This document shows, piece by piece, positions 1 through 64,000 of a stretch of DNA of 64,000 nt. A program made the translations under genes and the position numbers. Position 1 is the stretch's first letter; the number at the start of each line of letters is the position of its first letter. This DNA is from Pseudomonadota bacterium. Its GTDB lineage: Bacteria; Pseudomonadota; Gammaproteobacteria; Burkholderiales; Burkholderiaceae_C. Where the stretch lies: contig JAIUPQ010000009.1 in assembly GCA_020161145.1 (NCBI GenBank), forward strand, positions 37,781-101,780, written 5' to 3'. A model generated the notes under the pieces. It saw only the letters and a program-made list of their open reading frames with translations, did not search any database and was not told where the DNA came from.

Positions 1-125
1 GCCCGCGTGTTCCTCGTGTTGACGGTGGTGCTGGGTACGGGCGTGGCCCTGGCCTGGGCATGGGACCGCTCCGACACGGTCGCTGCCGCCGGCGCGACGC
101 CGCCGGTGGGGACCGCCGAGCAGCC

Positions 126-129
<4 letters not shown>
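1..129 (+). CDS. 3' end of an upstream CDS (partial, hydrophobic C-terminus); product unknown
   Basis: Frame 1 is open from base 1 to TGA at 127-129 ([21 protein letters not shown]...). The stop overlaps the likely GTG start of queA (GTGA). Confidence 0.3.
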
Positions 130-2313
<2,184 letters not shown>

Positions 2314-2473
2314 GCGGCTGTTGGCTGGCCGCAACGTTCAAGGGTTTCCCGTAGGAAATTCTTCCGCAACGCTCGGACACAATCGTCCAGTGCCCTAAGC
2401 GGGCGCCATGGCCGTCACATTCGTTCACAAGTGGTGTGGGGGCTGTTTCGCTGGTTCATCAGTTGGAGAGATC

Positions 2474-4969
2474 ATGTTCAAGAAAACTCAACTCTGCGCC
2501 GCCGTGTTGGCGGCTTTTGCAGGTTCGGTGTACGCGCAGGACGCCCAAACCACCCCGGACGAGGCGCCGGCCGCCAAACCGCAGCGTGTGGAGATCACGG
2601 GCTCGCGCATCAAGCGTGCGGAGACCGAAGGCTCTTTGCCGGTTACGGTGGTGACGCGTGAGCAACTTGACAAGAGCGGTGCGGTCACCGTCGCGGAGTT
2701 CGTTCGTAGCTCCACCTTTTCTTCGTCGGGCAACTTTCGTCCACAGTCGGGTAGTTCGGCCCAAGCATATGCTGGGGTGGACTTGCGTGGCATGGGCTCT
2801 GATCGCACGCTGGTGCTGATCGATGGTCGTCGTGTGGTGAAAGCGCCCAACGTAGGTAGCTCTGTGGATATGAACTCGATCCCGATGGCGGCGGTCGAGC
2901 GAATTGAAGTGCTGACGGACGGCGCTTCAGCTATTTACGGCTCCGATGCCATCGCGGGGGTGATCAACATCATCCTGAAAAAGGATTTTGAGGGCACGTC
3001 GGCGATGGTGGGCTACTCGAACCCGAAGAACGCTGGTGGCGAGCGCGAAGAGATGTCAATCGTGACGGGCATCGTGGGCGATAAAGGCAGCATGCTATTT
3101 GGTGCTTCACGTACGAAGCGCGAGATGGTGTTCACAAGTCAACGGCCGTGGGGTCAAAATCCGGGTGTTTCTGCGTATGGTAACAACTACCTCGACGACG
3201 AAGGCTTGCATGCCGTCCCGGGTGGATGTACCGATCGCAACTATTGGTTGACGCCTGGCGGCACCTGCTCCTACAACTTCAATGCGGTTGCCGCGGATGA
3301 GGCTGCCATTACCAACTCAGCCTTTTTTGCCAAGGGTGAGTATCGTATCGATGAAAATTGGTCCACGTATGTCAGTACAGTTGTAAGTCGAGTTGAGAGC
3401 TTTGGGCGGTATGCGCCCTCGCTGGGTGCGGCTGTCATTCCGGCCGGGAGTCCCAACGATTTTCTCAATAATGGATCGGATATCACGCTCCTTCATCGAT
3501 TTGCTGGGTTGGGAAACCGGGATACCACGTCGGATGGTAATGTGTATGATATTGATGTCGGTGTTCGGGGTCGCCTTTTCGACAAGTATGATGTGACGGC
3601 TGGCCTTCGCAGCAGTCAATCTAAGTATACTGAATTGGGAAGAAACTTCGTCGTTCTTCCTATCGCTTCGCAATATATTGCCGATGGCACATACGACATC
3701 CTTCATCCGACCCAAAACAATCCGGATGTTTTGAGCGCCATGAAGGCGACGATTTCCCGCGATAGCTATTACAAGCAAAATGAGGCCTATGCCAACGTAA
3801 CCCTTGATTTGTTCAGCATGGACGGTGGCATGTCGAGCTTGTACGTGGCAGGTGAGGTCCGCAATGAGCGTTATGCTGACATCTATGACTCGCTGTCGGA
3901 GGCTGGTGTGATCGGCGGATCAGCCGGGAATTCATCAGCAGGCACCCGTAAGGTGGGGGCACTCACTGCGGAATGGTTGCTGCCGGTTGTCAAGGGTTTG
4001 GATGTTGACCTGGCCGCTCGCTTTGAAAAGTATAATGATTATGGCAATGACTTCTCGCCAAAAGCTTCGGTGGTGTATCGTCCTATAAGCGAACTCGCCC
4101 TCCGTGCTTCGGTGGGTACCGGATTCCGCGCGCCGCCGATCAATATCTTGCATCAAAAGACGACTTTCTCTGCCGATTCTGTGATTGATCCGCCGACCTG
4201 TATCGCATTCGGTGGTGATCCGGTTCTATGCCAAACGGATGACGTTCAGGTTGATACGTACTATCAAGCCAATCCGAATCTGAAATCGGAAAAGTCACGT
4301 CAGTTCAGCTTCGGTGCCACCTATGACCCGGTGGAGTGGATGTCTGTTCGTGCAGACTATTGGAACATTCGCCTGAGTGATGCTATTTCTTCGCTTGGCG
4401 CCGCAACACTGGTTGACCGCGAAAGAGGAGTGGATCCGACCCCAATTCCGCCGGGGCTGGGTGTCATTCGGAATGCCAACGGTGTTATCACTCGTGTCAA
4501 TGCCGGTTATGCCAACGAGGGTACAATTAAGAAGTCGGGCATTGACCTCAACATGCTGCTCAATTTTGGGTTAGGTGAGTATGGCAAGCTGCGGAATGAA
4601 TTCCAGCTTTCCTACGTGCTGACCAGCAAGACGAATGATGTTGATGACAATGGTACACTTGGCTCTCCCAAGTATCGGGCCACTTTGAATAATAGCTGGT
4701 CGTGGGGTGATTTTGGTGTTGCGTGGAACATCAACATGATCGCTTCGAACGGCTCCGTGGCGAAGAAGAACTATGTCGGCACCTATGTGACCCATGATGT
4801 GCAAGTTGATTGGGATACTCCTATCAAGGGTGGCAAATTGACATTGGGTGTGGTTAACCTTGGCAATAAGGCGCCCTCATTGGTGCCCTATGACGGGCGC
4901 AACTTCAACTTCTATCTGTATGATTCTTACGGCCGGACGCCATATTTCCGCTATACGCAGAGGTTTTGA
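2474..4969 (+). CDS. TonB-dependent outer-membrane receptor
   Basis: ATG at 2474 follows a GGAGAG RBS. It has a signal peptide (MFKKTQLCAAVLAAFAGSVYA), plug-domain motifs (VEITGSRIKR, LIDGRRV, IERIEVLTDGASAIYGSDAIAGVINII), and a long beta-barrel ending in ...YFRYTQRF with a terminal Phe. G+C is lower than in the flanks. Confidence 0.9.
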   Translation: MFKKTQLCAAVLAAFAGSVYAQDAQTTPDEAPAAKPQRVEITGSRIKRAETEGSLPVTVVTREQLDKSGAVTVAEFVRSSTFSSSGNFRPQSGSSAQAYAGVDLRGMGSDRTLVLIDGRRVVKAPNVGSSVDMNSIPMAAVERIEVLTDGASAIYGSDAIAGVINIILKKDFEGTSAMVGYSNPKNAGGEREEMSIVTGIVGDKGSMLFGASRTKREMVFTSQRPWGQNPGVSAYGNNYLDDEGLHAVPGGCTDRNYWLTPGGTCSYNFNAVAADEAAITNSAFFAKGEYRIDENWSTYVSTVVSRVESFGRYAPSLGAAVIPAGSPNDFLNNGSDITLLHRFAGLGNRDTTSDGNVYDIDVGVRGRLFDKYDVTAGLRSSQSKYTELGRNFVVLPIASQYIADGTYDILHPTQNNPDVLSAMKATISRDSYYKQNEAYANVTLDLFSMDGGMSSLYVAGEVRNERYADIYDSLSEAGVIGGSAGNSSAGTRKVGALTAEWLLPVVKGLDVDLAARFEKYNDYGNDFSPKASVVYRPISELALRASVGTGFRAPPINILHQKTTFSADSVIDPPTCIAFGGDPVLCQTDDVQVDTYYQANPNLKSEKSRQFSFGATYDPVEWMSVRADYWNIRLSDAISSLGAATLVDRERGVDPTPIPPGLGVIRNANGVITRVNAGYANEGTIKKSGIDLNMLLNFGLGEYGKLRNEFQLSYVLTSKTNDVDDNGTLGSPKYRATLNNSWSWGDFGVAWNINMIASNGSVAKKNYVGTYVTHDVQVDWDTPIKGGKLTLGVVNLGNKAPSLVPYDGRNFNFYLYDSYGRTPYFRYTQRF

Positions 4970-4994
4970 TTCGTCCTCCACCGTAAAACAAAAT

Positions 4995-5016
4995 GGGCCC
5001 TTCGGGGCCCTTTTTT
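4995..5016. terminator. Rho-independent terminator between convergent genes (bidirectional-looking)
   Basis: GGGCCC (4995-5000), loop TTCG, GGGCCC (5005-5010), then T6 (5011-5016), preceded by an A-rich run. It lies between the TonB-dependent receptor stop (4969) and the minus-strand methyltransferase stop (5015). Confidence 0.7.
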
Positions 5017-5980
5017 ATGCTGGATATGTGGCGAATATTTGCCAACCCATTAGATGGCCGCGCTCTTGGCAGAAGTCGAACTCGGAGGTTGAGCAACCCA
5101 ATCGACGTAGTTTCCGTATGATTAGATCCAGATCTCTTCTTTCCAGCGCGCACCGTTGCATATCATTTAATCGAGATCTGCTATCAATCAGCCACTGCAT
5201 AAGTTCGCAGGATAATTGATATCCATGCTTGTGACCGTGATAGGAAGTTTCATCGAATATTTTTGTTGTCTGGTTATGCGCATCTATTAAAATATCAGGG
5301 CAACGACTCATTTTGATGCGATTTGCCAAGTCGTGAGTCATGTTGTCATAGATGCGACGAACGAGTTGAAGCGTGGCGTCGCTATGCAGCCGTTGCTGAG
5401 ACTGCGGGTCGCGCAACAGGCTCACGGGCATCAACATGTCGATTGATGCATCCAACCAGCCGCCCTTCTGCATCAACCAATCGATATGAGATATCTCCTC
5501 GATCGCAAGCTGGATTGGCAGTGATTCGGTATGGTGTGACACAAATCGCAATTGTGCATTTGGGCGTGCGATTCGAGCTATCTGGTCAAAAATGGAATCC
5601 AGGTCGCCATACTCGGCACCAAATTGACTAACAATTGCATCAAACCGAGGATCGATCCAGGGCAGTCGCTCAGCCGCCATGCCCGCATGAAAGTGCACGC
5701 GCTCATCTTGCCACCCTGGCTGGATAGCCGCCAGATCGATGGCGTCACAAGTGGCGGTGGGGTGAGCCGTCACCAGCCAGCGCGGCAAGATGCCGTTGCC
5801 GGTGGCGATGTCCAGCACATGGGCATGGGCTGGCAGGGTGGCAAACCAGGTTTGCCAATGGGCGCGCAGCGGCAGGTCACCATCTGCGGGGTCGTGAAAC
5901 GAACCGGCGCCGCCCTGGGCCCAGAGGCGGCTCCAGGCGGCGCGGCGCTCGTCGTCTTCGCTCAGGCGGCTGACAGCCAC
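5015..5980 (-). CDS. class I SAM-dependent methyltransferase with an uncharacterised C-terminal helical domain
   Basis: The N-terminal part carries the SAM-binding motif VLDIATGNGILPRW followed by DAIVSQFGAEY. The roughly 200 C-terminal residues have no motif I recognise. A compositional break lies inside the gene (see findings). Confidence 0.75.
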   Translation of the reverse strand: MAVSRLSEDDERRAAWSRLWAQGGAGSFHDPADGDLPLRAHWQTWFATLPAHAHVLDIATGNGILPRWLVTAHPTATCDAIDLAAIQPGWQDERVHFHAGMAAERLPWIDPRFDAIVSQFGAEYGDLDSIFDQIARIARPNAQLRFVSHHTESLPIQLAIEEISHIDWLMQKGGWLDASIDMLMPVSLLRDPQSQQRLHSDATLQLVRRIYDNMTHDLANRIKMSRCPDILIDAHNQTTKIFDETSYHGHKHGYQLSCELMQWLIDSRSRLNDMQRCALERRDLDLIIRKLRRLGCSTSEFDFCQERGHLMGWQIFATYPA

Positions 5981-6519
5981 ATCGAGGTGTCGAACGCGCT
6001 GCTCATCAGCGGCATGTTGACGCCGAAGTTGGGGTTGAGTCCCGCTTTGGCGCTGGCCTTGCTGATGGGCTTGGTCTGGGCCACTTCAATGGTGTGCTCC
6101 CAGGCGTCGTCCTGGTTGGGGGCGACGGCGAAGGAGTAAAAGCAGCGGAACGCCACGCGGCGCTCGGCCCAGAAGTCGGCGGCTTCGCGGAAGGTGTCCA
6201 GCAACTGCTCACGGAACTCGCGGTCGAACTTGGCGTTGTCGGGAATCAGCTCCAGCACCACGACGAAGCCGGTCTGAGCCCCGCTCTTGTTGACCGAATC
6301 GGTGATGCAGTCATAGAGCGCATCCAGGTTCTTGCCGAAGTGCGCCGGGAACATGAACGACGCGGCGATGGCGTCCAGAACTTCTTGCTTGTTCTGGGCC
6401 TCGGCCAGGTTGGCGTACAGAAAGTGCTGGCCGGCCTCTTGCGCGGCGCGCATCAAATCGTCCACCCGGTAGGCGCGGATGGCCTGCACGATGTTGGGGC
6501 GGATGGTTTGCAGCTGCAT
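5962..6519 (-). CDS. barstar-family ribonuclease inhibitor with a C-terminal extension
   Basis: From the ATG at 6519: MQLQTIRP...NKQEVLDAIAASFMFPAHFGKNLDALYDCITD...VVVLE...FREAADFWAERRVAFRCFYSF matches the barstar pattern. It lies directly downstream of a barnase-type RNase. The ORF-track start at 6639 is judged too long. Confidence 0.75.
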   Translation of the reverse strand: MQLQTIRPNIVQAIRAYRVDDLMRAAQEAGQHFLYANLAEAQNKQEVLDAIAASFMFPAHFGKNLDALYDCITDSVNKSGAQTGFVVVLELIPDNAKFDREFREQLLDTFREAADFWAERRVAFRCFYSFAVAPNQDDAWEHTIEVAQTKPISKASAKAGLNPNFGVNMPLMSSAFDTSMWLSAA

Positions 6520-6563
6520 GATCGCTCGTCCTTCGGTTTTGACTGAATCTCGCACCCGACGCT

Positions 6564-7028
6564 TTACCACGTGATGCGGCTGTAGCTGACGTAGTGGTCG
6601 TCGGTGTAAAAACAATGGTCTGGCTCGCGGGCCTGCCACCCGCCGCAGACGATGCGCCGTGCGCCCCTGTCGCGACTACCGGGCGTCGGCACGGTATATT
6701 CGCGATAGAAGCCACGGGGCATCACCGGCAGCAGCCGCTCGCGGTTGCCAAACACGGTGGCATCCTTCTCATAGGGAAAAGGACCACCGGCACGGATCAG
6801 CCGGGCGGTGCGTTGCGCTTCAGGCGGCAACTGAGCCAGTGCCACCGCCTCATGCGGTGCATCACTGGCCTGCGGCGTTGGCCGCGCGGGTGTACCCTGT
6901 GCAAACGGCGCGAGCTGACTCTGGTGCCGCGGCCCATAGGCCACGATCGCCATCGTCGCGGCCACCACCACGGCAGCCAACCCGCGCCACATGGGGGACA
7001 AACGCTGTCGCGGTGCCTCTGGGCGCAT
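6564..7028 (-). CDS. secreted guanyl-specific ribonuclease (barnase / RNase Sa / N1-T1 family)
   Basis: Hydrophobic N-terminal signal (WRGLAAVVVAATMAIVAYG). The C-terminal domain GGPFPYEKDATVFGNRERLLP...GFYREYTVPTPGSRDRGARRIV...FYTDDHYVSYSRI is typical of microbial RNases. Confidence 0.8.
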   Translation of the reverse strand: MRPEAPRQRLSPMWRGLAAVVVAATMAIVAYGPRHQSQLAPFAQGTPARPTPQASDAPHEAVALAQLPPEAQRTARLIRAGGPFPYEKDATVFGNRERLLPVMPRGFYREYTVPTPGSRDRGARRIVCGGWQAREPDHCFYTDDHYVSYSRITW

Positions 7029-7162
7029 TGCAGGGGAAACCCTTGAACTCCAAGGGCGAGATGGTAGCGAATTGGCGCCAAAACCACAAGCCCCACACCC
7101 CTAGCCCCGCCTGGCGATGGGGCTAGAGGTGAGTGCGCACTCTCGTTTTGAAGCCTGCTTTA

Positions 7163-9457
7163 TCAGCGCCCCGCGTTGGCGTCGGCCACGGTGAGGGCGG
7201 TCATGTTGACGATGCGTCGCACGGTTGCCGACGGGGTCAGGATGTGCACTGGCTGCGCCGCGCCCAGCAGGATGGGGCCAACGGCGATGCCGCCGCCAGC
7301 CGCTGTTTTCAGCAGGTTGTAGCTGATGTTGGCGGCATCCATGCTGGGAAAGACCAACAGGTTGGCCTCGCCCTGCAGGGTGCTGCGCGGCATGATTTCC
7401 TGGCGCAGCCGCGGGTCCAGCGCGACGTCGCCATGCATTTCGCCGTCGATCTCCAGCCACGGCGCGGCGGCCTGCACCAGGGGCAGCACCTCGCGCATGC
7501 GGGCGGCGCCCGGGTGGCGACTGGAGCCGAAGTTGGAATGCGACAGCAGCGCGGCCTTGGGCTGGATGCCCAGGCGGCGCATTTCCTCAGCGGCCAGCAC
7601 AGTGATCTCGGCCAACTGCGCAGGGCTGGGTTCGTGGTTGACGTGGGTGTCGACCAGAAACACCTGCCGCCCCGGCAGGATGAGGCAATTCATGCAGGCA
7701 TAGGTGCCCACACCGCGGCGGCGGCCAATGACGTTGTCCACATACTCCAGGTGGGCGCCGACGAAGCCCCAGGTGCCGCAGATCAGGCCATCCACCTGGC
7801 GGTCGCGCAGCAACATGCAGCCGATCAGCGTCAGGCGCCGCCGCATCTCGATCTTGGCGAACTGCGCGGTCACGCCCTGACGGTCGGTCAGACGGTGGTA
7901 CTCCTGCCAGTACTGGCGGTAGCGCGGGTCGTCGTCGATGTTGACCAACTCCACGTCCTGCCCCGGCGTCAGGCGCAGCCCCAACTGCCGGATGCGGGCC
8001 TCGATGATGCTGGTGCGCCCGATCAGCACGGGCGTGGCCAGGCCTTCGTCAACGGCAATCTGCGCCGCCCGCAGCACGCGCCTGTCTTCCCCTTCGGCGT
8101 AGGCGATGCGCTTGCCCTTGGCCCGCTTGGCCATGGCGTAGATGGGCTTCATCACCGTGCCGGACGCGTAGACGAAGGTCTGCAGCTTGTCGCGGTAGGC
8201 CGCAAGATCCTCAATGGGCCGCTGGGCCACCCCGCTGGCGCGCGCCGCCTCCACCACCGCCGGCGCGATCTGCATCATCAACCGGGGGTCAAACGGCTTG
8301 GGAATCAGGTACTCGGGCCCAAACGAGAGCGTGGCGCCCATGTAGGCGCTGGCCACCACATCGCTTTGCTCGGCGCGTGCCAACTCGGCAATGGCCCGCA
8401 CGGCCGCAATCTCCATCGCATCGGTGATGGTGGTGGCGCCGCAATCCAGGGCGCCTCGAAAGATGTACGGAAAACACAGGACGTTGTTGACCTGATTCGG
8501 GTAGTCGGTGCGGCCGGTGGCGATCACCGCATCGTCCCGCACGGCCTTGACCTCTTCGGGCAGGATTTCGGGCGTGGGGTTGGCCAGCGCAAAAATCAGC
8601 GGCCGCGTCGCCATGGTGGCCACCATGTCGGGTTTGAGCACGCCGCCTGCCGAAAGGCCCAGAAAAATGTCGGCCTCCGCAATCACCTCAGCCAGCGTGC
8701 GTGCGTCGGTGGCCTGTGCGAACTCGGCCTTGTCGGGGTCCATCAACTCGGCGCGGCCCTGGTAGACCACGCCCGCCAGATCGGTCACCCAGATGTTCTG
8801 GCGCGGCAGCCCCAGCTTGACCAGCAGATTCAGGCAGGCCAGCGCCGCCGCGCCCGCCCCCGAGGCCACCAGCTTGACCTCCTCGATGCGCTTGCCCACC
8901 ACCTCCAGGCCGTTGAGCAGCGCCGCGCCCACCACGATGGCCGTCCCGTGCTGGTCGTCGTGGAACACCGGGATCGACAGCCGCTCGCGCAGCTTGCGCT
9001 CAACGTAGAAGCAATCGGGTGCCTTGATGTCTTCAAGGTTGATGCCGCCAAACGTCGGCTCCAGCGCCGCAATGATGTCCACCAGTTTGTCGGGGTCGTG
9101 CTCGCGCACTTCCAGATCGAACACGTCGATGCCGGCGAACTTCTTGAACAACACCCCCTTGCCTTCCATCACCGGCTTGGAGGCCAGCGGCCCGATGTCG
9201 CCCAGGCCCAGCACGGCGGTGCCGTTGGTGACCACGGCCACCAGGTTGCCGCGCGCGGTGTAGCGAAAGGCGTTGGCCGGATCGGCCACGATCTCTTCGC
9301 AGGCCGCTGCCACGCCAGGTGAATAGGCCAGCGCCAGATCGCGCTGGTTGGTCAACTGCTTGGTGGCCGTGACGGCCACCTTGCCCGGCGTCGGAAACTC
9401 GTGGTACTCGAGTGCCGCCTGGCGCAGCTCGGCTTGTTTTTCGGCAGAGGTCAGCAT
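7163..9457 (-). CDS. maeB: NADP-dependent malic enzyme (malic enzyme plus PTA-like domain)
   Basis: 764 aa. [39 protein letters not shown] and ...[11 protein letters not shown] are malic-enzyme motifs, and a phosphate-acetyltransferase-like domain follows. Confidence 0.95.
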
Positions 9458-9479
9458 GGGCGAATTCTAAAATCGCCGC

Positions 9480-10421
9480 ATGACGCTCGGCGAATTCGAT
9501 CTGATTGCGCGCTACTTTCATCGCCCCACACCGCGTGCCGTGCTGGGCGTGGGCGACGATTGCGCGCTGCTGGCCCCCACGCCGGGCATGGCGCTGGCCG
9601 TCAGCACCGACTTGTTGGTCGAGGGCCGCCACTTCGTCGCCACCCACCCACCCGCGCGGCTGGGCCATAAGGCGCTGGCCGTCAACCTGTCCGATCTGGC
9701 CGCCTGCGGCGCCACGCCGCGCGCCTACCTGCTGGCGCTGGCGCTGCCGTGCGCCGACGCGGCCTTTCTCGCCCCCTTCGCCCAAGGCCTGCACGCGCTG
9801 GCTGACGTCCACGGCATCGAGCTGGTGGGTGGCGACACCACGGCTGGGCCGCTGACCATCGGCATCACCGTGCTGGGTGAGGTGCCCGCCGGGCAGGCGT
9901 TGCGGCGCAGTGGCGCGCGCGCGGGTGACGGCATCTGGGTCAGCGGCACACCGGGCCTGGCCCGGCTGGGGTTGGAAGCGCTGCGCGGCGCCAGCCTGCC
10001 TCCGCACGACAGCGCCGCAGCCCGCCTGGCGCTGGAAGCCCCCGTGCCGCGCGTCGCCCTGGGCCTGGCGCTGCGCGGCCTGGCCAGCGCCGCCATCGAC
10101 CTCTCCGATGGCCTGCTGGGCGACCTGGGCCATGTGCTGAGCGCCTCCGGCGTCGGCGCCGAGGTCGATGCCGACGCCATCCCCCTGCACCCCGCGCTCG
10201 CCGCCCAGCCGCTGGCGCTGCGGCGGCTGTGCCAGCTCTCGGGCGGCGACGACTACGAACTGCTGTTCACCGCCGCACCCGATCGCGCCGCCGCCGTGCA
10301 GGCGCTCGGCGCCGTGGCCCGCATCGGCCGCATCACCGCCACGCCGGGCCTCGTCGTTCGCGACGGCGACGGCACCGAGCTCGACGCCAGCGCCTGGCGC
10401 TCGTTCGAGCATTTCGCATGA
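9480..10421 (+). CDS. thiL: thiamine-monophosphate kinase
   Basis: [13 protein letters not shown]...[11 protein letters not shown]...[11 protein letters not shown]...[17 protein letters not shown] is the ThiL (AIR-synthase-like) pattern. Confidence 0.9.
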
Positions 10422-10927
10422 ACACCCGTCCCACCGCCGCCTGGATGCTGTCCTCGCCGCTGCACGCCATTGCCGTTGGCTTCGGCAGCGGCCTCTCGCC
10501 CTGGGCGCCCGGCACCGTCGGCACGCTCTGGGCCTGGCTCACCTACGGCGTGCTGGCGCCCCGGCTGGGCGACATCGGTTGGGCCTTGCTGCTGACGGCC
10601 AGCCTGCTCATCGGCTGGTGGGCCTGCACTGCTGCCGCGCGCTCGCTGCGCAGCGGCGACCCTGGCGCCATCGTCTGGGACGAAATTCTTGCCTTCTGGC
10701 TGGTGCTGTGGGTCGTCGGCCCCCTGGGCTGGCGCTGGCAGTTGGCCGCCTTCCTGCTCTTTCGGCTCTTCGACACCGTCAAACCCGGCCCCGTGGGCTG
10801 GGCCGACCGGGCCTTCAAGACCCTGCCCGGCCAGGCGCCCGGCTGGCGTGCCGGGATGGGCATTCTGGTGGACGACCTCGTGGCCGCCGGCCTCACCCTG
10901 CTGGTGCTGGCGCTGTGGAAGTTCTAG
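10418..10927 (+). CDS. pgpA: phosphatidylglycerophosphatase A
   Basis: ATG at 10418 overlaps the thiL stop (ATGA). [40 protein letters not shown]...[17 protein letters not shown] is PgpA-like. thiL-pgpA synteny supports the call. Confidence 0.85.
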
Positions 10928-11397
10928 TCCAGCGCCTGGCCGATGCGCTGCGTGCGCGCCGCTGGCGCCTGGCCACGGCCGAGAGCTGCACCGGCGGCCT
11001 GATCGCCGCCACCTGCACGGAGTTGGCCGGTTCCTCCGAGTGGTTCGAGTTCGGCTTCGTCACCTACAGCAATGCCGCCAAGACGGCGCTGCTGGGCGTG
11101 CCGCCCGACCTGCTGGCCGCCCACGGCGCCGTCAGCGAGCCCGTGGCCCGCGCCATGGCCCAAGGGGCACTGGCCCGCAGCGGCGCCGACGTGGCCGTGG
11201 CCGTCACCGGCATCGCCGGCCCGGGCGGCGGCCTGGTGGGCAAGCCGGTTGGCACCGTCTGGCACGCCCTCGCCTGGCGTGGTGGCTGCCTGGCCGAGCG
11301 GCAGCTGTGGCCAGGCGACCGGGCCGCCGTGCGCAGGGCCAGCGCCGCCTGGGCGCTGCGCGCCGCTACGCAGGCGGCGCAGGCTGAGGCCGCTTGA
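10915..11397 (+). CDS. pncC: CinA-family nicotinamide-nucleotide amidohydrolase (C-terminal-domain type)
   Basis: In-frame GTG at 10915. [44 protein letters not shown]...[12 protein letters not shown] is the CinA/PncC signature. The upstream part of the 10168 ORF is read-through in another gene's space. Confidence 0.85.
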
Positions 11398-13042
11398 GCA
11401 GCCCCAGCAGCACCGCCGTCGCCACCGTCCCCGCCACCAGCGCCACCGCATACATCGGCAGGTTGGTCACCGCATTGGGAATCGGCAGCACGAACACGCC
11501 GCCGTGGGGCACGCGCAGCGCGCAGCCGGCCAGCATGGAGATGGCGCCCGCCAGCGCCGAGCCGGCCACCAGCGCCGGGATCACGCGCAGCGGGTCTTTG
11601 GCTGCGAACGGAATGGCGCCCTCGGTGATGAACGACAGGCCCAGCACGCCGGCCGCCTTGGCGCCCTCGCGTTCCTCGGGCGTGAAGCGGCGCTTGAACA
11701 GCCACGCGGCCAGTGCAATGCCCAGCGGCGGCGTCATGCCACCGGCCATCACCGCCGCCATGGGCGCGTTGACCTGGCTGGCCAGCAGGCCGGTGGAAAA
11801 CGCATAGGCCGCCTTGTTGACCGGGCCGCCCATGTCCACGGCCATCATGCCGCCCAGCAGCGCGCCCAACGCCAGCGCACTGGAGCCCTGCAGGCTCTTG
11901 AGCCATTCGGTCAGCGCCGCCAGCGCCGCCGCCACCGGCTGGCCCAGCACGTAGTACATGGCCAGGCCCACGATCAGGGTACCCAGCAGCGGCAGCAGCA
12001 AAATGGGCTTGAGCCCCTCGAAGTTGCGGCCCAGCCGGATGCGGCGGTTCAGCCACAGCACCGCATAGCCGGCAATGAAGCCCGAAACGATGCCGCCCAG
12101 AAACCCGGCGCCGATGCTGGCCGCCACCACCCCGCCGGCCATGCCCGGTGCCAGGCCAGGCCGGTCGGCAATCGAGTAGGCGATATAGCCCGACAGCACC
12201 GGCACGATGAGGGTGAAGCTGGCCTTGGCGCCGATCTGGAACAGCGTCCAGCCCAGCGTGCCCTTGTGCGCGTCCTCGTACACGTAGATGCCGCCCAGCG
12301 CAAATGCCAGCGCAATCAGCAGCCCCCCGGCGACGACGAAAGGCAGCATGAAGGACACGCCCGTCATCAGGTGTTTGTAGGGGCCTGCGCGCGCCTTCTG
12401 GGCCGGCTCGGCCGCGCTGGCCGCCGCCGCGTGCACCGTGGCCTCGACATGCGCCTTGCGGATCAATGCCTGGCCATCGTGGATGGCGGCCTTGGTGCTG
12501 GCCTTCAGCAGCCGCTTGCCGGCAAAGCGGTCGAGGTTGACCTGGGTGTCGGCGGCGATGATGACCAGATCGGCTGCCGCGATGTCCTCGGCCGTCAGCG
12601 CGTTCTGGGCCCCCACCGAACCCTGGGTTTCGACCTTGATCGCATGGCCCAGCGCGGCGGCCGCCGCGCGCAAGCCTTCTTCGGCCATGAAGGTGTGGGC
12701 AATGCCCGTGGGGCAGGAGGTGATGCCCACGATGCGCAGCGCGCCGCCGGTGGGGCCGGCGGCTGCGGGCGCCGTTGCGACCACGCCGTTCGGGTCGGCC
12801 AGCGCTGCCTCCAGCGTGGCGCTGGCCGTGGGCCCGGCAAAGCGGGTTTCGCCGTCGGCAGGGCCGACCAGCAGCACCCGCGCGGCGCGGCTCACCTCGG
12901 CGGCACTGAGCGCGTCCTGCACTCCCTGGCTGGTGTGCAGCTCGATGCGCGCCCCCGGTGCTGCCCGGCGCAGGGCGGCGGCGGCCAGATGGGCATGGGT
13001 GTCGCGCCCAGCGGCGCGGATCACGATGGTGGGATCGGACAT
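11366..13042 (-). CDS. fruA: PTS fructose transporter subunit IIBC
   Basis: ATG at 13042. It has an IIB motif ([19 protein letters not shown]) followed by a multi-helix IIC domain ([11 protein letters not shown]...). It is last in a fruB-fruK-fruA arrangement. Confidence 0.9.
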
Positions 13043-13053
13043 GGACACCTTCC

Positions 13054-13998
13054 TCAAAGGCTGTGCAGCGTGACGTGCGCGGCCAGCGCCTGCACCTCGT
13101 CGCGCGGTGGCAGGTGCGGCCCCAGGCGGCGCAGCTTGGCGGTGGCAAAGGCCACGCCCAGGCGCAGCGCCTCGGGCCATGGCAGATCGGCATGGCGGGC
13201 GGCCACCAGGCCGGCCACCAGCGCATCGCCCGCGCCCACTGTGCTCACCGGCACCACCGGCAGCGCCTCGGCGCGCCAGGCGCCACCGGGTGCCACCAGC
13301 AGCGCGCCCTCGGCGCCCAATGAGACGGCCACCGCACCGACGCCCCGCGTGCGCAATGCCTGGGCCTCGGCCACCACGTCGGCCAGCGTCGGCAGCGCAC
13401 GGCCGGCCAGGGTTTCCAGCTCATGGCGGTTGGGCTTGATGAGGGCTGGCAGCGGCTGGCCGGGTTGCAGCGCGGCGGCCAGCGCCGCGCCGCTGGTGTC
13501 CAGCACGGCGGTGGCGCCGGTCTCGGCCAGCAGGTGCAGCAGCGGCGCGTAGCCGCCGGCTTGCAGGGCGGGCGGCAGGCTGCCGGCCGCCACCACGATG
13601 ACGCCCGGCCGCGCCAGCGGCCGCACGCGCGCCAGCAGTGCCTCCCAGGCACCGGCGGGCACGTCGAAACCGGGCAGGTTGATGTCGGTGGTGTCGCCCG
13701 TATCGGCCGCCACCAGCTTGATGTTGGTGCGCGTGCTGCCGGCCAGCCGCACGAAGTGGTCGGCCACGCCTTTGGCACCCAGCAGGGCCTCGAACGGGCC
13801 GGCATTGGCCTGGCCCAGCAGGCCGCCGGCCACCACGGGCACGCCGAAATCGGCCAGGCAGGCGGCCACGTTGACGCCTTTGCCGCCCGGTGTGGTGGCC
13901 GCTTCGCTGGCCAGGTGCACGTGGCCGGCCTGCAGCGTGGGCACGCGCACGGTCAGATCGAGCGCGGGGTTGGGGGTCAGGGTCAGCACAGGGGTCAT
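13054..13998 (-). CDS. fruK: 1-phosphofructokinase
   Basis: [17 protein letters not shown]...[18 protein letters not shown]...[13 protein letters not shown] is the PfkB-family 1-PFK pattern. The start overlaps the fruB stop. Confidence 0.9.
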
Positions 13999-16496
13999 GC
14001 CAGTCGCTCCGCCAGGGCGCGCACGGCGGCGGCGTCGGCGCATTGCAGGGCGTCCTGCGCCAGGCGCTGCAGGTCGGCCAGGGTGTGGCGGCGCAGCAGC
14101 GCCTTGACGCTGGCGATGTCACGCGCGCTCATCGACAACTCCTTGACGCCCAGCCCGGCCAGAATGGCCGCGCCCAGCGGCTCACCGGCCAGGCCGCCGC
14201 ACACCCCCACCCAGCACGGCGGGTGGGCGGTGGCGCCCTGCACCGTCTGCGCAATGGCGCGCAGCACGGCGGGGTGCAGCGCATCGGCCTCGGCGGCCAG
14301 CTCGGGGTGCTGGCGGTCGATGGCCAGCACGTACTGCGTCAGGTCGTTGGTGCCGACGGAGAAGAAGTCCACGTGCCGCGCCAGCTGTTCAGCCATCAGC
14401 GCGGCAGCCGGCACCTCGACCATGATGCCGATGGGCACCGGTTGGGCGCCCACCGCCAGCCGCGCCGTGTCGCAGGCGGCGCGCAGCGCCTGCACCTCGG
14501 CCAGGTGGGTGATCATGGGGAACATGATGGCCAGCGGCCCCCGGCGGCTGGCGCGGTAGATGGCGCGCAGCTGCGCGTCCAGCAGGTCGGGCCGGCGCAG
14601 CATCAGCCGGCTGCCGCGCACGCCCAGGAACGGGTTCTCCTCGTGCGGCAGGTTGAGGTAGGGCACTTGCTTGTCGCCGCCGATGTCCAGCGTGCGCACG
14701 ATCAGCAGGCGGCCGGCCAGTGCCGCCAGCATGTCCTCATAGATGGCGGCCTGCTCGTCCTCTGTGGGGGCTTGGGCGCGCTCCAGGTAGAGGAATTCGG
14801 TGCGCATCAGGCCCACGCCCTCGGCACCGGCGGCCACGGCCGTGGCCGCCTGGTCGGGGCGGTTGGCATTGGCCACCACCTCGATGCGCTGGCCGTCGCG
14901 CGTGGTGGCCAGCGTCTGTGCGGCAGCGGCTTGCTCGGCGGCGGCGGCCTGCTGGCCCGTGCGCCAGGCCTGGGCGCTGGCCAGGTCGGCGGCGGCGGGG
15001 TTGAGGTAGAGCACGCCGGCGTCGCCGTCCAGCACCGCCGTGGCGCCGTCGGCCAGCGTCAGCAGGCTGGCGCCGGTGGCCACCACGGCCGGGATGCCCA
15101 GCGTGCGGGCAATGATGGCGGTGTGCGCGTTGGGGCCGCCCTGGGCGGTGACCAGGCCCAGCACCCGCTGTGGGTCCAGCGCGGCGGTGTCGGAGGGGGT
15201 GAGATCGGTGGCGGCCAGAATCAGCGGTTCACCCAGCGGCATGGGTGCCGCCTCGGTGCGCAGCTCGGGCGCCAGATGGCCGAGCACGCGGCGGCCCACG
15301 TCGCGCAGGTCGGCGGCACGGGCGGCCAGCAAGGCGTTGTGCTGGGCCGCCAGCCGATCGGCCAGGCGGCTGGCGGCCTGATGCCAGGCCCAGTTCACGC
15401 CATGGCCTTCGGCCAGCAACTGGCCGGCCAGGGCCAGCAGTTCGGCGTCGTCCAGCAGCGTGGCCTGGGCGCGGAAGATGCCGGCTTCGGCCGCACCCAG
15501 CCGGGCCGCCGTGGTGGCGGCCAGCGCGTCCAGTTCGGCGCGGGTGGCGGTCAGCGCACGGTCCAGCGCGTCGGCGGCCTGGGGCAGGGGGGCGGGCACG
15601 TCGGGCACCTCCAGCACCGCCGGGCGCAGCACGTGCAGCCGGGCGATGGCCAGGCCGGGGCTGGCCGCCACGCCGGGCAGGGCCTGAGGCGTGCCGGCGG
15701 GCCGCCAGCCGGGGCGGTTGCGGGCGGCCTCCAGTCGCTGACGGGCGCGCTCGGCGTCGGCCTGCTCGGCGGCCAGCAGGCCGTCCATCACGCCGCGCAG
15801 CGCGGCCAGCGCCGCGTCGGCATCCGGCCCTTCGGCCGAGACGCGCAGCGCGCTGCCATGGGCCAGACCCAGTTGCAGCAGGGCGATGAGGTTTTTGGCG
15901 TCGCCCACCTCGGTGCCGCTGCGCACGCGCACGCTGGCGACGTGGCGGCGGGCGGTTTCCACCCACTGCTGGGCCGGGCGGGCATGCAGGCCGTTGGGGT
16001 AGCTCATGACCCAGTCGAAGCCCTGGGCGTAGTCGGTGGCCGGGGCCGCGGCGGCGGCCGGGGCTTGATCCAGCGCGGCCAGCAGGTCGGCCGGGTCGCG
16101 GGTGGTGTAGAGGCGCTGCAGCGTGGCGTCGTCCTGCAGCAGCCGGGTCAGGCGCCGCAGCAGCACCAGGTGCTCGTCGGACTGGGCGGCAATGGCAAAC
16201 ACCAGATGCACGCGCTCGCCGGCACGCCACTCGATGCCCTGGGGCAGTTGCAGCACGGCAATGGCGGTGCGGCGGATCAGGTGGCGGTCTTCGATCTTGC
16301 CGTGCGGGATGGCCACGCCGTGGCCCAGGCAGGTGTTGGCCACCTCCTCGCGCGCCAGCAGGCTGGGCACGTAGCCGGCCTCGATGGCGCCGGCCGCCAC
16401 CAGCAAGGCGCCGGCCTGTTCAATGGCCTCGCGCTTGGTGGCGGCGGTGGCCCCCAGGCGCACCAGCGCCGGATCGATCAGCGGGCCTGCCGTCAT
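13995..16496 (-). CDS. fruB: fructose-specific multiphosphoryl transfer protein (EIIA-HPr-Enzyme I fusion)
   Basis: ATG at 16496. It contains an EIIA(Fru/Mtl) motif (GHGVAIPHG), an HPr-like GLHARPA segment, and Enzyme I motifs ([28 protein letters not shown]). Confidence 0.9.
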
Positions 16497-16542
16497 CGCG
16501 GTCTCCTCCTGGACTCTAGGACGACCGAGTATGTCAGGTGAA

Positions 16543-17613
16543 TCAGGCGCGCAAGGCCATGCGACCCGGGTGAGGTTTGCGCGTGGCGCCCAGCGCATCC
16601 AGCGTGGCCAACAGCAGGTGGCGCAGGCCGTCCCAGGGGTCGCGCGGCCAGTCGGGGTGGGGCAGGCCTTTGATGAGGCCGTCGCAGATGCTGGCCATGG
16701 TCACCAGCCGGGTCAGGGCGGGGGCGGTCAGGCCGGGCAGCAGCCGCTCGTAGAGGCGCTCGCGCTCACCCCAGACGCGGGCCTGGCGCAGCGCCAGCGG
16801 CAGCGGCTGGCCGTCGTCCAGGGCCAGCCGGGCGAGGCGCAGCGCGCGCAGCTCTTCGCTCAGCCGGTAATGCAGCGGCACGAGCTGCTCGCCGGCCGCC
16901 TGCAGGGCCGTCAGCAGGTGCAGCGCGCGGGCGCTCTGGGCTTGCAGCGTGGCGTGAACCCACTGGTTCACGTCGTAGCGCGCCATGTCGCCCACGGCGG
17001 CATCGATGGCGGCCAGCGTCAGCGGGCCGGGCGGATGCGCCAGGGCCAGCTTCTGGATCTCCTGGTGGGCGGCCAGCAGGTTGCCTTCGACGCGGTCGGC
17101 AAAGAGGGCCAGCGCGGCCTCGTCGTCCACCTGCTGGCCTTGGGCGGCCAGGCGCTGGGCAATCCAGCGTGGCAGTTGGGCGCGTTCGATGGGCAAGAGG
17201 TTGACCACCACGCCCGCACGGTCCAGCGCGGTGAACCAGGCGCTTTGCTGGCCGGTGCGGTCCAGCCGGGGCAGGGTGATGAGCAGCACCACGCCTTCGG
17301 GTGGCGGCGTGACCAGCGCGCTCAGCGCGGTGCTGCCTTCTTTGCCGGGTTTGCCACCCGGGATGCGCAGCTCGATCAGCCGCTGCTCGGCAAAGAGGCC
17401 CATGCTCTGCGCGGCACCGCGCACGCCGCTCCAGTCGAAATGGGCGCCCGCCACGTGGAACACCAGCCGCTCACCACAGCCGGCGGCGCGGGCTGCAGCG
17501 CGGATGGCGTCACCGGCCTCCTGCGCCAGCAGCGGCTCGTCACCGTGCAACACATAGAGCGGGGCCATGCCGCGCGCCAGGTGGCCGGCGAGCTGGTCAG
17601 TCTTGATCTGCAT
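16543..17613 (-). CDS. holA: DNA polymerase III subunit delta
   Basis: [38 protein letters not shown] is a typical HolA N-terminus. leuS-lptE-holA synteny supports the call. Confidence 0.85.
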   Translation of the reverse strand: MQIKTDQLAGHLARGMAPLYVLHGDEPLLAQEAGDAIRAAARAAGCGERLVFHVAGAHFDWSGVRGAAQSMGLFAEQRLIELRIPGGKPGKEGSTALSALVTPPPEGVVLLITLPRLDRTGQQSAWFTALDRAGVVVNLLPIERAQLPRWIAQRLAAQGQQVDDEAALALFADRVEGNLLAAHQEIQKLALAHPPGPLTLAAIDAAVGDMARYDVNQWVHATLQAQSARALHLLTALQAAGEQLVPLHYRLSEELRALRLARLALDDGQPLPLALRQARVWGERERLYERLLPGLTAPALTRLVTMASICDGLIKGLPHPDWPRDPWDGLRHLLLATLDALGATRKPHPGRMALRA

Positions 17614-18082
17614 CCAGCGTCGCCAGCATGTGGACCACCTGGCGCGCCAGATCGGCGCGCATGGCGGTCAACAGCTGCGCCTCTTCGGTCTCTTTGGCCA
17701 GCGCGCGGGTCTCGGTGTAGCTCAGGTCGCGGGTTTGCTCCAGCAGCGTGGCGGGCAGGCGGATGCGGCCGTCGGGCGCCTCCAGCTGCAGCCGCAGCAT
17801 CAGGCGCAACCGCAGCTCGCGCACCTGGGCGGCGGCGGTGGAGGCCACCATGGTGCGCGTCACCCGGTCTTCCAGCACGCGCAACACGATCTGGGCCTGC
17901 GCCGGGGCGGCCGTCACGTGCACGGAGGTGGGCAAGGCCTGCCGCAGCGCGGCCTCCATGGGGGCGCGCGGCGCAAAGCCGATGAAGGCCAGGCGCTCGA
18001 ATGGCACGTCTTGCGGCTGGCGCAGCGCAAAACCGCAACCGGCCAAGGTCAGCAGCGTCAGGCAGGCGGCGCGGCGCTTCAT
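17597..18082 (-). CDS. lptE: LPS-assembly lipoprotein LptE
   Basis: ATG at 18082 overlaps the leuS stop region. It has a lipobox ([18 protein letters not shown]), a size of about 161 aa, and the conserved position between leuS and holA. Confidence 0.8.
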
Positions 18083-20766
18083 GCGACGACGTTGACCAGC
18101 CGGCCAGGGACGATGACGACTTTCTTCACCGGCCGGCCTTCGGTGAAGCGCGCCGTTTCCTCGTGCGCCAGCGCGACGGCCTCGATGGCCGCCTTGTCGG
18201 CCTCGCGCGGCACGCGCAGCGCCCCGCGCAGCTTGCCGTTGACCTGCAGCACCAGCTCGATTTCGTCCTGCACCAGGGCGGCCGGATCGACCTCGGGCCA
18301 GGGCGCGTCCAGCAGCTCGCCACCAAAGCCCAGCTCGCGCCACAGCGCATGGGTGATGTGCGGGCAGGCCGGGTAGAGCACGCGCAGCAGCAGGCCCATG
18401 CCTTCGCGCAGCACGGCGGGCGGTGCGCCGTGAGTCAACGCCGGGCCGCCCCAAGTTGACTCGCTCCCCTTGGGGGACGGGGCGGGCGCAGCCCGACCCT
18501 GGGGGCCAGGTTTCGCCGCTTCGTCCAGCGCGTTGAGCAGCTTCATGGCGCCGGAGATGACGGTGTTGTACTGCAGGCGCTCATAGTCGGCGCTGATTTG
18601 CTGCAGCACGCTGTGGAGCACGAAGCGCACCGGATGCGCGGCCTCGCCCTGAGCGGAGCGGATGGTGTCGCGGTGCTGGTGCGCAAAGCCCCAAAGCCGG
18701 CGCAGGTAGCGGTGGGCACCTTCCACGCCTGCATGTGACCAGGCCGCACTGTCTTGCGGCGGGCCGGCGAACATGCTGAACAGGCGTGCCGTGTCGGCAC
18801 CAAAGCGCTCGATGATGGTGCGCGGCTCGACGACGTTGTTCTTGCTCTTGGACATCTTCTCGATGCCGCCCAACTGCACGGGCTGGCCGTCGGCGTTGGC
18901 CGTCGCGCCCACGGGGCGGCCTTTGTCGTCGTGCTGCACCGTCACTTCCTCGGGGTAGTACCAGCGCTTTTTGCCGCTGGCGTCCTCGCGGTAGTACGAC
19001 TCGTTGAGCAGCATGCCCTGGGTGAAGAGCCGCGTGAACGGCTCGCCAAAGGCCACCAGCCCCATGTCGCGCATCACCTTGGTCCAGAAGCGCGCATACA
19101 GCAGGTGCAGCACGGCGTGCTCGATGCCGCCGATGTACTGGTCCATGGGCGACCAGTAGCGCGTGCCCTCGCCCACCATGGCGGTGTCGAGCCGAGGGTC
19201 GCAGTAGCGCATGAAATACCAGGACGAGTCCACGAAGGTGTCCATGGTGTCCGTCTCGCGCCGCGCGGCCGTGCCGCAGACGGGGCAGGTGGCGCCGGCG
19301 TGGAAGGCCTCGTGATGGACCAGCGGGTTGCCCGAGCCATCGGGAATGCAGTCTTCGGGCAGCACCACCGGCAACTGCGCATACGGCACCGGCTGCGCGC
19401 CGTGCTCAGGGCAGTGGACGATGGGGATGGGCGTGCCCCAGTAGCGCTGGCGGCTGATGCCCCAGTCGCGCAGGCGCCAGGTGGTCTTTTTCTCGGCCAG
19501 ATCACCCAGCAATGCGGCCACCTGGTCCACTGCGGCGGCGTGCGTCAGGCCGTCCAGCGGGCCGGAGTGGACGCACACGCCGCGCTGCTTGTCGGCGTAG
19601 TGCTCTTGCCAGGCGTCGGTGCTGAAGGGCAGGCCCTCCACGGCCACCACCTGCTGGATGGCAATGCCGTATTTTTTGGCAAACGCGAAATCGCGCTCGT
19701 CATGTGCCGGCACGCCCATCACCGCGCCGTCGCCATAGCCCATCAACACGTAGTTGCCGATCCAGACCTCGACGGGTTGCTGCGTGATCGGGTGGGTGAC
19801 GAAGAGGCCGGTGGCGCGGCCCTCCTTCTCCTTGGTGGCCATCTCGGCTTCGGACGTGCCGCCTTGCTTGCACTGCTCGATGAAGGGCAGCAACTCGGGC
19901 TTGAGCTCGGCCGCACGGGTGGCCAGCGGGTGCTCGGCGGCGACGGCGCAGAAGGTCACGCCCATGATGGTGTCGGCGCGGGTGGTGAAGACGTAGAGCC
20001 GCCCGCCATCGATGAGGGCGCCCTGTGCATCGGTGATCGCGTGCGGAAACGCAAAGCGCAGGCCCTGGCTGCGGCCTATCCAGTGCTCCTGCATCAGCCG
20101 CACGCGCTCGGGCCAACCGGCCAGGAAATGCGGGCTGGTCGGGTCGGCCACACCGGCCAGCAACTCCTCGGCGTACTGGGTGATCTTCAGGTAGTAGCCG
20201 GGGATCTCACGCTTTTCGATGGGCGCGCCCGAGCGCCAGCCCTTGCCGTCCACCACCTGCTCGTTGGCCAGCACCGTGTTGTCCACCGGATCCCAGTTGA
20301 CGACCTGGGTGCGGCGCTCGGCCACGCCCGCCTCCAGCATCTTCAGAAACAGCCACTGGTTCCAGTGGTAGTAGCTGGGGTCGCAGGTGGCGATCTCACG
20401 GCTCCAGTCAAAGCCCAGGCCCAGCGGCTGCATCTGGGCCTTCATGTCGGCGATGTTGTCGCGCGTCCACTGGGCCGGCGCCACCTGCTTGTCGATGGCG
20501 GCGTTCTCGGCCGGCAGGCCGAAGGCATCCCAGCCCATGGGCATCAGCACGTTGTAGCCCTTCATGCGCAACTGCCGCGCCATCATGTCGTTGATGGCGT
20601 AGTTGCGCACATGGCCCATGTGCAGCTTGCCCGAGGGGTAGGGCAGCATCGAGCAGGCGTAGAACTTGGGGCGGTTCGCTTCCTCGGTGACACGGTAGGC
20701 GTCCAGCGCCTGCCAGTGCGCCTGGGCAGCGGCTTCGACCTCTTGCGGAATGTACTTGTCGTTCAT
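18079..20766 (-). CDS. leuS: leucine--tRNA ligase
   Basis: 895 aa. It has a HIGH-type motif ([14 protein letters not shown]) and KMSKS ([10 protein letters not shown]), and is LeuS-like throughout. Confidence 0.97.
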
Positions 20767-20821
20767 CCCGCGATTTTGGCTGATGTTGCCCTACGCTCTC
20801 TGCCGGCGAACGCCGCTGGGC

Positions 20822-21310
20822 CTATCGGCGATACGGATGTGCGCGCCCCAACAAAGGCTGATTGGACCTGAACCACGCATCGGCAGTCTTCTGCCAAGGC
20901 CAGACGCCAGAAGTTGTCGGATAGATGAGTTGAACGGCCGCGTAGCGCGCGCCTTGGTAGAACCGTGTGCAGCCCAGCATGTAGTCAAGTAGCAGGTCAG
21001 GTTTGGCAGGTTCGATGTAAATGCTGAAACCCTTGAGGAAGCCGTCGTACTTTGTGCCTCGCGCGAAACGCGCGCCGTTTCGTACTTGATCGTTGTACTC
21101 GTTGACCATGCTGTGGCCAAGGTCCGGCCGAACGCCGATGACTATTGCTTCCGGTGCTCCCGAAGTGGCTTGGATGCCTACAGAGTAGGAAAACGAAGGG
21201 AGCTTCTGATCGGGATCGAAGACGTTGACGACATGGCAGCCATACGTCGCAATATCGCTTGCGACACGCAAGTCATTTTCTGCACGGCGCTGCTCAGGGG
21301 TGGTGTTCAT
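20822..21310 (-). CDS. DUF4262-domain protein
   Basis: ATG at 21310 follows an AGGAGA RBS. MNTTPEQRRAENDLRVASDIATYGCHVVNVFD...PSFSYSVGI...PEAIVIG resembles the DUF4262 family, from memory of that family. G+C is lower than in the flanks. Confidence 0.65.
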   Translation of the reverse strand: MNTTPEQRRAENDLRVASDIATYGCHVVNVFDPDQKLPSFSYSVGIQATSGAPEAIVIGVRPDLGHSMVNEYNDQVRNGARFARGTKYDGFLKGFSIYIEPAKPDLLLDYMLGCTRFYQGARYAAVQLIYPTTSGVWPWQKTADAWFRSNQPLLGRAHPYRR

Positions 21311-21391
21311 AGGGTCTCCTTCATGAGCCGGGCAATCTGCCACGAACATGAGTGTCCTCGGTGGGGGCGCGATGCAAGCAGACGGGTGGTG

Positions 21392-21841
21392 TCAGCGCGA
21401 TGACACAGCAGGCTTTCCGGCCTCCAAGATCGGCAGGCCTGCTTCTGTAGGGATATAGATCCTTTCGCCATTGCCGTCCTTCAGGCCTTCGATCCAGAGG
21501 TAGCGCAGGTAGGCTTCATTGCCTTTGAGCGACTCGCCAATGATGCGATTCGCCTCAGAGGTCGCCTTGGCTCGCTCCACCTCGGCTTGGCCTTGTGCCT
21601 TGGCCAGGGTCACCTTGGCCTGCGCCTGAAGGAGAGCGGCCTGTTCCTGCGCTCTTGCTTCCTCGATGAGGATTTGTTTTGACCACTCGGCCTCCTTCAA
21701 CCGAGCCTGCCCGGCCAACTCCTGACTGTAGACACGGTACTTTGGCCAAAGCCAAAGCGCGGCGATGGTGAAGACCAGCGCGATCGTGCCCAGAATGAGC
21801 ATTTCACCTAGGAAGACGCGGCCTTTTGAAGCGTGCTGCAT
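21392..21841 (-). CDS. membrane-anchored SPFH/band-7-like protein (short form)
   Basis: One N-terminal TM helix (LILGTIALVFTIAALWLW) is followed by an Ala/Glu/Gln-rich helical region (AQAKVTLAKAQGQAEVERAKATSEANRIIGESL...YLRYLWIEGL) resembling the prohibitin/HflC C-terminal part. The start at 21841 is chosen over 21952. Confidence 0.55.
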   Translation of the reverse strand: MQHASKGRVFLGEMLILGTIALVFTIAALWLWPKYRVYSQELAGQARLKEAEWSKQILIEEARAQEQAALLQAQAKVTLAKAQGQAEVERAKATSEANRIIGESLKGNEAYLRYLWIEGLKDGNGERIYIPTEAGLPILEAGKPAVSSR

Positions 21842-21977
21842 GGAACTTGACGGCAGGTGTGAGGACGTCCGGATTTTGAAGCAAAGCGGCTTGAGAGAGG
21901 CGAGCTGCTGACCCACAGGGATGAGGTGGCATGCCGCTGCGGCCGAACACACCTTCGCAGTTCATCTCCTCGGTGTC

Positions 21978-22206
21978 GGCGTGGCGCAGCGGCCGGGTGG
22001 CCCGTTGGCGCAGCCGAAGCGCGCAGTGGAGGATGCCCGCGCGCCGTGAGGCGCGCTTCGTGGCCTGACTCGGAGCCGTTGTTTGACCAGAGCGAGCAGG
22101 GCGAGCGACGGGAGTTCGGCGACGGGGTATCCGCAGCGAGCACTGGAGGGCACCCCCGGCTTGGCCGGGGGCAAGCCGTCGGGCCGCCCGGTCGCTGCGC
22201 CACGCC
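21978..22206. repeat. 229-bp intergenic element bounded by 27-bp imperfect inverted repeats, with internal GC-rich hairpins
   Basis: The left arm (21978-22004, GGCGTGGCGCAGCGGCCGGGTGGCCCG) and the right arm (22180-22206) are reverse complements at 25 of 27 positions by hand alignment. Internal hairpins are GAAGCGCGC (22016-22024) with GCGCGCTTC (22051-22059), and CCCCCGGC-TTG-GCCGGGGG (22153-22171). Confidence 0.6.
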
Positions 22207-22247
22207 GGCACGGCGCGGGGCACAAGCGGCGTCGGCGCCCCTGCGGC

Positions 22248-22667
22248 TTAAGGTGCCGAAGCCGCCGGCGCCGTCACGAAGGCGATGCGTGAAAGCCCGG
22301 CCTGTTGCAGCACGCCGATCAACTCGGCCACGCGGCCATAGGCCACGCCGGCGTCGGCACGCAGTTGCACCTCGGTGTCGGGTTTGGCGCGCTTGGCCAG
22401 GGCGTGCGCCTCGGCCAGTTCGGCCCGCTCGCCGCCGATGAAGAGGCGGCCTTCGGCATCCAGTGCCAGCAGCAGGGTCTCGGGGGCATCGCTGGGGCTG
22501 GCGCCTTCGGTCTGCGGCAGATCCAGCTTGAGGCTGCTGGCAATCAGCGGTGCGGTGACCATGAAGATGATGAGCAGCACCAGCATGACGTCGATCAGCG
22601 GCGTCATGTTGATGTCGCTCATGGGGCCGCGCGCGGGCTTGGCGGTGGCCAGGCGGCCGAAGCTCAC
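22248..22667 (-). CDS. exbD: ExbD/TolR-family biopolymer transport protein
   Basis: SDINMTPLIDVMLVLLIIFMVTAPL is the ExbD/TolR signature. It is coupled to the upstream exbB. Confidence 0.9.
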   Translation of the reverse strand: MSFGRLATAKPARGPMSDINMTPLIDVMLVLLIIFMVTAPLIASSLKLDLPQTEGASPSDAPETLLLALDAEGRLFIGGERAELAEAHALAKRAKPDTEVQLRADAGVAYGRVAELIGVLQQAGLSRIAFVTAPAASAP

Positions 22668-23311
22668 GGCGCGTCCTCGCCCAGGTGCAGCAGGTCGTGG
22701 GCAAAGCCTTCGAGTTCGGCCTCGCAGGTGGCCAGCCAGGCGTTGAAGCCGTTGTAGGCCAGCACGGCCGGGATGGCCACGGCCAGGCCGGCGGCCGTCA
22801 TGATCAGCGCCTCGCCCACCGGGCCGGCGACGCGCTCGATGCTGGCGCCGCCGCCACCGGCCAGGCCCAGCAGGGCGTGGTAGATGCCCCAGACCGTGCC
22901 AAAGAGGCCGATGAAGGGGGCCGTGGCGCCCACCGAGGCCAGAAAGGCCTGGCCCCGACGCAGGTGGGTGAGCACGGCGTGCAGCGCGTCACGCAGCCGG
23001 CGGGTGCGCTGGGCCTGGTCGCCGCCAGTGGCGTCCAGCGTGCCGCGCACCGGGGCCTCCAGTGCCGCGGCCACCAGCGGCACCAGCACGTGTTCGGCGT
23101 CCAGCGTGGCCAGGCGTTGGTGGGCATCGGCCACAGTGGGGGCTTGCCAGAAGGCGGCCATGCCGCGCTGCATGCCGCGGCGGGCGCGGTGCAGCAGCCA
23201 GCTCTTCCACAGCAGCAGCACCCAGGTGGCGATGGACAGCAGCAGCAGCGTCAGCGCCACGGCGACGCCCACGCCATCGGCCTGAGCCCAGAATCCGTCC
23301 ATGCCGCTCAT
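22664..23311 (-). CDS. exbB: MotA/TolQ/ExbB proton-channel protein
   Basis: Three TM segments and the motif APFIGLFGTVWGI...ALIMTAAGLAVAIPAVLAYN are typical of ExbB/TolQ. Confidence 0.9.
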   Translation of the reverse strand: MSGMDGFWAQADGVGVAVALTLLLLSIATWVLLLWKSWLLHRARRGMQRGMAAFWQAPTVADAHQRLATLDAEHVLVPLVAAALEAPVRGTLDATGGDQAQRTRRLRDALHAVLTHLRRGQAFLASVGATAPFIGLFGTVWGIYHALLGLAGGGGASIERVAGPVGEALIMTAAGLAVAIPAVLAYNGFNAWLATCEAELEGFAHDLLHLGEDAP

Positions 23312-24054
23312 GGGGCGCTCCCGGTCAACACCTGTTGCATGTCATAGAAGCCCGGGGCGGCGGTGGCCACGAAGCGTGCGGCGCGCAGGGCGCCGCTGGC
23401 GTAGATGCCGCGGCCGCTGCTGAGGTGGCGGATTTCGATGCGCTCGCCCTCGCCGGCGAACAGCACGGTGTGTTCACCAATGATGTCGCCGCCGCGCACG
23501 GTGGCAAAGCCGATTTCGTCGTCGGGTCGCTCGCCGGTCTGGCCTTCGCGGGCATACCGGGCCACGTCGGCCAGCCGCTGGCCGCGCGCATGGGCCACGG
23601 CCTCGCCCATGGCCAGTGCGGTGCCGCTGGGGGCATCGACTTTGTGGCGATGGTGGGCTTCGATGACTTCCACGTCCCAGCCTGCCCCGAGGGCGCGCGT
23701 GGCCTGCTCCAGCAGCGCCAGCGCCACGGTGACGCCCACGCTCATGTTGGGCGCCAACACGATGGGGATCTGGGTGGCGGCACGAGCGATGGCGGCGCGC
23801 TGGGCTTCGGTCAGGCCGGTGGTGCCGATGACCATGGCCACGCCACGCGCGGCGCACAGCGGCACGTAGGCGGCCGTGGCTTCGGGGCGGGTGAAGTCGA
23901 TCAGCACCTGGGCGTCGGCCAGCGCGGCGGTCACGTCCGGGGTGTCCTGGCTCAGTGTGGCGACCAATGTGCAGTCGGGTGCGGCCTGCACGGCCTCGAT
24001 CAGCAGCCGGCCCATGCGTCCGCCGGCGCCCGCCACGGCCACGCGCAGCGTCAC
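23308..24054 (-). CDS. dapB: 4-hydroxy-tetrahydrodipicolinate reductase
   Basis: MTLRVAVAGAGGRMGRLLIEAV...LIDFTRPEA...VIGTTGL...EAHHRHKVDAPSGTAL is the DapB signature. Confidence 0.93.
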   Translation of the reverse strand: MTLRVAVAGAGGRMGRLLIEAVQAAPDCTLVATLSQDTPDVTAALADAQVLIDFTRPEATAAYVPLCAARGVAMVIGTTGLTEAQRAAIARAATQIPIVLAPNMSVGVTVALALLEQATRALGAGWDVEVIEAHHRHKVDAPSGTALAMGEAVAHARGQRLADVARYAREGQTGERPDDEIGFATVRGGDIIGEHTVLFAGEGERIEIRHLSSGRGIYASGALRAARFVATAAPGFYDMQQVLTGSAP

Positions 24055-24572
24055 GGCTGTTCCAGCGGCGGGTAGCGACGATTGGCGCCCTGTGGCTCGG
24101 CGGCGGCTGCCGCTGTGGCCGGGGGGGCTGGCACGGGCAGCGCTGCGCGCTGGGCCTCGGTCAGCGCCAGCGTTGGGGGCTGCCCCGACAGGGGGCGGCT
24201 GATGGCGGCCACGAATTCCACCTCACTGGGCAATTCGGGGGCTTCGATGCGGTCCATGTGGTCGCCGGTGAAATACACCACCACGTTGCGCTGCTGCGGC
24301 TCGGTGCCGGGGCGGCGGATCAGGAAGCTGTAGTCCCAGCGGTCGGCATGGAATGGGTCGGCCAGCAGCGGCGAGCCCAGCACGTTGCGCACCTCGTTGC
24401 GGCTGGCGCCGGGTTTGACCCGGGCCATCTGTTCACGGGTGACGACGTTGCCCTGCACCACTTCCACGCGGTAGGGGGTGATGACGCTGGTGATGCCGTC
24501 GCCCATCACACTGGAAACACTGGAGCAACCGGCGATGAGCAAGGTGCCACCAAGGCAGAGTAGAAAACGCAT
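24051..24572 (-). CDS. bamE: outer-membrane protein assembly factor BamE (SmpA/OmlA)
   Basis: ATG at 24572. It has a lipobox (LLCLGGTLLIAGCSS) and a BamE core (QGNVVTREQMARVKPGASRNEVRNVLGSPLLADPFHADRWDY). It is divergent from fur, a known conserved arrangement. Confidence 0.8.
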   Translation of the reverse strand: MRFLLCLGGTLLIAGCSSVSSVMGDGITSVITPYRVEVVQGNVVTREQMARVKPGASRNEVRNVLGSPLLADPFHADRWDYSFLIRRPGTEPQQRNVVVYFTGDHMDRIEAPELPSEVEFVAAISRPLSGQPPTLALTEAQRAALPVPAPPATAAAAAEPQGANRRYPPLEQP

Positions 24573-24646
24573 GACGCTGAGTAGGGCTTTGCCGCGTGGC
24601 CTATGATCGGTCGATTCTAGGATAACGACTCCCCGCCCATCCACGC

Positions 24647-25072
24647 ATGGCCAATCCCGACGAACTCAAAAGCAGCGGCCTCAAGGCCACCGCCCCACGC
24701 CTGCGCATCCTTGGGGTGTTCCAGACGGGCGCCCAGCGGCACATGACGGCCGAAGACGTGTACAAGGTGTTGTTGAGCGAGGGTGCCGACATCGGGCTGG
24801 CCACCGTCTACCGGGTGCTGATGCAGTTCGAGCAGGCGGGCCTCCTGTCGCGCAACCATTTCGAGACTGGCAAGGCCGTGTACGAGCTCAACGAGGGCCA
24901 GCACCACGATCACCTGGTGTGCATGAGTTGCGGCCACGTGGAGGAGTTCTACGACGCCCAGATCGAGACGCGCCAGCGTGCGGTGGCCGAGTCGCGCGGT
25001 TTTGCGCTACACGACCACGCGCTGGCGCTCTACGCCGAGTGCACCAAGAAAAACTGCCCGCATCGGCACTGA
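24647..25072 (+). CDS. fur: ferric uptake regulator
   Basis: LKATAPRLRILGVF...HMTAEDVYK...GLATVYRVLMQFEQAGL...HHDHLVCMSCGHVEEF is canonical Fur. Confidence 0.95.
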   Translation: MANPDELKSSGLKATAPRLRILGVFQTGAQRHMTAEDVYKVLLSEGADIGLATVYRVLMQFEQAGLLSRNHFETGKAVYELNEGQHHDHLVCMSCGHVEEFYDAQIETRQRAVAESRGFALHDHALALYAECTKKNCPHRH

Positions 25073-25077
25073 TACGA

Positions 25078-25170
25078 CTTCGCAATCAAGGCGCTGACTT
25101 CGTTGCGTCGCCTTGCCGTGCTACAGCACTGTCTGCGGCTCCGCGCCTTGTGATCACCTTGATTGCGAAG
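25078..25170. repeat. perfect 14-bp inverted repeat with a 65-nt structured spacer, between convergent fur and hprK
   Basis: CTTCGCAATCAAGG (25078-25091) is the exact reverse complement of CCTTGATTGCGAAG (25157-25170). There is a second nested pairing, AAGGCGC (25089-25095) with GCGCCTT (25143-25149), and an inner GTGC-TACA-GCAC hairpin. Confidence 0.6.
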
Positions 25171-25179
25171 CCGTATGAG

Positions 25180-26160
25180 TTACTCCGCCGGCGGCGGCAC
25201 GAGATCGGCGTCACCGGCCTGGGCCATGGCGGTCTGCTGGCGTTGAATGAATTCCTGGTAGGTGTCGATGCCGCGCAGCTTGAGGATGTGGGCGCGCACG
25301 GCGGCTTCCACCAGCACGGCCAGGTTGCGGCCGGCATCGACGGCAATGGGCACCTTGGGCAGGTCGATGCCCAGCACGTCCTCGGTCATGGGCTCATGGG
25401 GCAGGCGCTCGAAATCGCGCTCCATCACGTCTTTGCGCACCAGATGGACGATGAGTTTGAGCCGCATCTTGCGGCGCACGGCGGTCTCGCCAAAGATGGC
25501 GCGGATGTCCAGCAGGCCGATGCCGCGCACCTCCAGCAAGTTGCGCAGCAACTCGGGGCAGCGGCCTTCGAGGGTGGTCTGCGAGACGCGGTAGATATCC
25601 ACCGCGTCGTCGGCCACCAGGCCGTGGCCACGCGAGATCAGCTCCAGCCCCAACTCGCTTTTGCCCAGGCCCGACTCGCCGGTGATCAGCACGCCCAGGC
25701 CCAGGATGTCCATGAACACGCCGTGGCGCGTCAGGCGGTTGGCCATGCGCTGGCCCAGGTGGGAGCGCAGCACGTCGATGACGTGACCTGCCGAATGTTG
25801 GGTCTGGAACAGCGGGATTTCGGCGTTGTCGCACAGGGCGACCAGCCGGTCCGGCGCCTGTTGGCCGTCGGCCACGACGATGGCCGGCGGCTCCAGCTCG
25901 ACGATGCGCTGGATGCGGCGTTGTTGGCCGGCGTCGTCGGTGTTGCACAGATAGGCCACCTCGCGCTCGCCCACCACCTGCACGCGGTAAGGGTGGATGT
26001 AGTTCAGATAGCCCACCAGGTCGGCGCTGGCGTGGGCGCGGCGCACGGCCGCCTCGTCGAAGCGCCGCTGCGGGTGGGTATGACCCGCAATCCAGGCCCA
26101 CTTGAGTGGGTCAGCCAGGTCCAGAAACAGTGCCTCGGCACTGAGGACGATGGGCTTCAC
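25180..26160 (-). CDS. hprK: HPr kinase/phosphorylase
   Basis: Walker A ([30 protein letters not shown]) and the signature [16 protein letters not shown]. Confidence 0.9.
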
Positions 26161-26167
26161 GCCGAGG

Positions 26168-26638
26168 TCACGCCGTGGACTTGACCGGTTGCCAACCGCT
26201 GATCAGGCGGTGCACGTCGGCCGCCAGCGGCACGGTCAGCAGTTGCTCGCGCAGGTCGCGGTCGGACAGCAACTCGGCAATCTCGGAAAGGATTTCAAGG
26301 TGCCGCTGCGTGGCGGCTTCAGGCACCAGCAAGAAAATCATCAGCGCCACCGGTTCGTCGTCCGGCGCGTCAAAAGGCATGGGCGTCTTGACCCGCAGCA
26401 CCGCAGCCAATGGACTTTTGAGGCCTTTGATGCGGCCATGCGGTACGGCCACACCATGGCCCAGGCCGGTAGAGCCCAGGCGCTCGCGAGCGAACAGGTT
26501 GTCGGTCACGGTGGCGCGGGCCACGGCGTGCTGATTCTCGAAAAGCAGGCCGGCGTGTTCAAACGCGCGTTTTTTGCTGGTGGCGTCCACGTCTACCAAC
26601 ACGTTGTCGGCAGGCAGGATCGCGGCAAGACGGTTCAT
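26168..26638 (-). CDS. ptsN: PTS(Ntr) EIIA nitrogen-regulatory protein
   Basis: [27 protein letters not shown]...[14 protein letters not shown] is the EIIA(Ntr) pattern. It sits between hpf and hprK. Confidence 0.9.
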
Positions 26639-26798
26639 GGCAGACCCTCGCGGGACAAATGGCTGGCGATTATAGGAAGCAGGCGCCAGCGCAACACGCC
26701 TTTACACGCACTTTGCTGCAATGCAGCAACACCGGAAGCGAGAACGGGACGCCGAGGTGTCCGGCGTCCCGTTTGGCAGCAAGGCCGTACAACGGCAA

Positions 26799-27146
26799 TC
26801 AGCCCGTGTGCAACTCGCCCTGGCGTTTGGCGGTCACGTGGCCGTGGTCTTGCAGCCTGTCCTTGTGGCGCACGACTTGACGGTCGAGCTTGTCCATCAG
26901 CTGGTCGATGGCGGCGTAGAGATCCTCGTGCATCTGCTCGGCGAACAGGTCGCGGCCTTTGACGCGCAGCGTCACTTCGGCCTTCTGGCGTCGCTCTTTC
27001 TCACGGTTCTTCTCCACGCTGAGCAACACGGTGACGTCCACCACCTGGTCGAAGTGCCGCAGCACCCGTTCCAGCTTGGTGTGCACGTACTCGCGCAGCG
27101 CCGGGGTTACGTCCAGATGATGACCGCTGATCGTCAGGTTCATCAA
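26799..27146 (-). CDS. hpf: ribosome hibernation-promoting factor
   Basis: [45 protein letters not shown] is the classic HPF/YfiA N-terminus. Confidence 0.9.
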
Positions 27147-27269
27147 GGCCTCCTTTCAAAAAGGGGTGAAAGAAACAGAGTCGGCGCAGCCAGTTTGCGC
27201 TGGTTCGGTGGATTTGACAAGGCGAGCTCATGCCAAGTCCGTCACACAGGCAGGGGATACCATGGCGGC

Positions 27270-28079
27270 ATGTCCGAGCCTTCCTTGCGCCGCGCGGTGC
27301 TGGTGCCGCTGGCCCTAGCCGACCCCGTCCACAAGGCCCAGGCCACCCTGGCACTGCCCACCGATCTGCCGGTGGGGGCGCTTGAGGTGCTGACGTCTCC
27401 CCAAGGTATTCCCGGGCGGCCCGTTCGGCCTCGGCTGGTGCCCCACACGGCGCTGCGCGCCCGCGGCGTGGGCACGCGGGAAGGGCGGGCGGCGCTGATC
27501 CACGCGCTGGCCCATATCGAACTCAACGCCATCGATCTGGCGCTGGACATCTGCTGGCGCTTTCCCGGCCTGCCCGATGCCTTCTACACCGACTGGCTGC
27601 GGGTGGCGCGCGAGGAGGCGCTGCATTTCACGCTGCTGCGCGAGCATCTGCTGGGGCTGGGCTTCGACTACGGCGACTTCGATGCCCATGCCGCGCTTTG
27701 GGAGATGGCCCAGCGCACGGCGCACGACGTGCTGGCGCGTCTGGCGCTGGTGCCGCGCACGCTGGAGGCGCGGGGGCTGGACGCCAGCCCGGCCGTGCGC
27801 GCCAAGCTGGCGGGCGTGGGCGATGCGCGCGGGGCCGACATCATCGACCTCATCCTGCGCGACGAAATCGGCCACGTGGCCATTGGCAACCGCTGGTACC
27901 GCCATGTCTGTGCCGAGCGCGGGCTGGAGCCCGTCGCCACCTATGCCGAGCTGGCGCGCACCCACGAAGCCCCGCGCCTGCGCGGCCCGTTCAACTGGGC
28001 GGCCCGGCGCGCGGCAGGCTTTGAGGTGGCCGAGCTGGCTGCGCTGGGCGATAATCCGCCGCTTCACCACCTCGAGTGA
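27270..28079 (+). CDS. DUF455-family ferritin-like protein
   Basis: ATG at 27270. ALIHALAHIELNAIDLALD...EEALHF...LRDEIGHVAIGNRWY shows paired E/H metal-ligand-like helices as in DUF455. Confidence 0.7.
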   Translation: MSEPSLRRAVLVPLALADPVHKAQATLALPTDLPVGALEVLTSPQGIPGRPVRPRLVPHTALRARGVGTREGRAALIHALAHIELNAIDLALDICWRFPGLPDAFYTDWLRVAREEALHFTLLREHLLGLGFDYGDFDAHAALWEMAQRTAHDVLARLALVPRTLEARGLDASPAVRAKLAGVGDARGADIIDLILRDEIGHVAIGNRWYRHVCAERGLEPVATYAELARTHEAPRLRGPFNWAARRAAGFEVAELAALGDNPPLHHLE

Positions 28080-28224
28080 TTCCGACCTTGGACAGTTGCC
28101 ACCCTCGGTGACCGTCCGCCTTTGCTGAGCGCAGCCTGCGCGGCCGGGGCGAGACGGTGCCCCACCCTCCCGCCCTGCAATGGCGCGCGGCCCTCGCCGC
28201 GCGCGCACCGCTGCTTCGTTGCCC

Positions 28225-29190
28225 ATGCTCAATGTCTTCACCCTGGAAAATGGCCGCCTGCTGCAAGAGGAAATCACCTCGGCAGCCGAGCTTGCGCCCC
28301 TCAACCCCGTCTGGGTCGATCTGGAGATACCGACGGCCGACGAGCTCGGCTGGATCGCCCAGCGTTTTGGCCTGAACATCCCCACCAACGTTGACGACGA
28401 CGATCTGGAGGAGTCCGCCCGCTTCTACGAGGAAGACAACGGCGAGGTCCACATCCGCTCGGACTTCCTGATCGACGTGGACGAGGCGCCGCGCAACGTG
28501 CGCGTGGGTTTCATCCTGCAAGGCGGCGTGCTGTTTTCGGTGCACAGCGAGGATTTGCCGGTGTTTCGCCTGCTGCGGCTGCGGGCGCGGCGCACGCCGG
28601 CCTACGTCAGCGATGCCAAAGACGTGCTGCTGGGGCTGTACGACGCCGATGCCGAGTACTCGGCCGATGCGCTGGAAGGCATTTACGACCACCTTGACCG
28701 CGTCAGCGCCCGCGTGCTGCAGGAAGAGAAGATGGACGACGCCACCGCCAGCGAGGTGCTGTCGGCCATTGCCCACGAAGAGGACCTGAACGGCCGCATC
28801 CGCCGCAACGTGATGGACACGCGCCGCGCGGTCAGCTTCATGATGCGCAGCCGCATGCTCAGCGCCGACCAGTTCGAGGAGGCGCGCCAGATCATGCGCG
28901 ACATTGACTCGCTGGACTCGCACACCGCGTTTCTGTTCGACAAGATCAACTTCCTGATGGACGCCACCGTGGGTTTCATCAACATCAACCAGAACAAGAT
29001 CATCAAGCTGTTTTCGGTCGCCTCGGTGGCGCTGCTGCCGCCCACGCTGATCGCCAGCATCTACGGCATGAACTTCAAGTACATGCCCGAGCTGGAGTGG
29101 CAGCTGGGCTACCCGTTTGCGCTGGGGCTGATGCTGGTGTCGGTGGCCACGCCGTTCATCTACTTCTATCGCAAGGGGTGGTTGGGATGA
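28225..29190 (+). CDS. corA: magnesium/cobalt transporter CorA
   Basis: MLNVFTLENGRL... with the C-terminal signature YGMNFKYMPEL and two terminal TM helices. Confidence 0.9.
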   Translation: MLNVFTLENGRLLQEEITSAAELAPLNPVWVDLEIPTADELGWIAQRFGLNIPTNVDDDDLEESARFYEEDNGEVHIRSDFLIDVDEAPRNVRVGFILQGGVLFSVHSEDLPVFRLLRLRARRTPAYVSDAKDVLLGLYDADAEYSADALEGIYDHLDRVSARVLQEEKMDDATASEVLSAIAHEEDLNGRIRRNVMDTRRAVSFMMRSRMLSADQFEEARQIMRDIDSLDSHTAFLFDKINFLMDATVGFININQNKIIKLFSVASVALLPPTLIASIYGMNFKYMPELEWQLGYPFALGLMLVSVATPFIYFYRKGWLG

Positions 29191-29513
29191 GGGCCACCGC
29201 TGCGCTGTGTGTGCTCGCGCTGCTGACGCAGCCGGCCTGGGCGGCGGATGACGAGCCGACCACCTACGTGGCCTTCGTGCAGGAGCCCGCCGCCCGCTGT
29301 GTGCAACTGGGCGGCATGCAGGTCTTGGTCAAGAGCACCCACCCCAGCCGCGCCATCCAGATCTGGCTGGATCGCTACCAACTGGGCGTAGGCACCGGTG
29401 ACCGCTCGCGCGCGCTGCTCGCGCCCGGGGGTGAGCCCGAGCCCTTGGGCTGCACCCAGAACCTGACCGGCGCCCAGGAGTGGCGGCTCGCGCGCGCGCG
29501 GTTTGCCGAATGA
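29187..29513 (+). CDS. hypothetical small secreted protein
   Basis: ATG at 29187 overlaps the corA stop. It has a signal peptide ([19 protein letters not shown]) and two Cys, with no recognisable family. Confidence 0.45.
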
Positions 29514-30580
29514 AGCGCGAACGCGTCGTCGTTGGCCTCTCGGGGGGGGTGGACTCTGCGGTCTCGGCCTGGCTGCTCAAGCGGCAAGGCCATGAGGTCG
29601 TGGGCTTGTTCATGAAGAACTGGGAGGATGACGACGACGACGCCTACTGCTCGTCGCGTCAGGACTTCATCGATGCCGCCAGCGTGGCCGACGTGCTGGG
29701 CATCGAGATCGAGCACGTCAACTTTGCTGCCGACTACAAAGACCGCGTGTTTGCCGAATTCCTGCGCGAGTACGCGGCCGGGCGCACGCCCAACCCCGAC
29801 GTGCTGTGCAACGCCGAGATCAAGTTCAAGGCCTTTCTCGACCATGCCGTCGCGCTGGGCGCCGAGGCCATCGCCACCGGCCACTACGCCCGCTTGCGGC
29901 GCACGGGCAATGCGGTGCAACTGCTCAAGGGACTGGATCCGCTCAAAGACCAGAGCTACTTCCTGCACCGGCTGACGCAGGCCCAGCTGGCGCGCGTGCG
30001 CTTCCCGGTGGGCGAGTTGCCCAAGACCGAGGTGCGCCGCATCGCGGCCGAGATCGGCCTGCCCAATGCCCGCAAGAAAGACTCCACCGGCATCTGCTTC
30101 ATTGGCGAGCGGCCGTTTCGCGAGTTCCTGTCGCGCTACCTGAGTCAGGCACCCGGGCCCATCGTGGACGACACGGGGCTTGAAATCGGTCAGCACGTCG
30201 GCCTGTCGTTCTACACCCTGGGGCAGCGCCAGGGGCTGGGCATAGGCGGCGTCAAGGGGGCGCCCGAGGCGCCGTGGTTCGTCGCGCGCAAAGACGTGGC
30301 CGCCAACACCTTGGTGGCCGTGCAAGGCCACGACCACCCCTGGTTGCTGACGCCGCAGCTGGAGGCCGACCAGACCAGCTGGGTGGCCGGCGAGCTGCCC
30401 GCGCCGGGTCGCTATGCCGCCAAGACCCGCTACCGCCAGGCCGACGCGGCCTGCACATATGCACCGACCCAGAACGGTCTGGCACTGAGTTTCGATGCGC
30501 CGCAGTGGGCGGTGACGCCGGGGCAGTCTGCCGTGCTTTACGACGGCGACGTCTGCCTGGGCGGCGGCCTCATCAGTTGA
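29510..30580 (+). CDS. mnmA: tRNA 2-thiouridine(34) synthase
   Basis: [42 protein letters not shown] contains a PP-loop (SGGVDS), with ...ATGHYAR downstream. Confidence 0.95.
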
Positions 30581-31151
30581 GGCCGACCAGCCCCTTGAGG
30601 TGATCGGTGTCCAGCGCGCCCGAGGTCTGGCCGTGCTCGCCGGTCTTGCCGTTGCGGTAGACGACCAGCGGCACGCTGGTGGAGCCCAGCTTGTTCAGGA
30701 TGTCGGTGTTCTCGCGCACCTGGGCCAGCACGGCCTCGGGCAGGTCTTTGGCCGGCGTGATGCCCGGGCCTTGCGCCAGCACCGAGGCCTCGTGTGCGCT
30801 CATGGCCGCCGCCGGATCGGCGCTGGCCAGGATGGTGGCACCTTGCGGTAGCGACTGCGGGCGCAGCAGACCCACCGGCATCCACACCATCTTCACCTGG
30901 CCCAGCAGCGGCTGGCTGTTCTGCCACAGTTGGGCGCAGTGCGGGCAGGTGGTGTCGAAGTACACGTAGATGGTGTTGGCCGCCATCATCGAGCCCACGG
31001 TGAAGCCGTGGCCTTTGGCCGCCAGCGCATAGGCATCGGCGGTGTTGGCCGGCGCGGGCACGGTGGCCGTCGCCGATGCGGGTTCAGCCGGTTTGTCGGA
31101 GCAGGCGGCCAGCGCCAACGCGGCGGCCAGGGTCAGGGCAAGTCGTCTCAT
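30573..31151 (-). CDS. thioredoxin-fold thiol:disulfide oxidoreductase lipoprotein (DsbA/DsbG-like)
   Basis: Lipobox (LALAACSDK) and a CPHC active site ([13 protein letters not shown]). Confidence 0.75.
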
Positions 31152-31768
31152 GGGGCAGGCGGTGCGGTGGTGATGAAGCTGGGGCGCGCCATCAGTTTGT
31201 CGTAAAGGCGTTGCAGCTTGGGCCGCTGCTCGCGCCAGGCCAGCTCGGGGTGGCGCAGGTCGATATAGCCCAGCGCACAGCCGGTGGCGATGTCGGCCAG
31301 CGTCAAATGGATGCCCAGGCAGAAAGGCTGGTCGTCGGCCAGGCCCCGCTCCATGGCGTCCAGTGCCGAGTGGATGCGCGAAAACTGCCGCGCCACCCAG
31401 ACCTCGCTGCGCTGCTCGGCGGTGCGGCCGGCCCAGTGGCGCTCCAGATAGGCGCTGACGCAGGCGTCCAGCACACCATCGGCCAGCGCCTCCCAGGTGC
31501 GCACGGCGACGCGCTCACGGCCGCTGGCGGGCAGCAGCCGGCCCACGGGGGAGAGCGTGTCCACGTACTCGCAGATCACGCGCGAGTCGAACACGGCGTC
31601 GCTGCCATCCATCACCAGGCAGGGCACCTTGCCCAGCGGGTTGACGGCCAGCATGCCGTCGCCGGCCCAGACGTTTTCCAGCACGAACTGGACGTCCAGT
31701 TTCTTTTCGGCCAGCACCACGCGCACCTTGCGGACGAACGGGCTGGTCAGGGAGCCATAAAGCTTCAT
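31148..31768 (-). CDS. glutathione S-transferase family protein
   Basis: MKLYGSLTSPFVRKVRVVLAEKKL...NPLGKVPCLV...DSRVICEYVD is an N-terminal GST fold. Confidence 0.85.
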   Translation of the reverse strand: MKLYGSLTSPFVRKVRVVLAEKKLDVQFVLENVWAGDGMLAVNPLGKVPCLVMDGSDAVFDSRVICEYVDTLSPVGRLLPASGRERVAVRTWEALADGVLDACVSAYLERHWAGRTAEQRSEVWVARQFSRIHSALDAMERGLADDQPFCLGIHLTLADIATGCALGYIDLRHPELAWREQRPKLQRLYDKLMARPSFITTAPPAP

Positions 31769-31827
31769 GGGCGCAAAAGTAACGACACGATGCGGCGATT
31801 CTGCCAGCGCCGCCAGCGGTGGCGTGC

Positions 31828-33501
31828 TCAGCCGCGCAGCTCGCGCCGCAGGATCTTGCCCACCGGGGTCTTGGGCAACTCGGTGCGGAACTCGACGATG
31901 TGCGGGCGTTTGTAGCCCGTCAGGTTGTCGTGTGCCCAGGCCTTGACCGTCGCCTCGGTCAGGCTCTGGTCTTTCTTGACGATGACGATCTTGACCGCTT
32001 CGCCCGTGCGTTCATCGGGCACGCCCACGGCGGCGCATTCCAGCACGCCGGGCATCTGGCTGATCACTTCCTCGACCTCATTGGGGTAGACGTTGAAGCC
32101 CGACACCAGAATCATGTCTTTCTTGCGATCGACGATGCGGAAGTAGCCCTTCTCGTCCATGGTGCCGATGTCGCCGGTGCGGAAAAACCCATCGGCTGTC
32201 ATCACCTTGGCCGTCTCATCGGGCCGCTGCCAATAGCCGGCCATCACCTGCGGGCCGCGGATGGCGATCTCGCCGCGCTCGCCCTGCGGCACGGGTGCGC
32301 CTGCGTCGTCCAGCAGCGCCATGTCGGTGTTGGGCACCGGCAGGCCGATGGAGCCGGTGAAGGCTGTGGCGTCGGTGGCGTTGCACGAGGCCACCGGCGA
32401 GGTCTCGGACAGGCCGTAGCCCTCGCAGATGGCGCAGCCCGTGGCCTCCAGCCAGCGCTTGGCCGTGATCTGCTGCACCGACATGCCGCCACCCACCGAG
32501 ATCAGCAGGTTGCGCCAGTTCACCGTGTTGAACTGCGGGTGGTTGAGCATGGCCGCAAACAGCGTGTTGACGGCCGGGAAACAGTGCACGGTCTCGGTCG
32601 AGAGCGCCTTGAACGTCGCCGGCAGGTCGCGCGGGTTGGGGATCAGCACGTTGCGCCCGCCGATCTGTGTCCACAGCAGCAGGTTCACCGTCAGGCCGAA
32701 GATGTGATAAAGCGGCAAGGCAGCCACCGCCGTCAGCACCGTGTCGGGCGGCACTTTGCGCAGGCCTGGCTGGAACCAGGCCTCGGCCTGCATCACGTTG
32801 GCCACCATGTTGCGGTTGAGCAGCACCGCCCCCTTGCTCACGCCCGTGGTGCCGCCGGTGTACTGCAGCACCGCGATGTCATCGCCCGTCAATGGCGGGC
32901 GGCTGTACCTGGGCAAGGTGGCGCCGCGCGCCAGCGCGGCATTCCAGCGCACCGCACCGGGCAGGTCGAAGGCCGGCACCAGCTTCTTGACGTGGCGCAC
33001 CACCAGGTTGACGATGCCTCCCTTGAGGGTGCCCAGCAGGTCGCCCATCGCCGTCAGCACCACGTGCTGCGTGGGCACACGCGCGCGCACCTGCTCCAGG
33101 GTGTGGGCAAAGTTTTCCAGGATGACGATGGCCTTGGCGCCCGAATCCTTGAGCTGGTGCTCCAACTCGCGCGGCGTATACAGCGGGTTGACGCTGACCA
33201 GCACCATGCCCGCCCGCAGCACACCCGCCACCGCCACCGGATACTGCGGCACGTTGGGCATCATCACCGCCACCCGGTCGCCGGGCGCCAGCTTCAGTTC
33301 GTGCTGCAAATAGGCCGCAAACTGCGCGCTGGCGCGGTCCACGTCGGCAAACGACCACCGCTTGCCCATGAACACATACGCCTCTTTGGCCGCATGCCGC
33401 CCGTAAGCTTGCTCCAGCAGGTCGGCCAGCGTCGCATAGCGATCCACGTCCACCTGCGCCGGCACGCCCGACGGATACGACTGCAACCAGGGTTTGTCCA
33501 T
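31828..33501 (-). CDS. fadD: long-chain-fatty-acid--CoA ligase
   Basis: ATG at 33501 (MDKPWLQSYPSGVP...). AMP-binding motifs are LQYTGGTTGVSKGAVL, GYGLSETSP, TGDIG and PKTPVGKILRRELR. Confidence 0.9.
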   Translation of the reverse strand: MDKPWLQSYPSGVPAQVDVDRYATLADLLEQAYGRHAAKEAYVFMGKRWSFADVDRASAQFAAYLQHELKLAPGDRVAVMMPNVPQYPVAVAGVLRAGMVLVSVNPLYTPRELEHQLKDSGAKAIVILENFAHTLEQVRARVPTQHVVLTAMGDLLGTLKGGIVNLVVRHVKKLVPAFDLPGAVRWNAALARGATLPRYSRPPLTGDDIAVLQYTGGTTGVSKGAVLLNRNMVANVMQAEAWFQPGLRKVPPDTVLTAVAALPLYHIFGLTVNLLLWTQIGGRNVLIPNPRDLPATFKALSTETVHCFPAVNTLFAAMLNHPQFNTVNWRNLLISVGGGMSVQQITAKRWLEATGCAICEGYGLSETSPVASCNATDATAFTGSIGLPVPNTDMALLDDAGAPVPQGERGEIAIRGPQVMAGYWQRPDETAKVMTADGFFRTGDIGTMDEKGYFRIVDRKKDMILVSGFNVYPNEVEEVISQMPGVLECAAVGVPDERTGEAVKIVIVKKDQSLTEATVKAWAHDNLTGYKRPHIVEFRTELPKTPVGKILRRELRG

Positions 33502-33612
33502 CTCGCAACCAATCTCAAGAAAATGAAACGATCGTGCTATTGTCAGCCCGGTGTCAACCAACAGCCCTACGGGTAATCCTTAGTCGCCCCCAGCGTTTGT
33601 GACGGAGATTGG

Positions 33613-34110
33613 ATGTCGTCCACCCCATTGCCCGCAGCCGCCCGCTGGGCACCGCGCGTCACCGTGGCCGCCGTCATCAGCGATGCGCAAGGCCGCTATC
33701 TGGTGGTGGAGGAGCGCACCGCGCGCGGCCTGCGGCTGAACAACCCCGCCGGCCATCTGGAGCCCGGCGAGACGCTGACGGCCGCCGTGGTGCGCGAGGT
33801 GCTCGAAGAGACCGCCCGACCCTTCGTCCCCGAGGCGGTGGTGGGCATTTACCTGGCCCGCGTCGAGGCGCCCGGTGCCGGCGTGGCCGACGCCTACCTG
33901 CGCTTTACCTTCTGTGGCCGCGTGGGCGAGCCCGAACCGGGTCGGGTGCTGGACGAGCCCATCGTGCGCACGCTGTGGCTCACCCGCGAGGAGCTGGCCG
34001 CCGACCCCCTGCGCCTGCGCAGCCCCATGGTGATGCGCAGTGTGGACGACCACGCCGCGGGGCGGCGTCACGATCTGGCGGTGTTGGGGGTGGTGGCCCC
34101 GTTGACCTGA
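33613..34110 (+). CDS. NUDIX hydrolase
   Basis: Nudix box GHLEPGETLTAAVVREVLEETA. Confidence 0.85.
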   Translation: MSSTPLPAAARWAPRVTVAAVISDAQGRYLVVEERTARGLRLNNPAGHLEPGETLTAAVVREVLEETARPFVPEAVVGIYLARVEAPGAGVADAYLRFTFCGRVGEPEPGRVLDEPIVRTLWLTREELAADPLRLRSPMVMRSVDDHAAGRRHDLAVLGVVAPLT

Positions 34111-34125
34111 GGCGGGCCACTCGCC

Positions 34126-34776
34126 TTACGCCGGGTGGCGGCTCAGCGCCAGGAATGGGGCCGGATCCCGGATGCGCACGCTGGCGTACCCCAGTTCGAC
34201 GAGACCCTCGGCCTCCCAGGCCTTGAGCTGCCGGTTGACGCGCTGGCGGGACACGCCCAGTTGGGCCGCCAAGGCCTCTTGCGGCAGCCGCAGCGGCTCG
34301 GCCGTCTGCGCCTGCGCCAACAGCCGGGCCGCCAGCCGGGCGGACAGGGGCCGCAGCGAGGCGTCCTCGATCCAGGCCAGCGCCTGGCGGTAGCGGTGGC
34401 AGACCAGCCGGGTGACCGCCAGCAGCGCCTGGGCGTCGTGGCCCACCAGGCGCCAGAACGCAGGCGCCGACAGCACCGCGACCTCGGCCGCTGCCAACGC
34501 CTCGGCGCGAAACGCCCGCGACACCCCATCCAGCAGCGGCACCTCGCCAAACCACTGGCCCTGGCCCAAGACGGCGGCAAGCAGCTGGCGGCCATCGGCG
34601 GCGTAAATCGACACCTGCACCCGCCCCGCCAACACACCGAACATGGCCTGCGGCATCGAGCCCAGGCCGAAGAGTTCTTCGCCGGCCACCAGACGCCGAC
34701 GCGAGGACGCGGCCACAAAGCGCGCGGCCAGTGACGGCGGCAGGCCACCCGCAGCGGTCAGGTCAGATCGGGTCAT
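34126..34776 (-). CDS. Crp/Fnr-family transcriptional regulator
   Basis: ATG at 34776. It has a cNMP-binding-like fold (GQWFGEVPLLDG) and a C-terminal HTH (PQEALAAQLGVSRQRVNRQLKAWEAEGLV). There is no N-terminal Cys cluster, so it is not FNR proper. Confidence 0.8.
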   Translation of the reverse strand: MTRSDLTAAGGLPPSLAARFVAASSRRRLVAGEELFGLGSMPQAMFGVLAGRVQVSIYAADGRQLLAAVLGQGQWFGEVPLLDGVSRAFRAEALAAAEVAVLSAPAFWRLVGHDAQALLAVTRLVCHRYRQALAWIEDASLRPLSARLAARLLAQAQTAEPLRLPQEALAAQLGVSRQRVNRQLKAWEAEGLVELGYASVRIRDPAPFLALSRHPA

Positions 34777-34857
34777 GTGCAGATTGTCCAAAAGTGACAG
34801 TTTCGCAGGGCGGTCGTCGCCACCATGAGCGCTCCTTGACTTGGTCCATCCATCGCC

Positions 34858-35547
34858 ATGTACGTCGGTCACTTTGCCATCGGCCTCGCGCTCAAAGCCC
34901 GGTTTCCCAAGACCCCTACGCTGCCGCTGCTGCTGGGTGTCGGGTTTCTGGACATCCTGGACGGTCTGTTCATTGTGTTGGGCTGGAACCTGGTCACGCC
35001 CAACCTGAACGCCGGCCCCTACCTGTTCTTCGACCTGACCTTCATCGACTGGGACCACTCGCTGGCGGCGGCGTTGCTGTGGTCGCTGGTCTGGGGCGCG
35101 CTGTTCATCAGGGACAAGCGGGGCGCCCTGCTGGCTTTCGTCGCAGCCTTCTCGCACATCGTGGCCGACTGGCCCCTGCACAACCACGATCTGGCGCTAT
35201 TCCCCTATGCCGACACGCACCTTGGCCTTGGGGGCTGGGGCAGGCTGGGCACGTTGTCGTGGGTGCTTGAAGGGCTGTTCGCGGCGGTGCTTGCCGCCTA
35301 CGCCGCCAGGCGGGCGGCGCAGCAGGGGCAGCGCTGGATCTGGCCCTGCGTGCTGCTGCTGGTGCTGTTCGCCAACCTTTCGCCCTGGCTGTCGCCCATG
35401 AAACTGGTGGCCACCTGGGGAGAGCCCGCCGCGCATCTGACGCATGGGGTGCTCGTGACCTTGGGTTTCCTGCTCCCGGGTCTGATGCTGACGGTGCTCA
35501 TCGACCGCGCCGCGCGCGCCCCGGCCCCGGCACGCGCTCAGGGCTGA
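34858..35547 (+). CDS. hypothetical polytopic inner-membrane protein
   Basis: About 7 hydrophobic segments with conserved-looking His/Asp residues (HFAIG, DILDG, HIVADWPLH). The family is uncertain. It is divergent from the Crp-family gene. Confidence 0.5.
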   Translation: MYVGHFAIGLALKARFPKTPTLPLLLGVGFLDILDGLFIVLGWNLVTPNLNAGPYLFFDLTFIDWDHSLAAALLWSLVWGALFIRDKRGALLAFVAAFSHIVADWPLHNHDLALFPYADTHLGLGGWGRLGTLSWVLEGLFAAVLAAYAARRAAQQGQRWIWPCVLLLVLFANLSPWLSPMKLVATWGEPAAHLTHGVLVTLGFLLPGLMLTVLIDRAARAPAPARAQG

Positions 35548-36905
35548 CGCAGGCCGTGGCGCTCCAGCATCCGGTAGGCCGTGCGCTCGGAAACGCCCAA
35601 GACCTCGGCCACCAGGCGGCGGTTGCCGCCATGGCGCTCCAGCAGCAAGGTCAGGTAGAGCCGCTCGATGTCGTCCAACGTGGGCTCATGGCCTTGCCAC
35701 AGCGTCGTCAGCGCGGCCGCCATGGGGTGGGCCGACGGCGGGCTGGTCGCGGGCGGCGCCAGCACCGGCAGGTGGCACGGCTCGATCCGCGGGCTGGCGC
35801 GGGCCAGCAGCACGGCGCGCTCGATCACGTTGCGCAGCTCGCGCACATTGCCAGGCCAGTCGTAGGCCAGCAGGCTGCGCATGGCCTCGGGCGTCACGGT
35901 GTGCGGCACGGGGCGACGGCTGGCGCGGGCAATGAAGTGATCAACCAGCAGCGGGACGTCTTCGGGGCGCTGGCGCAAGGGCGGCACCGGGATGGTGAAG
36001 GCCGACAGCCGGTAGTAAAGATCGGCGCGAAAGCCGCCCTCCTTGACGGCGGTCGGCAGATCGCGGTTGGTGGCGGCCACCACGCGCACATCGGCGCGCA
36101 GATCGGTGGTGGCGCCCACGCGGCGAAACCGGCCCGTCTCCAGCACGCGCAGCAGCTTGGCCTGTAGTGCCGGGCCGATGTCGCCGATCTCGTCCAGAAA
36201 CAGCGTGCCACCCGCCGCCGCCTCGATCAGGCCGGGTTTGCGCCGGTCGGCGCCGGTGAAGGCGCCGCGCTCGTGGCCGAACAGCTCGCTCTCGAACAGC
36301 GTCTCTTGCAGCGTGGTGCAGTCCACCGCCACAAACGGTTCGGCATGGCGTGCGCTGGCCTTGTGCACGGCGCTGGCCACCAGTTCCTTGCCCACGCCGC
36401 TGTCGCCCGTGACCAGCACCGTCATCGGCGTATCGGCAACGGCGTCGATCAGCTCGCGCACCTGACCCATGGCGGGGCTCTCGCCCAGCAGGTCGGGGGT
36501 GCGGCGGGCGCTGCTGCGGGCCTCGCCGACGGCGTGGGCGGCACGCAACCGCCCGCCCACCAGCGCGCGGCGGATGACCAGCTCCAGCTCATCGAGGTTG
36601 ACCGGTTTGACCAGGTAGTCGGCCGCGCCCAGCCGCATGGCCTGCACGGCGTGGTCGATGGAGCCGTAGGCGGTCAACATGACGGTGGGCCGGTCGGCGG
36701 CGAGTTCGGCCAACGGCCCCAGGTCCTGCGAGTCGGGCAGGTTCAAGTCCAGCAGCACCAGGTCGGGGGCGTGGCTGTCGAGCTTGGCGCGGGCCTCGGC
36801 CCAGGTGTAGGCCCCGGCCATCTCGTAGCCGGCCTGGCGCAGCGCGCGCTGAAGCATGTGGTTGAGCACCACGTCGTCCTCGACCACCAGAATGCTGGCG
36901 CTCAT
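35538..36905 (-). CDS. sigma-54-dependent response regulator (NtrC family: REC - AAA+ - HTH)
   Basis: REC domain (ILVVEDD...[11 protein letters not shown]), AAA+ domain with Walker A (GDSGVGKE), the sigma-54 contact loop GAFTGA, and a C-terminal Fis-type HTH ([17 protein letters not shown]). Confidence 0.92.
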
Positions 36906-38788
36906 GACCCGTCGGCGCGGGCGGCATCCGCGTCGGGCAGGGTGACGGTGAAGCGGCTGCCTTGCCCCGGCGTGCTGGTCACCGCGATGTGGCCGCCGCG
37001 GCCCTCGACCAGGGATTTGCAGATGGCCAGCCCCATGCCCGTGCCGCGCAGGCCGTCGGCGCGGCGGCTGTAGAACGGCAGGAAGATCAGGGCCATCTGC
37101 TCGGGGTCGATGCCGCAGCCGCTGTCCTGCACGGCCAGCTGCAGCGTGGTGTCGTCGGCGCGGCGGACGTCGATGGCCAGCGTGCCGCCCCCGCGCATGG
37201 CGTGCAACGCGTTGTGCACCAGATTGAGCAGCACCTGGCGCAGCTCGCCCTCGTCGGCCAGCACGCGCCGATCCGGCGCGGCCTGCACCCGCAGCGCCAC
37301 GCCGGCCTGGCGAATCTCTTCGCCCAGCAAGGCGGTCACATCGTCGATGGCGGCGCGCACGCTCACCGGCTGCGCCGGCTGGGCCGACGGCTGCGACAGG
37401 CGCAGCAGGCGTTGGGTGATGTCAACGCAGCGATCGATCTGCGCATCGACCAGGTGCAGGTATTCGGCCAGCTCGGTCGCCGGCATGGCGCCGCTTTGCA
37501 GGCCGCGCAGGGCCGATTGCAGCGCCAGGCGGATCGAGGCCAGCGGGTTGTGGATCTCGTGCGCCACGCCGTTGGCCAGCAGGCCCACGGCCGCCAGGCG
37601 CTGCTCTTGCGAGAAGCGCACCTGCTCGGCCAGCGGCCGGATGATTTCCACCACCTGCATGCTCCCGTCGGGCGCACGCAGCGGTGCGGCATGGATGTCC
37701 ACGTCCACGCGGCTGCCATCGGCGCGGGTGAAGGCCATCACCGTGCGGGTGGGGACGCCGCTGGCTTCGCAGGTGCGCAGCGGGCAGTGCACCAGCGTCT
37801 GCGGACAGGGCTCGTCCAGGGCGCGGCTGATGCGGTGGCAGGGCTGGTTCTGGATGGCCGCCAGCGGCTGGCCCATCAACCGCGCATAGGCGGTGTTGGC
37901 GGTGACGATGCGGTGGTCGGCACCCAGCAGCAGCATGGGGTCGGGCGCGGCGTCCAGCAGCGACTGCAGGAACGCGCGCTGGGCAGCCAGTGCGTCCATC
38001 TGGCCGTGCAGCTGTCTGGCCATGCGATCCACGCCCTGGCCGAGCTGGGCCAGCTCGTCGCGGCCGGTCAGGCCCGAGCGGGCGGCCAGGTCGCCGCCGG
38101 CTATGCGCCGGACTTGCTCGGCCAGCCGGGCCACCGGCCGCAGCACATCGCGCTGCAGCGCCCAGACCATGCCCAAGGCCAGCGCCACCAGCGCGGTCAG
38201 CGCGGCCGGCAGCAGCCATAGGCTGGCCCGTTCAATGGCCTCTCGCTCGGCGGCCATGGGCGCGAAGTCCAGCACCAGTACGCCGTTGATCGGCCGCGCG
38301 GCCACGCTGCCGTGGCAGCCCTGGCAGCGCGCCTGGTTGCGCACCGGGTAGGCCACGCGCAGGGCCCGCGTGGCGCCCTCCTGCTGCCAGCTCAGCGCGG
38401 GGGGTGAGAGCGGGCCGCAATGGGTGCCCAGACACAGGCCGGCAAGCGCGCCCGTTTCGGTCTGGCCCAGGCGCCGGGTGTCCGAGGCAAAGCGCACCTC
38501 GCCGGCCGGATCGAGCAGGGCCGCGCCGCTCATGCCGTTCATGCCGCCGACCTGGTCCAGCAGCTGCGCCAGACCCTCCAGGTCGCGCCGCAGCATGGCG
38601 TGGTGCAGGCTGGCTTCGAAGAGCCCGGCCAGGCGCAGCGATGCGCGCTCGTGCTCGGCGCGCATCGCGCGCTGGCCCACCCAGGCCCACAGCGACAGCA
38701 GCAGCACCACGGCCGCCGCAAACGCCAACAGCAGGCGTGGGGCGATGCGGCGGATCAAGGTGGTGGCCATGAACGCTGACCCTAACAC
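36902..38788 (-). CDS. sensor histidine kinase with a periplasmic CXXCH (haem c) domain, HAMP, a Cys-rich PAS domain, HisKA and HATPase
   Basis: TM1 ([18 protein letters not shown]), a periplasmic domain containing CQGCH (DNA 38312-38326), TM2, HAMP, a PAS domain with [25 protein letters not shown], an H-box ([13 protein letters not shown]), and N and G boxes. The stop overlaps the response-regulator start. An alternative start (MATTL) lies at 38770. Confidence 0.9.
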
Positions 38789-38816
38789 CGGCCGGCGTGC
38801 GCCGCCTTGAACCCGG

Positions 38817-39500
38817 TCACGCGGCCGGGCGGTGCAGGGCCTGCACCGCGTGCAGCGTCAACATGGCCAGCGCGGCATAGAGCAGGGTGCCCGCGCGGCG
38901 GTGCACGCGCTCGGCAAACCGGGGCAGCCAGCGCAGCAGATGCTCGGATGCGAACTGACGCGCCGCCTCGGGCTGACCCAGGGCCAGCGCGTGAGCGCAG
39001 AAGGCCAACTCATGGCTGAGGTGGTCGTCGGGCATGGTGCGCCAGTCGATCACCACCATGCCGTGCTGGCGGTAGATGGTGCGCACATCGAAGGTGGGGG
39101 CCTGCAGCATCAGGTTGTCGTCATCCAGCCAGACCGATTCGTATGGTGAGGCGCGCAGCGCATGGGTCAGGTAGATGCCGGCGTAGTCGGCGGCCAGTTC
39201 GGCGTCAAGCTGGCGTCGCTCGCTGGCCGGGGTGTGGCCCAGCGCCGTCAGTGCAGCGTCCATGGCGACGACGGCGTCGTCGGCGGCGGTGAGCAAGGCC
39301 AGCCCCTGCGGGAAGCCGTTGCGGTGCAATGCCAGCCAGGTGGCGCTGTCGCGTTCGGCGGCGTGCAGCCAGGCCAGCGCGCGCAGGTCTTGCGCCGCCA
39401 GCTGCTCGGCGGGCGTGGCGGCACGCGCCCGGCGCGCAAGCGGCATGGCGACGGGGGCCACCGTGGGGGCGGCGTTCATGGGGTGGCCCGGCGCATTCAT
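38817..39500 (-). CDS. TorD/DmsD-family redox-enzyme maturation chaperone
   Basis: ATG at 39500 overlaps the stop of the FeS subunit (ATGA). ...LAADYAGIYL...SPYESVWLD...PDDHLSHELAFCAHL is TorD-like. It occupies the usual position after the reductase subunits. Confidence 0.8.
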   Translation of the reverse strand: MNAPGHPMNAAPTVAPVAMPLARRARAATPAEQLAAQDLRALAWLHAAERDSATWLALHRNGFPQGLALLTAADDAVVAMDAALTALGHTPASERRQLDAELAADYAGIYLTHALRASPYESVWLDDDNLMLQAPTFDVRTIYRQHGMVVIDWRTMPDDHLSHELAFCAHALALGQPEAARQFASEHLLRWLPRFAERVHRRAGTLLYAALAMLTLHAVQALHRPAA

Positions 39501-40207
39501 TCGACCCGCCCCTTGGGATGGACGACGAAGACGATGGACGGGTGGGTGAGCTCGGGGTCGGCCAGGTCTTTGACGCGGCCGGCCACCTGATCGTGTGGCC
39601 CCACCGCCAGGGTCGCGTGGGTGCCGGCGCGCAACTGATCGATGGGGCCGATGTCCAGCACGCGCATCATGCAGGCCTGCACGCAGTACGGCTTGCGGCC
39701 GGCCTCCAGCTCGTCGATGCACATATTGCATTTCTTGACCAGGTTGTCGCTGGGGTCGTACTGCGGCGCGCCGTAAGGGCAGGCCGCTTCGCAGCGGCGG
39801 CAGCCGATGCACAGCGTGGAGTCGATGTCCACCACGCCGTTGTCGGCCCGCTTCCAGATGGCGCCCGTGGGGCAGGTGGGCAGGCAGGCGGGCTCGGCGC
39901 AGTGGTTGCACGCCATGTTGACCTTGTACGCCCAGACTTCAGGAAAGCTGCCGCCTTCGTGGTACATGACGCGCCGAAAGCGCGGGCCGGGAGCCAGGCC
40001 GTTCTTGTCCTTGCAGGCGATCTCGCAGGCGCGGCAGCCGATGCAGTCCACGTTGTTGTGCACGAAGCCGAACTGCTGGGCCGGTTTGACGGGCTCGTAG
40101 GTCTGGGCGTCGCGCCGCGCCTGGGCTTCGGCCACCTTGGCCTTGGCGGCCGGCTTGAGCTTGTTGATGACGGGCTTGGTGGGGTTTGATCTGGGCTGCT
40201 GGCTCAT
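39497..40207 (-). CDS. DmsB-type 4x[4Fe-4S] electron-transfer subunit
   Basis: Four ferredoxin Cys groups: CIGCRACEIAC, CNHCAEPACLPTCP, CIGCRRCEAACP and CNMC...CVQAC. A Lys/Ala-rich N-terminal extension of about 45 aa precedes the first cluster. Confidence 0.92.
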   Translation of the reverse strand: MSQQPRSNPTKPVINKLKPAAKAKVAEAQARRDAQTYEPVKPAQQFGFVHNNVDCIGCRACEIACKDKNGLAPGPRFRRVMYHEGGSFPEVWAYKVNMACNHCAEPACLPTCPTGAIWKRADNGVVDIDSTLCIGCRRCEAACPYGAPQYDPSDNLVKKCNMCIDELEAGRKPYCVQACMMRVLDIGPIDQLRAGTHATLAVGPHDQVAGRVKDLADPELTHPSIVFVVHPKGRVE

Positions 40208-40210
40208 CGC

Positions 40211-42817
40211 TCAATCTCCTCTGCGGAACACCGACGAGCGGGCGGTGGCCAATTGATCCCAGCCGGGCCGGTGCGCGAGCGCGGTCTTGCGGATGCCCAC
40301 CAAAATGGTGTTGTAGGCAAACGCGCCGGCGGGGCTGGGCGCGTCCAGCGTCAGAAAGTCGGGGTTGCCTGCGCGGTCTATGCCTTGGGCGTCCCGGTCC
40401 ATCCAGGCCCCCTCATGAAGCACGGCCACCCCGGGCAGTACCCGCTCGGTGACGTACACGGGCACGATGCAGGCGCCGCGATCGTTGTAGACCTCCACCG
40501 TGTCGCCCGTGATCAGGCCCAGCCGCCGGGCGTCGCCAGCGTTGATCGTCACCTCCTGGCTGCAGGTCTCGCGCAGCACGCCGACGTTGTGATAGATCGA
40601 ATGCGTGCGCTCGCGGGGGTGGGGCGTGATCAGGTGGAAGGGGTACTGCCGGGTCAGCGGATGGTTGAGCGACTCGAACGGCTCGATCCACTTGGGTATG
40701 GCCGGAATGGGCTGGCCGTATTGCGTGCGCGTCCAGTCGCGGATGTTGGCCAGCTGCGTGGACATGATTTCGATCTTGCCCGAGGGGGTCTGGAACGGTC
40801 GCCCTCGTTCGATCTGGTCCTGGAAGGCCACGTGCGGGCGGGCGAGCTTGAACTTGTAGATGCCGTGCTGCTTGAACTGTGCCCAGCTCATCTGCACGTG
40901 CTGGTGTTCCTGCACGCGGTGCCACCAGTCGGTGAGGTAGGCCTCGTCCACCGCGTCGGGGTCGTTGAAATAGGTGCGGCTTGCGCGCGGGTTGTAGCGC
41001 TGGCCAAAGCCGGCCAGGTTCTGCGGATCGAGCTGTTCGAGCCGATAGGCCAGTTCGGTGAAGACCTGGAAGTCGGTCTTGCTCTCGCCCAGCGGCTCGA
41101 TCACCTTGGGGCGGTGGATGTAGTAGTGGCCTTTGTACCAGGGCAGGGCCACGTCATGGCGCTCGAAGTGGGTGCAGATGGGCAGCAGCACATCGGCCCA
41201 GATGCCGCTGGGGGTGATGGTGGCGTCCATGCACACCACCAGCTCCAGCCGCTTGATGGCCGCGATCTCCTTGTTGATGTTGGTCAGCTGGTTGAACCAG
41301 TCGCTGCCCTGCCAGAAGATGCCTTTGATGTTGGGGATGACGCCGTCGAGCTGATCCTGCCGCGGCCACAGGCCGATCTCCTCGCGCCGGACGTCGGGGT
41401 AGTTCAGCACGCAGTGCGCCCAGCGGTCGCTCTTGATGGAGGCGAACCAGACGTTGGCGAACTCGTCGTACGGGTAGGCCACGGCCTCGGCGTGCCAGGC
41501 CTTGCCCACGCCCTCGGCGCAGCCACCCAGCTTGCCGATGTTGCCCGTCATCGCCTGCAGGGCGGCGGCCATGCGGTTGTACTGCTCGCCGTAGGCGGCG
41601 CGGCCTGGCGCCCAGCTGGCCTTGAGTGCGGCCGGCTTGGTCTGGGCGTACAGCTGGGCCAGCTTGCGGATGTCGGCCGCCCTGACGCCGCAGATGGGTT
41701 CGGCCCATTCGGGCGTCTTGGGCGTCTTGTCGTATTTGCCGAGGATGTAGTCCTTGAAGTTCTCGCGCCCGGCGTACTGCGGGGGCAGTGTGCCGGCGTC
41801 CATGCCCAGCGTGAAGCGGTTGATGAAGTCCTGGTCTTGCAGGCCCTGCGTGAAGATGTGATGGGCCATGGCCGCCATCATGGCGGCGTCGGTTCCGGGC
41901 TTGATGGGAATCCACCAGGCGTCGTAGACGGCGGCGGAATCCGTGTATTGCGGATCGACCAGCACGAACTTGCAGCCGCGCTGCTTGGCCATGCGCATGT
42001 AGTAGAACGTGTTGCCGCCGTGGAAGGTGTAGGCCGGATTCCAGCCCCACATGATGATGAGCTGGGAGTGGGCAAACGCATCGTCCTCGTTGCCGTCCTC
42101 GATGGTGCCGAAGGTCATGCGGCTGGAGAAGGTCGTGCCCTGGTAGCTGGGCACGCTCCACGAGCTGGTGCGGCAGCCGAACATGCCCATGAAGCGGCCC
42201 AGCAGGCCTTCGATCTGGTCGCTTTTGTGCAGCACGCCGTAGCTGGCGCCGGCATAGCTTTGATCGACCAGCGCCGTCGGGCCATAGGTCTGCTTGAGCT
42301 GCGTCATCTTGCGGGCGACGTAGTCCAGTGCTTCGTCCCAGCTGGCACGGCGGAACTTGCCCGCACCGCGCTCGCCGACGCGGATCATCGGGTACAGCAG
42401 CCGCTCGGGCGAGTACACGCGCGAGCGGTACGAGCGCCCGCGCAGGCAGGCGCGCAACTGGGGCTCCTCGAACGTGTCCTTGCCGAAGGCGCCGCCCTCC
42501 TGGTAGCGGCCGTCGTCGGTCGAGAGTCGCACGATGACGTCGCCCTTCTTGTGCGCCACCAGCACGTGGCGCGAGCCGCAGTTGTGGGCGCACGAGGTGA
42601 CCACCGTGGTCAGTTGGTCGTCGCTGCTGTAGGGCTCGTAGGCAAACGCCGTGGCCTTCTTCGGAAAGCCCGCCAGGGCCACCAGGCCCGTGGCGCCGAT
42701 GAGGGTGAGAAAGTCGCGCCGGCTGGTGGGCAGTGCGGCCTGGGCCACCGTGAAGGCGGCCAGCGAGGCGCCCGGCAGGGGGGTGGCGGGCGGCGTGGTC
42801 AGGGTGCCCGTGGTCAT
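40211..42817 (-). CDS. Tat-exported molybdopterin oxidoreductase catalytic subunit, DmsA/YnfE-like (DMSO reductase family)
   Basis: Twin-arginine signal (TSRRDFLTLIGATG). By hand alignment to my memory of E. coli DmsA, the long block ACLRGRSYRSRVYSPERLLYPMIRVGERGAGKFRRASWDEALDYV is closely similar. The N-terminal cluster motif reads CAHNCGSRH. The start overlaps the cytochrome stop. Confidence 0.93.
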   Translation of the reverse strand: MTTGTLTTPPATPLPGASLAAFTVAQAALPTSRRDFLTLIGATGLVALAGFPKKATAFAYEPYSSDDQLTTVVTSCAHNCGSRHVLVAHKKGDVIVRLSTDDGRYQEGGAFGKDTFEEPQLRACLRGRSYRSRVYSPERLLYPMIRVGERGAGKFRRASWDEALDYVARKMTQLKQTYGPTALVDQSYAGASYGVLHKSDQIEGLLGRFMGMFGCRTSSWSVPSYQGTTFSSRMTFGTIEDGNEDDAFAHSQLIIMWGWNPAYTFHGGNTFYYMRMAKQRGCKFVLVDPQYTDSAAVYDAWWIPIKPGTDAAMMAAMAHHIFTQGLQDQDFINRFTLGMDAGTLPPQYAGRENFKDYILGKYDKTPKTPEWAEPICGVRAADIRKLAQLYAQTKPAALKASWAPGRAAYGEQYNRMAAALQAMTGNIGKLGGCAEGVGKAWHAEAVAYPYDEFANVWFASIKSDRWAHCVLNYPDVRREEIGLWPRQDQLDGVIPNIKGIFWQGSDWFNQLTNINKEIAAIKRLELVVCMDATITPSGIWADVLLPICTHFERHDVALPWYKGHYYIHRPKVIEPLGESKTDFQVFTELAYRLEQLDPQNLAGFGQRYNPRASRTYFNDPDAVDEAYLTDWWHRVQEHQHVQMSWAQFKQHGIYKFKLARPHVAFQDQIERGRPFQTPSGKIEIMSTQLANIRDWTRTQYGQPIPAIPKWIEPFESLNHPLTRQYPFHLITPHPRERTHSIYHNVGVLRETCSQEVTINAGDARRLGLITGDTVEVYNDRGACIVPVYVTERVLPGVAVLHEGAWMDRDAQGIDRAGNPDFLTLDAPSPAGAFAYNTILVGIRKTALAHRPGWDQLATARSSVFRRGD

Positions 42818-43647
42818 TGCGGGGCTCCTTGCGAGGTGGGGTTCAGGGCGTCGCTCAGGAAGCGCAGTTCGGAGGCAGTCGGCCGACCTTTGGCCCAGTC
42901 GGGCACTTCATCGGCCATGCCTGGCCAGGCGTGGCGGGCGTAGGGGTAGCTGGTTCGGTACCAGGCGCGGCCACCGTGGCAGCCGAAGCACACGTCGCCC
43001 CCCGTGCCGGGCTGGGCGCCGGCTGCCTCGATGGCCTTGGCATTGAGGTAGTTGACCGCGTGGCGCGTGGTGCGAATGGCCGCATGGCACAGCAGGCAGT
43101 TGTTCTGGAACGCGGCCTTGCTCTCGCGCCAGGGGCTGGGCAGGCCCATGATGGCGTGATTCATCTGGCCATGGCATTTGAGGCAGGTCTCGGTGGGCAC
43201 CACCGTCTTGCGCAGCGTGAAGCCGCCCAGGCGCTGCGAGGTGGCCGATGACAGCGGGGTTTCGTCGCGCGGATCGTTGCCCTGGTGGCAGGTGGTGCAG
43301 CGCATGGTCATCAATTGCCTGGCCATGGGGGTCTGCAGGTGGCGACGATGGAAGGTGTCCTGCGCCCCCTCGTAGGTGCTGGTCTCCTGGTACCAGGCCT
43401 TGGCGTCGGCCGCTTTGACGCCGGCCGGTGACTGCGGCCGCACCGAGGGTTTGAGCACCTCGGCGTGACAGGCCAGGCACTGCGCATCGGTGGCGCGCTC
43501 GATGGCCGGTTGGAAATGGATGGGGTCGTAGCGCGCGCGCTGGTAGTCGGGCTCGGTCGTCTGCGCGCTGCCCGTGAGCAGCACCAGCGCCAAGGCCGCC
43601 AGCCAGTGCCCTGCGCCGTGACGGCGCGAGTGCGGAGAGGCATTCAT
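42814..43647 (-). CDS. pentahaem c-type cytochrome (membrane-anchored or periplasmic)
   Basis: Five CXXCH motifs (CLACH, CTTCH, CLKCH, CLLCH, CFGCH) follow an N-terminal signal or anchor (HWLAALALVLLTGSAQ). The ATG at 43647 is preferred. An upstream in-frame GTG at 43710 cannot be excluded, and neither start has a clear SD. Confidence 0.85.
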   Translation of the reverse strand: MNASPHSRRHGAGHWLAALALVLLTGSAQTTEPDYQRARYDPIHFQPAIERATDAQCLACHAEVLKPSVRPQSPAGVKAADAKAWYQETSTYEGAQDTFHRRHLQTPMARQLMTMRCTTCHQGNDPRDETPLSSATSQRLGGFTLRKTVVPTETCLKCHGQMNHAIMGLPSPWRESKAAFQNNCLLCHAAIRTTRHAVNYLNAKAIEAAGAQPGTGGDVCFGCHGGRAWYRTSYPYARHAWPGMADEVPDWAKGRPTASELRFLSDALNPTSQGAPQ

Positions 43648-43659
43648 GGATCGGTCGCG

Positions 43660-43694
43660 AAAAAAAGGCGCCAGGCAGGCGAGCCCGCCCGGCG
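43660..43694 (-). terminator. intrinsic-terminator-like hairpin plus U7 inside the operon (possible attenuator or 3'-stabiliser)
   Basis: On the minus-strand RNA, an 11-bp stem pairs CGCCGGGCGGG (43694-43684) with CCUGCCUGGCG (43679-43669), comprising 9 Watson-Crick and 2 G-U pairs. The loop is CUCG, then CC, then U7 (43666-43660). It lies 47 nt after the lipoprotein stop and 12 nt before the cytochrome ATG. Confidence 0.5.
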
Positions 43695-43740
43695 TCAAGA
43701 CCGGCCCCACCGCACGGGCGCAGCGGGGCGAGGGAGGCGA

Positions 43741-44409
43741 TTACTTCTTGGCGGGGGCGGGCGGCCTGGCAGCCTGGCTCCACTGGGTGCAGACCCAGCC
43801 GTCGCCAGCCATGCCGGACATGCCGGACATGCCGGACATGCCACCCATGCCGGACATCCCGCCCATGCCGCCCATGCCGGACATCCCACCCATGCCCGAC
43901 ATGCCCGACATGCCGCGCTGTCCGCCATGGCTCCATTGGGTGCAGGCCCAGCCATCGTTGCCGGCCATGCCCGACATGCCGGACATACCTCCCATGCCGG
44001 ACATACCTCCCATACCGGACATGCCTCCCATACCGGACATGCCTCCCATACCGGACATGCCTCCCATACCGGACATACCGCCCATGCCGGACATACCGCC
44101 CATACCGGACATACCGCCCATACCGGACATGCCACCCATACCGGACATGCCGCCCATACCGGACATGCCGCTCATACCAGACATGCCGCTCATACCAGAC
44201 ATGCCGCTCATACCAGACATGCCGCCCATGCCGGACATACCGCCCATACCAGACATGCCACCCATGCCCGACATACCAGTCATACCGGACATCCCATCCA
44301 TACCCGACATGCCCATCTGTCCTTGTGGATACGGCGGTGTGGCGCAGCCGGCGAGCAGGGCTGCTGCAGCGATGGCGGCCAGCGCGAAGGGGGTGCGAGT
44401 TGATTTCAT
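43741..44409 (-). CDS. methionine-rich (Met-X-Gly)n repeat lipoprotein
   Basis: A GAGGAGAG RBS lies 5-6 nt upstream of the ATG at 44409. It has a lipoprotein signal (MKSTRTPFALAAIAAAALLAGC). Then come 40 Met-X-Gly units, NDGWACTQWSHGGQRG, 12 more units, and DGWVCTQWSQAARPPAPAKK. The hand count sums to the 222-aa ORF length. Confidence 0.8.
   Translation of the reverse strand: MKSTRTPFALAAIAAAALLAGCATPPYPQGQMGMSGMDGMSGMTGMSGMGGMSGMGGMSGMGGMSGMSGMSGMSGMSGMSGMSGMGGMSGMGGMSGMGGMSGMGGMSGMGGMSGMGGMSGMGGMSGMGGMSGMGGMSGMGGMSGMSGMAGNDGWACTQWSHGGQRGMSGMSGMGGMSGMGGMGGMSGMGGMSGMSGMSGMAGDGWVCTQWSQAARPPAPAKK
43804..44316 (-). repeat. in-frame 9/18-nt tandem repeat arrays encoding the Met-X-Gly blocks
   Basis: Block 1 spans 43960-44316 and block 2 spans 43804-43911. 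The arrays include three exact tandem 18-mers ACATGCCTCCCATACCGG (44019-44072) and three exact tandem 18-mers ACATGCCGCTCATACCAG (44163-44216), both given on the plus strand. Confidence 0.9.
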
Positions 44410-44515
44410 GGTGCTCTCCTCTGGAGTGTGAATAAACGCAATTGAAGTGAAGGGGCGTGGCGCCGGCCACCTCGTCGCCCCGCCTGGCGGGTGTCGGTGG
44501 CCACCGCAGGGGGCT

Positions 44516-44824
44516 TCACGGATCGCCCAGAGGCCGATGCCAGCCTCGCAAGTCGTAGGGCCCGCTCATGCCAGGATGGAAAAACGGGGCCCACCAGGCG
44601 CCTTGCTCGGCCAGGCGCTCGACCGTGGCGGGCCAGGGCGGCACCACGCCGTGCAGGCGCTGGGCCTTGAGTTCGGGTCCGACGGGCGCCTGGGTGACCG
44701 CAGGCGCATGGGCGGGCCGCCGATCGGGCACCAGGCCGGCGACCCCGGCCTGGGCCGCAGCCGCCTGCAGCAGCAGCAAGGCGAGCCAGGTCGGACGCAG
44801 CAAGGGGGTGGCAGGCATGGGCAT
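44516..44824 (-). CDS. hypothetical small secreted protein (first gene after the sigma-54 promoter)
   Basis: ATG at 44824 lies 8 nt after a GAGGAG RBS. It has a signal peptide (MPMPATPLLRPTWLALLLLQAAAAQA). The mature part is about 76 aa and ends in WWAPFFHPGMSGPYDLRGWHRPLGDP. No family is recognised. The longer ORF-track start (44893) would swallow the promoter. Confidence 0.55.
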   Translation of the reverse strand: MPMPATPLLRPTWLALLLLQAAAAQAGVAGLVPDRRPAHAPAVTQAPVGPELKAQRLHGVVPPWPATVERLAEQGAWWAPFFHPGMSGPYDLRGWHRPLGDP

Positions 44825-44850
44825 CGCGTGGGTCTCCTCACCCTTGTCTT

Positions 44851-44866
44851 TGCATCCGTCATGCCA
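44851..44866 (-). promoter_or_regulatory. sigma-54 (-24/-12) promoter
   Basis: The minus strand reads TGGCATGACGGATGCA, against the consensus TGGCACG-N4-TTGCW. It has the GG-N10-GC spacing and lies about 25 nt upstream of the small-protein ATG. A sigma-54 activator is encoded in the same locus. Confidence 0.65.
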
Positions 44867-44971
44867 GCCGGGCGGCGACGCCGAATCAAGCACTTACCGG
44901 GCGTTGGGCCGCCGCCGCCCTGCCACCCTGACAGGCTGCCTGCCAATCTGGCGGCGGTCGGCCCAGCGACA

Positions 44972-45700
44972 ATGACGGGGATGAGCACGCCCCACCCCAT
45001 CTGGCGCGACCCGGCCTTCGTCCAAGGCGCACGCGACATGGCGCAGCCGGCGCTGGGCATCGGGGCCTGGGGTCTGGTGACGGGGGTGGCCATGGTCAAG
45101 GCCGGGTTCTCGCTGCCGCTGGCGGTGCTGGTGTCGTTGACGGTGTTTGCCGGCAGCGCCCAACTGGCCACCACCCCATTGATTGCGGCCGGTGCGCCCC
45201 TGTGGGTGATCTGGGCCACCGCCACCTGCGTCAACCTGCGCTTCGTCATCTTTTCGGCCGGCTGGCGGCCGTACTTCGAGCACCTGCCGCTGGGCCGGCG
45301 GCTGGGCATCGGCTATCTGGCGGGCGACCTCAACTACGTGCTGTTCACCCGCCGCTACCCCAGCCCCCGGCCCGAGCCGGGGCAGCAGGCCTATTTCTGG
45401 GGCGGCGCGGTGACCAACTGGGTGGCCTGGCAGGCGTTCTCGCTGGCCGGCATTGCGCTGGCGGCGCAGATCCCTACGGCCTGGGGCCTGGGCTTTGCCG
45501 GCACGCTGGCGCTGCTGGGCCTGGCCGGCTCGCTGCTGGTGGACCGCGCCACCTGGGTGGCGGGTGGCGTGGCGGCGCTGGCCGCGGTGGCGGCGTTCGC
45601 GCTGCCGTTCAGGCTCAACATCGTGGTGGCCATCGCCGCCGCCGTGGCGGTGGGCGTGGTGCTGGACCACTGGGGGCGCACCCCGAAGGCGCCCACATGA
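44972..45700 (+). CDS. azlC: AzlC-family branched-chain amino-acid exporter subunit
   Basis: GARDMAQPALGIGAWGLVTGVAMVKAGFSL...TVFAGSAQLA...CVNLRFVIFSA is AzlC-like. The start is at 44972, or at the second ATG at 44981. Confidence 0.85.
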   Translation: MTGMSTPHPIWRDPAFVQGARDMAQPALGIGAWGLVTGVAMVKAGFSLPLAVLVSLTVFAGSAQLATTPLIAAGAPLWVIWATATCVNLRFVIFSAGWRPYFEHLPLGRRLGIGYLAGDLNYVLFTRRYPSPRPEPGQQAYFWGGAVTNWVAWQAFSLAGIALAAQIPTAWGLGFAGTLALLGLAGSLLVDRATWVAGGVAALAAVAAFALPFRLNIVVAIAAAVAVGVVLDHWGRTPKAPT

Positions 45701-46038
45701 CCACGGGCATCACGCTCTACACCCTGGCGGCCGTGGTGGGGCTGACCGCCATCTCGGTGGTCACGCGCGCCTTCTTCATGCTGCCCAGGCGGCCACTGCC
45801 CATTCCGGCCTGGCTGCGTGAGGCCTTGCGCTATGCCCCGCTGGCCGCCCTGGTGGCCGTGGTGGCGCCCGATGTGCTGTTGCGCGATGGGGCCTTGCTG
45901 GCCACCTGGCGCGACGCGGCGCTGTGGGCCACGGTGGCCGGTGCGGCGTGGTACGTTTGGCGCCGAACCATTCTGGGCACCATCGTCTGCGGCACGGCCG
46001 TGCTGCTGACGCTGCGCCTCGTCCTGCATTTTCAATAG
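45697..46038 (+). CDS. azlD: AzlD-family small membrane protein
   Basis: ATG at 45697 overlaps the azlC stop (ATGA). It is about 113 aa with 3-4 TM helices (LAAVVGLTAISVVTRAFFMLP...). Confidence 0.8.
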   Translation: MTTGITLYTLAAVVGLTAISVVTRAFFMLPRRPLPIPAWLREALRYAPLAALVAVVAPDVLLRDGALLATWRDAALWATVAGAAWYVWRRTILGTIVCGTAVLLTLRLVLHFQ

Positions 46039-46056
46039 ACCTTTGAGAGCTGCACC

Positions 46057-47250
46057 ATGAACGTGATCCGATTTGCCGACCTCGTCGCCCAGGGCCAAGC
46101 CAGGGGCAAGCGCGTGTTCATTCGCGCCGACCTCAACGTGCCGCAGGACAAAGACGGCCGCATCACCGAAGACACCCGCATCCGCGCCAGCGTGCCGGCC
46201 ATCCGCCTGGCGCTGGAGGGCGGCGCGGCGGTGATGGTCACCTCCCACCTGGGCCGCCCCACCGAGGGCCAGTTCAGGCCCGAGGACTCGCTGGAGCCGG
46301 TGGCCGAGCGCCTGGCCGAGCTGCTGGGGCAGTCGGTGCGGCTGGTGGCCGACTGGGTGGACGGCGTGCGCGTCGAGCCTGGCGAGGTGGTGCTGCTGGA
46401 GAACTGCCGCCTCAACAAGGGCGAAAAGAAGAACGACCCGGTGCTGGCCAAAAAAATGGCGGCGCTGTGCGACATCTTCGTGCACGATGCCTTTGGCACC
46501 GCCCACCGCGCGGAGGGCACCACCTACGGCATCGCCGAATACGCCCCCATCGCCAGCGCCGGCCCGCTGCTGGCGGCCGAGATCGATGCCATCAGCAAGG
46601 CGCTGGCCAATCCCAAGCGCCCGCTGGTGGCCATCGTCGCGGGCTCCAAGGTGTCCACCAAGCTGACCATTCTGCAAAGCCTGGCCAGCAAGGTCGATGG
46701 CCTCATCGTCGGCGGCGGCATTGCCAACACCTTCATGCTGGCCGCCGGGCTGCCCATCGGCAAAAGCCTGGCCGAGCCGGCCTTGCTGGATGAGGCCAAG
46801 GCCGTGATGGCGGCCATGCAGGCGCGTGGTGCGGCCGTGCCCATCCCCGAGGACGTGGTCTGCGCCAAGGCGTTTGCGGCCGATGCGCCGGCCACCGTCA
46901 AGGCGGCGGCCGACGTGGCGGCGGACGACCTCATTCTGGACATCGGCCCCAAGACGGCGGCCAAGCTGGCCGAGCAGCTCAAGGCCGCCGGCACCATCGT
47001 CTGGAACGGCCCGGTGGGCGTGTTCGAGTTCGACGCCTTTGCGGGCGGCACCGAGACCCTGGCGCGCGCCATCGCCGCGTCCAGCGCCTTCAGCATCGCC
47101 GGTGGTGGCGACACGCTGGCGGCCATTGCCAAATACGGCATCGAGGGCGACGTGGGCTACATCTCCACCGGCGGCGGCGCCTTCCTGGAGGTGCTGGAGG
47201 GCAAGACCCTGCCGGCGTTCGAAATCCTCACCCGCCGCGCGGCCGGCTGA
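46057..47250 (+). CDS. pgk: phosphoglycerate kinase
   Basis: [11 protein letters not shown]...SHLGRP...[12 protein letters not shown]...GGGDT are canonical Pgk motifs. Confidence 0.97.
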
Positions 47251-48126
47251 CTACACCAGCGCCGTCTCAAGCAGGTGCAGCAGCCGCCCCCAGGCGCGCT
47301 GCGCCTGGACGGCGTCATAGAGCGTGGTCATGTCGGGCGTGCACCAGCCGTGCTGGGTGCCCGCGTAGACCTGCACCTCGGCCGCCAGCCTGGCGTCGGC
47401 AAATGCCTGCTGCACGGCGGCCTTGGTGGCGGGCTCTTTGGCGTCGTCGTTGGCGGCAATCGCCACCAGGGCCTGGGCACGCATCTGGCTCACCAGCTTG
47501 TGCGGGCTGTTGGGCTCTGCCGTGACCAGCCCACCGCCGTGGAACGAGGCCAGCGCGCCGACGCGCGCGGGCACGGCCGCCGCCGTGTAGAACGACTGCC
47601 GGCCGCCCGCACAGTAGCCAAACACACCCGCTCGGCGCTTGGCGTTCACGCCCGGTTGCTTGTCCATGAACGCCAGGTAGGCGTGGCTGTCGCGCGCGAT
47701 GAGTTCGGGCGTGAAGCGCGCCACCAGACCGCGCACCTTGGTGATGGTGGCGGCGTCGCTCAGGTCGGCCTTCTCCACCAGCGGCGCCTTTTCCCAGCGG
47801 AAGTAGGGGTTGAGCAGCAGCACCGCATAGCCGCTGGCCGCCAGTTGCTCGGCCAGCTTCTCATAGGCCGGGCGCGGCCCCAGCCAGTCCGGCCACATCA
47901 GCACGGCCGGATGGCGACCCTGGGCGGGGCGGGCCAGGTAGGCGGCGGCCTCGCCATCGGGCGTGGGCACGCGCACGGCCTCGCCGCGCGTGGGCAGCGG
48001 CGCCGCGTGCGTGGGCAGGGCGGCGATGGCGCCGGCGGCCAGCGTCAACAGGTTGAAGTCGCGCCGCGACAGCGCCAGTTGCTGGCGGGCACGGGCTTCG
48101 GCACGGTAGATCTCGGCATCACACAT
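47251..48126 (-). CDS. Tat-signal dienelactone hydrolase family protein
   Basis: ATG at 48126. It has a twin-arginine signal ([14 protein letters not shown]) and a nucleophile elbow (GYCAGG), and ends ...GTQHGW. The rest of the 776-aa ORF upstream is an antisense artefact over pyrC. Confidence 0.85.
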
Positions 48127-48174
48127 GGCGGGTCTCCTGAGCAGGGGTTTTCGATGGTAGGGCGAGAATGCAGC

Positions 48175-49209
48175 ATGACGCCTACCCTGACGCTGACCCG
48201 CCCCGACGACTGGCACTTGCACCTGCGCGATGGTGCCCAACTGGCCAGCGTGCTGCCGGCCACTGCGCGCCAGTTTGCGCGCGCCATCGTCATGCCCAAT
48301 CTGCGCCCGCCGGTGACCACCACCACGCAGGCGCTGGCCTACCGCGAGCGCATCCTGGCGGCGCGGCCCGAAGGCAGCAACTTCGAGCCGCTGATGACGC
48401 TGTACCTGACGGACCACACCACGGCGGATGAGGTGCGCCGCGCCAAGGCGGCCGGCATCGTGGCCTTCAAGCTCTACCCGGCCGGCGCCACCACCAACAG
48501 CGATGCCGGTGTCACCGACATGGCCCGCGTGATGCCGGCACTGGAGACCATGCAGCGCGAGGGCGTGCTGCTGCTGGTGCACGGCGAGGTGACCGACCCG
48601 GCCATCGACGTGTTCGACCGCGAGGCGGTGTTCATCCAGCGCGTGATGCAGCCGCTGCGTGCGGCGCTGCCCGAGCTCAAGGTGGTGTTTGAGCACATCA
48701 CCACCCAGGAGGCCGCCCAGTACGTGGCCGCCGCCGATGCGCACACGGCCGCCACCCTCACCGCCCACCACCTGCTCTACAACCGCAATGCCTTGTTCAT
48801 GGGCGGCCTGCGCCCGCACTGGTACTGCCTGCCGGTGCTCAAGCGCGAGGTGCACCGCGCCGCGCTGGTGGCGGCCGCCACCAGCGGCAGCCCCAAGTTC
48901 TTTTTGGGCACCGACAGCGCGCCCCACCCCAGCGTGATGAAAGAGGCCAGCGTCTGCGGCGCCGGCTGCTACACCGCGCCCACCGCGCTGGAGCTGTATG
49001 CCGAGGCCTTCGAGGCTGCCGGCGCGCTGGACAGGCTGGAAGCCTTCGCCAGCTTCCACGGCCCCGACTTTTACGGCTTGCCGCGCAACCGGGGCACGGT
49101 GACGCTCCGCCGCGAGCCCTGGGTCGTGCCCGAGGTGCTGCCACTGGGCGAGGCGCAGATCAAGCCACTGCGTGGGGGCGAGACGCTGGGCTGGCGGCTG
49201 GTGGGCTGA
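48175..49209 (+). CDS. pyrC: dihydroorotase (homodimeric type)
   Basis: ATG at 48175. [20 protein letters not shown]...AIVMPNL...[13 protein letters not shown]...GTDSAPH is the PyrC signature. Confidence 0.93.
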
Positions 49210-49211
49210 CC

Positions 49212-49871
49212 TCAGCCGTCCTGTGCCCCGCCGGATAGGGCCGGGGCGGCCGGGGCCAGGCTGGCCGCAATCAGCGCCTGCGCTGTCCAGTACGCTGGCA
49301 GCACCCACAGCGCCACGGCCGGCAGCGGGGTGTGAAATCGGTTCCAGGCCAGCGCGGCGTCCGAGGCGACGAACAGCAGGCCACCCAACGCCGCCAGCCG
49401 ACTCACACCGGCGGCCTGCGCGGCCATGGTGGCCAGCGCCGCGACGTAGACCACCACCGGCCCTCGCAGGTCCGCCGGCAGGCCGGGCCACAGTTGCACC
49501 AGCATCACCGTGGCGACCGCCGCGTAGACCGTGAATGGTGGCCACCACGCGCCCAGCCGGTGGCCGCGCGTGAAGGCCCACAAATAGGCCAGGTGCGCCG
49601 CCAGAAAGCAGGCCAGGCCAGCGGTGAAGCCGCCGCCCTCGAACATCAATGCCACGTCGCCCCCCAGTGAGAGCAGCAGCCCCAGCATGATGGCCTGCGG
49701 CGCCGCGCGCTGGCGGGCATAGCCGATCAGCAGCAGCGTGGTCAGCGGCTTGGCGATGAGGAACAGGCCGCGCTGGTCGCCTACCGAGGCATCGGCCAGG
49801 ATGGCCACGGCCGCACTGACGGCGGCGGCCATCAGCCAGACGTGAGCGGATGGGCGGGGGGCGGCAGACAT
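49212..49871 (-). CDS. YhhN-family (lysoplasmalogenase-like) membrane protein
   Basis: A polytopic protein with FLIAKPLTTLLLIGYA and ...GDVALM motifs typical of YhhN. Confidence 0.7.
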   Translation of the reverse strand: MSAAPRPSAHVWLMAAAVSAAVAILADASVGDQRGLFLIAKPLTTLLLIGYARQRAAPQAIMLGLLLSLGGDVALMFEGGGFTAGLACFLAAHLAYLWAFTRGHRLGAWWPPFTVYAAVATVMLVQLWPGLPADLRGPVVVYVAALATMAAQAAGVSRLAALGGLLFVASDAALAWNRFHTPLPAVALWVLPAYWTAQALIAASLAPAAPALSGGAQDG

Positions 49872-49882
49872 GGGCGGTGGTC

Positions 49883-50323
49883 TCAGGGGTGGGTCAGCAC
49901 CTCGTCACCATACCGGTCGCGCTCACCCGTGGGCCGCCAGCCCAGGTGGCGGTAGAAGCCGTGGGCGCGCACGGCGGGGTCGGCGGCGCAGCCCAGGGTC
50001 AGCTGCGGGTGGCCGCGCTCACGCAATTCGGCCATGGTGGTGGCCAGCAAGGCCTTGCCTATGCCTTGGCCTTCAAACGCCGGGCGCAGCGCCAGCACCA
50101 CCACCTCGCCGCTGGCGGCATCGCCAAAGCAGTAGCCGGCCAGTTGCGGCCCGTGCGTCCAGACGAAGCCGGGCAGGCGGTCGGCCGCCACGTCGGCAGC
50201 CCAGCTCTGGGCGGTGATGCCCAACTCGGCCAACCGCGTGGCCGAGATGGCGTTCTCGCGCGTCAACCCGCGGATGGCCACGCATTCGGCCACGTCGTGC
50301 GGGAGGGCGCGGCGCAGCGTCAC
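49883..50323 (-). CDS. GNAT-family N-acetyltransferase
   Basis: The acetyl-CoA-binding segment [17 protein letters not shown] fits the Q/RxxGxG/A motif. Size is 146 aa. Confidence 0.8.
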
Positions 50324-51246
50324 GCCTCTTCGGTGGGCAGAAAGCCCTCGACCGACAGGTAGCGCTCGCCGGTGTCGTAGTTGAACCCCAGCACCCGGCT
50401 TCCAGGGGGCAGATCAGGCAGCTTCTGGGCAATGGCCGCCAGCGTGGCGCCGCTGGAGATGCCCACCAGCATGCCTTCCTCGCTGGCGCTGCGGCGGGCG
50501 TACTCGCGCGCCGGTTCGGCCTCGACCTGGATCACCCCGTCCAGCAACCCGGTGTTCAGGTTTTTGGGGATGAAGCCCGCACCGATGCCTTGAATGGGGT
50601 GGGGGGCCGGGTTGCCCCCGCTGATGACGGGCGACTGCGTGGGCTCGACCGCAAACACCTTGAGTTGGGGCCAGCGGGCCTTGAGCACCTGGGCCACGCC
50701 GGTGATGTGGCCGCCGGTGCCCACGCCGGTGATGATGGCGTCCAGCCCCTCGGGGAAATCGGTGGCAATTTCTTCGGCCGTGGTGCGCACGTGCACGGCC
50801 ACGTTGGCGGGGTTGTTGAACTGCTGTGGCATCCAGGCGCCAGGGGTGGCCGCCACCAGCTCTTCGGCACGGGCGATGGCGCCCTTCATGCCTTTTTCGC
50901 GCGGCGTCAGCTCAAAACGTGCGCCATAGGCCAGCATCAGGCGGCGGCGTTCGATGCTCATGGAGTCGGGCATCACCAGCACCAGCGGATAGCCTTTGAC
51001 GGCGGCCACCATGGCCAGGCCCACGCCGGTGTTGCCGCTGGTGGGCTCGATGATGGTGCCACCGGGCTTGAGCGCGCCGCTGGCCTCGGCATCTTCGACC
51101 ATGGCCAGCGCGATGCGGTCCTTGATGGAGCCGCCCGGGTTGGCGCGCTCGTTCTTGATCCAGACCTCATGGGTCTGGGGGAACAGCCGCTGGACGCGAA
51201 CGTGCGGCGTGCGGCCAATGGTGGCCAGGATGGTGTCGGCTTTCAT
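50320..51246 (-). CDS. cysK: cysteine synthase A (O-acetylserine sulfhydrylase)
   Basis: [19 protein letters not shown]...[12 protein letters not shown]...[10 protein letters not shown] are the PLP-lysine and Gly-loop motifs. Confidence 0.93.
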
Positions 51247-51394
51247 ATGGGAGTCCTTTTAGCGCAATGGGTGCATGTTGGCAAAAAGCGGCTGCCTTGT
51301 CGCCTATGAGCTTCCAACGCGCGGGCATAACGTGTGGGCGCGGGCTGGAGCCGTGGCGGTGGCTTCTACACTCAAGCGGTCACAACCCTTATCG

Positions 51395-51820
51395 ATGATG
51401 CTGATGAAAACTGTGTTTGTCCTGATTGCGCTGGCCGTCGCCGCGCCGGTTGCCATGGCCGCTGAGGTGCCCGATGCGCTGGTGGCTTCAACCCTAGGGG
51501 TGTCGGGCGTGAAGCACACCACCAAGGTGGCCAACAAGTACGGGGTCAGCTACTCGGATGTCACCTATGTCGATGGGCAGGGGCAGGCGATGATCGTCAT
51601 TCGTCATGCGGATCCGGCGCAGTTCTCGCTCTGGAAGCAAGCCGGCGGCAACGCCATTGCATCGGTGGCCGGGGTCGGCGCCGAAGCCTTTCAGTACAAG
51701 ATGATTGGCGGTGTCTGTGCCAGGAGTGTCACCCATGCGGCCTGTGTGACGGATTTGCTGGGCAAGGGAGTGCCGTTCTCGCAGGCGCAGCTCCTGACTT
51801 TGCTTAAGGCGGCGCTGTAG
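51395..51820 (+). CDS. hypothetical small secreted protein
   Basis: Signal peptide (MMLMKTVFVLIALAVAAPVAMA). The mature part is about 120 aa with no recognisable family. Confidence 0.45.
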   Translation: MMLMKTVFVLIALAVAAPVAMAAEVPDALVASTLGVSGVKHTTKVANKYGVSYSDVTYVDGQGQAMIVIRHADPAQFSLWKQAGGNAIASVAGVGAEAFQYKMIGGVCARSVTHAACVTDLLGKGVPFSQAQLLTLLKAAL

Positions 51821-51906
51821 CCTGGCCCCGCAGATGGATGCGGTGCTGCACGGCGGTCCGCGCCGGCCGGGGTCTGTCAATTGCCGCGTGACACAATCCC
51901 CGCCGT

Positions 51907-52360
51907 GAAGCGAGCCAGACCGCCGCTGGCGCAAGGCCCGAAAGGGCGCGCTGGAGGAAGGTCCGGACTGCACAGGGCAGCGTAGCGGGTAACCCCCGTC
52001 CACCGCGAGGTGCGGATCAGAGCCACAGAGACGAGTCGGCCCGGGGTGCGCTCCAAGCTGGGTGGTCTACGAGGAGCCGGCGTCAGCCGGCATTGCCTTG
52101 GCGCAAGCCAAGGCCAGCCGCGCGAGCGGCTGCCGAGTAGCACCCGGCCTGGGGTCATCAAGGCCCCAGGCCGGGTGAAACGCGGCAATCTCTACGCGCA
52201 GCAACACCAAATAGGCACGCGATGATCTGGCCCGGAGAGCGTGCGGGTAGGTGGCACCGAGCCGTCCGGGTAACCGGCGGCCCAGATGAATGGCGGTCAC
52301 ACGCGCTTGGGCGCAAGTCCTGGCGCGCGCACAGAATCCGGCCTATCGGCTCGCTTCACT
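51907..52360 (+). ncRNA. rnpB: RNase P RNA, bacterial type A
   Basis: The P1 helix pairs GAAGCGAGCC (51907-51916) with GGCTCGCTTC (52348-52357). The universally conserved GGAGGAAGGTCCGGAC...CACAGGGCAG is present, as are the 3' conserved AGATGAATGGCGGTCACA and ACAGAATCCGGCCTATCGGC. These match the E. coli M1 RNA landmarks from memory. The ends are accurate to within a few nt. Confidence 0.9.
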
Positions 52361-52385
52361 TTTTCAACTCCATCACCCCGACCGC

Positions 52386-53606
52386 ATGAATCCAGACGCT
52401 GCCCGACTTTGGCCCCATGCCCGCTGGCTGCTGGCGGCGCTGCTGGCTTCGCTGGCCATGCTGGGGCCGTTCTCCATCGACACCTATCTGCCGGCGTTCT
52501 CGGGCATTGGGGCGTCGCTGGATGCCACGCCGGTGCAGATGCAGCAGACGCTGTCGGCCTATCTGCTGGGCTTTGCGGTGATGAACCTGTTCCACGGCGC
52601 GCTGTCCGATTCGCTGGGCCGGCGGCCGGTGGTGCTGGCCGGCATGGCGGTGTTCACCGTGGCCTCGGTGGGGTGCGCGCTGTCGCAGTCCATCGGGCAT
52701 CTGATCTTCTTTCGGGCGCTGCAAGGCATGTCGGCGGGGGCGGGCATGGTGGTCTCGCGCGCCATCATCCGCGACATGTTTCCGCCCGACGAGGCGCAGC
52801 GGGTGATGGCGCAGGTGACCATCTACTTCGGCGTGGCGCCGGCCATTGCGCCCATCATCGGCGGCTACCTGTTCGTGCACCTGGACTGGCATGCCATCTT
52901 CTGGTTTCTGGCAGCCATCGGGTTGGCGCTGCTGGTGGCCATGTGGCGCGCGCTGCCCGAGACGCTGCACGCCACCCAGCGCCAGCCGTTCGGCCTGATG
53001 GAGCTGCTGCGCGGCTACCGCGAGCTGGTGGGCAGCGCGCGGTTCCTGGCGCTGGTGCTGGCCTCGGGCGTGCCGTTCAACGGCATGTTCCTCTACGTGC
53101 TGTCGGCACCGGTGTTCCTGGGTGAGTTGCTGGGCCTGGGGCCCACGCAGTACTACCGCTTCTTCCTGTGCACCATCGGCGGCATCATGGCCGGGGCCTG
53201 GCTGTCGGGGCGGCTGGCGGGCCGCGTCAAGCCCAAGTACCAGATCCGATTGGGCTTTGTCATCATGCTGGCCACCTCGCTGACCAGCCTGGCTGCCAAT
53301 CTGTGGCTGCCGCTGTCGGCCTGGTGGGCGCTGCCACTGATCGGGTTCTTCTCGTTCGGCTGGGCGCTGATGGTGCCGGTGGTGACGCTGCTGGTGCTGG
53401 ATCAGGTGCCCACGCGGCGGGGCATGGCCTCGTCGCTGCAGGCCTGCATCGCCAGCGCCGCCAACGCGGTGGTGGCCGGGGTGGTGGCGCCGCTGGTGAT
53501 GCACAGCGCCCTGGGGCTGTCCATCGCCTCGCTGAGCATGATGATGGTGGGGCTGGTTGCCTGGCTCTGGGTCAAGCCCAAGCTGCCGGCGGCGGCTGTG
53601 CTATAG
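52386..53606 (+). CDS. MFS transporter, Bcr/CflA drug-resistance subfamily
   Basis: ATG at 52386, because the longer ORF start lies inside rnpB. LGPFSIDTYLPAFSGIGASL...LSDSLGRRPV is the Bcr/CflA signature. It has 12 TM helices. Confidence 0.88.
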   Translation: MNPDAARLWPHARWLLAALLASLAMLGPFSIDTYLPAFSGIGASLDATPVQMQQTLSAYLLGFAVMNLFHGALSDSLGRRPVVLAGMAVFTVASVGCALSQSIGHLIFFRALQGMSAGAGMVVSRAIIRDMFPPDEAQRVMAQVTIYFGVAPAIAPIIGGYLFVHLDWHAIFWFLAAIGLALLVAMWRALPETLHATQRQPFGLMELLRGYRELVGSARFLALVLASGVPFNGMFLYVLSAPVFLGELLGLGPTQYYRFFLCTIGGIMAGAWLSGRLAGRVKPKYQIRLGFVIMLATSLTSLAANLWLPLSAWWALPLIGFFSFGWALMVPVVTLLVLDQVPTRRGMASSLQACIASAANAVVAGVVAPLVMHSALGLSIASLSMMMVGLVAWLWVKPKLPAAAVL

Positions 53607-53729
53607 TCGCCGGCTTACCCGAAACTGGCGGGGGGCTATTCACGGGTCTGAGAGGCTGCAAAGCAGAACAAGCAGCGCCGAAGACCCCAGCCGACAGCCG
53701 GTATTTCTTTTTTGCAAAGACCCTCTCTG

Positions 53730-54158
53730 ATGAAAACCTTCAGCGCCAAACCGGCCGAAGTGACGCACGAGTGGTTTGTGCTTGATGCCACCGACAAGGT
53801 GCTCGGACGTGTCGCCAGCGAAGTGGCACTCCGTCTGCGCGGCAAGCACAAGGCCATCTACACGCCTCACGTCGATACCGGCGACTACATCGTCATCGTC
53901 AACGCCGACAAGTTGCGTGTCACCGGCAACAAGGCCAACGACAAGGTGTACTACCGCCATTCGGGCTTCCCCGGTGGCATCTACGGCACCAAGTTCAAGG
54001 ACATGCAAGCCAAGCACCCCGGCCGCGCGCTGGAGAAGGCCGTCAAGGGCATGCTGCCCAAGGGCCCGCTGGGTTACGCGATGATCAAGAAGCTGAAGGT
54101 GTACGCGGGCGACGCCCATCCGCACGCCGCCCAGCAGCCCAAAGTGCTGGACATCTAA
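53730..54158 (+). CDS. rplM: 50S ribosomal protein L13
   Basis: [41 protein letters not shown] is canonical L13. Confidence 0.97.
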
Positions 54159-54164
54159 GGAGCC

Positions 54165-54560
54165 GTGATGATCGGACAATGGAATTACGGCACCGGCCGC
54201 CGCAAATCGTCGGTGGCCCGCGTGTTCATCAAGAAGGGCAGTGGCCAGATCACCGTCAACGGCAAGCCGGTTGACGAGTATTTCGGCCGCCAGACCTCGA
54301 TCATGATCGTCAAGCAGCCGCTGCTGCTGACGGCCAATGGCGAGTTCTTCGACATCAAGGTCAACGTCCACGGTGGTGGCGAATCGGGTCAGGCCGGCGC
54401 CGTGCGCCACGGCATCACCCGTGCGCTGATCGACTACGACGTGGCCCTGAAGGCCGAACTCAGCCGCGCCGGCTTCGTCACCCGCGACGCCCGCGAGGTG
54501 GAGCGCAAGAAGGTCGGTCTGCACGGCGCGCGTCGCCGCAAGCAGTTCAGCAAGCGCTGA
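54165..54560 (+). CDS. rpsI: 30S ribosomal protein S9
   Basis: [20 protein letters not shown]...[19 protein letters not shown]...[10 protein letters not shown] is canonical S9. Confidence 0.97.
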
Positions 54561-54585
54561 TCGGGCGCCACCGCCCACACGACAC

Positions 54586-54610
54586 AAGGCCGCCTTCGCG
54601 CGGCCTTTTT
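54586..54610 (+). terminator. Rho-independent terminator after rplM-rpsI
   Basis: GGCCGC (54588-54593) pairs with GCGGCC (54600-54605) and is followed by TTTTT (54606-54610). Confidence 0.6.
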
Positions 54611-54617
54611 CGTCCCC

Positions 54618-55340
54618 ATGCGCTGGAAGCTCAAACTCATTCGCCGCCGCCTGTTCTCGCGGGCCACGCAGCGCATGCATGTGCGTGGCGCGCTGTTCTG
54701 GCCGCTGCGCTGGCTGGTGGGCGCGGTGGTGCTGGGCCTCTCAGGCGCGCTGGCCCTGTGGGCCTTCGAATGGGGCAAGGACATTGCGGGCCTGGATCGC
54801 GCGGCCAAGCAGCAGGTGATCCGGCTGCAAGGTGAGCTGACCGAGGCGCAGGCCCGGCTGGGCCGTGCCCAGGCGGTGGCCGATACGGCCGAGAGCCTGC
54901 TCAAGGCGGGTGAGGCGGCGCAGACCCGACTGGCCGAGCAACTGCGGCAGGTGGAGGCCGAGAACCTCGCCCTCAAGGCCGATGTGGGCGCTTTCGAGCG
55001 CCTGCTGCCCAGCGCGGCGGGGCAGGACGGCGTGGCCGTGGCGCGCTTTGATGTCGAGGCCCAGGCCCCGGGCCGGCTGCGCTACCAGGCGCTGGTGGTG
55101 CTGGGCGGGCGGGCGCGGCAGGTGTTTGCCGGGCGCTACGAGCTCACGCTCAGCGGCACGCTGCACGGCCAGCCCTGGACGATGGGCCCTTCAGGCAACG
55201 CCAGCCCGCTGGAGTTGACCCAATACCGGCGCATCGAGGGCGTGTTCGAGTACCCACCTGATGCCGTGGTAAAAACCGCGCAGTTTCGCGTGCTTGACGC
55301 CAAGGGCGCGGTGCGGGCCAGTGAGCAGGCTCGCTTGTAA
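54618..55340 (+). CDS. hypothetical membrane-anchored coiled-coil protein
   Basis: N-terminal TM helix (WLVGAVVLGLSGALALWAF), a coiled-coil-like region (QGELTEAQARLGRAQ...LAEQLRQVEAENLALKAD), then a beta-rich C-terminal domain. It lies immediately upstream of a bactofilin gene. Confidence 0.6.
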   Translation: MRWKLKLIRRRLFSRATQRMHVRGALFWPLRWLVGAVVLGLSGALALWAFEWGKDIAGLDRAAKQQVIRLQGELTEAQARLGRAQAVADTAESLLKAGEAAQTRLAEQLRQVEAENLALKADVGAFERLLPSAAGQDGVAVARFDVEAQAPGRLRYQALVVLGGRARQVFAGRYELTLSGTLHGQPWTMGPSGNASPLELTQYRRIEGVFEYPPDAVVKTAQFRVLDAKGAVRASEQARL

Positions 55341-55354
55341 GGAGACTTTCGCCC

Positions 55355-55786
55355 ATGTGGCCAGGCCGCCGCAAACAACCCCCCATCCGCACCCTGATCG
55401 GCGACGGCGCCTCGTTCCAGGGCGATCTGCGTTTCACCGATGGCCTGCGCATCGACGGCGATGTGCGCGGCAGCGTCATCGCCACCGGTGCCGGGCCCAG
55501 CCTGCTGGTGATTGCCGAGCATGCCCATGTCGAGGGCAAGGTGCTGGCCGGCCACGTCATCGTCAACGGCGAGGTGCGTGGCCCTGTTCACGCCGTGGAA
55601 TTGCTTGAATTGCAGCCCAAGGCCCGTATCTTCGGGGACGTGATGTATGGTGCTTTGGAGATGCACCAGGGCGCGCAGGTCGATGGCCATATGCGCCCGG
55701 CCGTGCGCAGCGATACCGACACCCCCATCTTGCAACTGGCCACCAAGCCCGAGCGCCTGGTGGCTTCGCCAACCGACAAGGAATGA
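55355..55786 (+). CDS. bactofilin-family polymer-forming cytoskeletal protein
   Basis: Repetitive beta-helix pattern: [27 protein letters not shown]...[20 protein letters not shown]...[22 protein letters not shown]. Confidence 0.85.
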
Positions 55787-56163
55787 CCATGACCGCCACC
55801 GCCGTTGCCCCCGCAGCCGCTCCCTCCGCCCCACCCGCGCCGCTGGTGTTCACCGACAGTGCCGCCGCCAAGGTGGCCGAGCTGGTGGCCGAGGAGGGCA
55901 ACCCCGACCTCAAGCTGCGCGTCTTCGTGCAAGGCGGCGGTTGCTCGGGCTTCCAGTACGGCTTCACCTTTGACGAGGCCGTGGGTGAGGACGACACCCA
56001 GATGGACAAGAACGGCGTGACGCTGCTGATCGACGCCATGAGCCTGCAGTACCTGATGGGTGCCGAGATCGATTACAAGGACGACCTGCAGGGCGCCCAG
56101 TTCGTCATCAAGAACCCCAACGCCACCACCACCTGCGGCTGCGGGTCCAGCTTCTCGGCCTGA
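55783..56163 (+). CDS. erpA: iron-sulfur cluster insertion protein ErpA (A-type carrier)
   Basis: [17 protein letters not shown]...[14 protein letters not shown] carries the three A-type carrier Cys residues. Confidence 0.93.
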
Positions 56164-56188
56164 TTTGTCGGCCCGATGACCTGAAGGT

Positions 56189-57322
56189 TCAGCCGGCGCG
56201 TGTCGGCTGAGGGTGGCCGCTGGGGTACCAGCACCCCAGCACCCGCTCGCCGAGGGCACCCGTCACCGCCGGCAAATTGCCCGGCAACCCCTGCATGAAG
56301 CGCGCTGCCAGCCAGGCAAAGGCCGTGGCCTCTACCTGCATGGCCGGGAGGCCATGGGCATCGCTGGCCTCTACGCGCACGCCCGGCAGCGCGGCCCGCA
56401 GCGCGGCCATCAAGGCACGGTTCAGGGTGCCTCCCCCACAGACGATCAGCAACTGCGTGGCCGGTGCGTAGGCGCGCAGGTCGGCGGCGATGGTGGTGGT
56501 CGTCAAGGCCAGCAAGGTGGCTTGCACGTCTTGCGGGCGGGCCGGTGGCTCCTGGGCCAGATGGGCGTCCAGCCAGGCCAGGTGAAAGCGGTCGCGCCCG
56601 GTGCTGCGTGGCGGCGGCAGCGCAAAGTACGGCTCGGCCCGCAGCCGCGCCAGCAATGCCGGCAGCACCTGGCCGCTGGCGGCCCAGGCGCCGTCTGCGT
56701 CGTACAGCGTGCCCGGGCGGTGGCGGGCGACCCAGGCGTCCAGCAACACGTTGGCCGGGCCGCAATCGAAGCCGGTCGGCGCCGCGCCCAGCAGGCTGAG
56801 GTTGGCGATGCCGCCCAGGTTCAGCACGGCGGTCTGCGGCTGGCCGCCAAACCGGGCTTGATGGAAGGCGGGCACCAGCGGGGCGCCCTGACCGCCAGCG
56901 GCCACGTCGCGGGCGCGAAAGTCGCAGACCACGTCGATGCCGGTCGCTTCGGCCAGCCTGGCGCCGCTCAGCAGTTGTACCGTCCAGCCCTGGTCGGGTT
57001 GGTGGCGCACGGTCTGGCCATGCGCACCCAGGGCGCGCACCGCGCCGGGTGCCAGGCCGGCTGCAGCCAGCAGCGCGTGGGCAGCCTGGGCATAGGCATC
57101 GGCCACGGCGTTGGCCGCCCGCGCTGCGCGCGGGAGCTCATCGGCGCCGCCAGGGCTGTTGAGGGCCAGCAATTCGGTGCGCAGCGCGGTGTCGAAAGGT
57201 TGGTGGTGGTGGGCAGCGACGTCGCTGCGGCCGGGCAGGCCGGCCACCAGCACGGCATCGATGCCGTCCAGCGAGGTGCCGGACATCAAACCGATGTACA
57301 GCGCCCCGTCGCTCGCCCTCAC
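56189..57322 (-). CDS. anmK: anhydro-N-acetylmuramic acid kinase
   Basis: YIGLMSGTSLDGIDAVLV...NLGGIANL is the AnmK signature. Confidence 0.92.
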   Translation of the reverse strand: MRASDGALYIGLMSGTSLDGIDAVLVAGLPGRSDVAAHHHQPFDTALRTELLALNSPGGADELPRAARAANAVADAYAQAAHALLAAAGLAPGAVRALGAHGQTVRHQPDQGWTVQLLSGARLAEATGIDVVCDFRARDVAAGGQGAPLVPAFHQARFGGQPQTAVLNLGGIANLSLLGAAPTGFDCGPANVLLDAWVARHRPGTLYDADGAWAASGQVLPALLARLRAEPYFALPPPRSTGRDRFHLAWLDAHLAQEPPARPQDVQATLLALTTTTIAADLRAYAPATQLLIVCGGGTLNRALMAALRAALPGVRVEASDAHGLPAMQVEATAFAWLAARFMQGLPGNLPAVTGALGERVLGCWYPSGHPQPTRAG

Positions 57323-58731
57323 TCGAACCGCCGCCCCGGGGCGCCCGCCACTTGCGCGGCCGCCGTCAGCGGGCCGCGCAGGCCGGCCACAGTGCCTTCG
57401 AAGCGGGCCAGTTGCGGCGTGCTCAGTGTGGTGGTCTCGGCCAATTTGGCCAGCTTGACCGGGTTGGTCTGCACGCCGTCGATCTTGTACTCGAAGTGCA
57501 GGTGGGGGCCGGTGGCCCAGCCGGTGGCGCCCACGGCACCCACGCGCTGGCCTTGCTCCACGCGCTGGCCGGCGCGCACGTCCACGCGCGAGAGGTGGGC
57601 GTAGAGCGTGGCCTTGCCGCCGGCATGGCGCACCTGAACCACGTTGCCATAGCCGCTCTGGCGGCCGGCCAACTCCACCACGCCATCACCCACCACCCGC
57701 ACCGGGGTGCCGCTGGGGGCGCCGTAGTCCACGCCCTTGTGGGCGCGCCACTGGCCGCTGATGGGGTGGACGCGCATGGCAAAGCCCGAGGTCATGCGCG
57801 AGACGGCCAGCGGGCTGGCCAGGAAAGCACGGCGCTTGGCCTGGCCGTCGGCGTCGAAATAGCCGCCCTTGCCCTCGCCAAACCAGTAGGCGGTGTAGGC
57901 CTTGCCGGCATTGACGAACTCGGCCGCCAGCAGGCGGCCACCGCCGCCACCCCAGCTCACGGGTTCGCCGTCGGCGTACAGGGTTTCATAGACCAGCGTG
58001 AAGCGGTCGCCCTTGCGCAGTTGGCGGTGGAAGTCGATCTCGTTGGCAAAGGCCTCGACCAGTTGCATGGCCACGCCGTCGGGCAGGCCGGCGGCATCGG
58101 TGGCAGCAAAGAGCGAGGAGTCGATGGTGCCGCTGGCCAGCCGCGTGGTGGCGGTGAACGGCACGGTCTCCAGCTCGGTCTGCCAGTGGTCGGCCTGGGT
58201 CGCGTCGCGGGTGAGGCGCAGGCGCTGGAAGGCGCTGGGCGGCCCCTCGGGTTCGGTGGCCGACGCGGCCAGCGGCAGCCGGGCCACCAGTTGCATCAGC
58301 AGGCCGTCCTGGTCGGTGGTGGCCGTGACCATCTTGCCGCCGCCGCCCTGCCACAAGGGTCGTGCGCTGGCGTCGCGGCGCAGCCAGGCGGCCGCGCCGT
58401 CGTCCTGCACGCCCAGGCGGCGCAGCAGGCTGTCCACGCTGTCGTCGGCGCGGGTCACGTCGCTGCGCGGCAGCAGCAGCGCGGCGCCATCCAGGGCGTC
58501 AAGCTGCAGGCGGTCCAGGTGGTGGGCGACGTCCAGCGTGATCTGCTGGCGCGGCAGGTCGGCCGCGTCGGGGGCCAGCGGGGCGATGCCGAAGGCGGTG
58601 ACGCCAAAACCGGCCAGCAGGATGGCCACGGTGGCACCCAGCGCCCGATGGTGGCGGTGTACCCGCTGGCGCAAGGCGTAGGCGCTGTCCAGGCAGCGTG
58701 CCCGCAGGCGCGATGAAAGAGGCAGGGTCAT
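57319..58731 (-). CDS. M23-family metallopeptidase (membrane-anchored)
   Basis: ATG at 58731, one TM helix (ATVAILLAGFGVTAFG), and a C-terminal LytM domain (HKGVDYGAPSGTPV...GYGNVVQVRH...YAHLS...GATGWATGPHLHFE). Confidence 0.88.
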   Translation of the reverse strand: MTLPLSSRLRARCLDSAYALRQRVHRHHRALGATVAILLAGFGVTAFGIAPLAPDAADLPRQQITLDVAHHLDRLQLDALDGAALLLPRSDVTRADDSVDSLLRRLGVQDDGAAAWLRRDASARPLWQGGGGKMVTATTDQDGLLMQLVARLPLAASATEPEGPPSAFQRLRLTRDATQADHWQTELETVPFTATTRLASGTIDSSLFAATDAAGLPDGVAMQLVEAFANEIDFHRQLRKGDRFTLVYETLYADGEPVSWGGGGGRLLAAEFVNAGKAYTAYWFGEGKGGYFDADGQAKRRAFLASPLAVSRMTSGFAMRVHPISGQWRAHKGVDYGAPSGTPVRVVGDGVVELAGRQSGYGNVVQVRHAGGKATLYAHLSRVDVRAGQRVEQGQRVGAVGATGWATGPHLHFEYKIDGVQTNPVKLAKLAETTTLSTPQLARFEGTVAGLRGPLTAAAQVAGAPGRRFE

Positions 58732-58901
58732 GCCGGTCTCGCGTGGAGGCCGCAGCGGGCTTGTGACCCAGGGCGGCGCACTGTCAATCACTCGGGCGCG
58801 GCAGACCGCACCCCCGAAGCTCGCGCGCGGGGTTCGTGGACAATGCGCGAACCCTGGCGCGACCGTCACCGCAACCGGCGCGACGGCAATTTGAAGATTT
58901 T

Positions 58902-60137
58902 ATGACAGACGTCACACATTCCGCCGACCGCCCGCTCTCAGACGCCGTGCGCGAGGCCCTGGCCATCAGCCGCCGCGGTGTGGCCGATCTGCTGCCCGAG
59001 GCCGAATGGGTGGCCAAGCTCCAGCGCAGCGAGGCCAGCGGCCAGCCGCTGCGCATCAAGTTCGGCCTCGACCCGACGGCGCCCGATCTGCATCTGGGCC
59101 ACACCGTGGTGTTCACCAAGATGCGCCAGTTGCAAGACCTGGGGCACACCGTGATTGCGCTGATCGGCGACTTCACCTCCACCATTGGCGACCCTTCAGG
59201 CCGCAACAGCACCCGCCCACCGCTGACGCGCGAGCAGATCGAGGCCAACGCCCGGACGTATTTCGATCAGATCGGTCTGGTGCTGGACATTGCGCGCACC
59301 GAGGTGCGCTACAATAGCGAATGGAGCGACGCGCTGGGCGCGCGCGGCATGATTGCGCTGGCGTCGCGCTACACCGTGGCGCGCATGCTGGAGCGCGAGG
59401 ACTTCACCCGCCGCTTTGCCAGCCAGACCCCGATCTCGGTGCACGAGTTTCTCTACCCGCTGATGCAGGGCTACGACTCGGTGGCGCTCAACAGCGATCT
59501 GGAGCTGGGCGGCACCGACCAGACCTTCAACCTGCTGATGGGCCGCCACATGCAGCAGGAGCACGGTCAGGCGCCGCAATGCATCCTGACCATGCCGCTG
59601 CTCGAAGGGCTGGACGGCGTGGAGAAGATGTCCAAGTCCAAGGGCAACACCATCGGCATCACCGAGCCGGCCAACACCATGTACGCCAAGGTGCTGTCCA
59701 TCTCCGACACGCTGATGTGGCGCTGGTACGAGTTGCTCAGCCAGCGCGGGCTCGACGAGATTGCCCGCCTGCGCGCCGAGGTGGCGGGCGGGCGCAACCC
59801 CAAGGACGCCAAGGTGTTGCTGGCGCGCGAGATCACCACGCGCTTTCACGGCGCCGCCGCCGCCAACGCGGCCCAGGCCGACTTCGCGCTGCGGGCCCAG
59901 GGCGGCATTCCCGACGACATCCCCGAGGTGGCGCTGGGCGGCGCGCCGCTGGGCATTGGCGCGCTGCTCAAGGCGGCAGGCCTGGCGCCCAGCACCAGCG
60001 AAGCCTTGCGGCTGGTCGAGCAAGGCGGCGTGCGCATCGATGGCGCCGCCGTCAGCGACAAAGGGCTCAAAGTCGGCCCCGGCACCCTGACGCTGCAAGT
60101 GGGCAAACGCAAGTTCGCCAAAGTCACCCTGTCTTGA
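58902..60137 (+). CDS. tyrS: tyrosine--tRNA ligase (type 2)
   Basis: ATG at 58902. It has a HIGH motif (PDLHLGHTV), KMSKS (EKMSKSKGN), and a C-terminal S4-like domain. Confidence 0.95.
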   Translation: MTDVTHSADRPLSDAVREALAISRRGVADLLPEAEWVAKLQRSEASGQPLRIKFGLDPTAPDLHLGHTVVFTKMRQLQDLGHTVIALIGDFTSTIGDPSGRNSTRPPLTREQIEANARTYFDQIGLVLDIARTEVRYNSEWSDALGARGMIALASRYTVARMLEREDFTRRFASQTPISVHEFLYPLMQGYDSVALNSDLELGGTDQTFNLLMGRHMQQEHGQAPQCILTMPLLEGLDGVEKMSKSKGNTIGITEPANTMYAKVLSISDTLMWRWYELLSQRGLDEIARLRAEVAGGRNPKDAKVLLAREITTRFHGAAAANAAQADFALRAQGGIPDDIPEVALGGAPLGIGALLKAAGLAPSTSEALRLVEQGGVRIDGAAVSDKGLKVGPGTLTLQVGKRKFAKVTLS

Positions 60138-60147
60138 GGATCCCACC

Positions 60148-60588
60148 ATGAGTCTGTTTCGCACCCTGTTCATCGTCGCCGCCGCGCTGGGCCTGTGGGG
60201 CACCGTGCCCGATGTGGTCGCCGCCGAGAAAGCACCGGCCGCGCCGGCCCAGACCATGCCGTCGGGCCTGATCTACCAAAGCCTCAAGGAGGGCGGCGGC
60301 GCCCAGCCCCAGCCCACCGACGTGGTGCGCGTGCACTACCGGGGCACGCTGGCGGGCGGCAAGGAGTTCGACAGCTCCTACGGCCGCGGCCAGCCGGCCG
60401 AGTTCCCGCTCAACCGCGTCATTCCCTGCTGGACGGAAGGGGTGCGGATGATGAAGGTCGGCGGCAAGGCCCGCCTGATCTGCCCCCCGGGCATCGCCTA
60501 CGGCGAGCGCGGCGCCGGCGGCGGCGTGATCCCGCCCAATGCCACGCTGACCTTCGAGGTCGAACTGCTCGCTATCGTCAAACCCTAG
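60148..60588 (+). CDS. FKBP-type peptidyl-prolyl cis-trans isomerase (periplasmic)
   Basis: A signal peptide followed by VRVHYRGTLAGGKEFDSSYGRGQPAEFPLNRVIPCWTEG...ATLTFEVELL, the FKBP fold signature. Confidence 0.9.
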   Translation: MSLFRTLFIVAAALGLWGTVPDVVAAEKAPAAPAQTMPSGLIYQSLKEGGGAQPQPTDVVRVHYRGTLAGGKEFDSSYGRGQPAEFPLNRVIPCWTEGVRMMKVGGKARLICPPGIAYGERGAGGGVIPPNATLTFEVELLAIVKP

Positions 60589-60750
60589 ACGGCCCACCCC
60601 CTACGCGATCACAGATCGCGCCCCCTCAAGAGGGCACTGCCAGCGGACCGGCGAAGCCGGATCCACGGCAGTCACCAGGCTAGATGGCGGTGTGCGTAAG
60701 GAGGCGTGTAGTCGCTGGGGTGTGTGGCGTTCAGTTGCCGGCGGCGCGCG

Positions 60751-61041
60751 TCAGCTGTCGGGGTCTTTGGCGTCGGCCAGACGCCGGGCGAGGCGCTCCA
60801 GCCAGGCCCTGAGTTGCGCGTGATCGCGCACCGTGGTGGTCTGCCACTCGGGGCTGCGGGCGGGCGCGCGCGCCGCGTCCAGCAGCAGGGCGCCGCCCTC
60901 CACGCGCACGCGGGCCCAGGCCGTGCCGCGGGCCTCGAAGCGGCCCTCGCGTTCGGTGAGGTTCAACTCCCGCAACTGCCGCCGCACTTTTTGCAGTGCG
61001 GCGTCGGCGTCGAACGGGGGCGGGGCAAAGAAGTCGCTCAT
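60751..61041 (-). CDS. hypothetical protein (96 aa)
   Basis: The ORF has high-G+C codon bias consistent with coding and lies 5 nt downstream of the substrate-binding-protein gene on the same strand. No family is recognised. Confidence 0.4.
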   Translation of the reverse strand: MSDFFAPPPFDADAALQKVRRQLRELNLTEREGRFEARGTAWARVRVEGGALLLDAARAPARSPEWQTTTVRDHAQLRAWLERLARRLADAKDPDS

Positions 61042-61045
61042 GGGG

Positions 61046-62380
61046 TCAGCCGGCGGGGCAATCGGCCGCAGTCGGCCGGGTGATTTTCTTCTCGCTGGCG
61101 TAGCGGTCGGCCGCCTCCTTGACCAGGGGAGCCAGCACCCGCTCGTCGGCCTGGTACCAGTCGCCTCCCATCACCCATTTGCGGCCGTCCCAGGTCTGGA
61201 TGCGGGCCCAGGACGAGCCCATGTGGTCGTGGCACGAGGTCGCGATGGGCCGCATCACGCCGCCAAAACCCAGCGCGTCCAGCCGCTTCTGGTCGAGGTT
61301 GAGGTTCTCCAGCCCCCAGCGCACCTGCGCGCTGGTCATGACCTGACCCTTGCCGAAATGCTCTTGCGCGCGGCGGATGGCTTCCACCGTCAGCATCTGG
61401 ATGACGACGCCGCGCAGGTACAGCACCGAGCCCACCTCGGCGCGCGGGCCGGTGCCCAGGCCCTGGTCGTGCACCACCCGCAAGATGTCCTGCACCACCT
61501 TGACCTGCAGGCCGGCGCCGTTGAGCGCCAGCGCGTGATAGCCCTTGGCACCGTCGCCCGCGCCCCGCACGTCGGGCTCGGTGCCTGCCCACCAGACGCC
61601 GTACATCCGCTCCCGTGCAAAGCCCACGGCCTGGGCCTCTTTGAGCGCCGCCGGGTTCATCCCGCCCCAACCCCACAGCAACACGTAGTCGGGGCGGCTC
61701 TGGCGCACCTGCTGCCAGGCGGTCTTTTGCTCCGTGCCCGGCGCCGGCACCGGAATCAGCGCCAGCGTGAACCCCAGCATCCGGGCTCGGGCCTGCAGCA
61801 GCGCGATGGGCTCCTTGCCGAACGGACTGTCGTGGTAGAGCAGGGTGATCTTGCGGCCCCGCAGCCGCTCGGGCCCGCCCTCCCGCTTGGCAATGGCCTG
61901 CACGAGGATGTCGGCCGCCGTCCAGTAGCTGCCCATCAGCGGAAAACTCCACTTGAAGACGCCACCGTCCTGCGAGGCGGCGGGGCCATAGCCCAGCGTC
62001 AGCAGCGCAATGCCGTCGCTGCGCGCCAGGTCGGTCAGTGCCAGCGCCAGGCCGGTGGACTGCGGATCGAACAGGCTGGCGCCTTTGCCCTTGAGGCGCT
62101 CATAGCAGGCCACCCCTTTGTCGGTGGCGTAGCCGGTCTCGCACTCCTCGTAGGCCATGCGCACGCCGTTGATGCCGCCCTGGGCATTGATGAGCTTGAT
62201 GTAGTCCTGCTTGCCATTGGCCCAGGGCGTGCCGCCCGGCGCATACGGGCCGGTGCGGTGGACCAGCAGGGGAATGAACTGCTCGTTGGCCTGCGCCCGC
62301 ACGGCCGTGGGCAGGCTGCCAAGGCTGCTGGCCAGGAGGGTGGCCAGCACGATGAAGCGTTCCAGCAGGCGTGAGGGCAT
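61046..62380 (-). CDS. ABC-transporter periplasmic substrate-binding protein (type-1 PBP, LivJ/branched-chain-amino-acid-like), orphan
   Basis: ATG at 62380. The signal peptide ends in AVRAQA. GPYAPGGTPWANGKQDYIKLINAQGGINGVRM is typical of the Leu/Ile/Val-binding family. No permease or ATPase genes are adjacent. Confidence 0.8.
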   Translation of the reverse strand: MPSRLLERFIVLATLLASSLGSLPTAVRAQANEQFIPLLVHRTGPYAPGGTPWANGKQDYIKLINAQGGINGVRMAYEECETGYATDKGVACYERLKGKGASLFDPQSTGLALALTDLARSDGIALLTLGYGPAASQDGGVFKWSFPLMGSYWTAADILVQAIAKREGGPERLRGRKITLLYHDSPFGKEPIALLQARARMLGFTLALIPVPAPGTEQKTAWQQVRQSRPDYVLLWGWGGMNPAALKEAQAVGFARERMYGVWWAGTEPDVRGAGDGAKGYHALALNGAGLQVKVVQDILRVVHDQGLGTGPRAEVGSVLYLRGVVIQMLTVEAIRRAQEHFGKGQVMTSAQVRWGLENLNLDQKRLDALGFGGVMRPIATSCHDHMGSSWARIQTWDGRKWVMGGDWYQADERVLAPLVKEAADRYASEKKITRPTAADCPAG

Positions 62381-62556
62381 CGGTGTTTCCTTGGTGCGGT
62401 GCGCAACGGTGATGGCAGCGCCGGCGCCTTCCACAAAACCGCCGCGGCATGCCATTTTCTTTGCTTGTGCGGCGCCCCATGCGGCAGAGGCAATCGTCAA
62501 GTTGCGGGATGCCACGCCGATAGCCAGTTCAGTGGACTTGTGGAACAGCAACCTGT

Positions 62557-63828
62557 ATGAGCGAGAGCATTCCGGTCAGTGATTTGCGTGTCGGCATGTT
62601 CATCCACCTCGATCTGGGGTGGATGGCGCATCCGTTCCCGCTGTCCAGCTTCCGCATCGTGTCGGCCGATCAGATCGATACGGTACGCGGCCTGGGCCTT
62701 GCGCGCGTGCGCTGGGATCCGGCACGCAGCGAGGTGGCGGCCCCTGCTGGCGTCGGGCTGCTTGAAGCGGAGTCGCCTCCGCCGGCCACCGAGGCCCCTG
62801 CGCTGAGCGCAGCCGCGCAGGCCCAGGCGGCGCGACAGCGGGCCATGGAAGCGCAGGAGCAGGCCACCGAGCTGTGCGAGCGGCAGTTCGCCGAGGCGGC
62901 GCGCGACGTGCGCCGCATCCACGATCAGGCACAGGCCGACCCGGCGGCGGCGCTGGCCGACGTCAACCGGCTGACGGGCGCGCTGCTCGACAAGATGCTG
63001 GTCGCCGACAGCCTGAACGTGCGCGTGCTGACCGAGCCCGCTGGCGAGCGGGCCGCCACCCATGCCCTCAATGTGGCCACCGTGGCCATGCTGCTGGGGC
63101 GCCAGCAACAGCTGGTGCGCGCCGATCTGGGGGATCTCGGGGCCGGCGCGCTGCTGCACGACGTGGGCAAGCAGATGCTGCCCGATCGCCTGCGCCTGCG
63201 CCGCGATGACTTCAGCGCCAGCGAACTGGCCGCCTACCGCCAACATGTCGTTCACGGGGTGGCGCTGGTGCATGGCATGGGCGTGGCGCAGCCGGTGCTG
63301 CTGGCCGTGGCCCAGCATCACGAACATCTGGACGGCAGCGGCTTTCCACAGGGCGTGGCGGGTGACAAGATCACCCCGCTGGCGCGGCTGGTCGGGCTGG
63401 TCAACGCCTTCGACAACCTGTGCAACCCGGCCGAGGCGGCCAAGGCGTTGACGCCGCACGAAGCGCTCTCGAGGCTCTACGCCCAAGGGCGTGGCAAGTA
63501 TGATCCGACGCTGATCAGCGCGCTGATCCGACTGCTGGGCATCTACCCACCGGGCTCGGTGGTGGAGTTGTCCGACAGCCGGCTGGCCCTGGTTACCAGC
63601 GTCAACGACGCCCGACCGCTCAAGCCGTGCGTGCTGGCGTATGACGGCAAGGCGTCCTCTCAGAAACTTTCGCATCTCGATTTGGCTGACTATCCCGATC
63701 TGGGCGTGCGCCGCAGCCTGCGGCCCGATCAGTTGCCCGCCATGGCGGCCAGCTACCTGCGTCCCCGCCGCCGGCTGACGTACTTCTTCGACGCCGCGCC
63801 CCCCAACGACGACGAGCCCGCCGCATGA
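62557..63828 (+). CDS. HD-GYP-domain protein (probable c-di-GMP phosphodiesterase) with a DUF3391-like N-terminus
   Basis: The N-terminus (LRVGMFIHLDLGWMAHPFPLSSFRI) is DUF3391-like. The HD-GYP core is HALNVA...ALLHDVGK...HHEHLDGSGFPQG. Confidence 0.88.
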   Translation: MSESIPVSDLRVGMFIHLDLGWMAHPFPLSSFRIVSADQIDTVRGLGLARVRWDPARSEVAAPAGVGLLEAESPPPATEAPALSAAAQAQAARQRAMEAQEQATELCERQFAEAARDVRRIHDQAQADPAAALADVNRLTGALLDKMLVADSLNVRVLTEPAGERAATHALNVATVAMLLGRQQQLVRADLGDLGAGALLHDVGKQMLPDRLRLRRDDFSASELAAYRQHVVHGVALVHGMGVAQPVLLAVAQHHEHLDGSGFPQGVAGDKITPLARLVGLVNAFDNLCNPAEAAKALTPHEALSRLYAQGRGKYDPTLISALIRLLGIYPPGSVVELSDSRLALVTSVNDARPLKPCVLAYDGKASSQKLSHLDLADYPDLGVRRSLRPDQLPAMAASYLRPRRRLTYFFDAAPPNDDEPAA

Positions 63829-63856
63829 CGACCGCGCTCGCCCCAAGGCTGGTCCC

Positions 63857-64000
63857 GTGAGCGCCACCGACGCCGCCATTGCCTGGCTGGCCGGCCAGCA
63901 GCGGGCCCAGGCGGTGCTGCTCGACGGCATGGACGGCCCGGCGTGGCTGGTCGATGGCCGCCAGCTGGCCGTGCTGCATGCCAACGCCGACGCCGCCCGC
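63857..64000 (+). CDS. 5' end of a CDS running off the window (possibly a PAS-type sensor); partial
   Basis: GTG at 63857 opens a frame to the window end (VSATDAAIAWLAGQQRAQAVLLDGMDGPAWLVDGRQLAVLHANADAAR). The PAS-like guess rests only on this short stretch. Confidence 0.3.
   Translation, partial: MSATDAAIAWLAGQQRAQAVLLDGMDGPAWLVDGRQLAVLHANADAAR

Follow-up and report, generated by a model that had tools for sequence, protein, structure and literature searches.

A mobile, conserved proteobacterial gene module combining a DmsA-like molybdoenzyme, a pentahaem cytochrome and a (Gly-Met-X)n protein

Related systems and layout of the locus

The hypochlorite-scavenging cycle MrpX-YedY1Z1 (MsrPQ) of Azospira suillum PS is a precedent for a Met-rich scavenger that is recycled by a molybdenum enzyme (PMC4436054). 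As at the locus described here, a Met-rich periplasmic protein with a signal peptide and a Tat-exported, sulfoxide-capable molybdoenzyme are co-encoded, inducible as a unit and found in Rhodocyclaceae-type hosts. The parts differ, however: YedY/MsrP belongs to the sulfite-oxidase family, whereas the enzyme here, a DMSO-reductase-family member, has bis-PGD, a Ser ligand and an FeS subunit of the DmsB type; electrons arrive through the membrane haem-b protein MsrQ rather than, putatively, a pentahaem cytochrome docked via a small protein; control lies with the SigF/NrsF ECF pair instead of a haem-c kinase and a sigma-54 activator; and MrpX is a peptide with 20% Met and 44% charged residues, where Met makes up 26% and Gly 37% of the (Gly-Met-X)n repeat protein here.

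DmsABC of Escherichia coli and Haemophilus influenzae and YnfEFGH share with the locus a Tat signal, PF00384 and PF01568 domains, a Ser Mo ligand, a DmsB-type four-cluster subunit and a TorD/DmsD-type chaperone, and family members reduce methionine sulfoxide (MetSO) and respond to HOCl (PMC12096835, PMC8340005). The locus has no DmsC/NrfD membrane anchor, whose place is taken by the small protein and a pentahaem cytochrome in the periplasm; its catalytic subunit, only 35% identical to E. coli DmsA, falls under the NCBIfam subfamily cutoff and carries His in place of the third FS0 Cys. DorCAD and TorCAD likewise pair a periplasmic S-/N-oxide reductase with a five-haem cytochrome, a TorD-family chaperone and two-component control, and Rhodobacter sphaeroides DorA reduces protein-bound MetO (PMC7402097). 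TorA and DorA, however, are monomeric and without an FeS subunit; TorC and DorC belong to the NapC/NirT type of quinol dehydrogenase, anchored in the membrane, a family that the cytochrome here matches only marginally (26 bits); and TorS/TorR is an OmpR-type system, unlike the NtrC-type regulator here. The perchlorate-reduction island (pcrABCD, cld, pcrPSR, sigF/nrsF, yedYZ, mrpX; PMC4623255) resembles the module in being mobile and in uniting a periplasmic Mo reductase, supplied by c-type cytochromes, with a Met-rich scavenger and with control by a kinase and its sigma-54 response regulator, but its type II PcrA (Nar-like, Asp-ligated), cld and separate YedYZ have no counterpart here. Finally, the Cu(I)/Ag(I) "Mets" motifs of Ctr1, CusB/CusF and CopA/PcoA show the same MxxM spacing, and a similar segment occurs in a CusB-like adaptor; the module differs in having no His/Asp co-ligands, copper genes or metal sensor.

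The locus lies in the window, the whole 64-kb stretch of DNA that was analysed. The gene-by-gene description given by an earlier sequence-only reading was borne out: eight genes, all on the minus strand and with overlapping stop and start codons, follow a sigma-54 promoter at 44851-44866.

44851..44866, minus: sigma-54 (-24/-12) promoter-like element TGGCATGACGGATGCA, a pattern match
44516..44824 (44824->44516), minus: small secreted protein, 102 aa, core component
43741..44409 (44409->43741), minus: (Gly-Met-X)n repeat protein, 222 aa, LLAGC lipobox
43660..43694, minus: intrinsic-terminator-like hairpin between the Met-repeat and cytochrome genes
42814..43647 (43647->42814), minus: periplasmic pentahaem cytochrome c, 5 CXXCH motifs
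40211..42817 (42817->40211), minus: DmsA-like Mo-bisPGD catalytic subunit, 868 aa, SRRDFL Tat motif, PF00384 + PF01568
39497..40207 (40207->39497), minus: DmsB-like subunit, four [4Fe-4S] clusters, four Cys groups
38817..39500 (39500->38817), minus: TorD/DmsD-family maturation chaperone, PF02613
36902..38788 (38770/38788->36902), minus: sensor histidine kinase, HAMP-PAS-HisKA-HATPase, periplasmic CQGCH
35538..36905 (36905->35538), minus: NtrC-type sigma-54 enhancer-binding response regulator; REC, AAA+ (Sigma54_activat) with GAFTGA, HTH_8

The cytochrome stop codon overlaps the dmsA start (ATGA), and the response regulator start overlaps the kinase stop codon. A GTG at 43710 was rejected as the cytochrome start in favor of the ATG at 43647, and the kinase begins at either GTG 38788 or ATG 38770.

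Core and accessory genes across proteobacterial genomes

Close relatives of the catalytic subunit, with 75 to 89% identity, are spread over at least 578 species across the Beta-, Gamma- and Alphaproteobacteria; the 80 closest of these at least 578 loci were surveyed. The gene set recurred in 80/80 sampled loci from three proteobacterial classes with its order permuted, so the arrangement goes far beyond chance. The pentahaem cytochrome (80/80 loci), DmsB-like subunit (79/80), TorD-like chaperone (71/80) and small protein (65/80, and 48/49 where flanks were complete) were nearly always adjacent. Met-repeat orthologues adjoined the module in 60/80 loci, a count affected by the many contigs that break inside this gene. 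Conversely, divergent stand-alone Met-repeat proteins led back to the module. The expected co-travel of this DmsA clade with (GMX)n proteins, the pentahaem cytochrome, the CXXCH kinase and the sigma-54 regulator was thus recovered, and no further gene family was conserved near the module in the 80 loci. The module also occurs on a conjugative plasmid and adjoining a relaxase gene; it is mobile and conserved, so far has no name, and our literature search found no paper describing it.

Flanks were complete in 49 loci. Of these, 34 had both the Met-repeat gene and the pair of haem-c kinase and sigma-54 regulator, 11 had neither, and in none did the kinase and regulator occur without a Met-repeat gene. 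Their joint absence falls at no fewer than five separate places on the DmsA tree. The module therefore consists of a core (small protein, cytochrome, DmsAB and TorD) and an accessory unit (Met-repeat gene, kinase and regulator), and the proposal of a single eight-gene system stands as to co-travel but not as to unity, since the core also occurs without the accessory genes. Because the core enzyme lacked any Met-repeat gene in at least 11 of the 49 full loci, the Met-repeat protein is not its only or obligatory substrate, and the enzyme must accept others too.

Components, electron partner and control

The catalytic subunit scored 598 bits against TIGR02166, under the 777.7 cutoff, and the YnfE selenate-reductase model scored it as well as the DmsA model did. 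Its sequence places Ser224 as the Mo ligand, retains an equivalent of DorA Tyr114 and contains an FS0 motif of the form C-x3-C-x3-H...C, the Cys-to-His change being present in all 80 members of the clade. By these features it is a predicted Tat-exported member of a divergent DmsA/YnfE-type clade, with DmsA/YnfE as the nearest subfamily, which upholds the DmsA-type assignment within the Ser-ligated S-/N-oxide reductase branch. The DmsB-like subunit (TIGR02951, 193.8 bits, cutoff 214.1) and the chaperone (PF02613, 81 bits; NF003442 TorD, 79.5 bits, cutoff 132) also fell under their NCBIfam thresholds.

The pentahaem cytochrome kept five haem motifs in 63/68 loci and gave weak profile matches to c7, NapC/NirT and NrfB; it had no PDB homologue and no real similarity to NapC protein. 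The small protein carries the conserved motif AGLxPxxRPxxAP...QGxWYTPFxxPGMxGxYDxRGxH and belongs to a family of 236 clusters; it had no match in Pfam, NCBIfam or PDB, and its AlphaFold2 model was uninformative. Fusions found elsewhere join it to the pentahaem cytochrome or to c2/cy-like cytochromes with a membrane anchor, from which we judge it to be probably a cytochrome-docking domain. The fusions of the small protein or the pentahaem cytochrome to c2/cy-like domains likewise point to a probable c2/cy-type electron partner. Such cytochromes lie near +300 mV and the DMSO/DMS couple near +160 mV, so sulfoxide reduction from this partner would run uphill; the awkward energetics keep alive a high-potential oxyanion reductase or an oxidative direction.

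The mature Met-repeat protein (201 residues) contains 52 Met, 75 Gly and 32 Ser, with a Met-to-Met spacing of exactly 3 residues in 49/52 intervals. In about 92% of repeat units X is Ser or Gly, and His, Asp and Glu are nearly absent; the protein also has two WxCTQW motifs and a C-terminal KK. Its gene is an 18/36/54-nt tandem array, and its Pfam Collagen match arises from the Gly at every third residue. The (GMX)n proteins adjoining the module are genuine secreted proteins; the lipoprotein designation holds here, given the LLAGC lipobox, but relatives are usually Sec-secreted and soluble. Away from the DmsA clade, (GMX)n segments form tails on periplasmic cytochromes (NapC, c2/cy, CcoP, c551 and SoxX-like) and occur in a CusB-like adaptor, which suggests a more general property of the segment, for instance binding of Cu(I) or local protection from oxidants.

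The element TGGCATGACGGATGCA (44866->44851), about 25 nt upstream of the start codon of the small-protein gene, is the sole TGGCAY-N5-WTGCW match in the window, where 0.65 are expected by chance; by itself this single match is not above chance. Many related loci have comparable elements at the matching site, just 5' of their first gene, and none was found in related loci without the kinase and regulator. There, FNR/DNR-like boxes replace it, and the core seemingly comes under FNR/DNR-type, anaerobic control. The kinase consists of a periplasmic haem-c (CXXCH) PAS-like domain between two transmembrane helices, followed by HAMP-PAS-HisKA-HATPase. CXXCH is kept in 50/51 orthologues, and Met, Arg, Asp and N...CxxCHG...PxNG are invariant in the sensor. 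Its best PDB profile matches, 3B47 and 3B42, are weak (E = 0.03-0.06) and span the strand-N-x3-CxxCH haem-binding segment. The likeness is to the periplasmic haem-c PAS sensor fold of Geobacter GSU0582/GSU0935 and of Tll0287 (5B82), although the Geobacter proteins are chemoreceptors and the module's sensor is a kinase. The hairpin at 43660..43694 (11-bp stem, 9 G-C pairs, then T7) is probably an attenuator; a hairpin and T-run lie 3' of the Met-repeat stop codon in 33/59 loci, compared with 0-21% after other genes.

Candidate functions of the module

Our leading reading, a tentative one, is that parts other than those of MrpX-MsrP here form an analogous, self-contained periplasmic thioether/sulfoxide buffer regenerated by a DMSO-reductase-family enzyme. 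The secreted (Gly-Met-X)n protein would be abundant and expose some 50 unhindered methionines, which periplasmic oxidants would turn into methionine sulfoxide and the Tat-exported, Ser-ligated DmsAB-type enzyme, matured by TorD, would re-reduce. DmsABC and DorA do reduce methionine sulfoxide, free and protein-bound (PMC12096835, PMC7402097, PMC8340005). Electrons would pass from the c-type cytochrome pool to the pentahaem cytochrome, docked via the small protein, and through the four DmsB [4Fe-4S] clusters to Mo-bisPGD; the components of this route are observed, and we infer the direction of flow. A redox or ligand state sensed by the haem-c PAS-like domain would be relayed to the NtrC-type partner and fire the sigma-54 promoter. 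The hairpin could let the Met-repeat transcript greatly exceed those of the enzyme genes, as would fit a buffer needed in stoichiometric amounts and an enzyme that recycles it catalytically. If so, the Met-repeat protein would be kept reduced and able to soak up oxidants. The interpretation first proposed from the sequence is supported by the co-occurrence, the enzyme's place in the Ser-ligated S-/N-oxide branch and the lack of copper genes or a metal-type sensor; it needs correcting as to the generality of the lipoprotein, the single unit, the probable electron partner and the restriction of (GMX)n to this module.

A less probable but substantial contender makes the core a terminal reductase that works anaerobically, depends on cytochrome c and acts on an oxo-compound of strong oxidising power, be it a halogen oxyanion (chlorate, bromate, iodate), selenate or a small S- or N-oxide, with the Met-repeat protein as a co-expressed sacrificial scavenger of chlorite/HOCl, HOBr or HOI, like MrpX in the perchlorate-reduction island, rather than a substrate. 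The c2/cy-type partner suits high-potential acceptors, the core occurs without the Met-repeat gene and with FNR/DNR-like boxes, and the hosts are mostly denitrifiers or relatives of (per)chlorate reducers (Dechloromonas, Azonexus, Zoogloea, Sedimenticola, Competibacter). Bromate and iodate are substrates of DmsA-type enzymes in Shewanella (PMC9468665), the selenate-reductase model YnfE fits as well as the DmsA model, and in the perchlorate-reduction island MrpX accompanies a Mo reductase and a kinase paired with a sigma-54 regulator (PMC4623255, PMC4436054). Against this, chlorite dismutase, peroxidase and MsrP were not conserved near the module in the 80 loci, and the dedicated oxyanion reductases Pcr, Clr and Ser are Asp-ligated type II enzymes, unlike the Ser-ligated, DmsA-like enzyme with its S-oxide-favouring Tyr. 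The scavenger is also absent from about a quarter of loci, and once oxidised it would still need a reductase; MsrP, MsrA and MsrB are missing from the module, and the sole one encoded is the molybdoenzyme itself.

It is rather improbable that the (GMX)n protein instead buffers or chaperones Cu(I)/Ag(I) in the periplasm through a chain of MxxM sites with thioether ligands only, which the molybdoenzyme just keeps reduced or to which it has no functional relation. Such a buffer would be useful under anoxia, where Cu(I) dominates and the cuproenzymes NosZ, NirK and cbb3 need copper. The exact Met spacing creates continuous MxxM motifs, the kind that serves as Cu(I)/Ag(I) site in Ctr1, CusB/CusF and CopA/PcoA, and similar segments sit on a CusB-like RND adaptor and on the cbb3 subunit CcoP. 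In E. coli, CusF damaged by copper is a repair substrate of MsrP (PMC9302797), and genes for Mo enzymes are copper-responsive (PMC12096835). However, cop, cus, pco and cue genes and CusS/CopS-type sensors were absent within 10 kb in the 80 loci, the linked sensor is a haem-c PAS kinase, and His, Asp and Glu, which characterise the PcoE, SilE and CopA motifs, hardly occur in the repeats. A shared promoter alone, moreover, hardly explains strict linkage to one Mo-enzyme clade over three classes despite rearranged order.

Least probable of all, and by some way doubtful, is an enzyme that runs oxidatively, like DMS dehydrogenase, as a thioether dehydrogenase that takes electrons from DMS, methionine or the Met-repeat protein and delivers them to c2/cy-type cytochromes by way of the pentahaem cytochrome, the Met-repeat protein then serving as an electron reservoir or redox-switchable material. 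Thermodynamics would favor this flow with a c2/cy-like partner, hosts include Hyphomicrobium, Rhodobacter and sulfur oxidisers, and the module is without a quinol-oxidising membrane subunit, but to our knowledge every characterised Ser-ligated DmsA/DorA/TorA/BisC enzyme acts reductively in vivo, DMS dehydrogenase as known is of type II, Asp-ligated and equipped with a haem b subunit, oxidising a dedicated protein brings no obvious benefit, and the FNR-like control of some loci suits a terminal reductase better.

Composition and distribution of the module

Eight genes on the minus strand, spanning 44866 to 35538, form exactly the set described in the sequence-only reading. ORFs were called mechanically, and the sigma-54, terminator, and FNR-box sites reported here are pattern matches.

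Features of the module in the window, in order of transcription
44866 to 44851, minus strand: sigma-54 promoter, TGGCATGACGGATGCA
44824 to 44516, minus strand: small protein, 102 aa, with a signal peptide
44409 to 43741, minus strand: Met-rich protein, 222 aa, with lipobox LLAGC
43694 to 43660, minus strand: intrinsic-terminator-like hairpin, 11-bp stem with 9 G-C pairs, then T7
43647 to 42814, minus strand: cytochrome with five CXXCH motifs
minus strand: DmsA-like subunit, 868 aa, with a Tat motif, PF00384, and PF01568
minus strand: DmsB-like subunit with four Cys groups
minus strand: chaperone of the TorD/DmsD family
minus strand: kinase with two transmembrane helices around a periplasmic CQGCH domain, then HAMP-PAS-HisKA-HATPase
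minus strand: NtrC-type regulator with GAFTGA

The sigma-54 promoter proposed earlier was recovered about 25 nt upstream of the first start codon, where TGGCATGACGGATGCA was the sole match to the sigma-54 pattern in the 64-kb window; inverted repeats were listed upstream of it in the window. The regulator has the matching NtrC-type sigma-54 architecture (REC, AAA+ with GAFTGA, and HTH_8), with a −24/−12 promoter at its target. The hairpin between the Met-repeat and cytochrome genes was absent from the sequence-only reading, and its position at 43660 to 43694 identifies ATG 43647, not GTG 43710, as the start of the cytochrome gene. The stop of the cytochrome gene overlaps the dmsA start.

When one genome per GTDB species was scanned, close relatives of the DmsA-like protein turned up in at least 578 species. 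Loci were compared for the best 80 of these at least 578, in which the DmsA-like protein is 75 to 83% identical. They come from Betaproteobacteria (Comamonadaceae/Sphaerotilaceae, Zoogloea, Dechloromonas/Azonexus, Accumulibacter, Sulfuritalea, and Methyloversatilis), Gammaproteobacteria (Competibacter and Sedimenticola), and Alphaproteobacteria (Hyphomicrobium, Xanthobacteraceae, and Thermopetrobacter). When ORFs of the 80 loci were searched with the eight proteins of the window, the cytochrome was found in 80/80, DmsB in 79/80, TorD in 71/80, the small protein in 65/80, the Met-repeat protein in 60/80, the regulator in 53/80, and the kinase in 52/80; absences mostly reflect contig ends, and the repeat gene is in many cases cut by one or masked. 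The genes had been proposed to act as one system, and the DmsA clade does keep company with the cytochrome, the (Gly-Met-X)n [(GMX)n] protein, the CXXCH kinase, and the regulator among the best 80 of at least 578 loci. Conversely, a search with the repeat protein itself returned two divergent stand-alone Met-repeat proteins encoded directly upstream of cytochrome-Mo-FeS genes, with a kinase and regulator alongside.

Gene order varies among lineages. Comamonadaceae carry small protein, Met-repeat, cytochrome, dmsA, dmsB, torD, (ferredoxin), kinase, and regulator genes, in that order, and many Rhodocyclaceae carry kinase, regulator, Met-repeat, small protein, cytochrome, dmsA, dmsB, and torD. 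All-against-all ORF clustering identified no further conserved family in more than 8 of the 80 loci save a poly-ferredoxin, and cld, msrPQ, cop/cus, and dmsC were not found as conserved neighbors in this set. The poly-ferredoxin gene (~350 aa) is optional, being present in 29/80 loci and absent from the window. It stands as a ninth gene between torD and the kinase gene in, for example, the module loci L003 (13915-15060), L015 (5183-6172), L047 (14334-15476), and L089 (11961-12950); the product looks cytoplasmic, carries several CxxCxxCxxxCP motifs and a C-terminal CPxC, and may be a NapF-like maturation factor. A copy of the module, with generic names in the NCBI annotation, is present on pEJ01, a conjugative plasmid of Rhodobacter xanthinilyticus, and a relaxase gene adjoins the module in another locus. 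Given these settings and its otherwise varied surroundings, the module is therefore a self-contained, mobile unit.

Presence and absence were counted in the 49 loci with full flanks, drawn from the best 80 of at least 578. The Met-repeat gene, the kinase/regulator pair, and the small protein occur together in 34/49, while the small protein and enzyme occur without the Met-repeat gene or the kinase/regulator in 11/49. In three further loci a Met-repeat gene is present but the regulator is incomplete or was not detected, and one (L068) is without the Met-repeat gene, the kinase/regulator, and a detected small protein; in none of the 49 is the kinase/regulator found without a Met-repeat gene. A neighbor-joining tree of the DmsA proteins scatters the loci lacking both over at least five separate positions, so that the Met-repeat gene and the kinase/regulator were gained or lost together repeatedly, with the caveat that the three genes are contiguous in some arrangements and a single deletion could take all of them.

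Promoters differ in parallel. A pattern scan found no sigma-54 element upstream in loci without the Met-repeat gene and kinase/regulator, and FNR/DNR-type boxes (TTGAY-N4-RTCAA, at most 1 mismatch) lie upstream of the small-protein gene in 4/12 of these loci versus 4/45 control loci. From this joint presence and absence and the promoter differences, the module divides into a core (small protein, pentaheme cytochrome, DmsAB, and TorD) and an add-on (Met-repeat protein, heme-c kinase, and sigma-54 regulator). A core without the Met-repeat protein and under FNR/DNR-looking control suggests an anaerobic reductase with other substrates. In one such locus, L038 of Dechloromonas agitata, a two-domain rhodanese gene (7947-8786) immediately precedes the small-protein gene; neither it nor the other neighbors there (EamA and others) are conserved elsewhere.

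Enzyme, probable electron route, repeat protein, and sensor

Judged from its sequence, the DmsA-like enzyme falls in the Ser-ligated S-/N-oxide reductase branch. Its Ser224 aligns with the Mo-ligand Ser147 of Rhodobacter sphaeroides DMSO reductase (1EU1), the counterpart of Ser176 in DmsA; relative to 1EU1, Tyr114 is conserved and Trp116 is replaced by Gly. Members of this branch reduce both free and protein-bound methionine sulfoxide (PMC12096835, PMC8340005, PMC7402097). The subunit scores 166 bits to PF00384 and 74 bits to PF01568, and its Tat motif (SRRDFL) has equivalents in 78/80 orthologues. It is 35% identical to Escherichia coli DmsA and falls short of the curated subfamily cutoff, with 598.3 bits on TIGR02166 (dmsA_ynfE; cutoff, 777.7) and 414 to 456 bits on the DmsA, YnfE, and YnfF equivalog models (cutoffs, 1600 to 1675). 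In the FS0 motif, C-x3-C-x3-H...C, a His occupies the position of the third Cys, and PF04879 reaches 16.6 bits, below 22.7. All 80 members have the form SC[AD]HNCGSRH...R[AG]CLRG, and the four-Cys FS0 of the DmsA/YnfE subfamily was found in none of them.

No DmsC/NrfD-type quinol-oxidizing membrane partner is conserved within 10 kb in the 80 loci, and in its place stand the pentaheme cytochrome and the small protein. The cytochrome, whose N terminus looks like a cleavable signal peptide, has no sequence homologue in the PDB. Its assignment as a NapC/TorC-type quinol dehydrogenase was considered but not accepted. It has five CXXCH motifs, but its similarity to the membrane-anchored NapC/NirT-type TorC/DorC is doubtful: the PF03264 match is marginal (26 bits versus a cutoff of 24.1, without a significant stretch), and BLASTP against a NapC-type protein gave an E value of 0.04. 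The small protein matches no Pfam or NCBIfam model. A word-index homologue search returned 4 matches, and an exhaustive HMMER search a family of 236 clusters, most of about 100 to 130 aa; a profile search of the PDB found nothing real, and an AlphaFold2 model from a shallow alignment was uninformative (pLDDT, 54). Fusions were more telling. In one, the small protein is joined to a pentaheme cytochrome; in three, a membrane anchor and a c2/cy-like monoheme cytochrome precede the small domain, and one of these occupies the small-protein position of a complete module. Several other proteins combine a transmembrane anchor, a linker, and the small domain, and the cytochrome of the Rhodobacter plasmid unites an anchor, a c2/cy-like domain, and the pentaheme region. 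On the strength of these fusions, the small protein is best read as a docking domain that would couple the pentaheme cytochrome to c2/cy-type cytochromes, and the enzyme would then connect to the cytochrome c pool instead of to a quinol dehydrogenase of the DmsC or NapC type.

Of the 201 residues of the mature Met-repeat protein, 52 are Met, 75 Gly, and 32 Ser, and Met recurs at every third residue in 49/52 intervals, which makes it a (Gly-Met-X)n repeat. The X of GMXGM can be S, G, Q, A, or E but is never His; the repeat is broken by two WxCTQW motifs, the C-terminal end is KK, and the gene itself is an 18/36/54-nt tandem array. Matches to Pfam Collagen and Scl adhesins were rejected as artefacts of Gly at every third residue. 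The protein had been described as a Met-rich lipoprotein; the adjoining ORFs of related loci encode genuine secreted proteins with 20 to 30% Met, most of which have a Sec signal in place of the lipobox seen in the window copy. Repeats are of the type GMSGMEGQK in Rhodocyclaceae and GMSGMGG elsewhere, with GM[YRP]GM variants in further loci. Many (GMX)n proteins are interspersed with short W-x-C-T/V-x-W motifs, as a rule two to a protein and each holding one Cys (43741-44409, minus strand, in the window; loci L027, L047, L063, L080, and L089; proteins P0121 and P0127). The motifs may be a disulfide-linked or docking element; they also occur in P0308, a small-protein homologue without Met repeats.

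A hairpin with a T-run follows the Met-repeat stop codon in 33/59 loci, whichever gene comes next, against 0 to 21% after the other seven genes (pattern scan). This predicts a Met-repeat transcript in large excess over that of the enzyme, as would be expected if a stoichiometric buffer is maintained by a catalyst.

(GMX)n segments also occur outside the module, as tails or linkers on other periplasmic proteins. Carriers include NapC-type cytochromes next to FccAB and SoxYZ in sulfur oxidizers, c2/cy-like diheme cytochromes, a c2-like cytochrome that also has a WxCxxW motif, CcoP, c551, a SoxX-like cytochrome, DsrE-like and OmpA-like proteins, and a CusB-like RND adaptor. Such (GMSGM)n tails and linkers (proteins P0129/P0139/P0182 of loci L081-L085, P0158, P0135, P0127, P0156, P0141, and P0166) appear to be a decoration that is widespread among periplasmic redox proteins and so far undescribed. 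The NapC-(GMX)n fusions were rejected as a second link between Met repeats and an S-oxide reductase, as their neighbors are FccAB and SoxYZ and no Mo enzyme is nearby.

The periplasmic CXXCH of the kinase, noted in the sequence-only reading, is present in 50/51 orthologues. A profile of this domain gave weak (E = 0.03 to 0.17) but coherent best matches in the PDB to the Geobacter heme-c PAS sensors 3B47 and 3B42 and to heme-c PAS Tll0287 (5B82). Its conserved features are NAML-RD, GEVRFAS, and N-x3-CxxCHG-x5-PxNG. Presumably, the sensor is of the type of heme-c domain in which a Met ligand is used or competed with, as in the Geobacter structures.

Candidate functions of the module

Full-text literature searches, including one with the repeat sequence, found no description of the module, the GMSGM repeats, or the DmsA clade, and the clade is not set apart in a 2025 phylogenetic survey of DmsA; RefSeq names of the module genes are generic. 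As read from gene content, what is new relative to known systems is a DmsAB-type enzyme free of a membrane subunit, a pentaheme cytochrome, a new docking protein, a (Gly-Met-X)n protein, and a heme-c kinase/sigma-54 switch. In TorCAD/DorCAD, the catalytic subunit is monomeric without an FeS subunit, whereas a DmsB-like gene is present in 79/80 module loci. The nearest known parallel is the MrpX-YedY cycle of Azospira (PMC4436054), in which the enzyme family, electron donor, regulator, and type of Met-rich protein are all different. As in MrpX-MsrP(YedY)Q, a secreted Met-rich protein is co-encoded with a reductase; however, that system pairs the sulfite-oxidase-family MsrP/YedY with the membrane heme-b partner MsrQ/YedZ under SigF/NrsF (or HprSR) control and is marked by induction with reactive chlorine and by oxidation and re-reduction of its Met-rich protein in vivo, whereas the sole Mo enzyme of the module belongs to the DMSO-reductase family and control lies with a heme-c kinase and a sigma-54 activator.

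The Ser-ligated enzyme branch, the thioether chain, and the heme-c sensor together point to thioether/sulfoxide chemistry. We rank first, tentatively and at somewhat less than an even chance, a methionine-redox buffer regenerated by the DMSO-reductase-family enzyme. The exposed thioethers of the flexible repeat chain would serve as the buffer, and the DmsAB-type enzyme would recycle the oxidized repeats; it is the only encoded enzyme predicted to be able to do so, and this, with the MrpX-YedY precedent, places the buffer ahead of other readings.

Confidence in this buffer is limited by three findings: a core that occurs without the Met-repeat protein and then looks FNR/DNR-controlled, the putative electron donor, and the wider occurrence of (GMX)n segments. 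The putative donor bears on two alternatives. Cytochromes of the c2/cy type lie at about +300 mV and the DMSO/DMS couple at about +160 mV, so sulfoxide reduction would not be comfortably driven. A c2/cy-type partner fits better with an enzyme that acts on a high-potential acceptor or with one that runs in the oxidative direction. For the former there are parallels: DmsA-type enzymes reduce bromate in Shewanella (PMC9468665), and a perchlorate island unites a Mo reductase, a kinase/sigma-54 regulator, and MrpX (PMC4623255). The (GMX)n protein may instead bind Cu(I)/Ag(I) or be generically protective, as the wide occurrence of (GMX)n segments, including on a CusB-like protein, would allow; metal binding is disfavored by the lack of cop, cus, or pco genes or a metal-sensing regulator in the 80 loci and by repeats devoid of His, unlike the His/Asp/Glu co-ligands of the PcoE/SilE/CusF/CopA type.

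If the methionine-redox buffer is correct, periplasmic methionine-redox cycling arose on at least two occasions, from MsrP and from the DmsAB clade, which are unrelated molybdoenzymes, and would be common in environmental Proteobacteria that dominate wastewater treatment and denitrification (Dechloromonas, Zoogloea, Accumulibacter, Competibacter, and Comamonadaceae). A function would thereby be assigned to a conserved, mobile, uncharacterized Mo-enzyme clade of at least 578 species, as well as to the unannotated 236-cluster small-protein family, the (Gly-Met-X)n proteins, and the cytochrome tails. Whatever its substrate, the module is a compact setting in which to ask how a DmsAB-type enzyme joins c-type cytochromes without a membrane subunit, what heme-c PAS kinases sense, and what thioether-repeat proteins do.

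A more elaborate version, which we consider improbable, is a self-regulating periplasmic thioether/sulfoxide redox buffer, or redox-switchable low-complexity material, in which the (GMX)n protein would be both buffer and signal. The kinase heme c would take a reduced-repeat thioether as axial ligand and lose it once the repeats become sulfoxides, so that the module would gauge the redox state of its own protein and restore it via the DMSO-reductase-family enzyme on the cytochrome c pool. Denitrifying and wastewater bacteria would widely possess such a system, which could also service the (GMX)n tails of many periplasmic cytochromes.

Neighboring genes and other features of the window

Genes for an AzlC/AzlD-family exporter (44981-46038, plus strand) are transcribed divergently from the operon promoter region; exporters of this family carry branched-chain amino acids and methionine out of the cell. 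A Crp/Fnr-family regulator gene (34126-34833, minus strand; cNMP_binding and HTH_Crp_2) shares the strand of the response-regulator gene and follows it about 700 bp downstream, a position worth recording given the FNR-like boxes of module copies without the kinase and regulator. Both flanking sets were rejected as parts of the system, as they are not conserved in other loci. A bacterial RNase P RNA (class A) is encoded at 51907-52361 on the plus strand (175 bits; 455 nt versus a 367-position model). The region from about 2000 to 6000, in which no rRNA or tRNA was matched, has 53 to 57% G+C versus about 70% elsewhere in the window and may be a horizontally acquired segment.

What the first reader, a model, noticed from the sequence alone, without database searches (positions are those of the whole stretch)
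43741..44409. Lipoprotein made almost entirely of Met-X-Gly triplets (52 units), arranged in two blocks that each end in a DGW-x-CTQWS cap
Seen in sequence:
- After a lipobox signal (LLAGC), the mature protein has 40 consecutive M-[S/G/D/T/A]-G triplets, then NDGWACTQWSHGGQRG, then 12 more triplets, then DGWVCTQWSQAARPPAPAKK.
- My hand count of 31+119+16+36+20 equals the 222-aa ORF length.
- Met sits at every third residue, making a continuous MxxM ladder, and about a quarter of the protein is Met.
- The only non-lipobox Cys residues are the two in the duplicated W-x-C-T-Q-W-S caps.
- The gene has its own strong RBS and lies on the same strand as its neighbours. The three other frames that are open across the repeat lack any signal peptide or RBS.

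Established knowledge:
- MxxM and Met-rich tracts bind Cu(I)/Ag(I), as in Ctr1, CopA/PcoA and CusF-type proteins.
- Met-rich periplasmic peptides can act as sacrificial oxidant sinks, as MrpX does in Azospira suillum.

I know of no described family with this strict triplet architecture and these caps.
Basis: partly seen in the sequence, partly recalled or inferred. Interest (0 to 1): 0.9.

Follow-up and report, generated by a model that had tools for sequence, protein, structure and literature searches.

The report
Methionine-repeat lipoprotein paired with sulfoxide reductase
This is a real gene for a disordered envelope lipoprotein that is one-quarter methionine, it heads a widespread uncharacterised operon for a molybdenum sulfoxide-reductase-like enzyme, and it most likely acts as a rechargeable sponge for oxidants.

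Summary
A 222-aa minus-strand ORF (43741-44409) has a lipobox, 51 strict Met-x-Gly triplets in two blocks, and two GW(A/V)CTQWS caps. Wobble-only codon variation, three contigs carrying the identical protein and a close relative all argue against an artefact.

The gene sits in a conserved operon: small secreted protein, Met-rich protein, terminator, pentahaem NapC/NirT-like cytochrome c, DmsA-like Tat-exported molybdoenzyme (35% identical to E. coli DmsA, Ser ligand and active-site Tyr kept), DmsB-like subunit, TorD-type chaperone, then a sensor kinase and sigma-54 regulator.

- 59 of 75 informative related loci (Alpha-, Beta-, Gammaproteobacteria) carry a Met-rich ORF in the same position.
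- In the reverse test, 24 of 26 cap-bearing Met-rich ORFs with enough flank have the operon directly downstream.

No cop/cus, msrPQ or cld genes are linked. No Pfam or NCBIfam family or paper describes it; RefSeq calls one homologue "hypothetical protein".

Best reading (about 0.5, untested): a disordered thioether sink, oxidised by reactive oxidants and re-reduced by the co-encoded quinol-fed reductase. That is a non-homologous analogue of MrpX-MsrPQ. Rivals are Cu(I) buffering, quenching of a reactive reductase product, and a collagen-like scaffold.

The parts
43741..44409 (-). Met-rich lipoprotein gene (222 aa). Signal peptide and lipobox at 44344-44409. Block 1 (MG plus 39 MxG) at 43960-44316. 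Cap 1 NDGWACTQWS at 43930-43959. Spacer HGGQRG at 43912-43929. Block 2 (12 MxG) at 43804-43911. Cap 2 DGWVCTQWS at 43777-43803. Lys-rich tail plus stop at 43741-43776.
   Evidence: AF2 predicts coil except the two cap strands. Orthologues.
44414..44421 (-). Shine-Dalgarno sequence GAGGAGAG, 4 nt before the ATG
44516..44824 (-). orf102: small secreted protein of unknown fold. Conserved C-terminal motif QGxWYxPFxxPGMxGPYDLRGxH. First gene of the operon here.
   Evidence: Gene call. Present in 65 of 80 related loci. Alignment. No Pfam hit. AF2 pLDDT 54.
44851..44866 (-). Candidate sigma-54 promoter TGGCATGACGGATGCA upstream of orf102. A weak match taken alone.
   Evidence: In related loci 13 of 21 strict matches lie just upstream of the operon's first gene.
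43659..43694 (-). Intrinsic-terminator-like hairpin (11 bp, 9 G-C) plus T-run, between the Met-rich gene and the cytochrome gene
   Evidence: A comparable hairpin plus T-run follows the Met-rich ORF in 34 of 61 related loci.
42814..43647 (-). Pentahaem c-type cytochrome (5 CxxCH) with an N-terminal hydrophobic segment. NapC/NirT-like and NrfB-like.
   Evidence: Conserved in 80 of 80 loci.
40211..42817 (-). Tat-exported molybdopterin subunit, DmsA/YnfE-like. Ser224 aligns with the Mo-ligand Ser of DorA. The Tyr114 equivalent is kept. The FS0 motif is C-x3-C-x3-H.
39497..40207 (-). Four-cluster [4Fe-4S] subunit, 43% identical to E. coli DmsB
38817..39500 (-). TorD/DmsD-family maturation chaperone (227 aa)
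36902..38770 (-). HAMP-PAS sensor histidine kinase
   Evidence: Present in 52 of 80 loci.
35538..36905 (-). NtrC-type sigma-54-dependent response regulator
   Evidence: Present in 48 of 80 loci.

Best explanation
The gene encodes a Sec-exported, lipid-anchored, intrinsically disordered poly-thioether chain. About 120 residues of Met-x-Gly lead to a roughly 44-residue Met-x-Gly loop. That loop is closed by two short beta-strand caps that probably pair and disulfide-bond (Cys156-Cys207).

Proposed mechanism:
1. The exposed Met side chains, flanked by Gly and Ser, react quickly with oxidants entering the envelope (HOCl, chloramines, chlorite-derived species, peroxides, peroxynitrite). They become Met sulfoxide and so spare other envelope proteins.
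2. The co-encoded periplasmic DmsAB-type molybdoenzyme reduces the sulfoxides back to Met.
3. Electrons come from the quinone pool through the NapC/NirT-like pentahaem cytochrome and the four-cluster FeS subunit. The sink is therefore catalytic and rechargeable.
4. A terminator after the Met-rich gene would let the sink be made in large excess over the enzyme.
5. The adjacent kinase and sigma-54 activator would switch the operon on.

Shown: the gene, its architecture, predicted disorder, the near-obligate two-way gene linkage, the S-oxide-reductase-type active-site residues, and the terminator and promoter arrangement.

Inferred: that Met oxidation is the function, that this enzyme reduces the oxidised protein, the inducing signal, and outer-membrane localisation (Ala at +2, using the E. 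coli sorting rule).
For: (1) Linkage from the enzyme side. Among the 80 closest MoA relatives (75-83% identical; Alpha-, Beta-, Gammaproteobacteria), a same-strand Met-rich ORF lies just upstream of the cytochrome in 59 of 75 loci with enough upstream sequence.

(2) Linkage from the protein side. A DNA pattern for the cap GWVCTQW found 40 true cap-bearing MxG ORFs in metagenome contigs. Of 26 with at least 500 nt downstream, 24 have cyt plus MoA directly downstream. All 14 truncated ones have orf102 directly upstream. P0003, found through the Met-rich query alone, sits in the same operon.

(3) Enzyme type. The catalytic subunit has a Tat signal. It is 35% identical to DmsA over its full length and its best solved relatives are DorA and H. 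influenzae MtsZ. The Mo-ligand Ser and the DorA Tyr114 equivalent are conserved. The FeS subunit is 43% identical to DmsB.

(4) Precedent. MrpX-YedY/MsrP is a Met-rich periplasmic sink recycled by a Mo reductase (PMC4436054). DorA reduces protein-bound MetO in unfolded beta-casein at about 4.5-9 x 10^4 M-1 s-1 (PMC7402097).

(5) Family traits fit bulk chemistry rather than a fixed fold:
- Composition is G 34, M 24, S 15, K 7.5%; His is 0.3%.
- Lengths run from about 60 to 340 aa.
- Repeat number differs between close relatives (about 29 versus 12 triplets in block 2).
- AF2 gives mean pLDDT 46.6.

(6) A terminator follows the Met-rich gene in the window and in 34 of 61 loci.

(7) No other conserved neighbours exist, so the only candidate partner is this reductase.
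Against: - There is no experimental datum for any member.
- The enzyme clade is uncharacterised. It falls below every NCBIfam cutoff (598 bits against 777 for dmsA_ynfE). Its close paralogues include the selenate reductases YnfE/F, and DmsA-type enzymes are linked to bromate reduction, so its substrate may be a small molecule.
- 16 of 75 loci keep the enzyme without a Met-rich gene, so the enzyme has a function independent of it.
- The 2026 review states that Dor- and Dms-type enzymes convert only small-molecule S-/N-oxides. That partly conflicts with the DorA result.
- No oxidant-sensing regulator of a known type (SigF/NrsF, HprSR) is present.
- MxG runs also occur on unrelated periplasmic proteins: c-type cytochromes, DsrE, OmpA-like and a CusB-like adaptor. 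The module is therefore not specific to this enzyme.
Confidence: 0.5

Rival explanations
1. Product quencher. The molybdoenzyme is a respiratory or detoxifying reductase for an oxyanion such as chlorate, bromate, iodate or selenate. The Met-rich protein is co-expressed to mop up the reactive product (chlorite/hypochlorite, HOBr, HOI) at its source. This is the logic of MrpX in perchlorate reducers. Re-reduction could be done by another enzyme or not at all.
For: - DmsA-type enzymes are implicated in bromate reduction, and YnfE/F-type selenate reductases are the nearest named families.
- The enzyme persists without the Met-rich gene in 16 of 75 loci.
- Carriers include Dechloromonas, Azonexus and Sedimenticola.
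- The MrpX precedent comes from perchlorate reducers.
Against: - No cld or other halogen-detoxifying gene recurs in the 80 loci.
- Many carriers (Zoogloea, Accumulibacter, Competibacter, Hyphomicrobium) are not known oxyhalide respirers (own knowledge).
- A non-recycled 52-Met protein would be an expensive consumable.
- The active site keeps the Ser and Tyr typical of S-oxide reductases. That does not exclude oxyanions.
Confidence: 0.15
2. Soft-metal buffer. The MxxM ladder binds Cu(I) or Ag(I) through thioether-only sites of about three Met each. The cap Trp may add cation-pi contacts. The protein would sequester metal under the outer membrane.
For: - Met spacing of i, i+3 dominates, as in known Cu(I) 'Mets' motifs of Ctr1, CopA/PcoA and the CusF/CusB systems (own knowledge).
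- One MxG-run protein in the homology search is a CusB-like RND adaptor. Others carry DUF305 or a metal-resistance domain.
Against: - No cop, cus, pco or sil genes are in the 64-kb window or among recurrent neighbours in 80 loci.
- His is 0.3% and Asp 0.8% in the family.
- The linkage is to a molybdenum S-oxide-reductase-like operon, which has no known copper requirement.
- The regulator is a sigma-54 two-component pair rather than a CusRS/CopRS type.
Confidence: 0.12
3. Structural element. The strict Gly-X-Y periodicity forms a collagen-like triple helix or an elastomeric tether. The cap Cys would act as interchain staples. The chain would scaffold or position the reductase complex at the outer membrane, or form a periplasmic gel.
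For: - The Pfam Collagen hit is above its gathering score (34.4 against 27.2 bits).
- The median longest uninterrupted Gly-X-Y run is 26 triplets in 44 complete orthologues, and GQK or GME units stay in register.
- Cys come in pairs within conserved caps.
Against: - The repeats contain no Pro and, in the window protein, almost no charged residues. GMG triplets should destabilise a triple helix (own knowledge of host-guest propensities).
- Some orthologues (L010, L050, L070) have runs of only 4-6 triplets, broken by 4-residue units.
- NCBIfam collagen-like adhesin scores are far below cutoff (45 against 325).
- The AF2 monomer is coil, although a monomer model cannot show a trimer.
- Triplet-unit DNA slippage alone would preserve the register.
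Confidence: 0.08
4. Not a real protein. The ORF is an assembly artefact or a shadow of a gene on the other strand.
For: Three other frames are open across the repeat. Several MAG assemblies break or frameshift in this repeat.
Against: - The wobble-only variation fits this frame.
- The signal peptide, SD sequence, stop codon and Lys-rich tail are conserved in about 100 loci.
- The identical protein occurs on three contigs.
- A finished plasmid of a cultured Rhodobacter carries a homologue annotated as a CDS.
Confidence: 0.01

Closest known systems
MrpX with YedY1Z1 (MsrPQ) of Azospira suillum PS (PMC4436054)
   Same: Both are signal-peptide-bearing, Met-rich (20-26% Met) periplasmic proteins encoded next to a molybdenum-dependent periplasmic reductase fed from the membrane. 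The proposed logic is the same: sacrificial Met oxidation followed by enzymatic recycling.
   Different: - MrpX is small and 44% charged. The window protein is about 4% charged and built of strict Met-x-Gly triplets with Trp/Cys caps and a lipid anchor.
- The reductase here is a DMSO-reductase-family DmsAB type with a pentahaem cytochrome c, not the sulfite-oxidase-family MsrP with haem-b MsrQ.
- Regulation is by a sigma-54 two-component pair, not SigF/NrsF.
- No msrPQ is linked.
- Sequence homology to MrpX could not be tested.
DorA/DorC of Rhodobacter sphaeroides; DmsABC and MtsZ (TorZ) of Haemophilus influenzae
   Same: All are periplasmic DMSO-reductase-family S-/N-oxide reductases with a Ser Mo ligand. 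DorC is a pentahaem NapC/NirT-type quinol dehydrogenase. DorA reduces protein-bound MetO in unfolded protein (PMC7402097). MtsZ and DmsABC reduce MetSO and are hypochlorite-induced (PMC13488963).
   Different: - Identity is only about 35% to DmsA. The DorA Trp116 equivalent is Gly, and the third Cys of the FS0 motif is His.
- The subunit set is a hybrid: DmsA plus DmsB with a c-type cytochrome in place of DmsC.
- None of the known systems has a dedicated Met-rich partner protein.
Thioether 'Mets' Cu(I)/Ag(I) motifs (Ctr1, CopA/PcoA, CueO and McoA Met/Gly-rich loops, CusF/CusB)
   Same: They share MxxM spacing and a Met- and Gly-rich flexible sequence in the envelope.
   Different: Those motifs are short inserts in copper proteins, usually with His or Asp, and are encoded in copper operons. 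Here a whole protein is the repeat, it lacks His, and it is linked to a molybdenum reductase.
Bacterial collagen-like proteins (Scl1/Scl2, Lcl; Pfam PF01391)
   Same: Long uninterrupted Gly-X-Y periodicity, and a score above the Pfam gathering threshold.
   Different: There is no Pro, few charges, no recognisable trimerisation domain, and Met occupies X. NCBIfam scores are far below cutoff. The register is not kept in all orthologues.
Met-rich low-complexity domains switched by oxidation (yeast ataxin-2/Pbp1, cited in PMC7402097); Gly/Met-rich elastomer abductin (own knowledge)
   Same: These are disordered Met-rich (and, in abductin, Gly-rich) polymers whose physical state depends on Met oxidation or which behave as elastomers.
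   Different: They are eukaryotic, unrelated in sequence, and have no linked reductase operon.

Membership tests
Bacterial lipoprotein (Lgt/LspA substrates) | An N-terminal signal peptide with basic n-region and hydrophobic h-region, ending in a lipobox [LVI][ASTVI][GAS]C | tested here: met
   The N-terminus is MKSTRTPFALAAIAAAALLAGC. The same lipobox is in the nearest relative and in L004/L005. Most other orthologues have ordinary signal peptides instead.
MrpX-type Met-rich scavenger system | An exported small protein with about 20% Met | tested here: met
   24% Met overall and 26% in the mature chain, with a signal peptide. MrpX figures are from PMC4436054.
MrpX-type Met-rich scavenger system | The remainder of the protein is mostly charged residues (44% in MrpX) | tested here: not met
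   D+E+K+R is 9 of 222, about 4%. The remainder is Gly and Ser.
MrpX-type Met-rich scavenger system | Operon linkage to yedYZ/msrPQ and control by SigF/NrsF | tested here: not met
   No msrPQ or ECF sigma pair is in the window or among recurrent neighbours. The linked genes are a DmsAB type plus a sigma-54 two-component system.
MrpX-type Met-rich scavenger system | Sequence homology to MrpX (Dsui_0158) | not tested
MrpX-type Met-rich scavenger system | Met residues oxidised in vivo by reactive chlorine species and re-reduced | not testable with these tools
   This needs gel-shift or mass-spectrometry experiments.
Collagen triple-helix repeat (PF01391) | Uninterrupted (Gly-X-Y)n that scores above the Pfam gathering threshold | tested here: met
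   34.4 bits against a cutoff of 27.2. The longest run in the window protein is 42 triplets.
Collagen triple-helix repeat (PF01391) | Pro-rich and/or charge-rich X and Y positions that stabilise a triple helix, with the register kept across orthologues | tested here: not met
   The repeats contain no Pro. The register is broken by 4-residue units in L010, L050 and L070. Scores against the SclB and Lcl models are about 45 bits against cutoffs of 325-500.
DmsABC DMSO reductase | A Tat-exported DmsA with a Ser Mo ligand, plus a four-cluster DmsB | tested here: met
   The SRRDFL Tat motif is present and Ser224 aligns with DorA Ser147. Identity is 35% to DmsA and 43% to DmsB.
DmsABC DMSO reductase | A score above the curated family cutoff (TIGR02166 dmsA_ynfE) | tested here: not met
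   598 bits against a cutoff of 777.7.
DmsABC DMSO reductase | A DmsC/NrfD-type haem-free membrane anchor | tested here: not met
   No such gene is present. A pentahaem c-type cytochrome takes the adjacent position in 80 of 80 loci.
Met-motif copper proteins (Cop/Pco/Cus) | MxxM or MxxxM motifs | tested here: met
   49 of 52 Met-Met spacings in the mature chain are i+3.
Met-motif copper proteins (Cop/Pco/Cus) | Linkage to copper resistance or homeostasis genes; accompanying His or Asp ligands | tested here: not met
   No cop, cus or pco genes are present. The window protein has one His, and His is 0.3% in the family.

The most novel reading that the evidence does not exclude
The protein is a redox-switchable envelope material. 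It would be a lipid-anchored poly-thioether brush, or even a Met-lined collagen-like trimer stapled by the cap cysteines. Reversible Met oxidation would change its physical state between hydrophobic and collapsed and hydrophilic and expanded. A dedicated respiratory-type molybdoenzyme and a sigma-54 two-component system would serve as its reset and control circuit. The enzyme's sole physiological client would be this one polymer, making the pair a protein-based rechargeable redox buffer wired to the quinone pool.
Probability: 0.1. Interest if true: 0.85.

Novelty: new variant of a known kind. Interest (0 to 1): 0.68.

Why it matters
If the model is right, a second and evolutionarily independent solution to periplasmic oxidant scavenging exists. 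Neither part is homologous to MrpX or MsrPQ. The sink is a Met-x-Gly polymer and the recycler is a DmsAB-type enzyme with a c-type cytochrome.

- **Spread.** The pattern scan confirmed 578 relatives of the catalytic subunit among species-representative genomes. Carriers include key wastewater genera such as Accumulibacter, Competibacter, Dechloromonas, Azonexus and Zoogloea. One copy is on a conjugative plasmid.
- **Enzyme function.** It would assign a physiological client to a large uncharacterised clade of the DMSO reductase family. It would also address whether Dms/Dor-type enzymes act on protein-bound sulfoxides in vivo.
- **Practical interest.** It bears on tolerance of treatment-plant bacteria to chlorination.
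- **Annotation.** These genes are currently called 'hypothetical' or would be mislabelled collagen-like. Their repeats break many MAG assemblies.

Tried and rejected
- **Exhaustive phmmer search** of the Met-rich protein against 1.84 billion representatives. It returned 14,793 hits at E up to 1e-3. The top 149 are giant Gly-X-Y or SGYSGY repeat proteins with a median of 0.9% Met, so they are periodicity matches and say nothing about family size.
- **Word-indexed homologue search**. It was dominated by composition. It showed that MxG runs occur on many unrelated periplasmic proteins, but only P0003 and P0005 share the cap.
- **Names for the molybdoenzyme clade**. Only generic labels came back.
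- **orf102.** No Pfam family, only 4 indexed homologues, and an AF2 model at pLDDT 54 that is too poor for fold search.
- **NapC/NirT cytochromes with MxG tails as a Rosetta-stone link to the enzyme**. They sit by soxYZ/fccAB instead, so they do not support a specific link.
- **Sigma-54 promoter in the window.** The match is unexceptional by count, 18 against 32 expected at 2 mismatches. It is retained only because of its position and the enrichment in related loci.
- **Literature.** Seven full-text searches, including literal repeat strings, found nothing on this family.
- **Energy-conserving electron-acceptor store.** Rejected by inference: about 50 sulfoxides per molecule is negligible against respiratory flux.
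- **Thioether dehydrogenase direction.** Considered and rejected as physiologically implausible. The NapC/NirT-type cytochrome also fits quinol-to-reductase flow.
Full report
**1. The observation**

The ORF is real and lies on the minus strand at 43741-44409. It is 222 aa, starts at ATG and is preceded by GAGGAGAG.

Residues 1-22 form a lipoprotein signal peptide ending in LLAGC. The rest follows in order:
- a truncated MG unit,
- 39 strict Met-x-Gly triplets (residues 34-150),
- NDGWACTQWS,
- HGGQRG,
- 12 more triplets (167-202),
- DGWVCTQWS,
- QAARPPAPAKK.

There are 53 Met (24%), 76 Gly and 33 Ser. The three Cys are the lipobox Cys plus one per cap. The strict triplet count is 51, or 52 with the truncated unit.

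At the DNA level the unit is 18 nt at only 78-80% identity. Within the 51 triplets ATG and GG never vary, while wobble positions do, and Ser is encoded by both TCN and AGC. That is the signature of selection on this reading frame. It is not what a shadow frame or a collapsed perfect repeat would show.

The identical protein is on three contigs on record; the one shown is a JGI metagenome contig. The nearest relative has a catalytic subunit 89% identical and comes from two ENA metagenomes. It keeps the lipobox and both caps (NTGWVCTQWSRGGQTG and DGWVCTQWSQAKPATRK) but has about 29 rather than 12 triplets in block 2. Repeat number therefore drifts while the caps are conserved.

**2. The surroundings**

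The gene is part of a same-strand cluster. In order:
- **orf102** (44516-44824): a small secreted protein with no family.
- **The Met-rich gene.**
- **A terminator-like hairpin** with a T-run (43659-43694).
- **A pentahaem c-type cytochrome** (42814-43647). Its NapC/NirT N-terminal-region Pfam hit is above threshold, and it is also NrfB-like.
- **An 868-aa Tat-exported molybdopterin subunit.**
- **A four-cluster ferredoxin subunit.**
- **A TorD/DmsD chaperone.**
- **A HAMP-PAS histidine kinase.**
- **An NtrC-type sigma-54 activator.**

The catalytic subunit is 35% identical to E. coli DmsA over its full length, and the FeS subunit is 43% identical to DmsB. The best solved relatives are Rhodobacter DorA and H. 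influenzae MtsZ. Ser224 aligns with the Mo-ligand Ser147 of DorA, and the Tyr114 equivalent is conserved. The Trp116 equivalent is Gly, and the third Cys of the FS0 motif is His.

The subunit scores below every curated NCBIfam cutoff, 598 against 777.7 for dmsA_ynfE. Public sources name its relatives only generically. It is thus an uncharacterised sister clade of DmsA/YnfE. Its subunit set is a hybrid, with DmsA and DmsB joined to a TorC/DorC-like cytochrome instead of DmsC.

The rest of the 64-kb window is housekeeping: LeuRS, DapB, HprK, CorA, MnmA, PGK, L13/S9 and TyrRS. It has no copper, msrPQ or cld genes.

**3. Conservation of the linkage**

*From the enzyme side.* A scan of species-representative genomes with the catalytic subunit confirmed 578 relatives. 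The 80 best are 75-83% identical. They span three classes:
- Betaproteobacteria: Sphaerotilus, Ideonella, Ottowia, Zoogloea, Dechloromonas, Azonexus, Accumulibacter, Sulfuricella.
- Gammaproteobacteria: Competibacter, Sedimenticola.
- Alphaproteobacteria: Hyphomicrobium, Xanthobacteraceae, Thermopetrobacter, Rhodobiaceae.

In 59 of 75 loci with enough upstream sequence, a same-strand Met-rich ORF lies just upstream of the cytochrome gene. Counts for the other components among the 80 loci are cytochrome 80, FeS 79, chaperone 71, orf102 65, kinase 52 and regulator 48. Nothing else recurs except a NapF-like polyferredoxin in 21 loci.

*From the protein side.* P0003 was retrieved purely by similarity to the Met-rich protein, and it sits in the same operon. 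A DNA pattern for GWVCTQW in metagenome contigs gave 80 held loci. Of these, 40 are true cap-bearing MxG ORFs; the rest are chance matches, about as many as the pattern's information content predicts.
- Of 26 true hits with at least 500 nt downstream, 24 have the cytochrome and molybdoenzyme directly downstream.
- All 14 truncated hits have orf102 directly upstream.
- The clear exception, L106, is in a plasmid-like context and carries a His-rich tail.

A finished conjugative plasmid of the cultured Rhodobacter xanthinilyticus LPB0142 carries the whole operon. Its Met-rich protein is annotated 'hypothetical protein'. That offers a route for horizontal spread and a tractable model organism.

**4. 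What defines the family**

Across about 45 complete orthologues the pooled mature-chain composition is G 34, M 24, S 15, K 7.5, Q 6.4 and E 3%. His is 0.3% and Cys 0.6%. Met-Met spacing is overwhelmingly i+3. Lengths run from about 60 to 340 aa, and the C-terminus is nearly always Lys-rich.

The commonest betaproteobacterial form is signal peptide, then (GMSGMSGMEGQK)n, a Lys-rich spacer, a short second block and EGKK. It has no Cys or Trp.

The caps have the consensus G-W-V-C-T-Q-W-S/T. They usually come two per protein, so mature Cys number 0 or 2. They mark a subgroup found in all three classes. A lipobox is rarer still. The Met-x-Gly ladder, the two-block layout and the basic tail are the family constants.

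AlphaFold2 (single sequence) gives mean pLDDT 46.6 and coil throughout. The only exceptions are two short strands exactly at the caps (154-159 and 204-209, pLDDT about 64-67). As the only strands in the model, they presumably pair with each other. With the paired Cys, this suggests a disulfide-clasped loop enclosing block 2. That is an inference, because the coordinates were not inspectable.

**5. Expression architecture**

A GC-rich hairpin plus T-run follows the Met-rich gene in the window and in 34 of 61 related loci. This fits much higher expression of the Met-rich protein than of the enzyme.

The window's sigma-54-like site (TGGCAT-N5-ATGCA at 44851-44866) is weak taken alone. In the related loci, however, 13 of 21 strict TGGCAY-N5-NTGCN matches in 1.12 Mb (both strands) lie just upstream of the operon's first gene. 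This fits control by the adjacent sigma-54 activator.

**6. Mechanism**

The best-supported reading is a rechargeable thioether sink. Exposed Met in a flexible Gly/Ser context scavenge oxidants and become sulfoxides. The co-encoded periplasmic S-oxide-reductase-type enzyme then regenerates them, drawing electrons from quinol through the pentahaem cytochrome and the FeS subunit.

Two published results supply the concept and its feasibility:
- MrpX-YedY in Azospira shows that a Met-rich periplasmic protein can be a recycled sink (PMC4436054).
- DorA reduces MetO in unfolded beta-casein at about 4.5-9 x 10^4 M-1 s-1 (PMC7402097).

Variable length, predicted disorder, absence of His, the terminator and the near-obligate linkage all fit this reading.

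Several points count against it:
- No member has been studied.
- The enzyme persists without the Met-rich gene in 16 of 75 loci.
- A 2026 review regards Dms/Dor enzymes as small-molecule reductases.
- No known oxidant sensor is present.
- MxG runs also decorate unrelated periplasmic proteins.

I put this reading at about 0.5. The rivals are:
- a quencher for a reactive product of an oxyanion reductase (0.15),
- a Cu(I)/Ag(I) buffer (0.12),
- a collagen-like or elastomeric scaffold (0.08),
- an artefact (0.01).

The collagen idea deserves mention because Pfam's Collagen model is passed and Gly-X-Y runs are long, with a median of 26 triplets. Against it, the repeats lack Pro and some orthologues break the register.

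**7. Comparison and novelty**

In function this would be a non-homologous analogue of MrpX-MsrPQ. It fails MrpX membership on composition, on the linked reductase and on regulation. It is not a canonical DmsABC, being below cutoff and lacking DmsC. It is not a copper-operon protein. The collagen match rests on periodicity only.

No Pfam or NCBIfam family or paper in the searchable library describes the Met-x-Gly proteins or their operon.

I rate it a new variant of a known kind, with an undescribed protein family and an uncharacterised enzyme clade. Interest is 0.68. The sequence is striking, the system is widespread and ecologically relevant, and the hypothesis is directly testable in cultured carriers.

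Noticed in passing
window 44516-44824 (-); L176 4215-4571: orf102 is a roughly 100-aa secreted protein with an invariant C-terminal motif QGxWYxPFxxPGMxGPYDLRGxH. It is present in 65 of 80 related loci and persists even where the Met-rich gene is absent. It has no Pfam family and its AF2 confidence is low. It may be an extra subunit, a co-sensor or a chaperone of the reductase.
   Followed up: partly
window 43659-43694 (-): A strong intrinsic-terminator-like hairpin lies between the Met-rich gene and the cytochrome gene. Comparable hairpins follow the Met-rich ORF in 34 of 61 related loci. This suggests attenuated read-through into the enzyme genes.
   Followed up: yes
window 40211-42817 (-), residues 76-84 and 124: The FS0 cluster motif of the catalytic subunit reads C-A-H-N-C-G-S-R-H, where E. 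coli DmsA has C-T-V-N-C-G-S-R-C. The third ligand is therefore His, or the cluster is altered.
   Followed up: partly
window 38817-39911 (-): The mechanical 364-aa ORF for the chaperone over-extends into the FeS gene in another frame. The real genes are a 236-aa FeS subunit (39497-40207) and a 227-aa TorD-like chaperone (38817-39500).
   Followed up: yes
L048 4406-5173 and 5207-6058 (Ca. Competibacter denitrificans); L053 4938-5354 and 6503-6820: Some genomes carry two Met-rich genes upstream of the operon. In L048 they are in tandem. In L053 the second is a lipoprotein directly abutting the molybdoenzyme gene.
   Followed up: no
L106 3016-3510 (-): A cap-bearing Met-rich protein with a His/Lys-rich tail (EHRKHRKHHHKHHR) lies in a plasmid-like context (coupling-protein-like and Hsp20-like ORFs) without the reductase operon. 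It is the only clear exception to the linkage, and it may be a metal-binding offshoot.
   Followed up: partly
L082 8001-8873; proteins P0009, P0019, P0062, P0004, P0007, P0001, P0046: Met-x-Gly runs also occur as tails or linkers on other exported proteins: NapC/NirT cytochromes (next to soxYZ and flavocytochrome c sulfide dehydrogenase), mono-haem cytochromes c, DsrE-like proteins, an OmpA-like protein and a CusB-like adaptor. The module is a general periplasmic building block in environmental proteobacteria.
   Followed up: partly
L002, L005, L027, L044, L057: Several MAG assemblies have N-runs or frameshifts inside the Met-rich repeat. The gene is therefore often missed or mis-called in draft genomes.
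   Followed up: no
L176 (Rhodobacter xanthinilyticus plasmid pEJ01) 5466-6938; L084 3291-4595: The operon sits on a conjugative plasmid in a cultured Rhodobacter, where the cytochrome carries an extra N-terminal mono-haem domain (490 aa). In another locus it lies next to relaxase genes. This fits horizontal transfer, as does the 75-83% identity of the catalytic subunit across three proteobacterial classes.
   Followed up: partly
L047, L054, L063; proteins P0008, P0010, P0017: An alternative spacer motif, YF(K/R)ITP(D/E)GQI(Y/F)FYPA, interrupts the Met-x-Gly blocks in gammaproteobacterial operon members. It also appears in stand-alone Met-rich proteins from the homology search.
   Followed up: no
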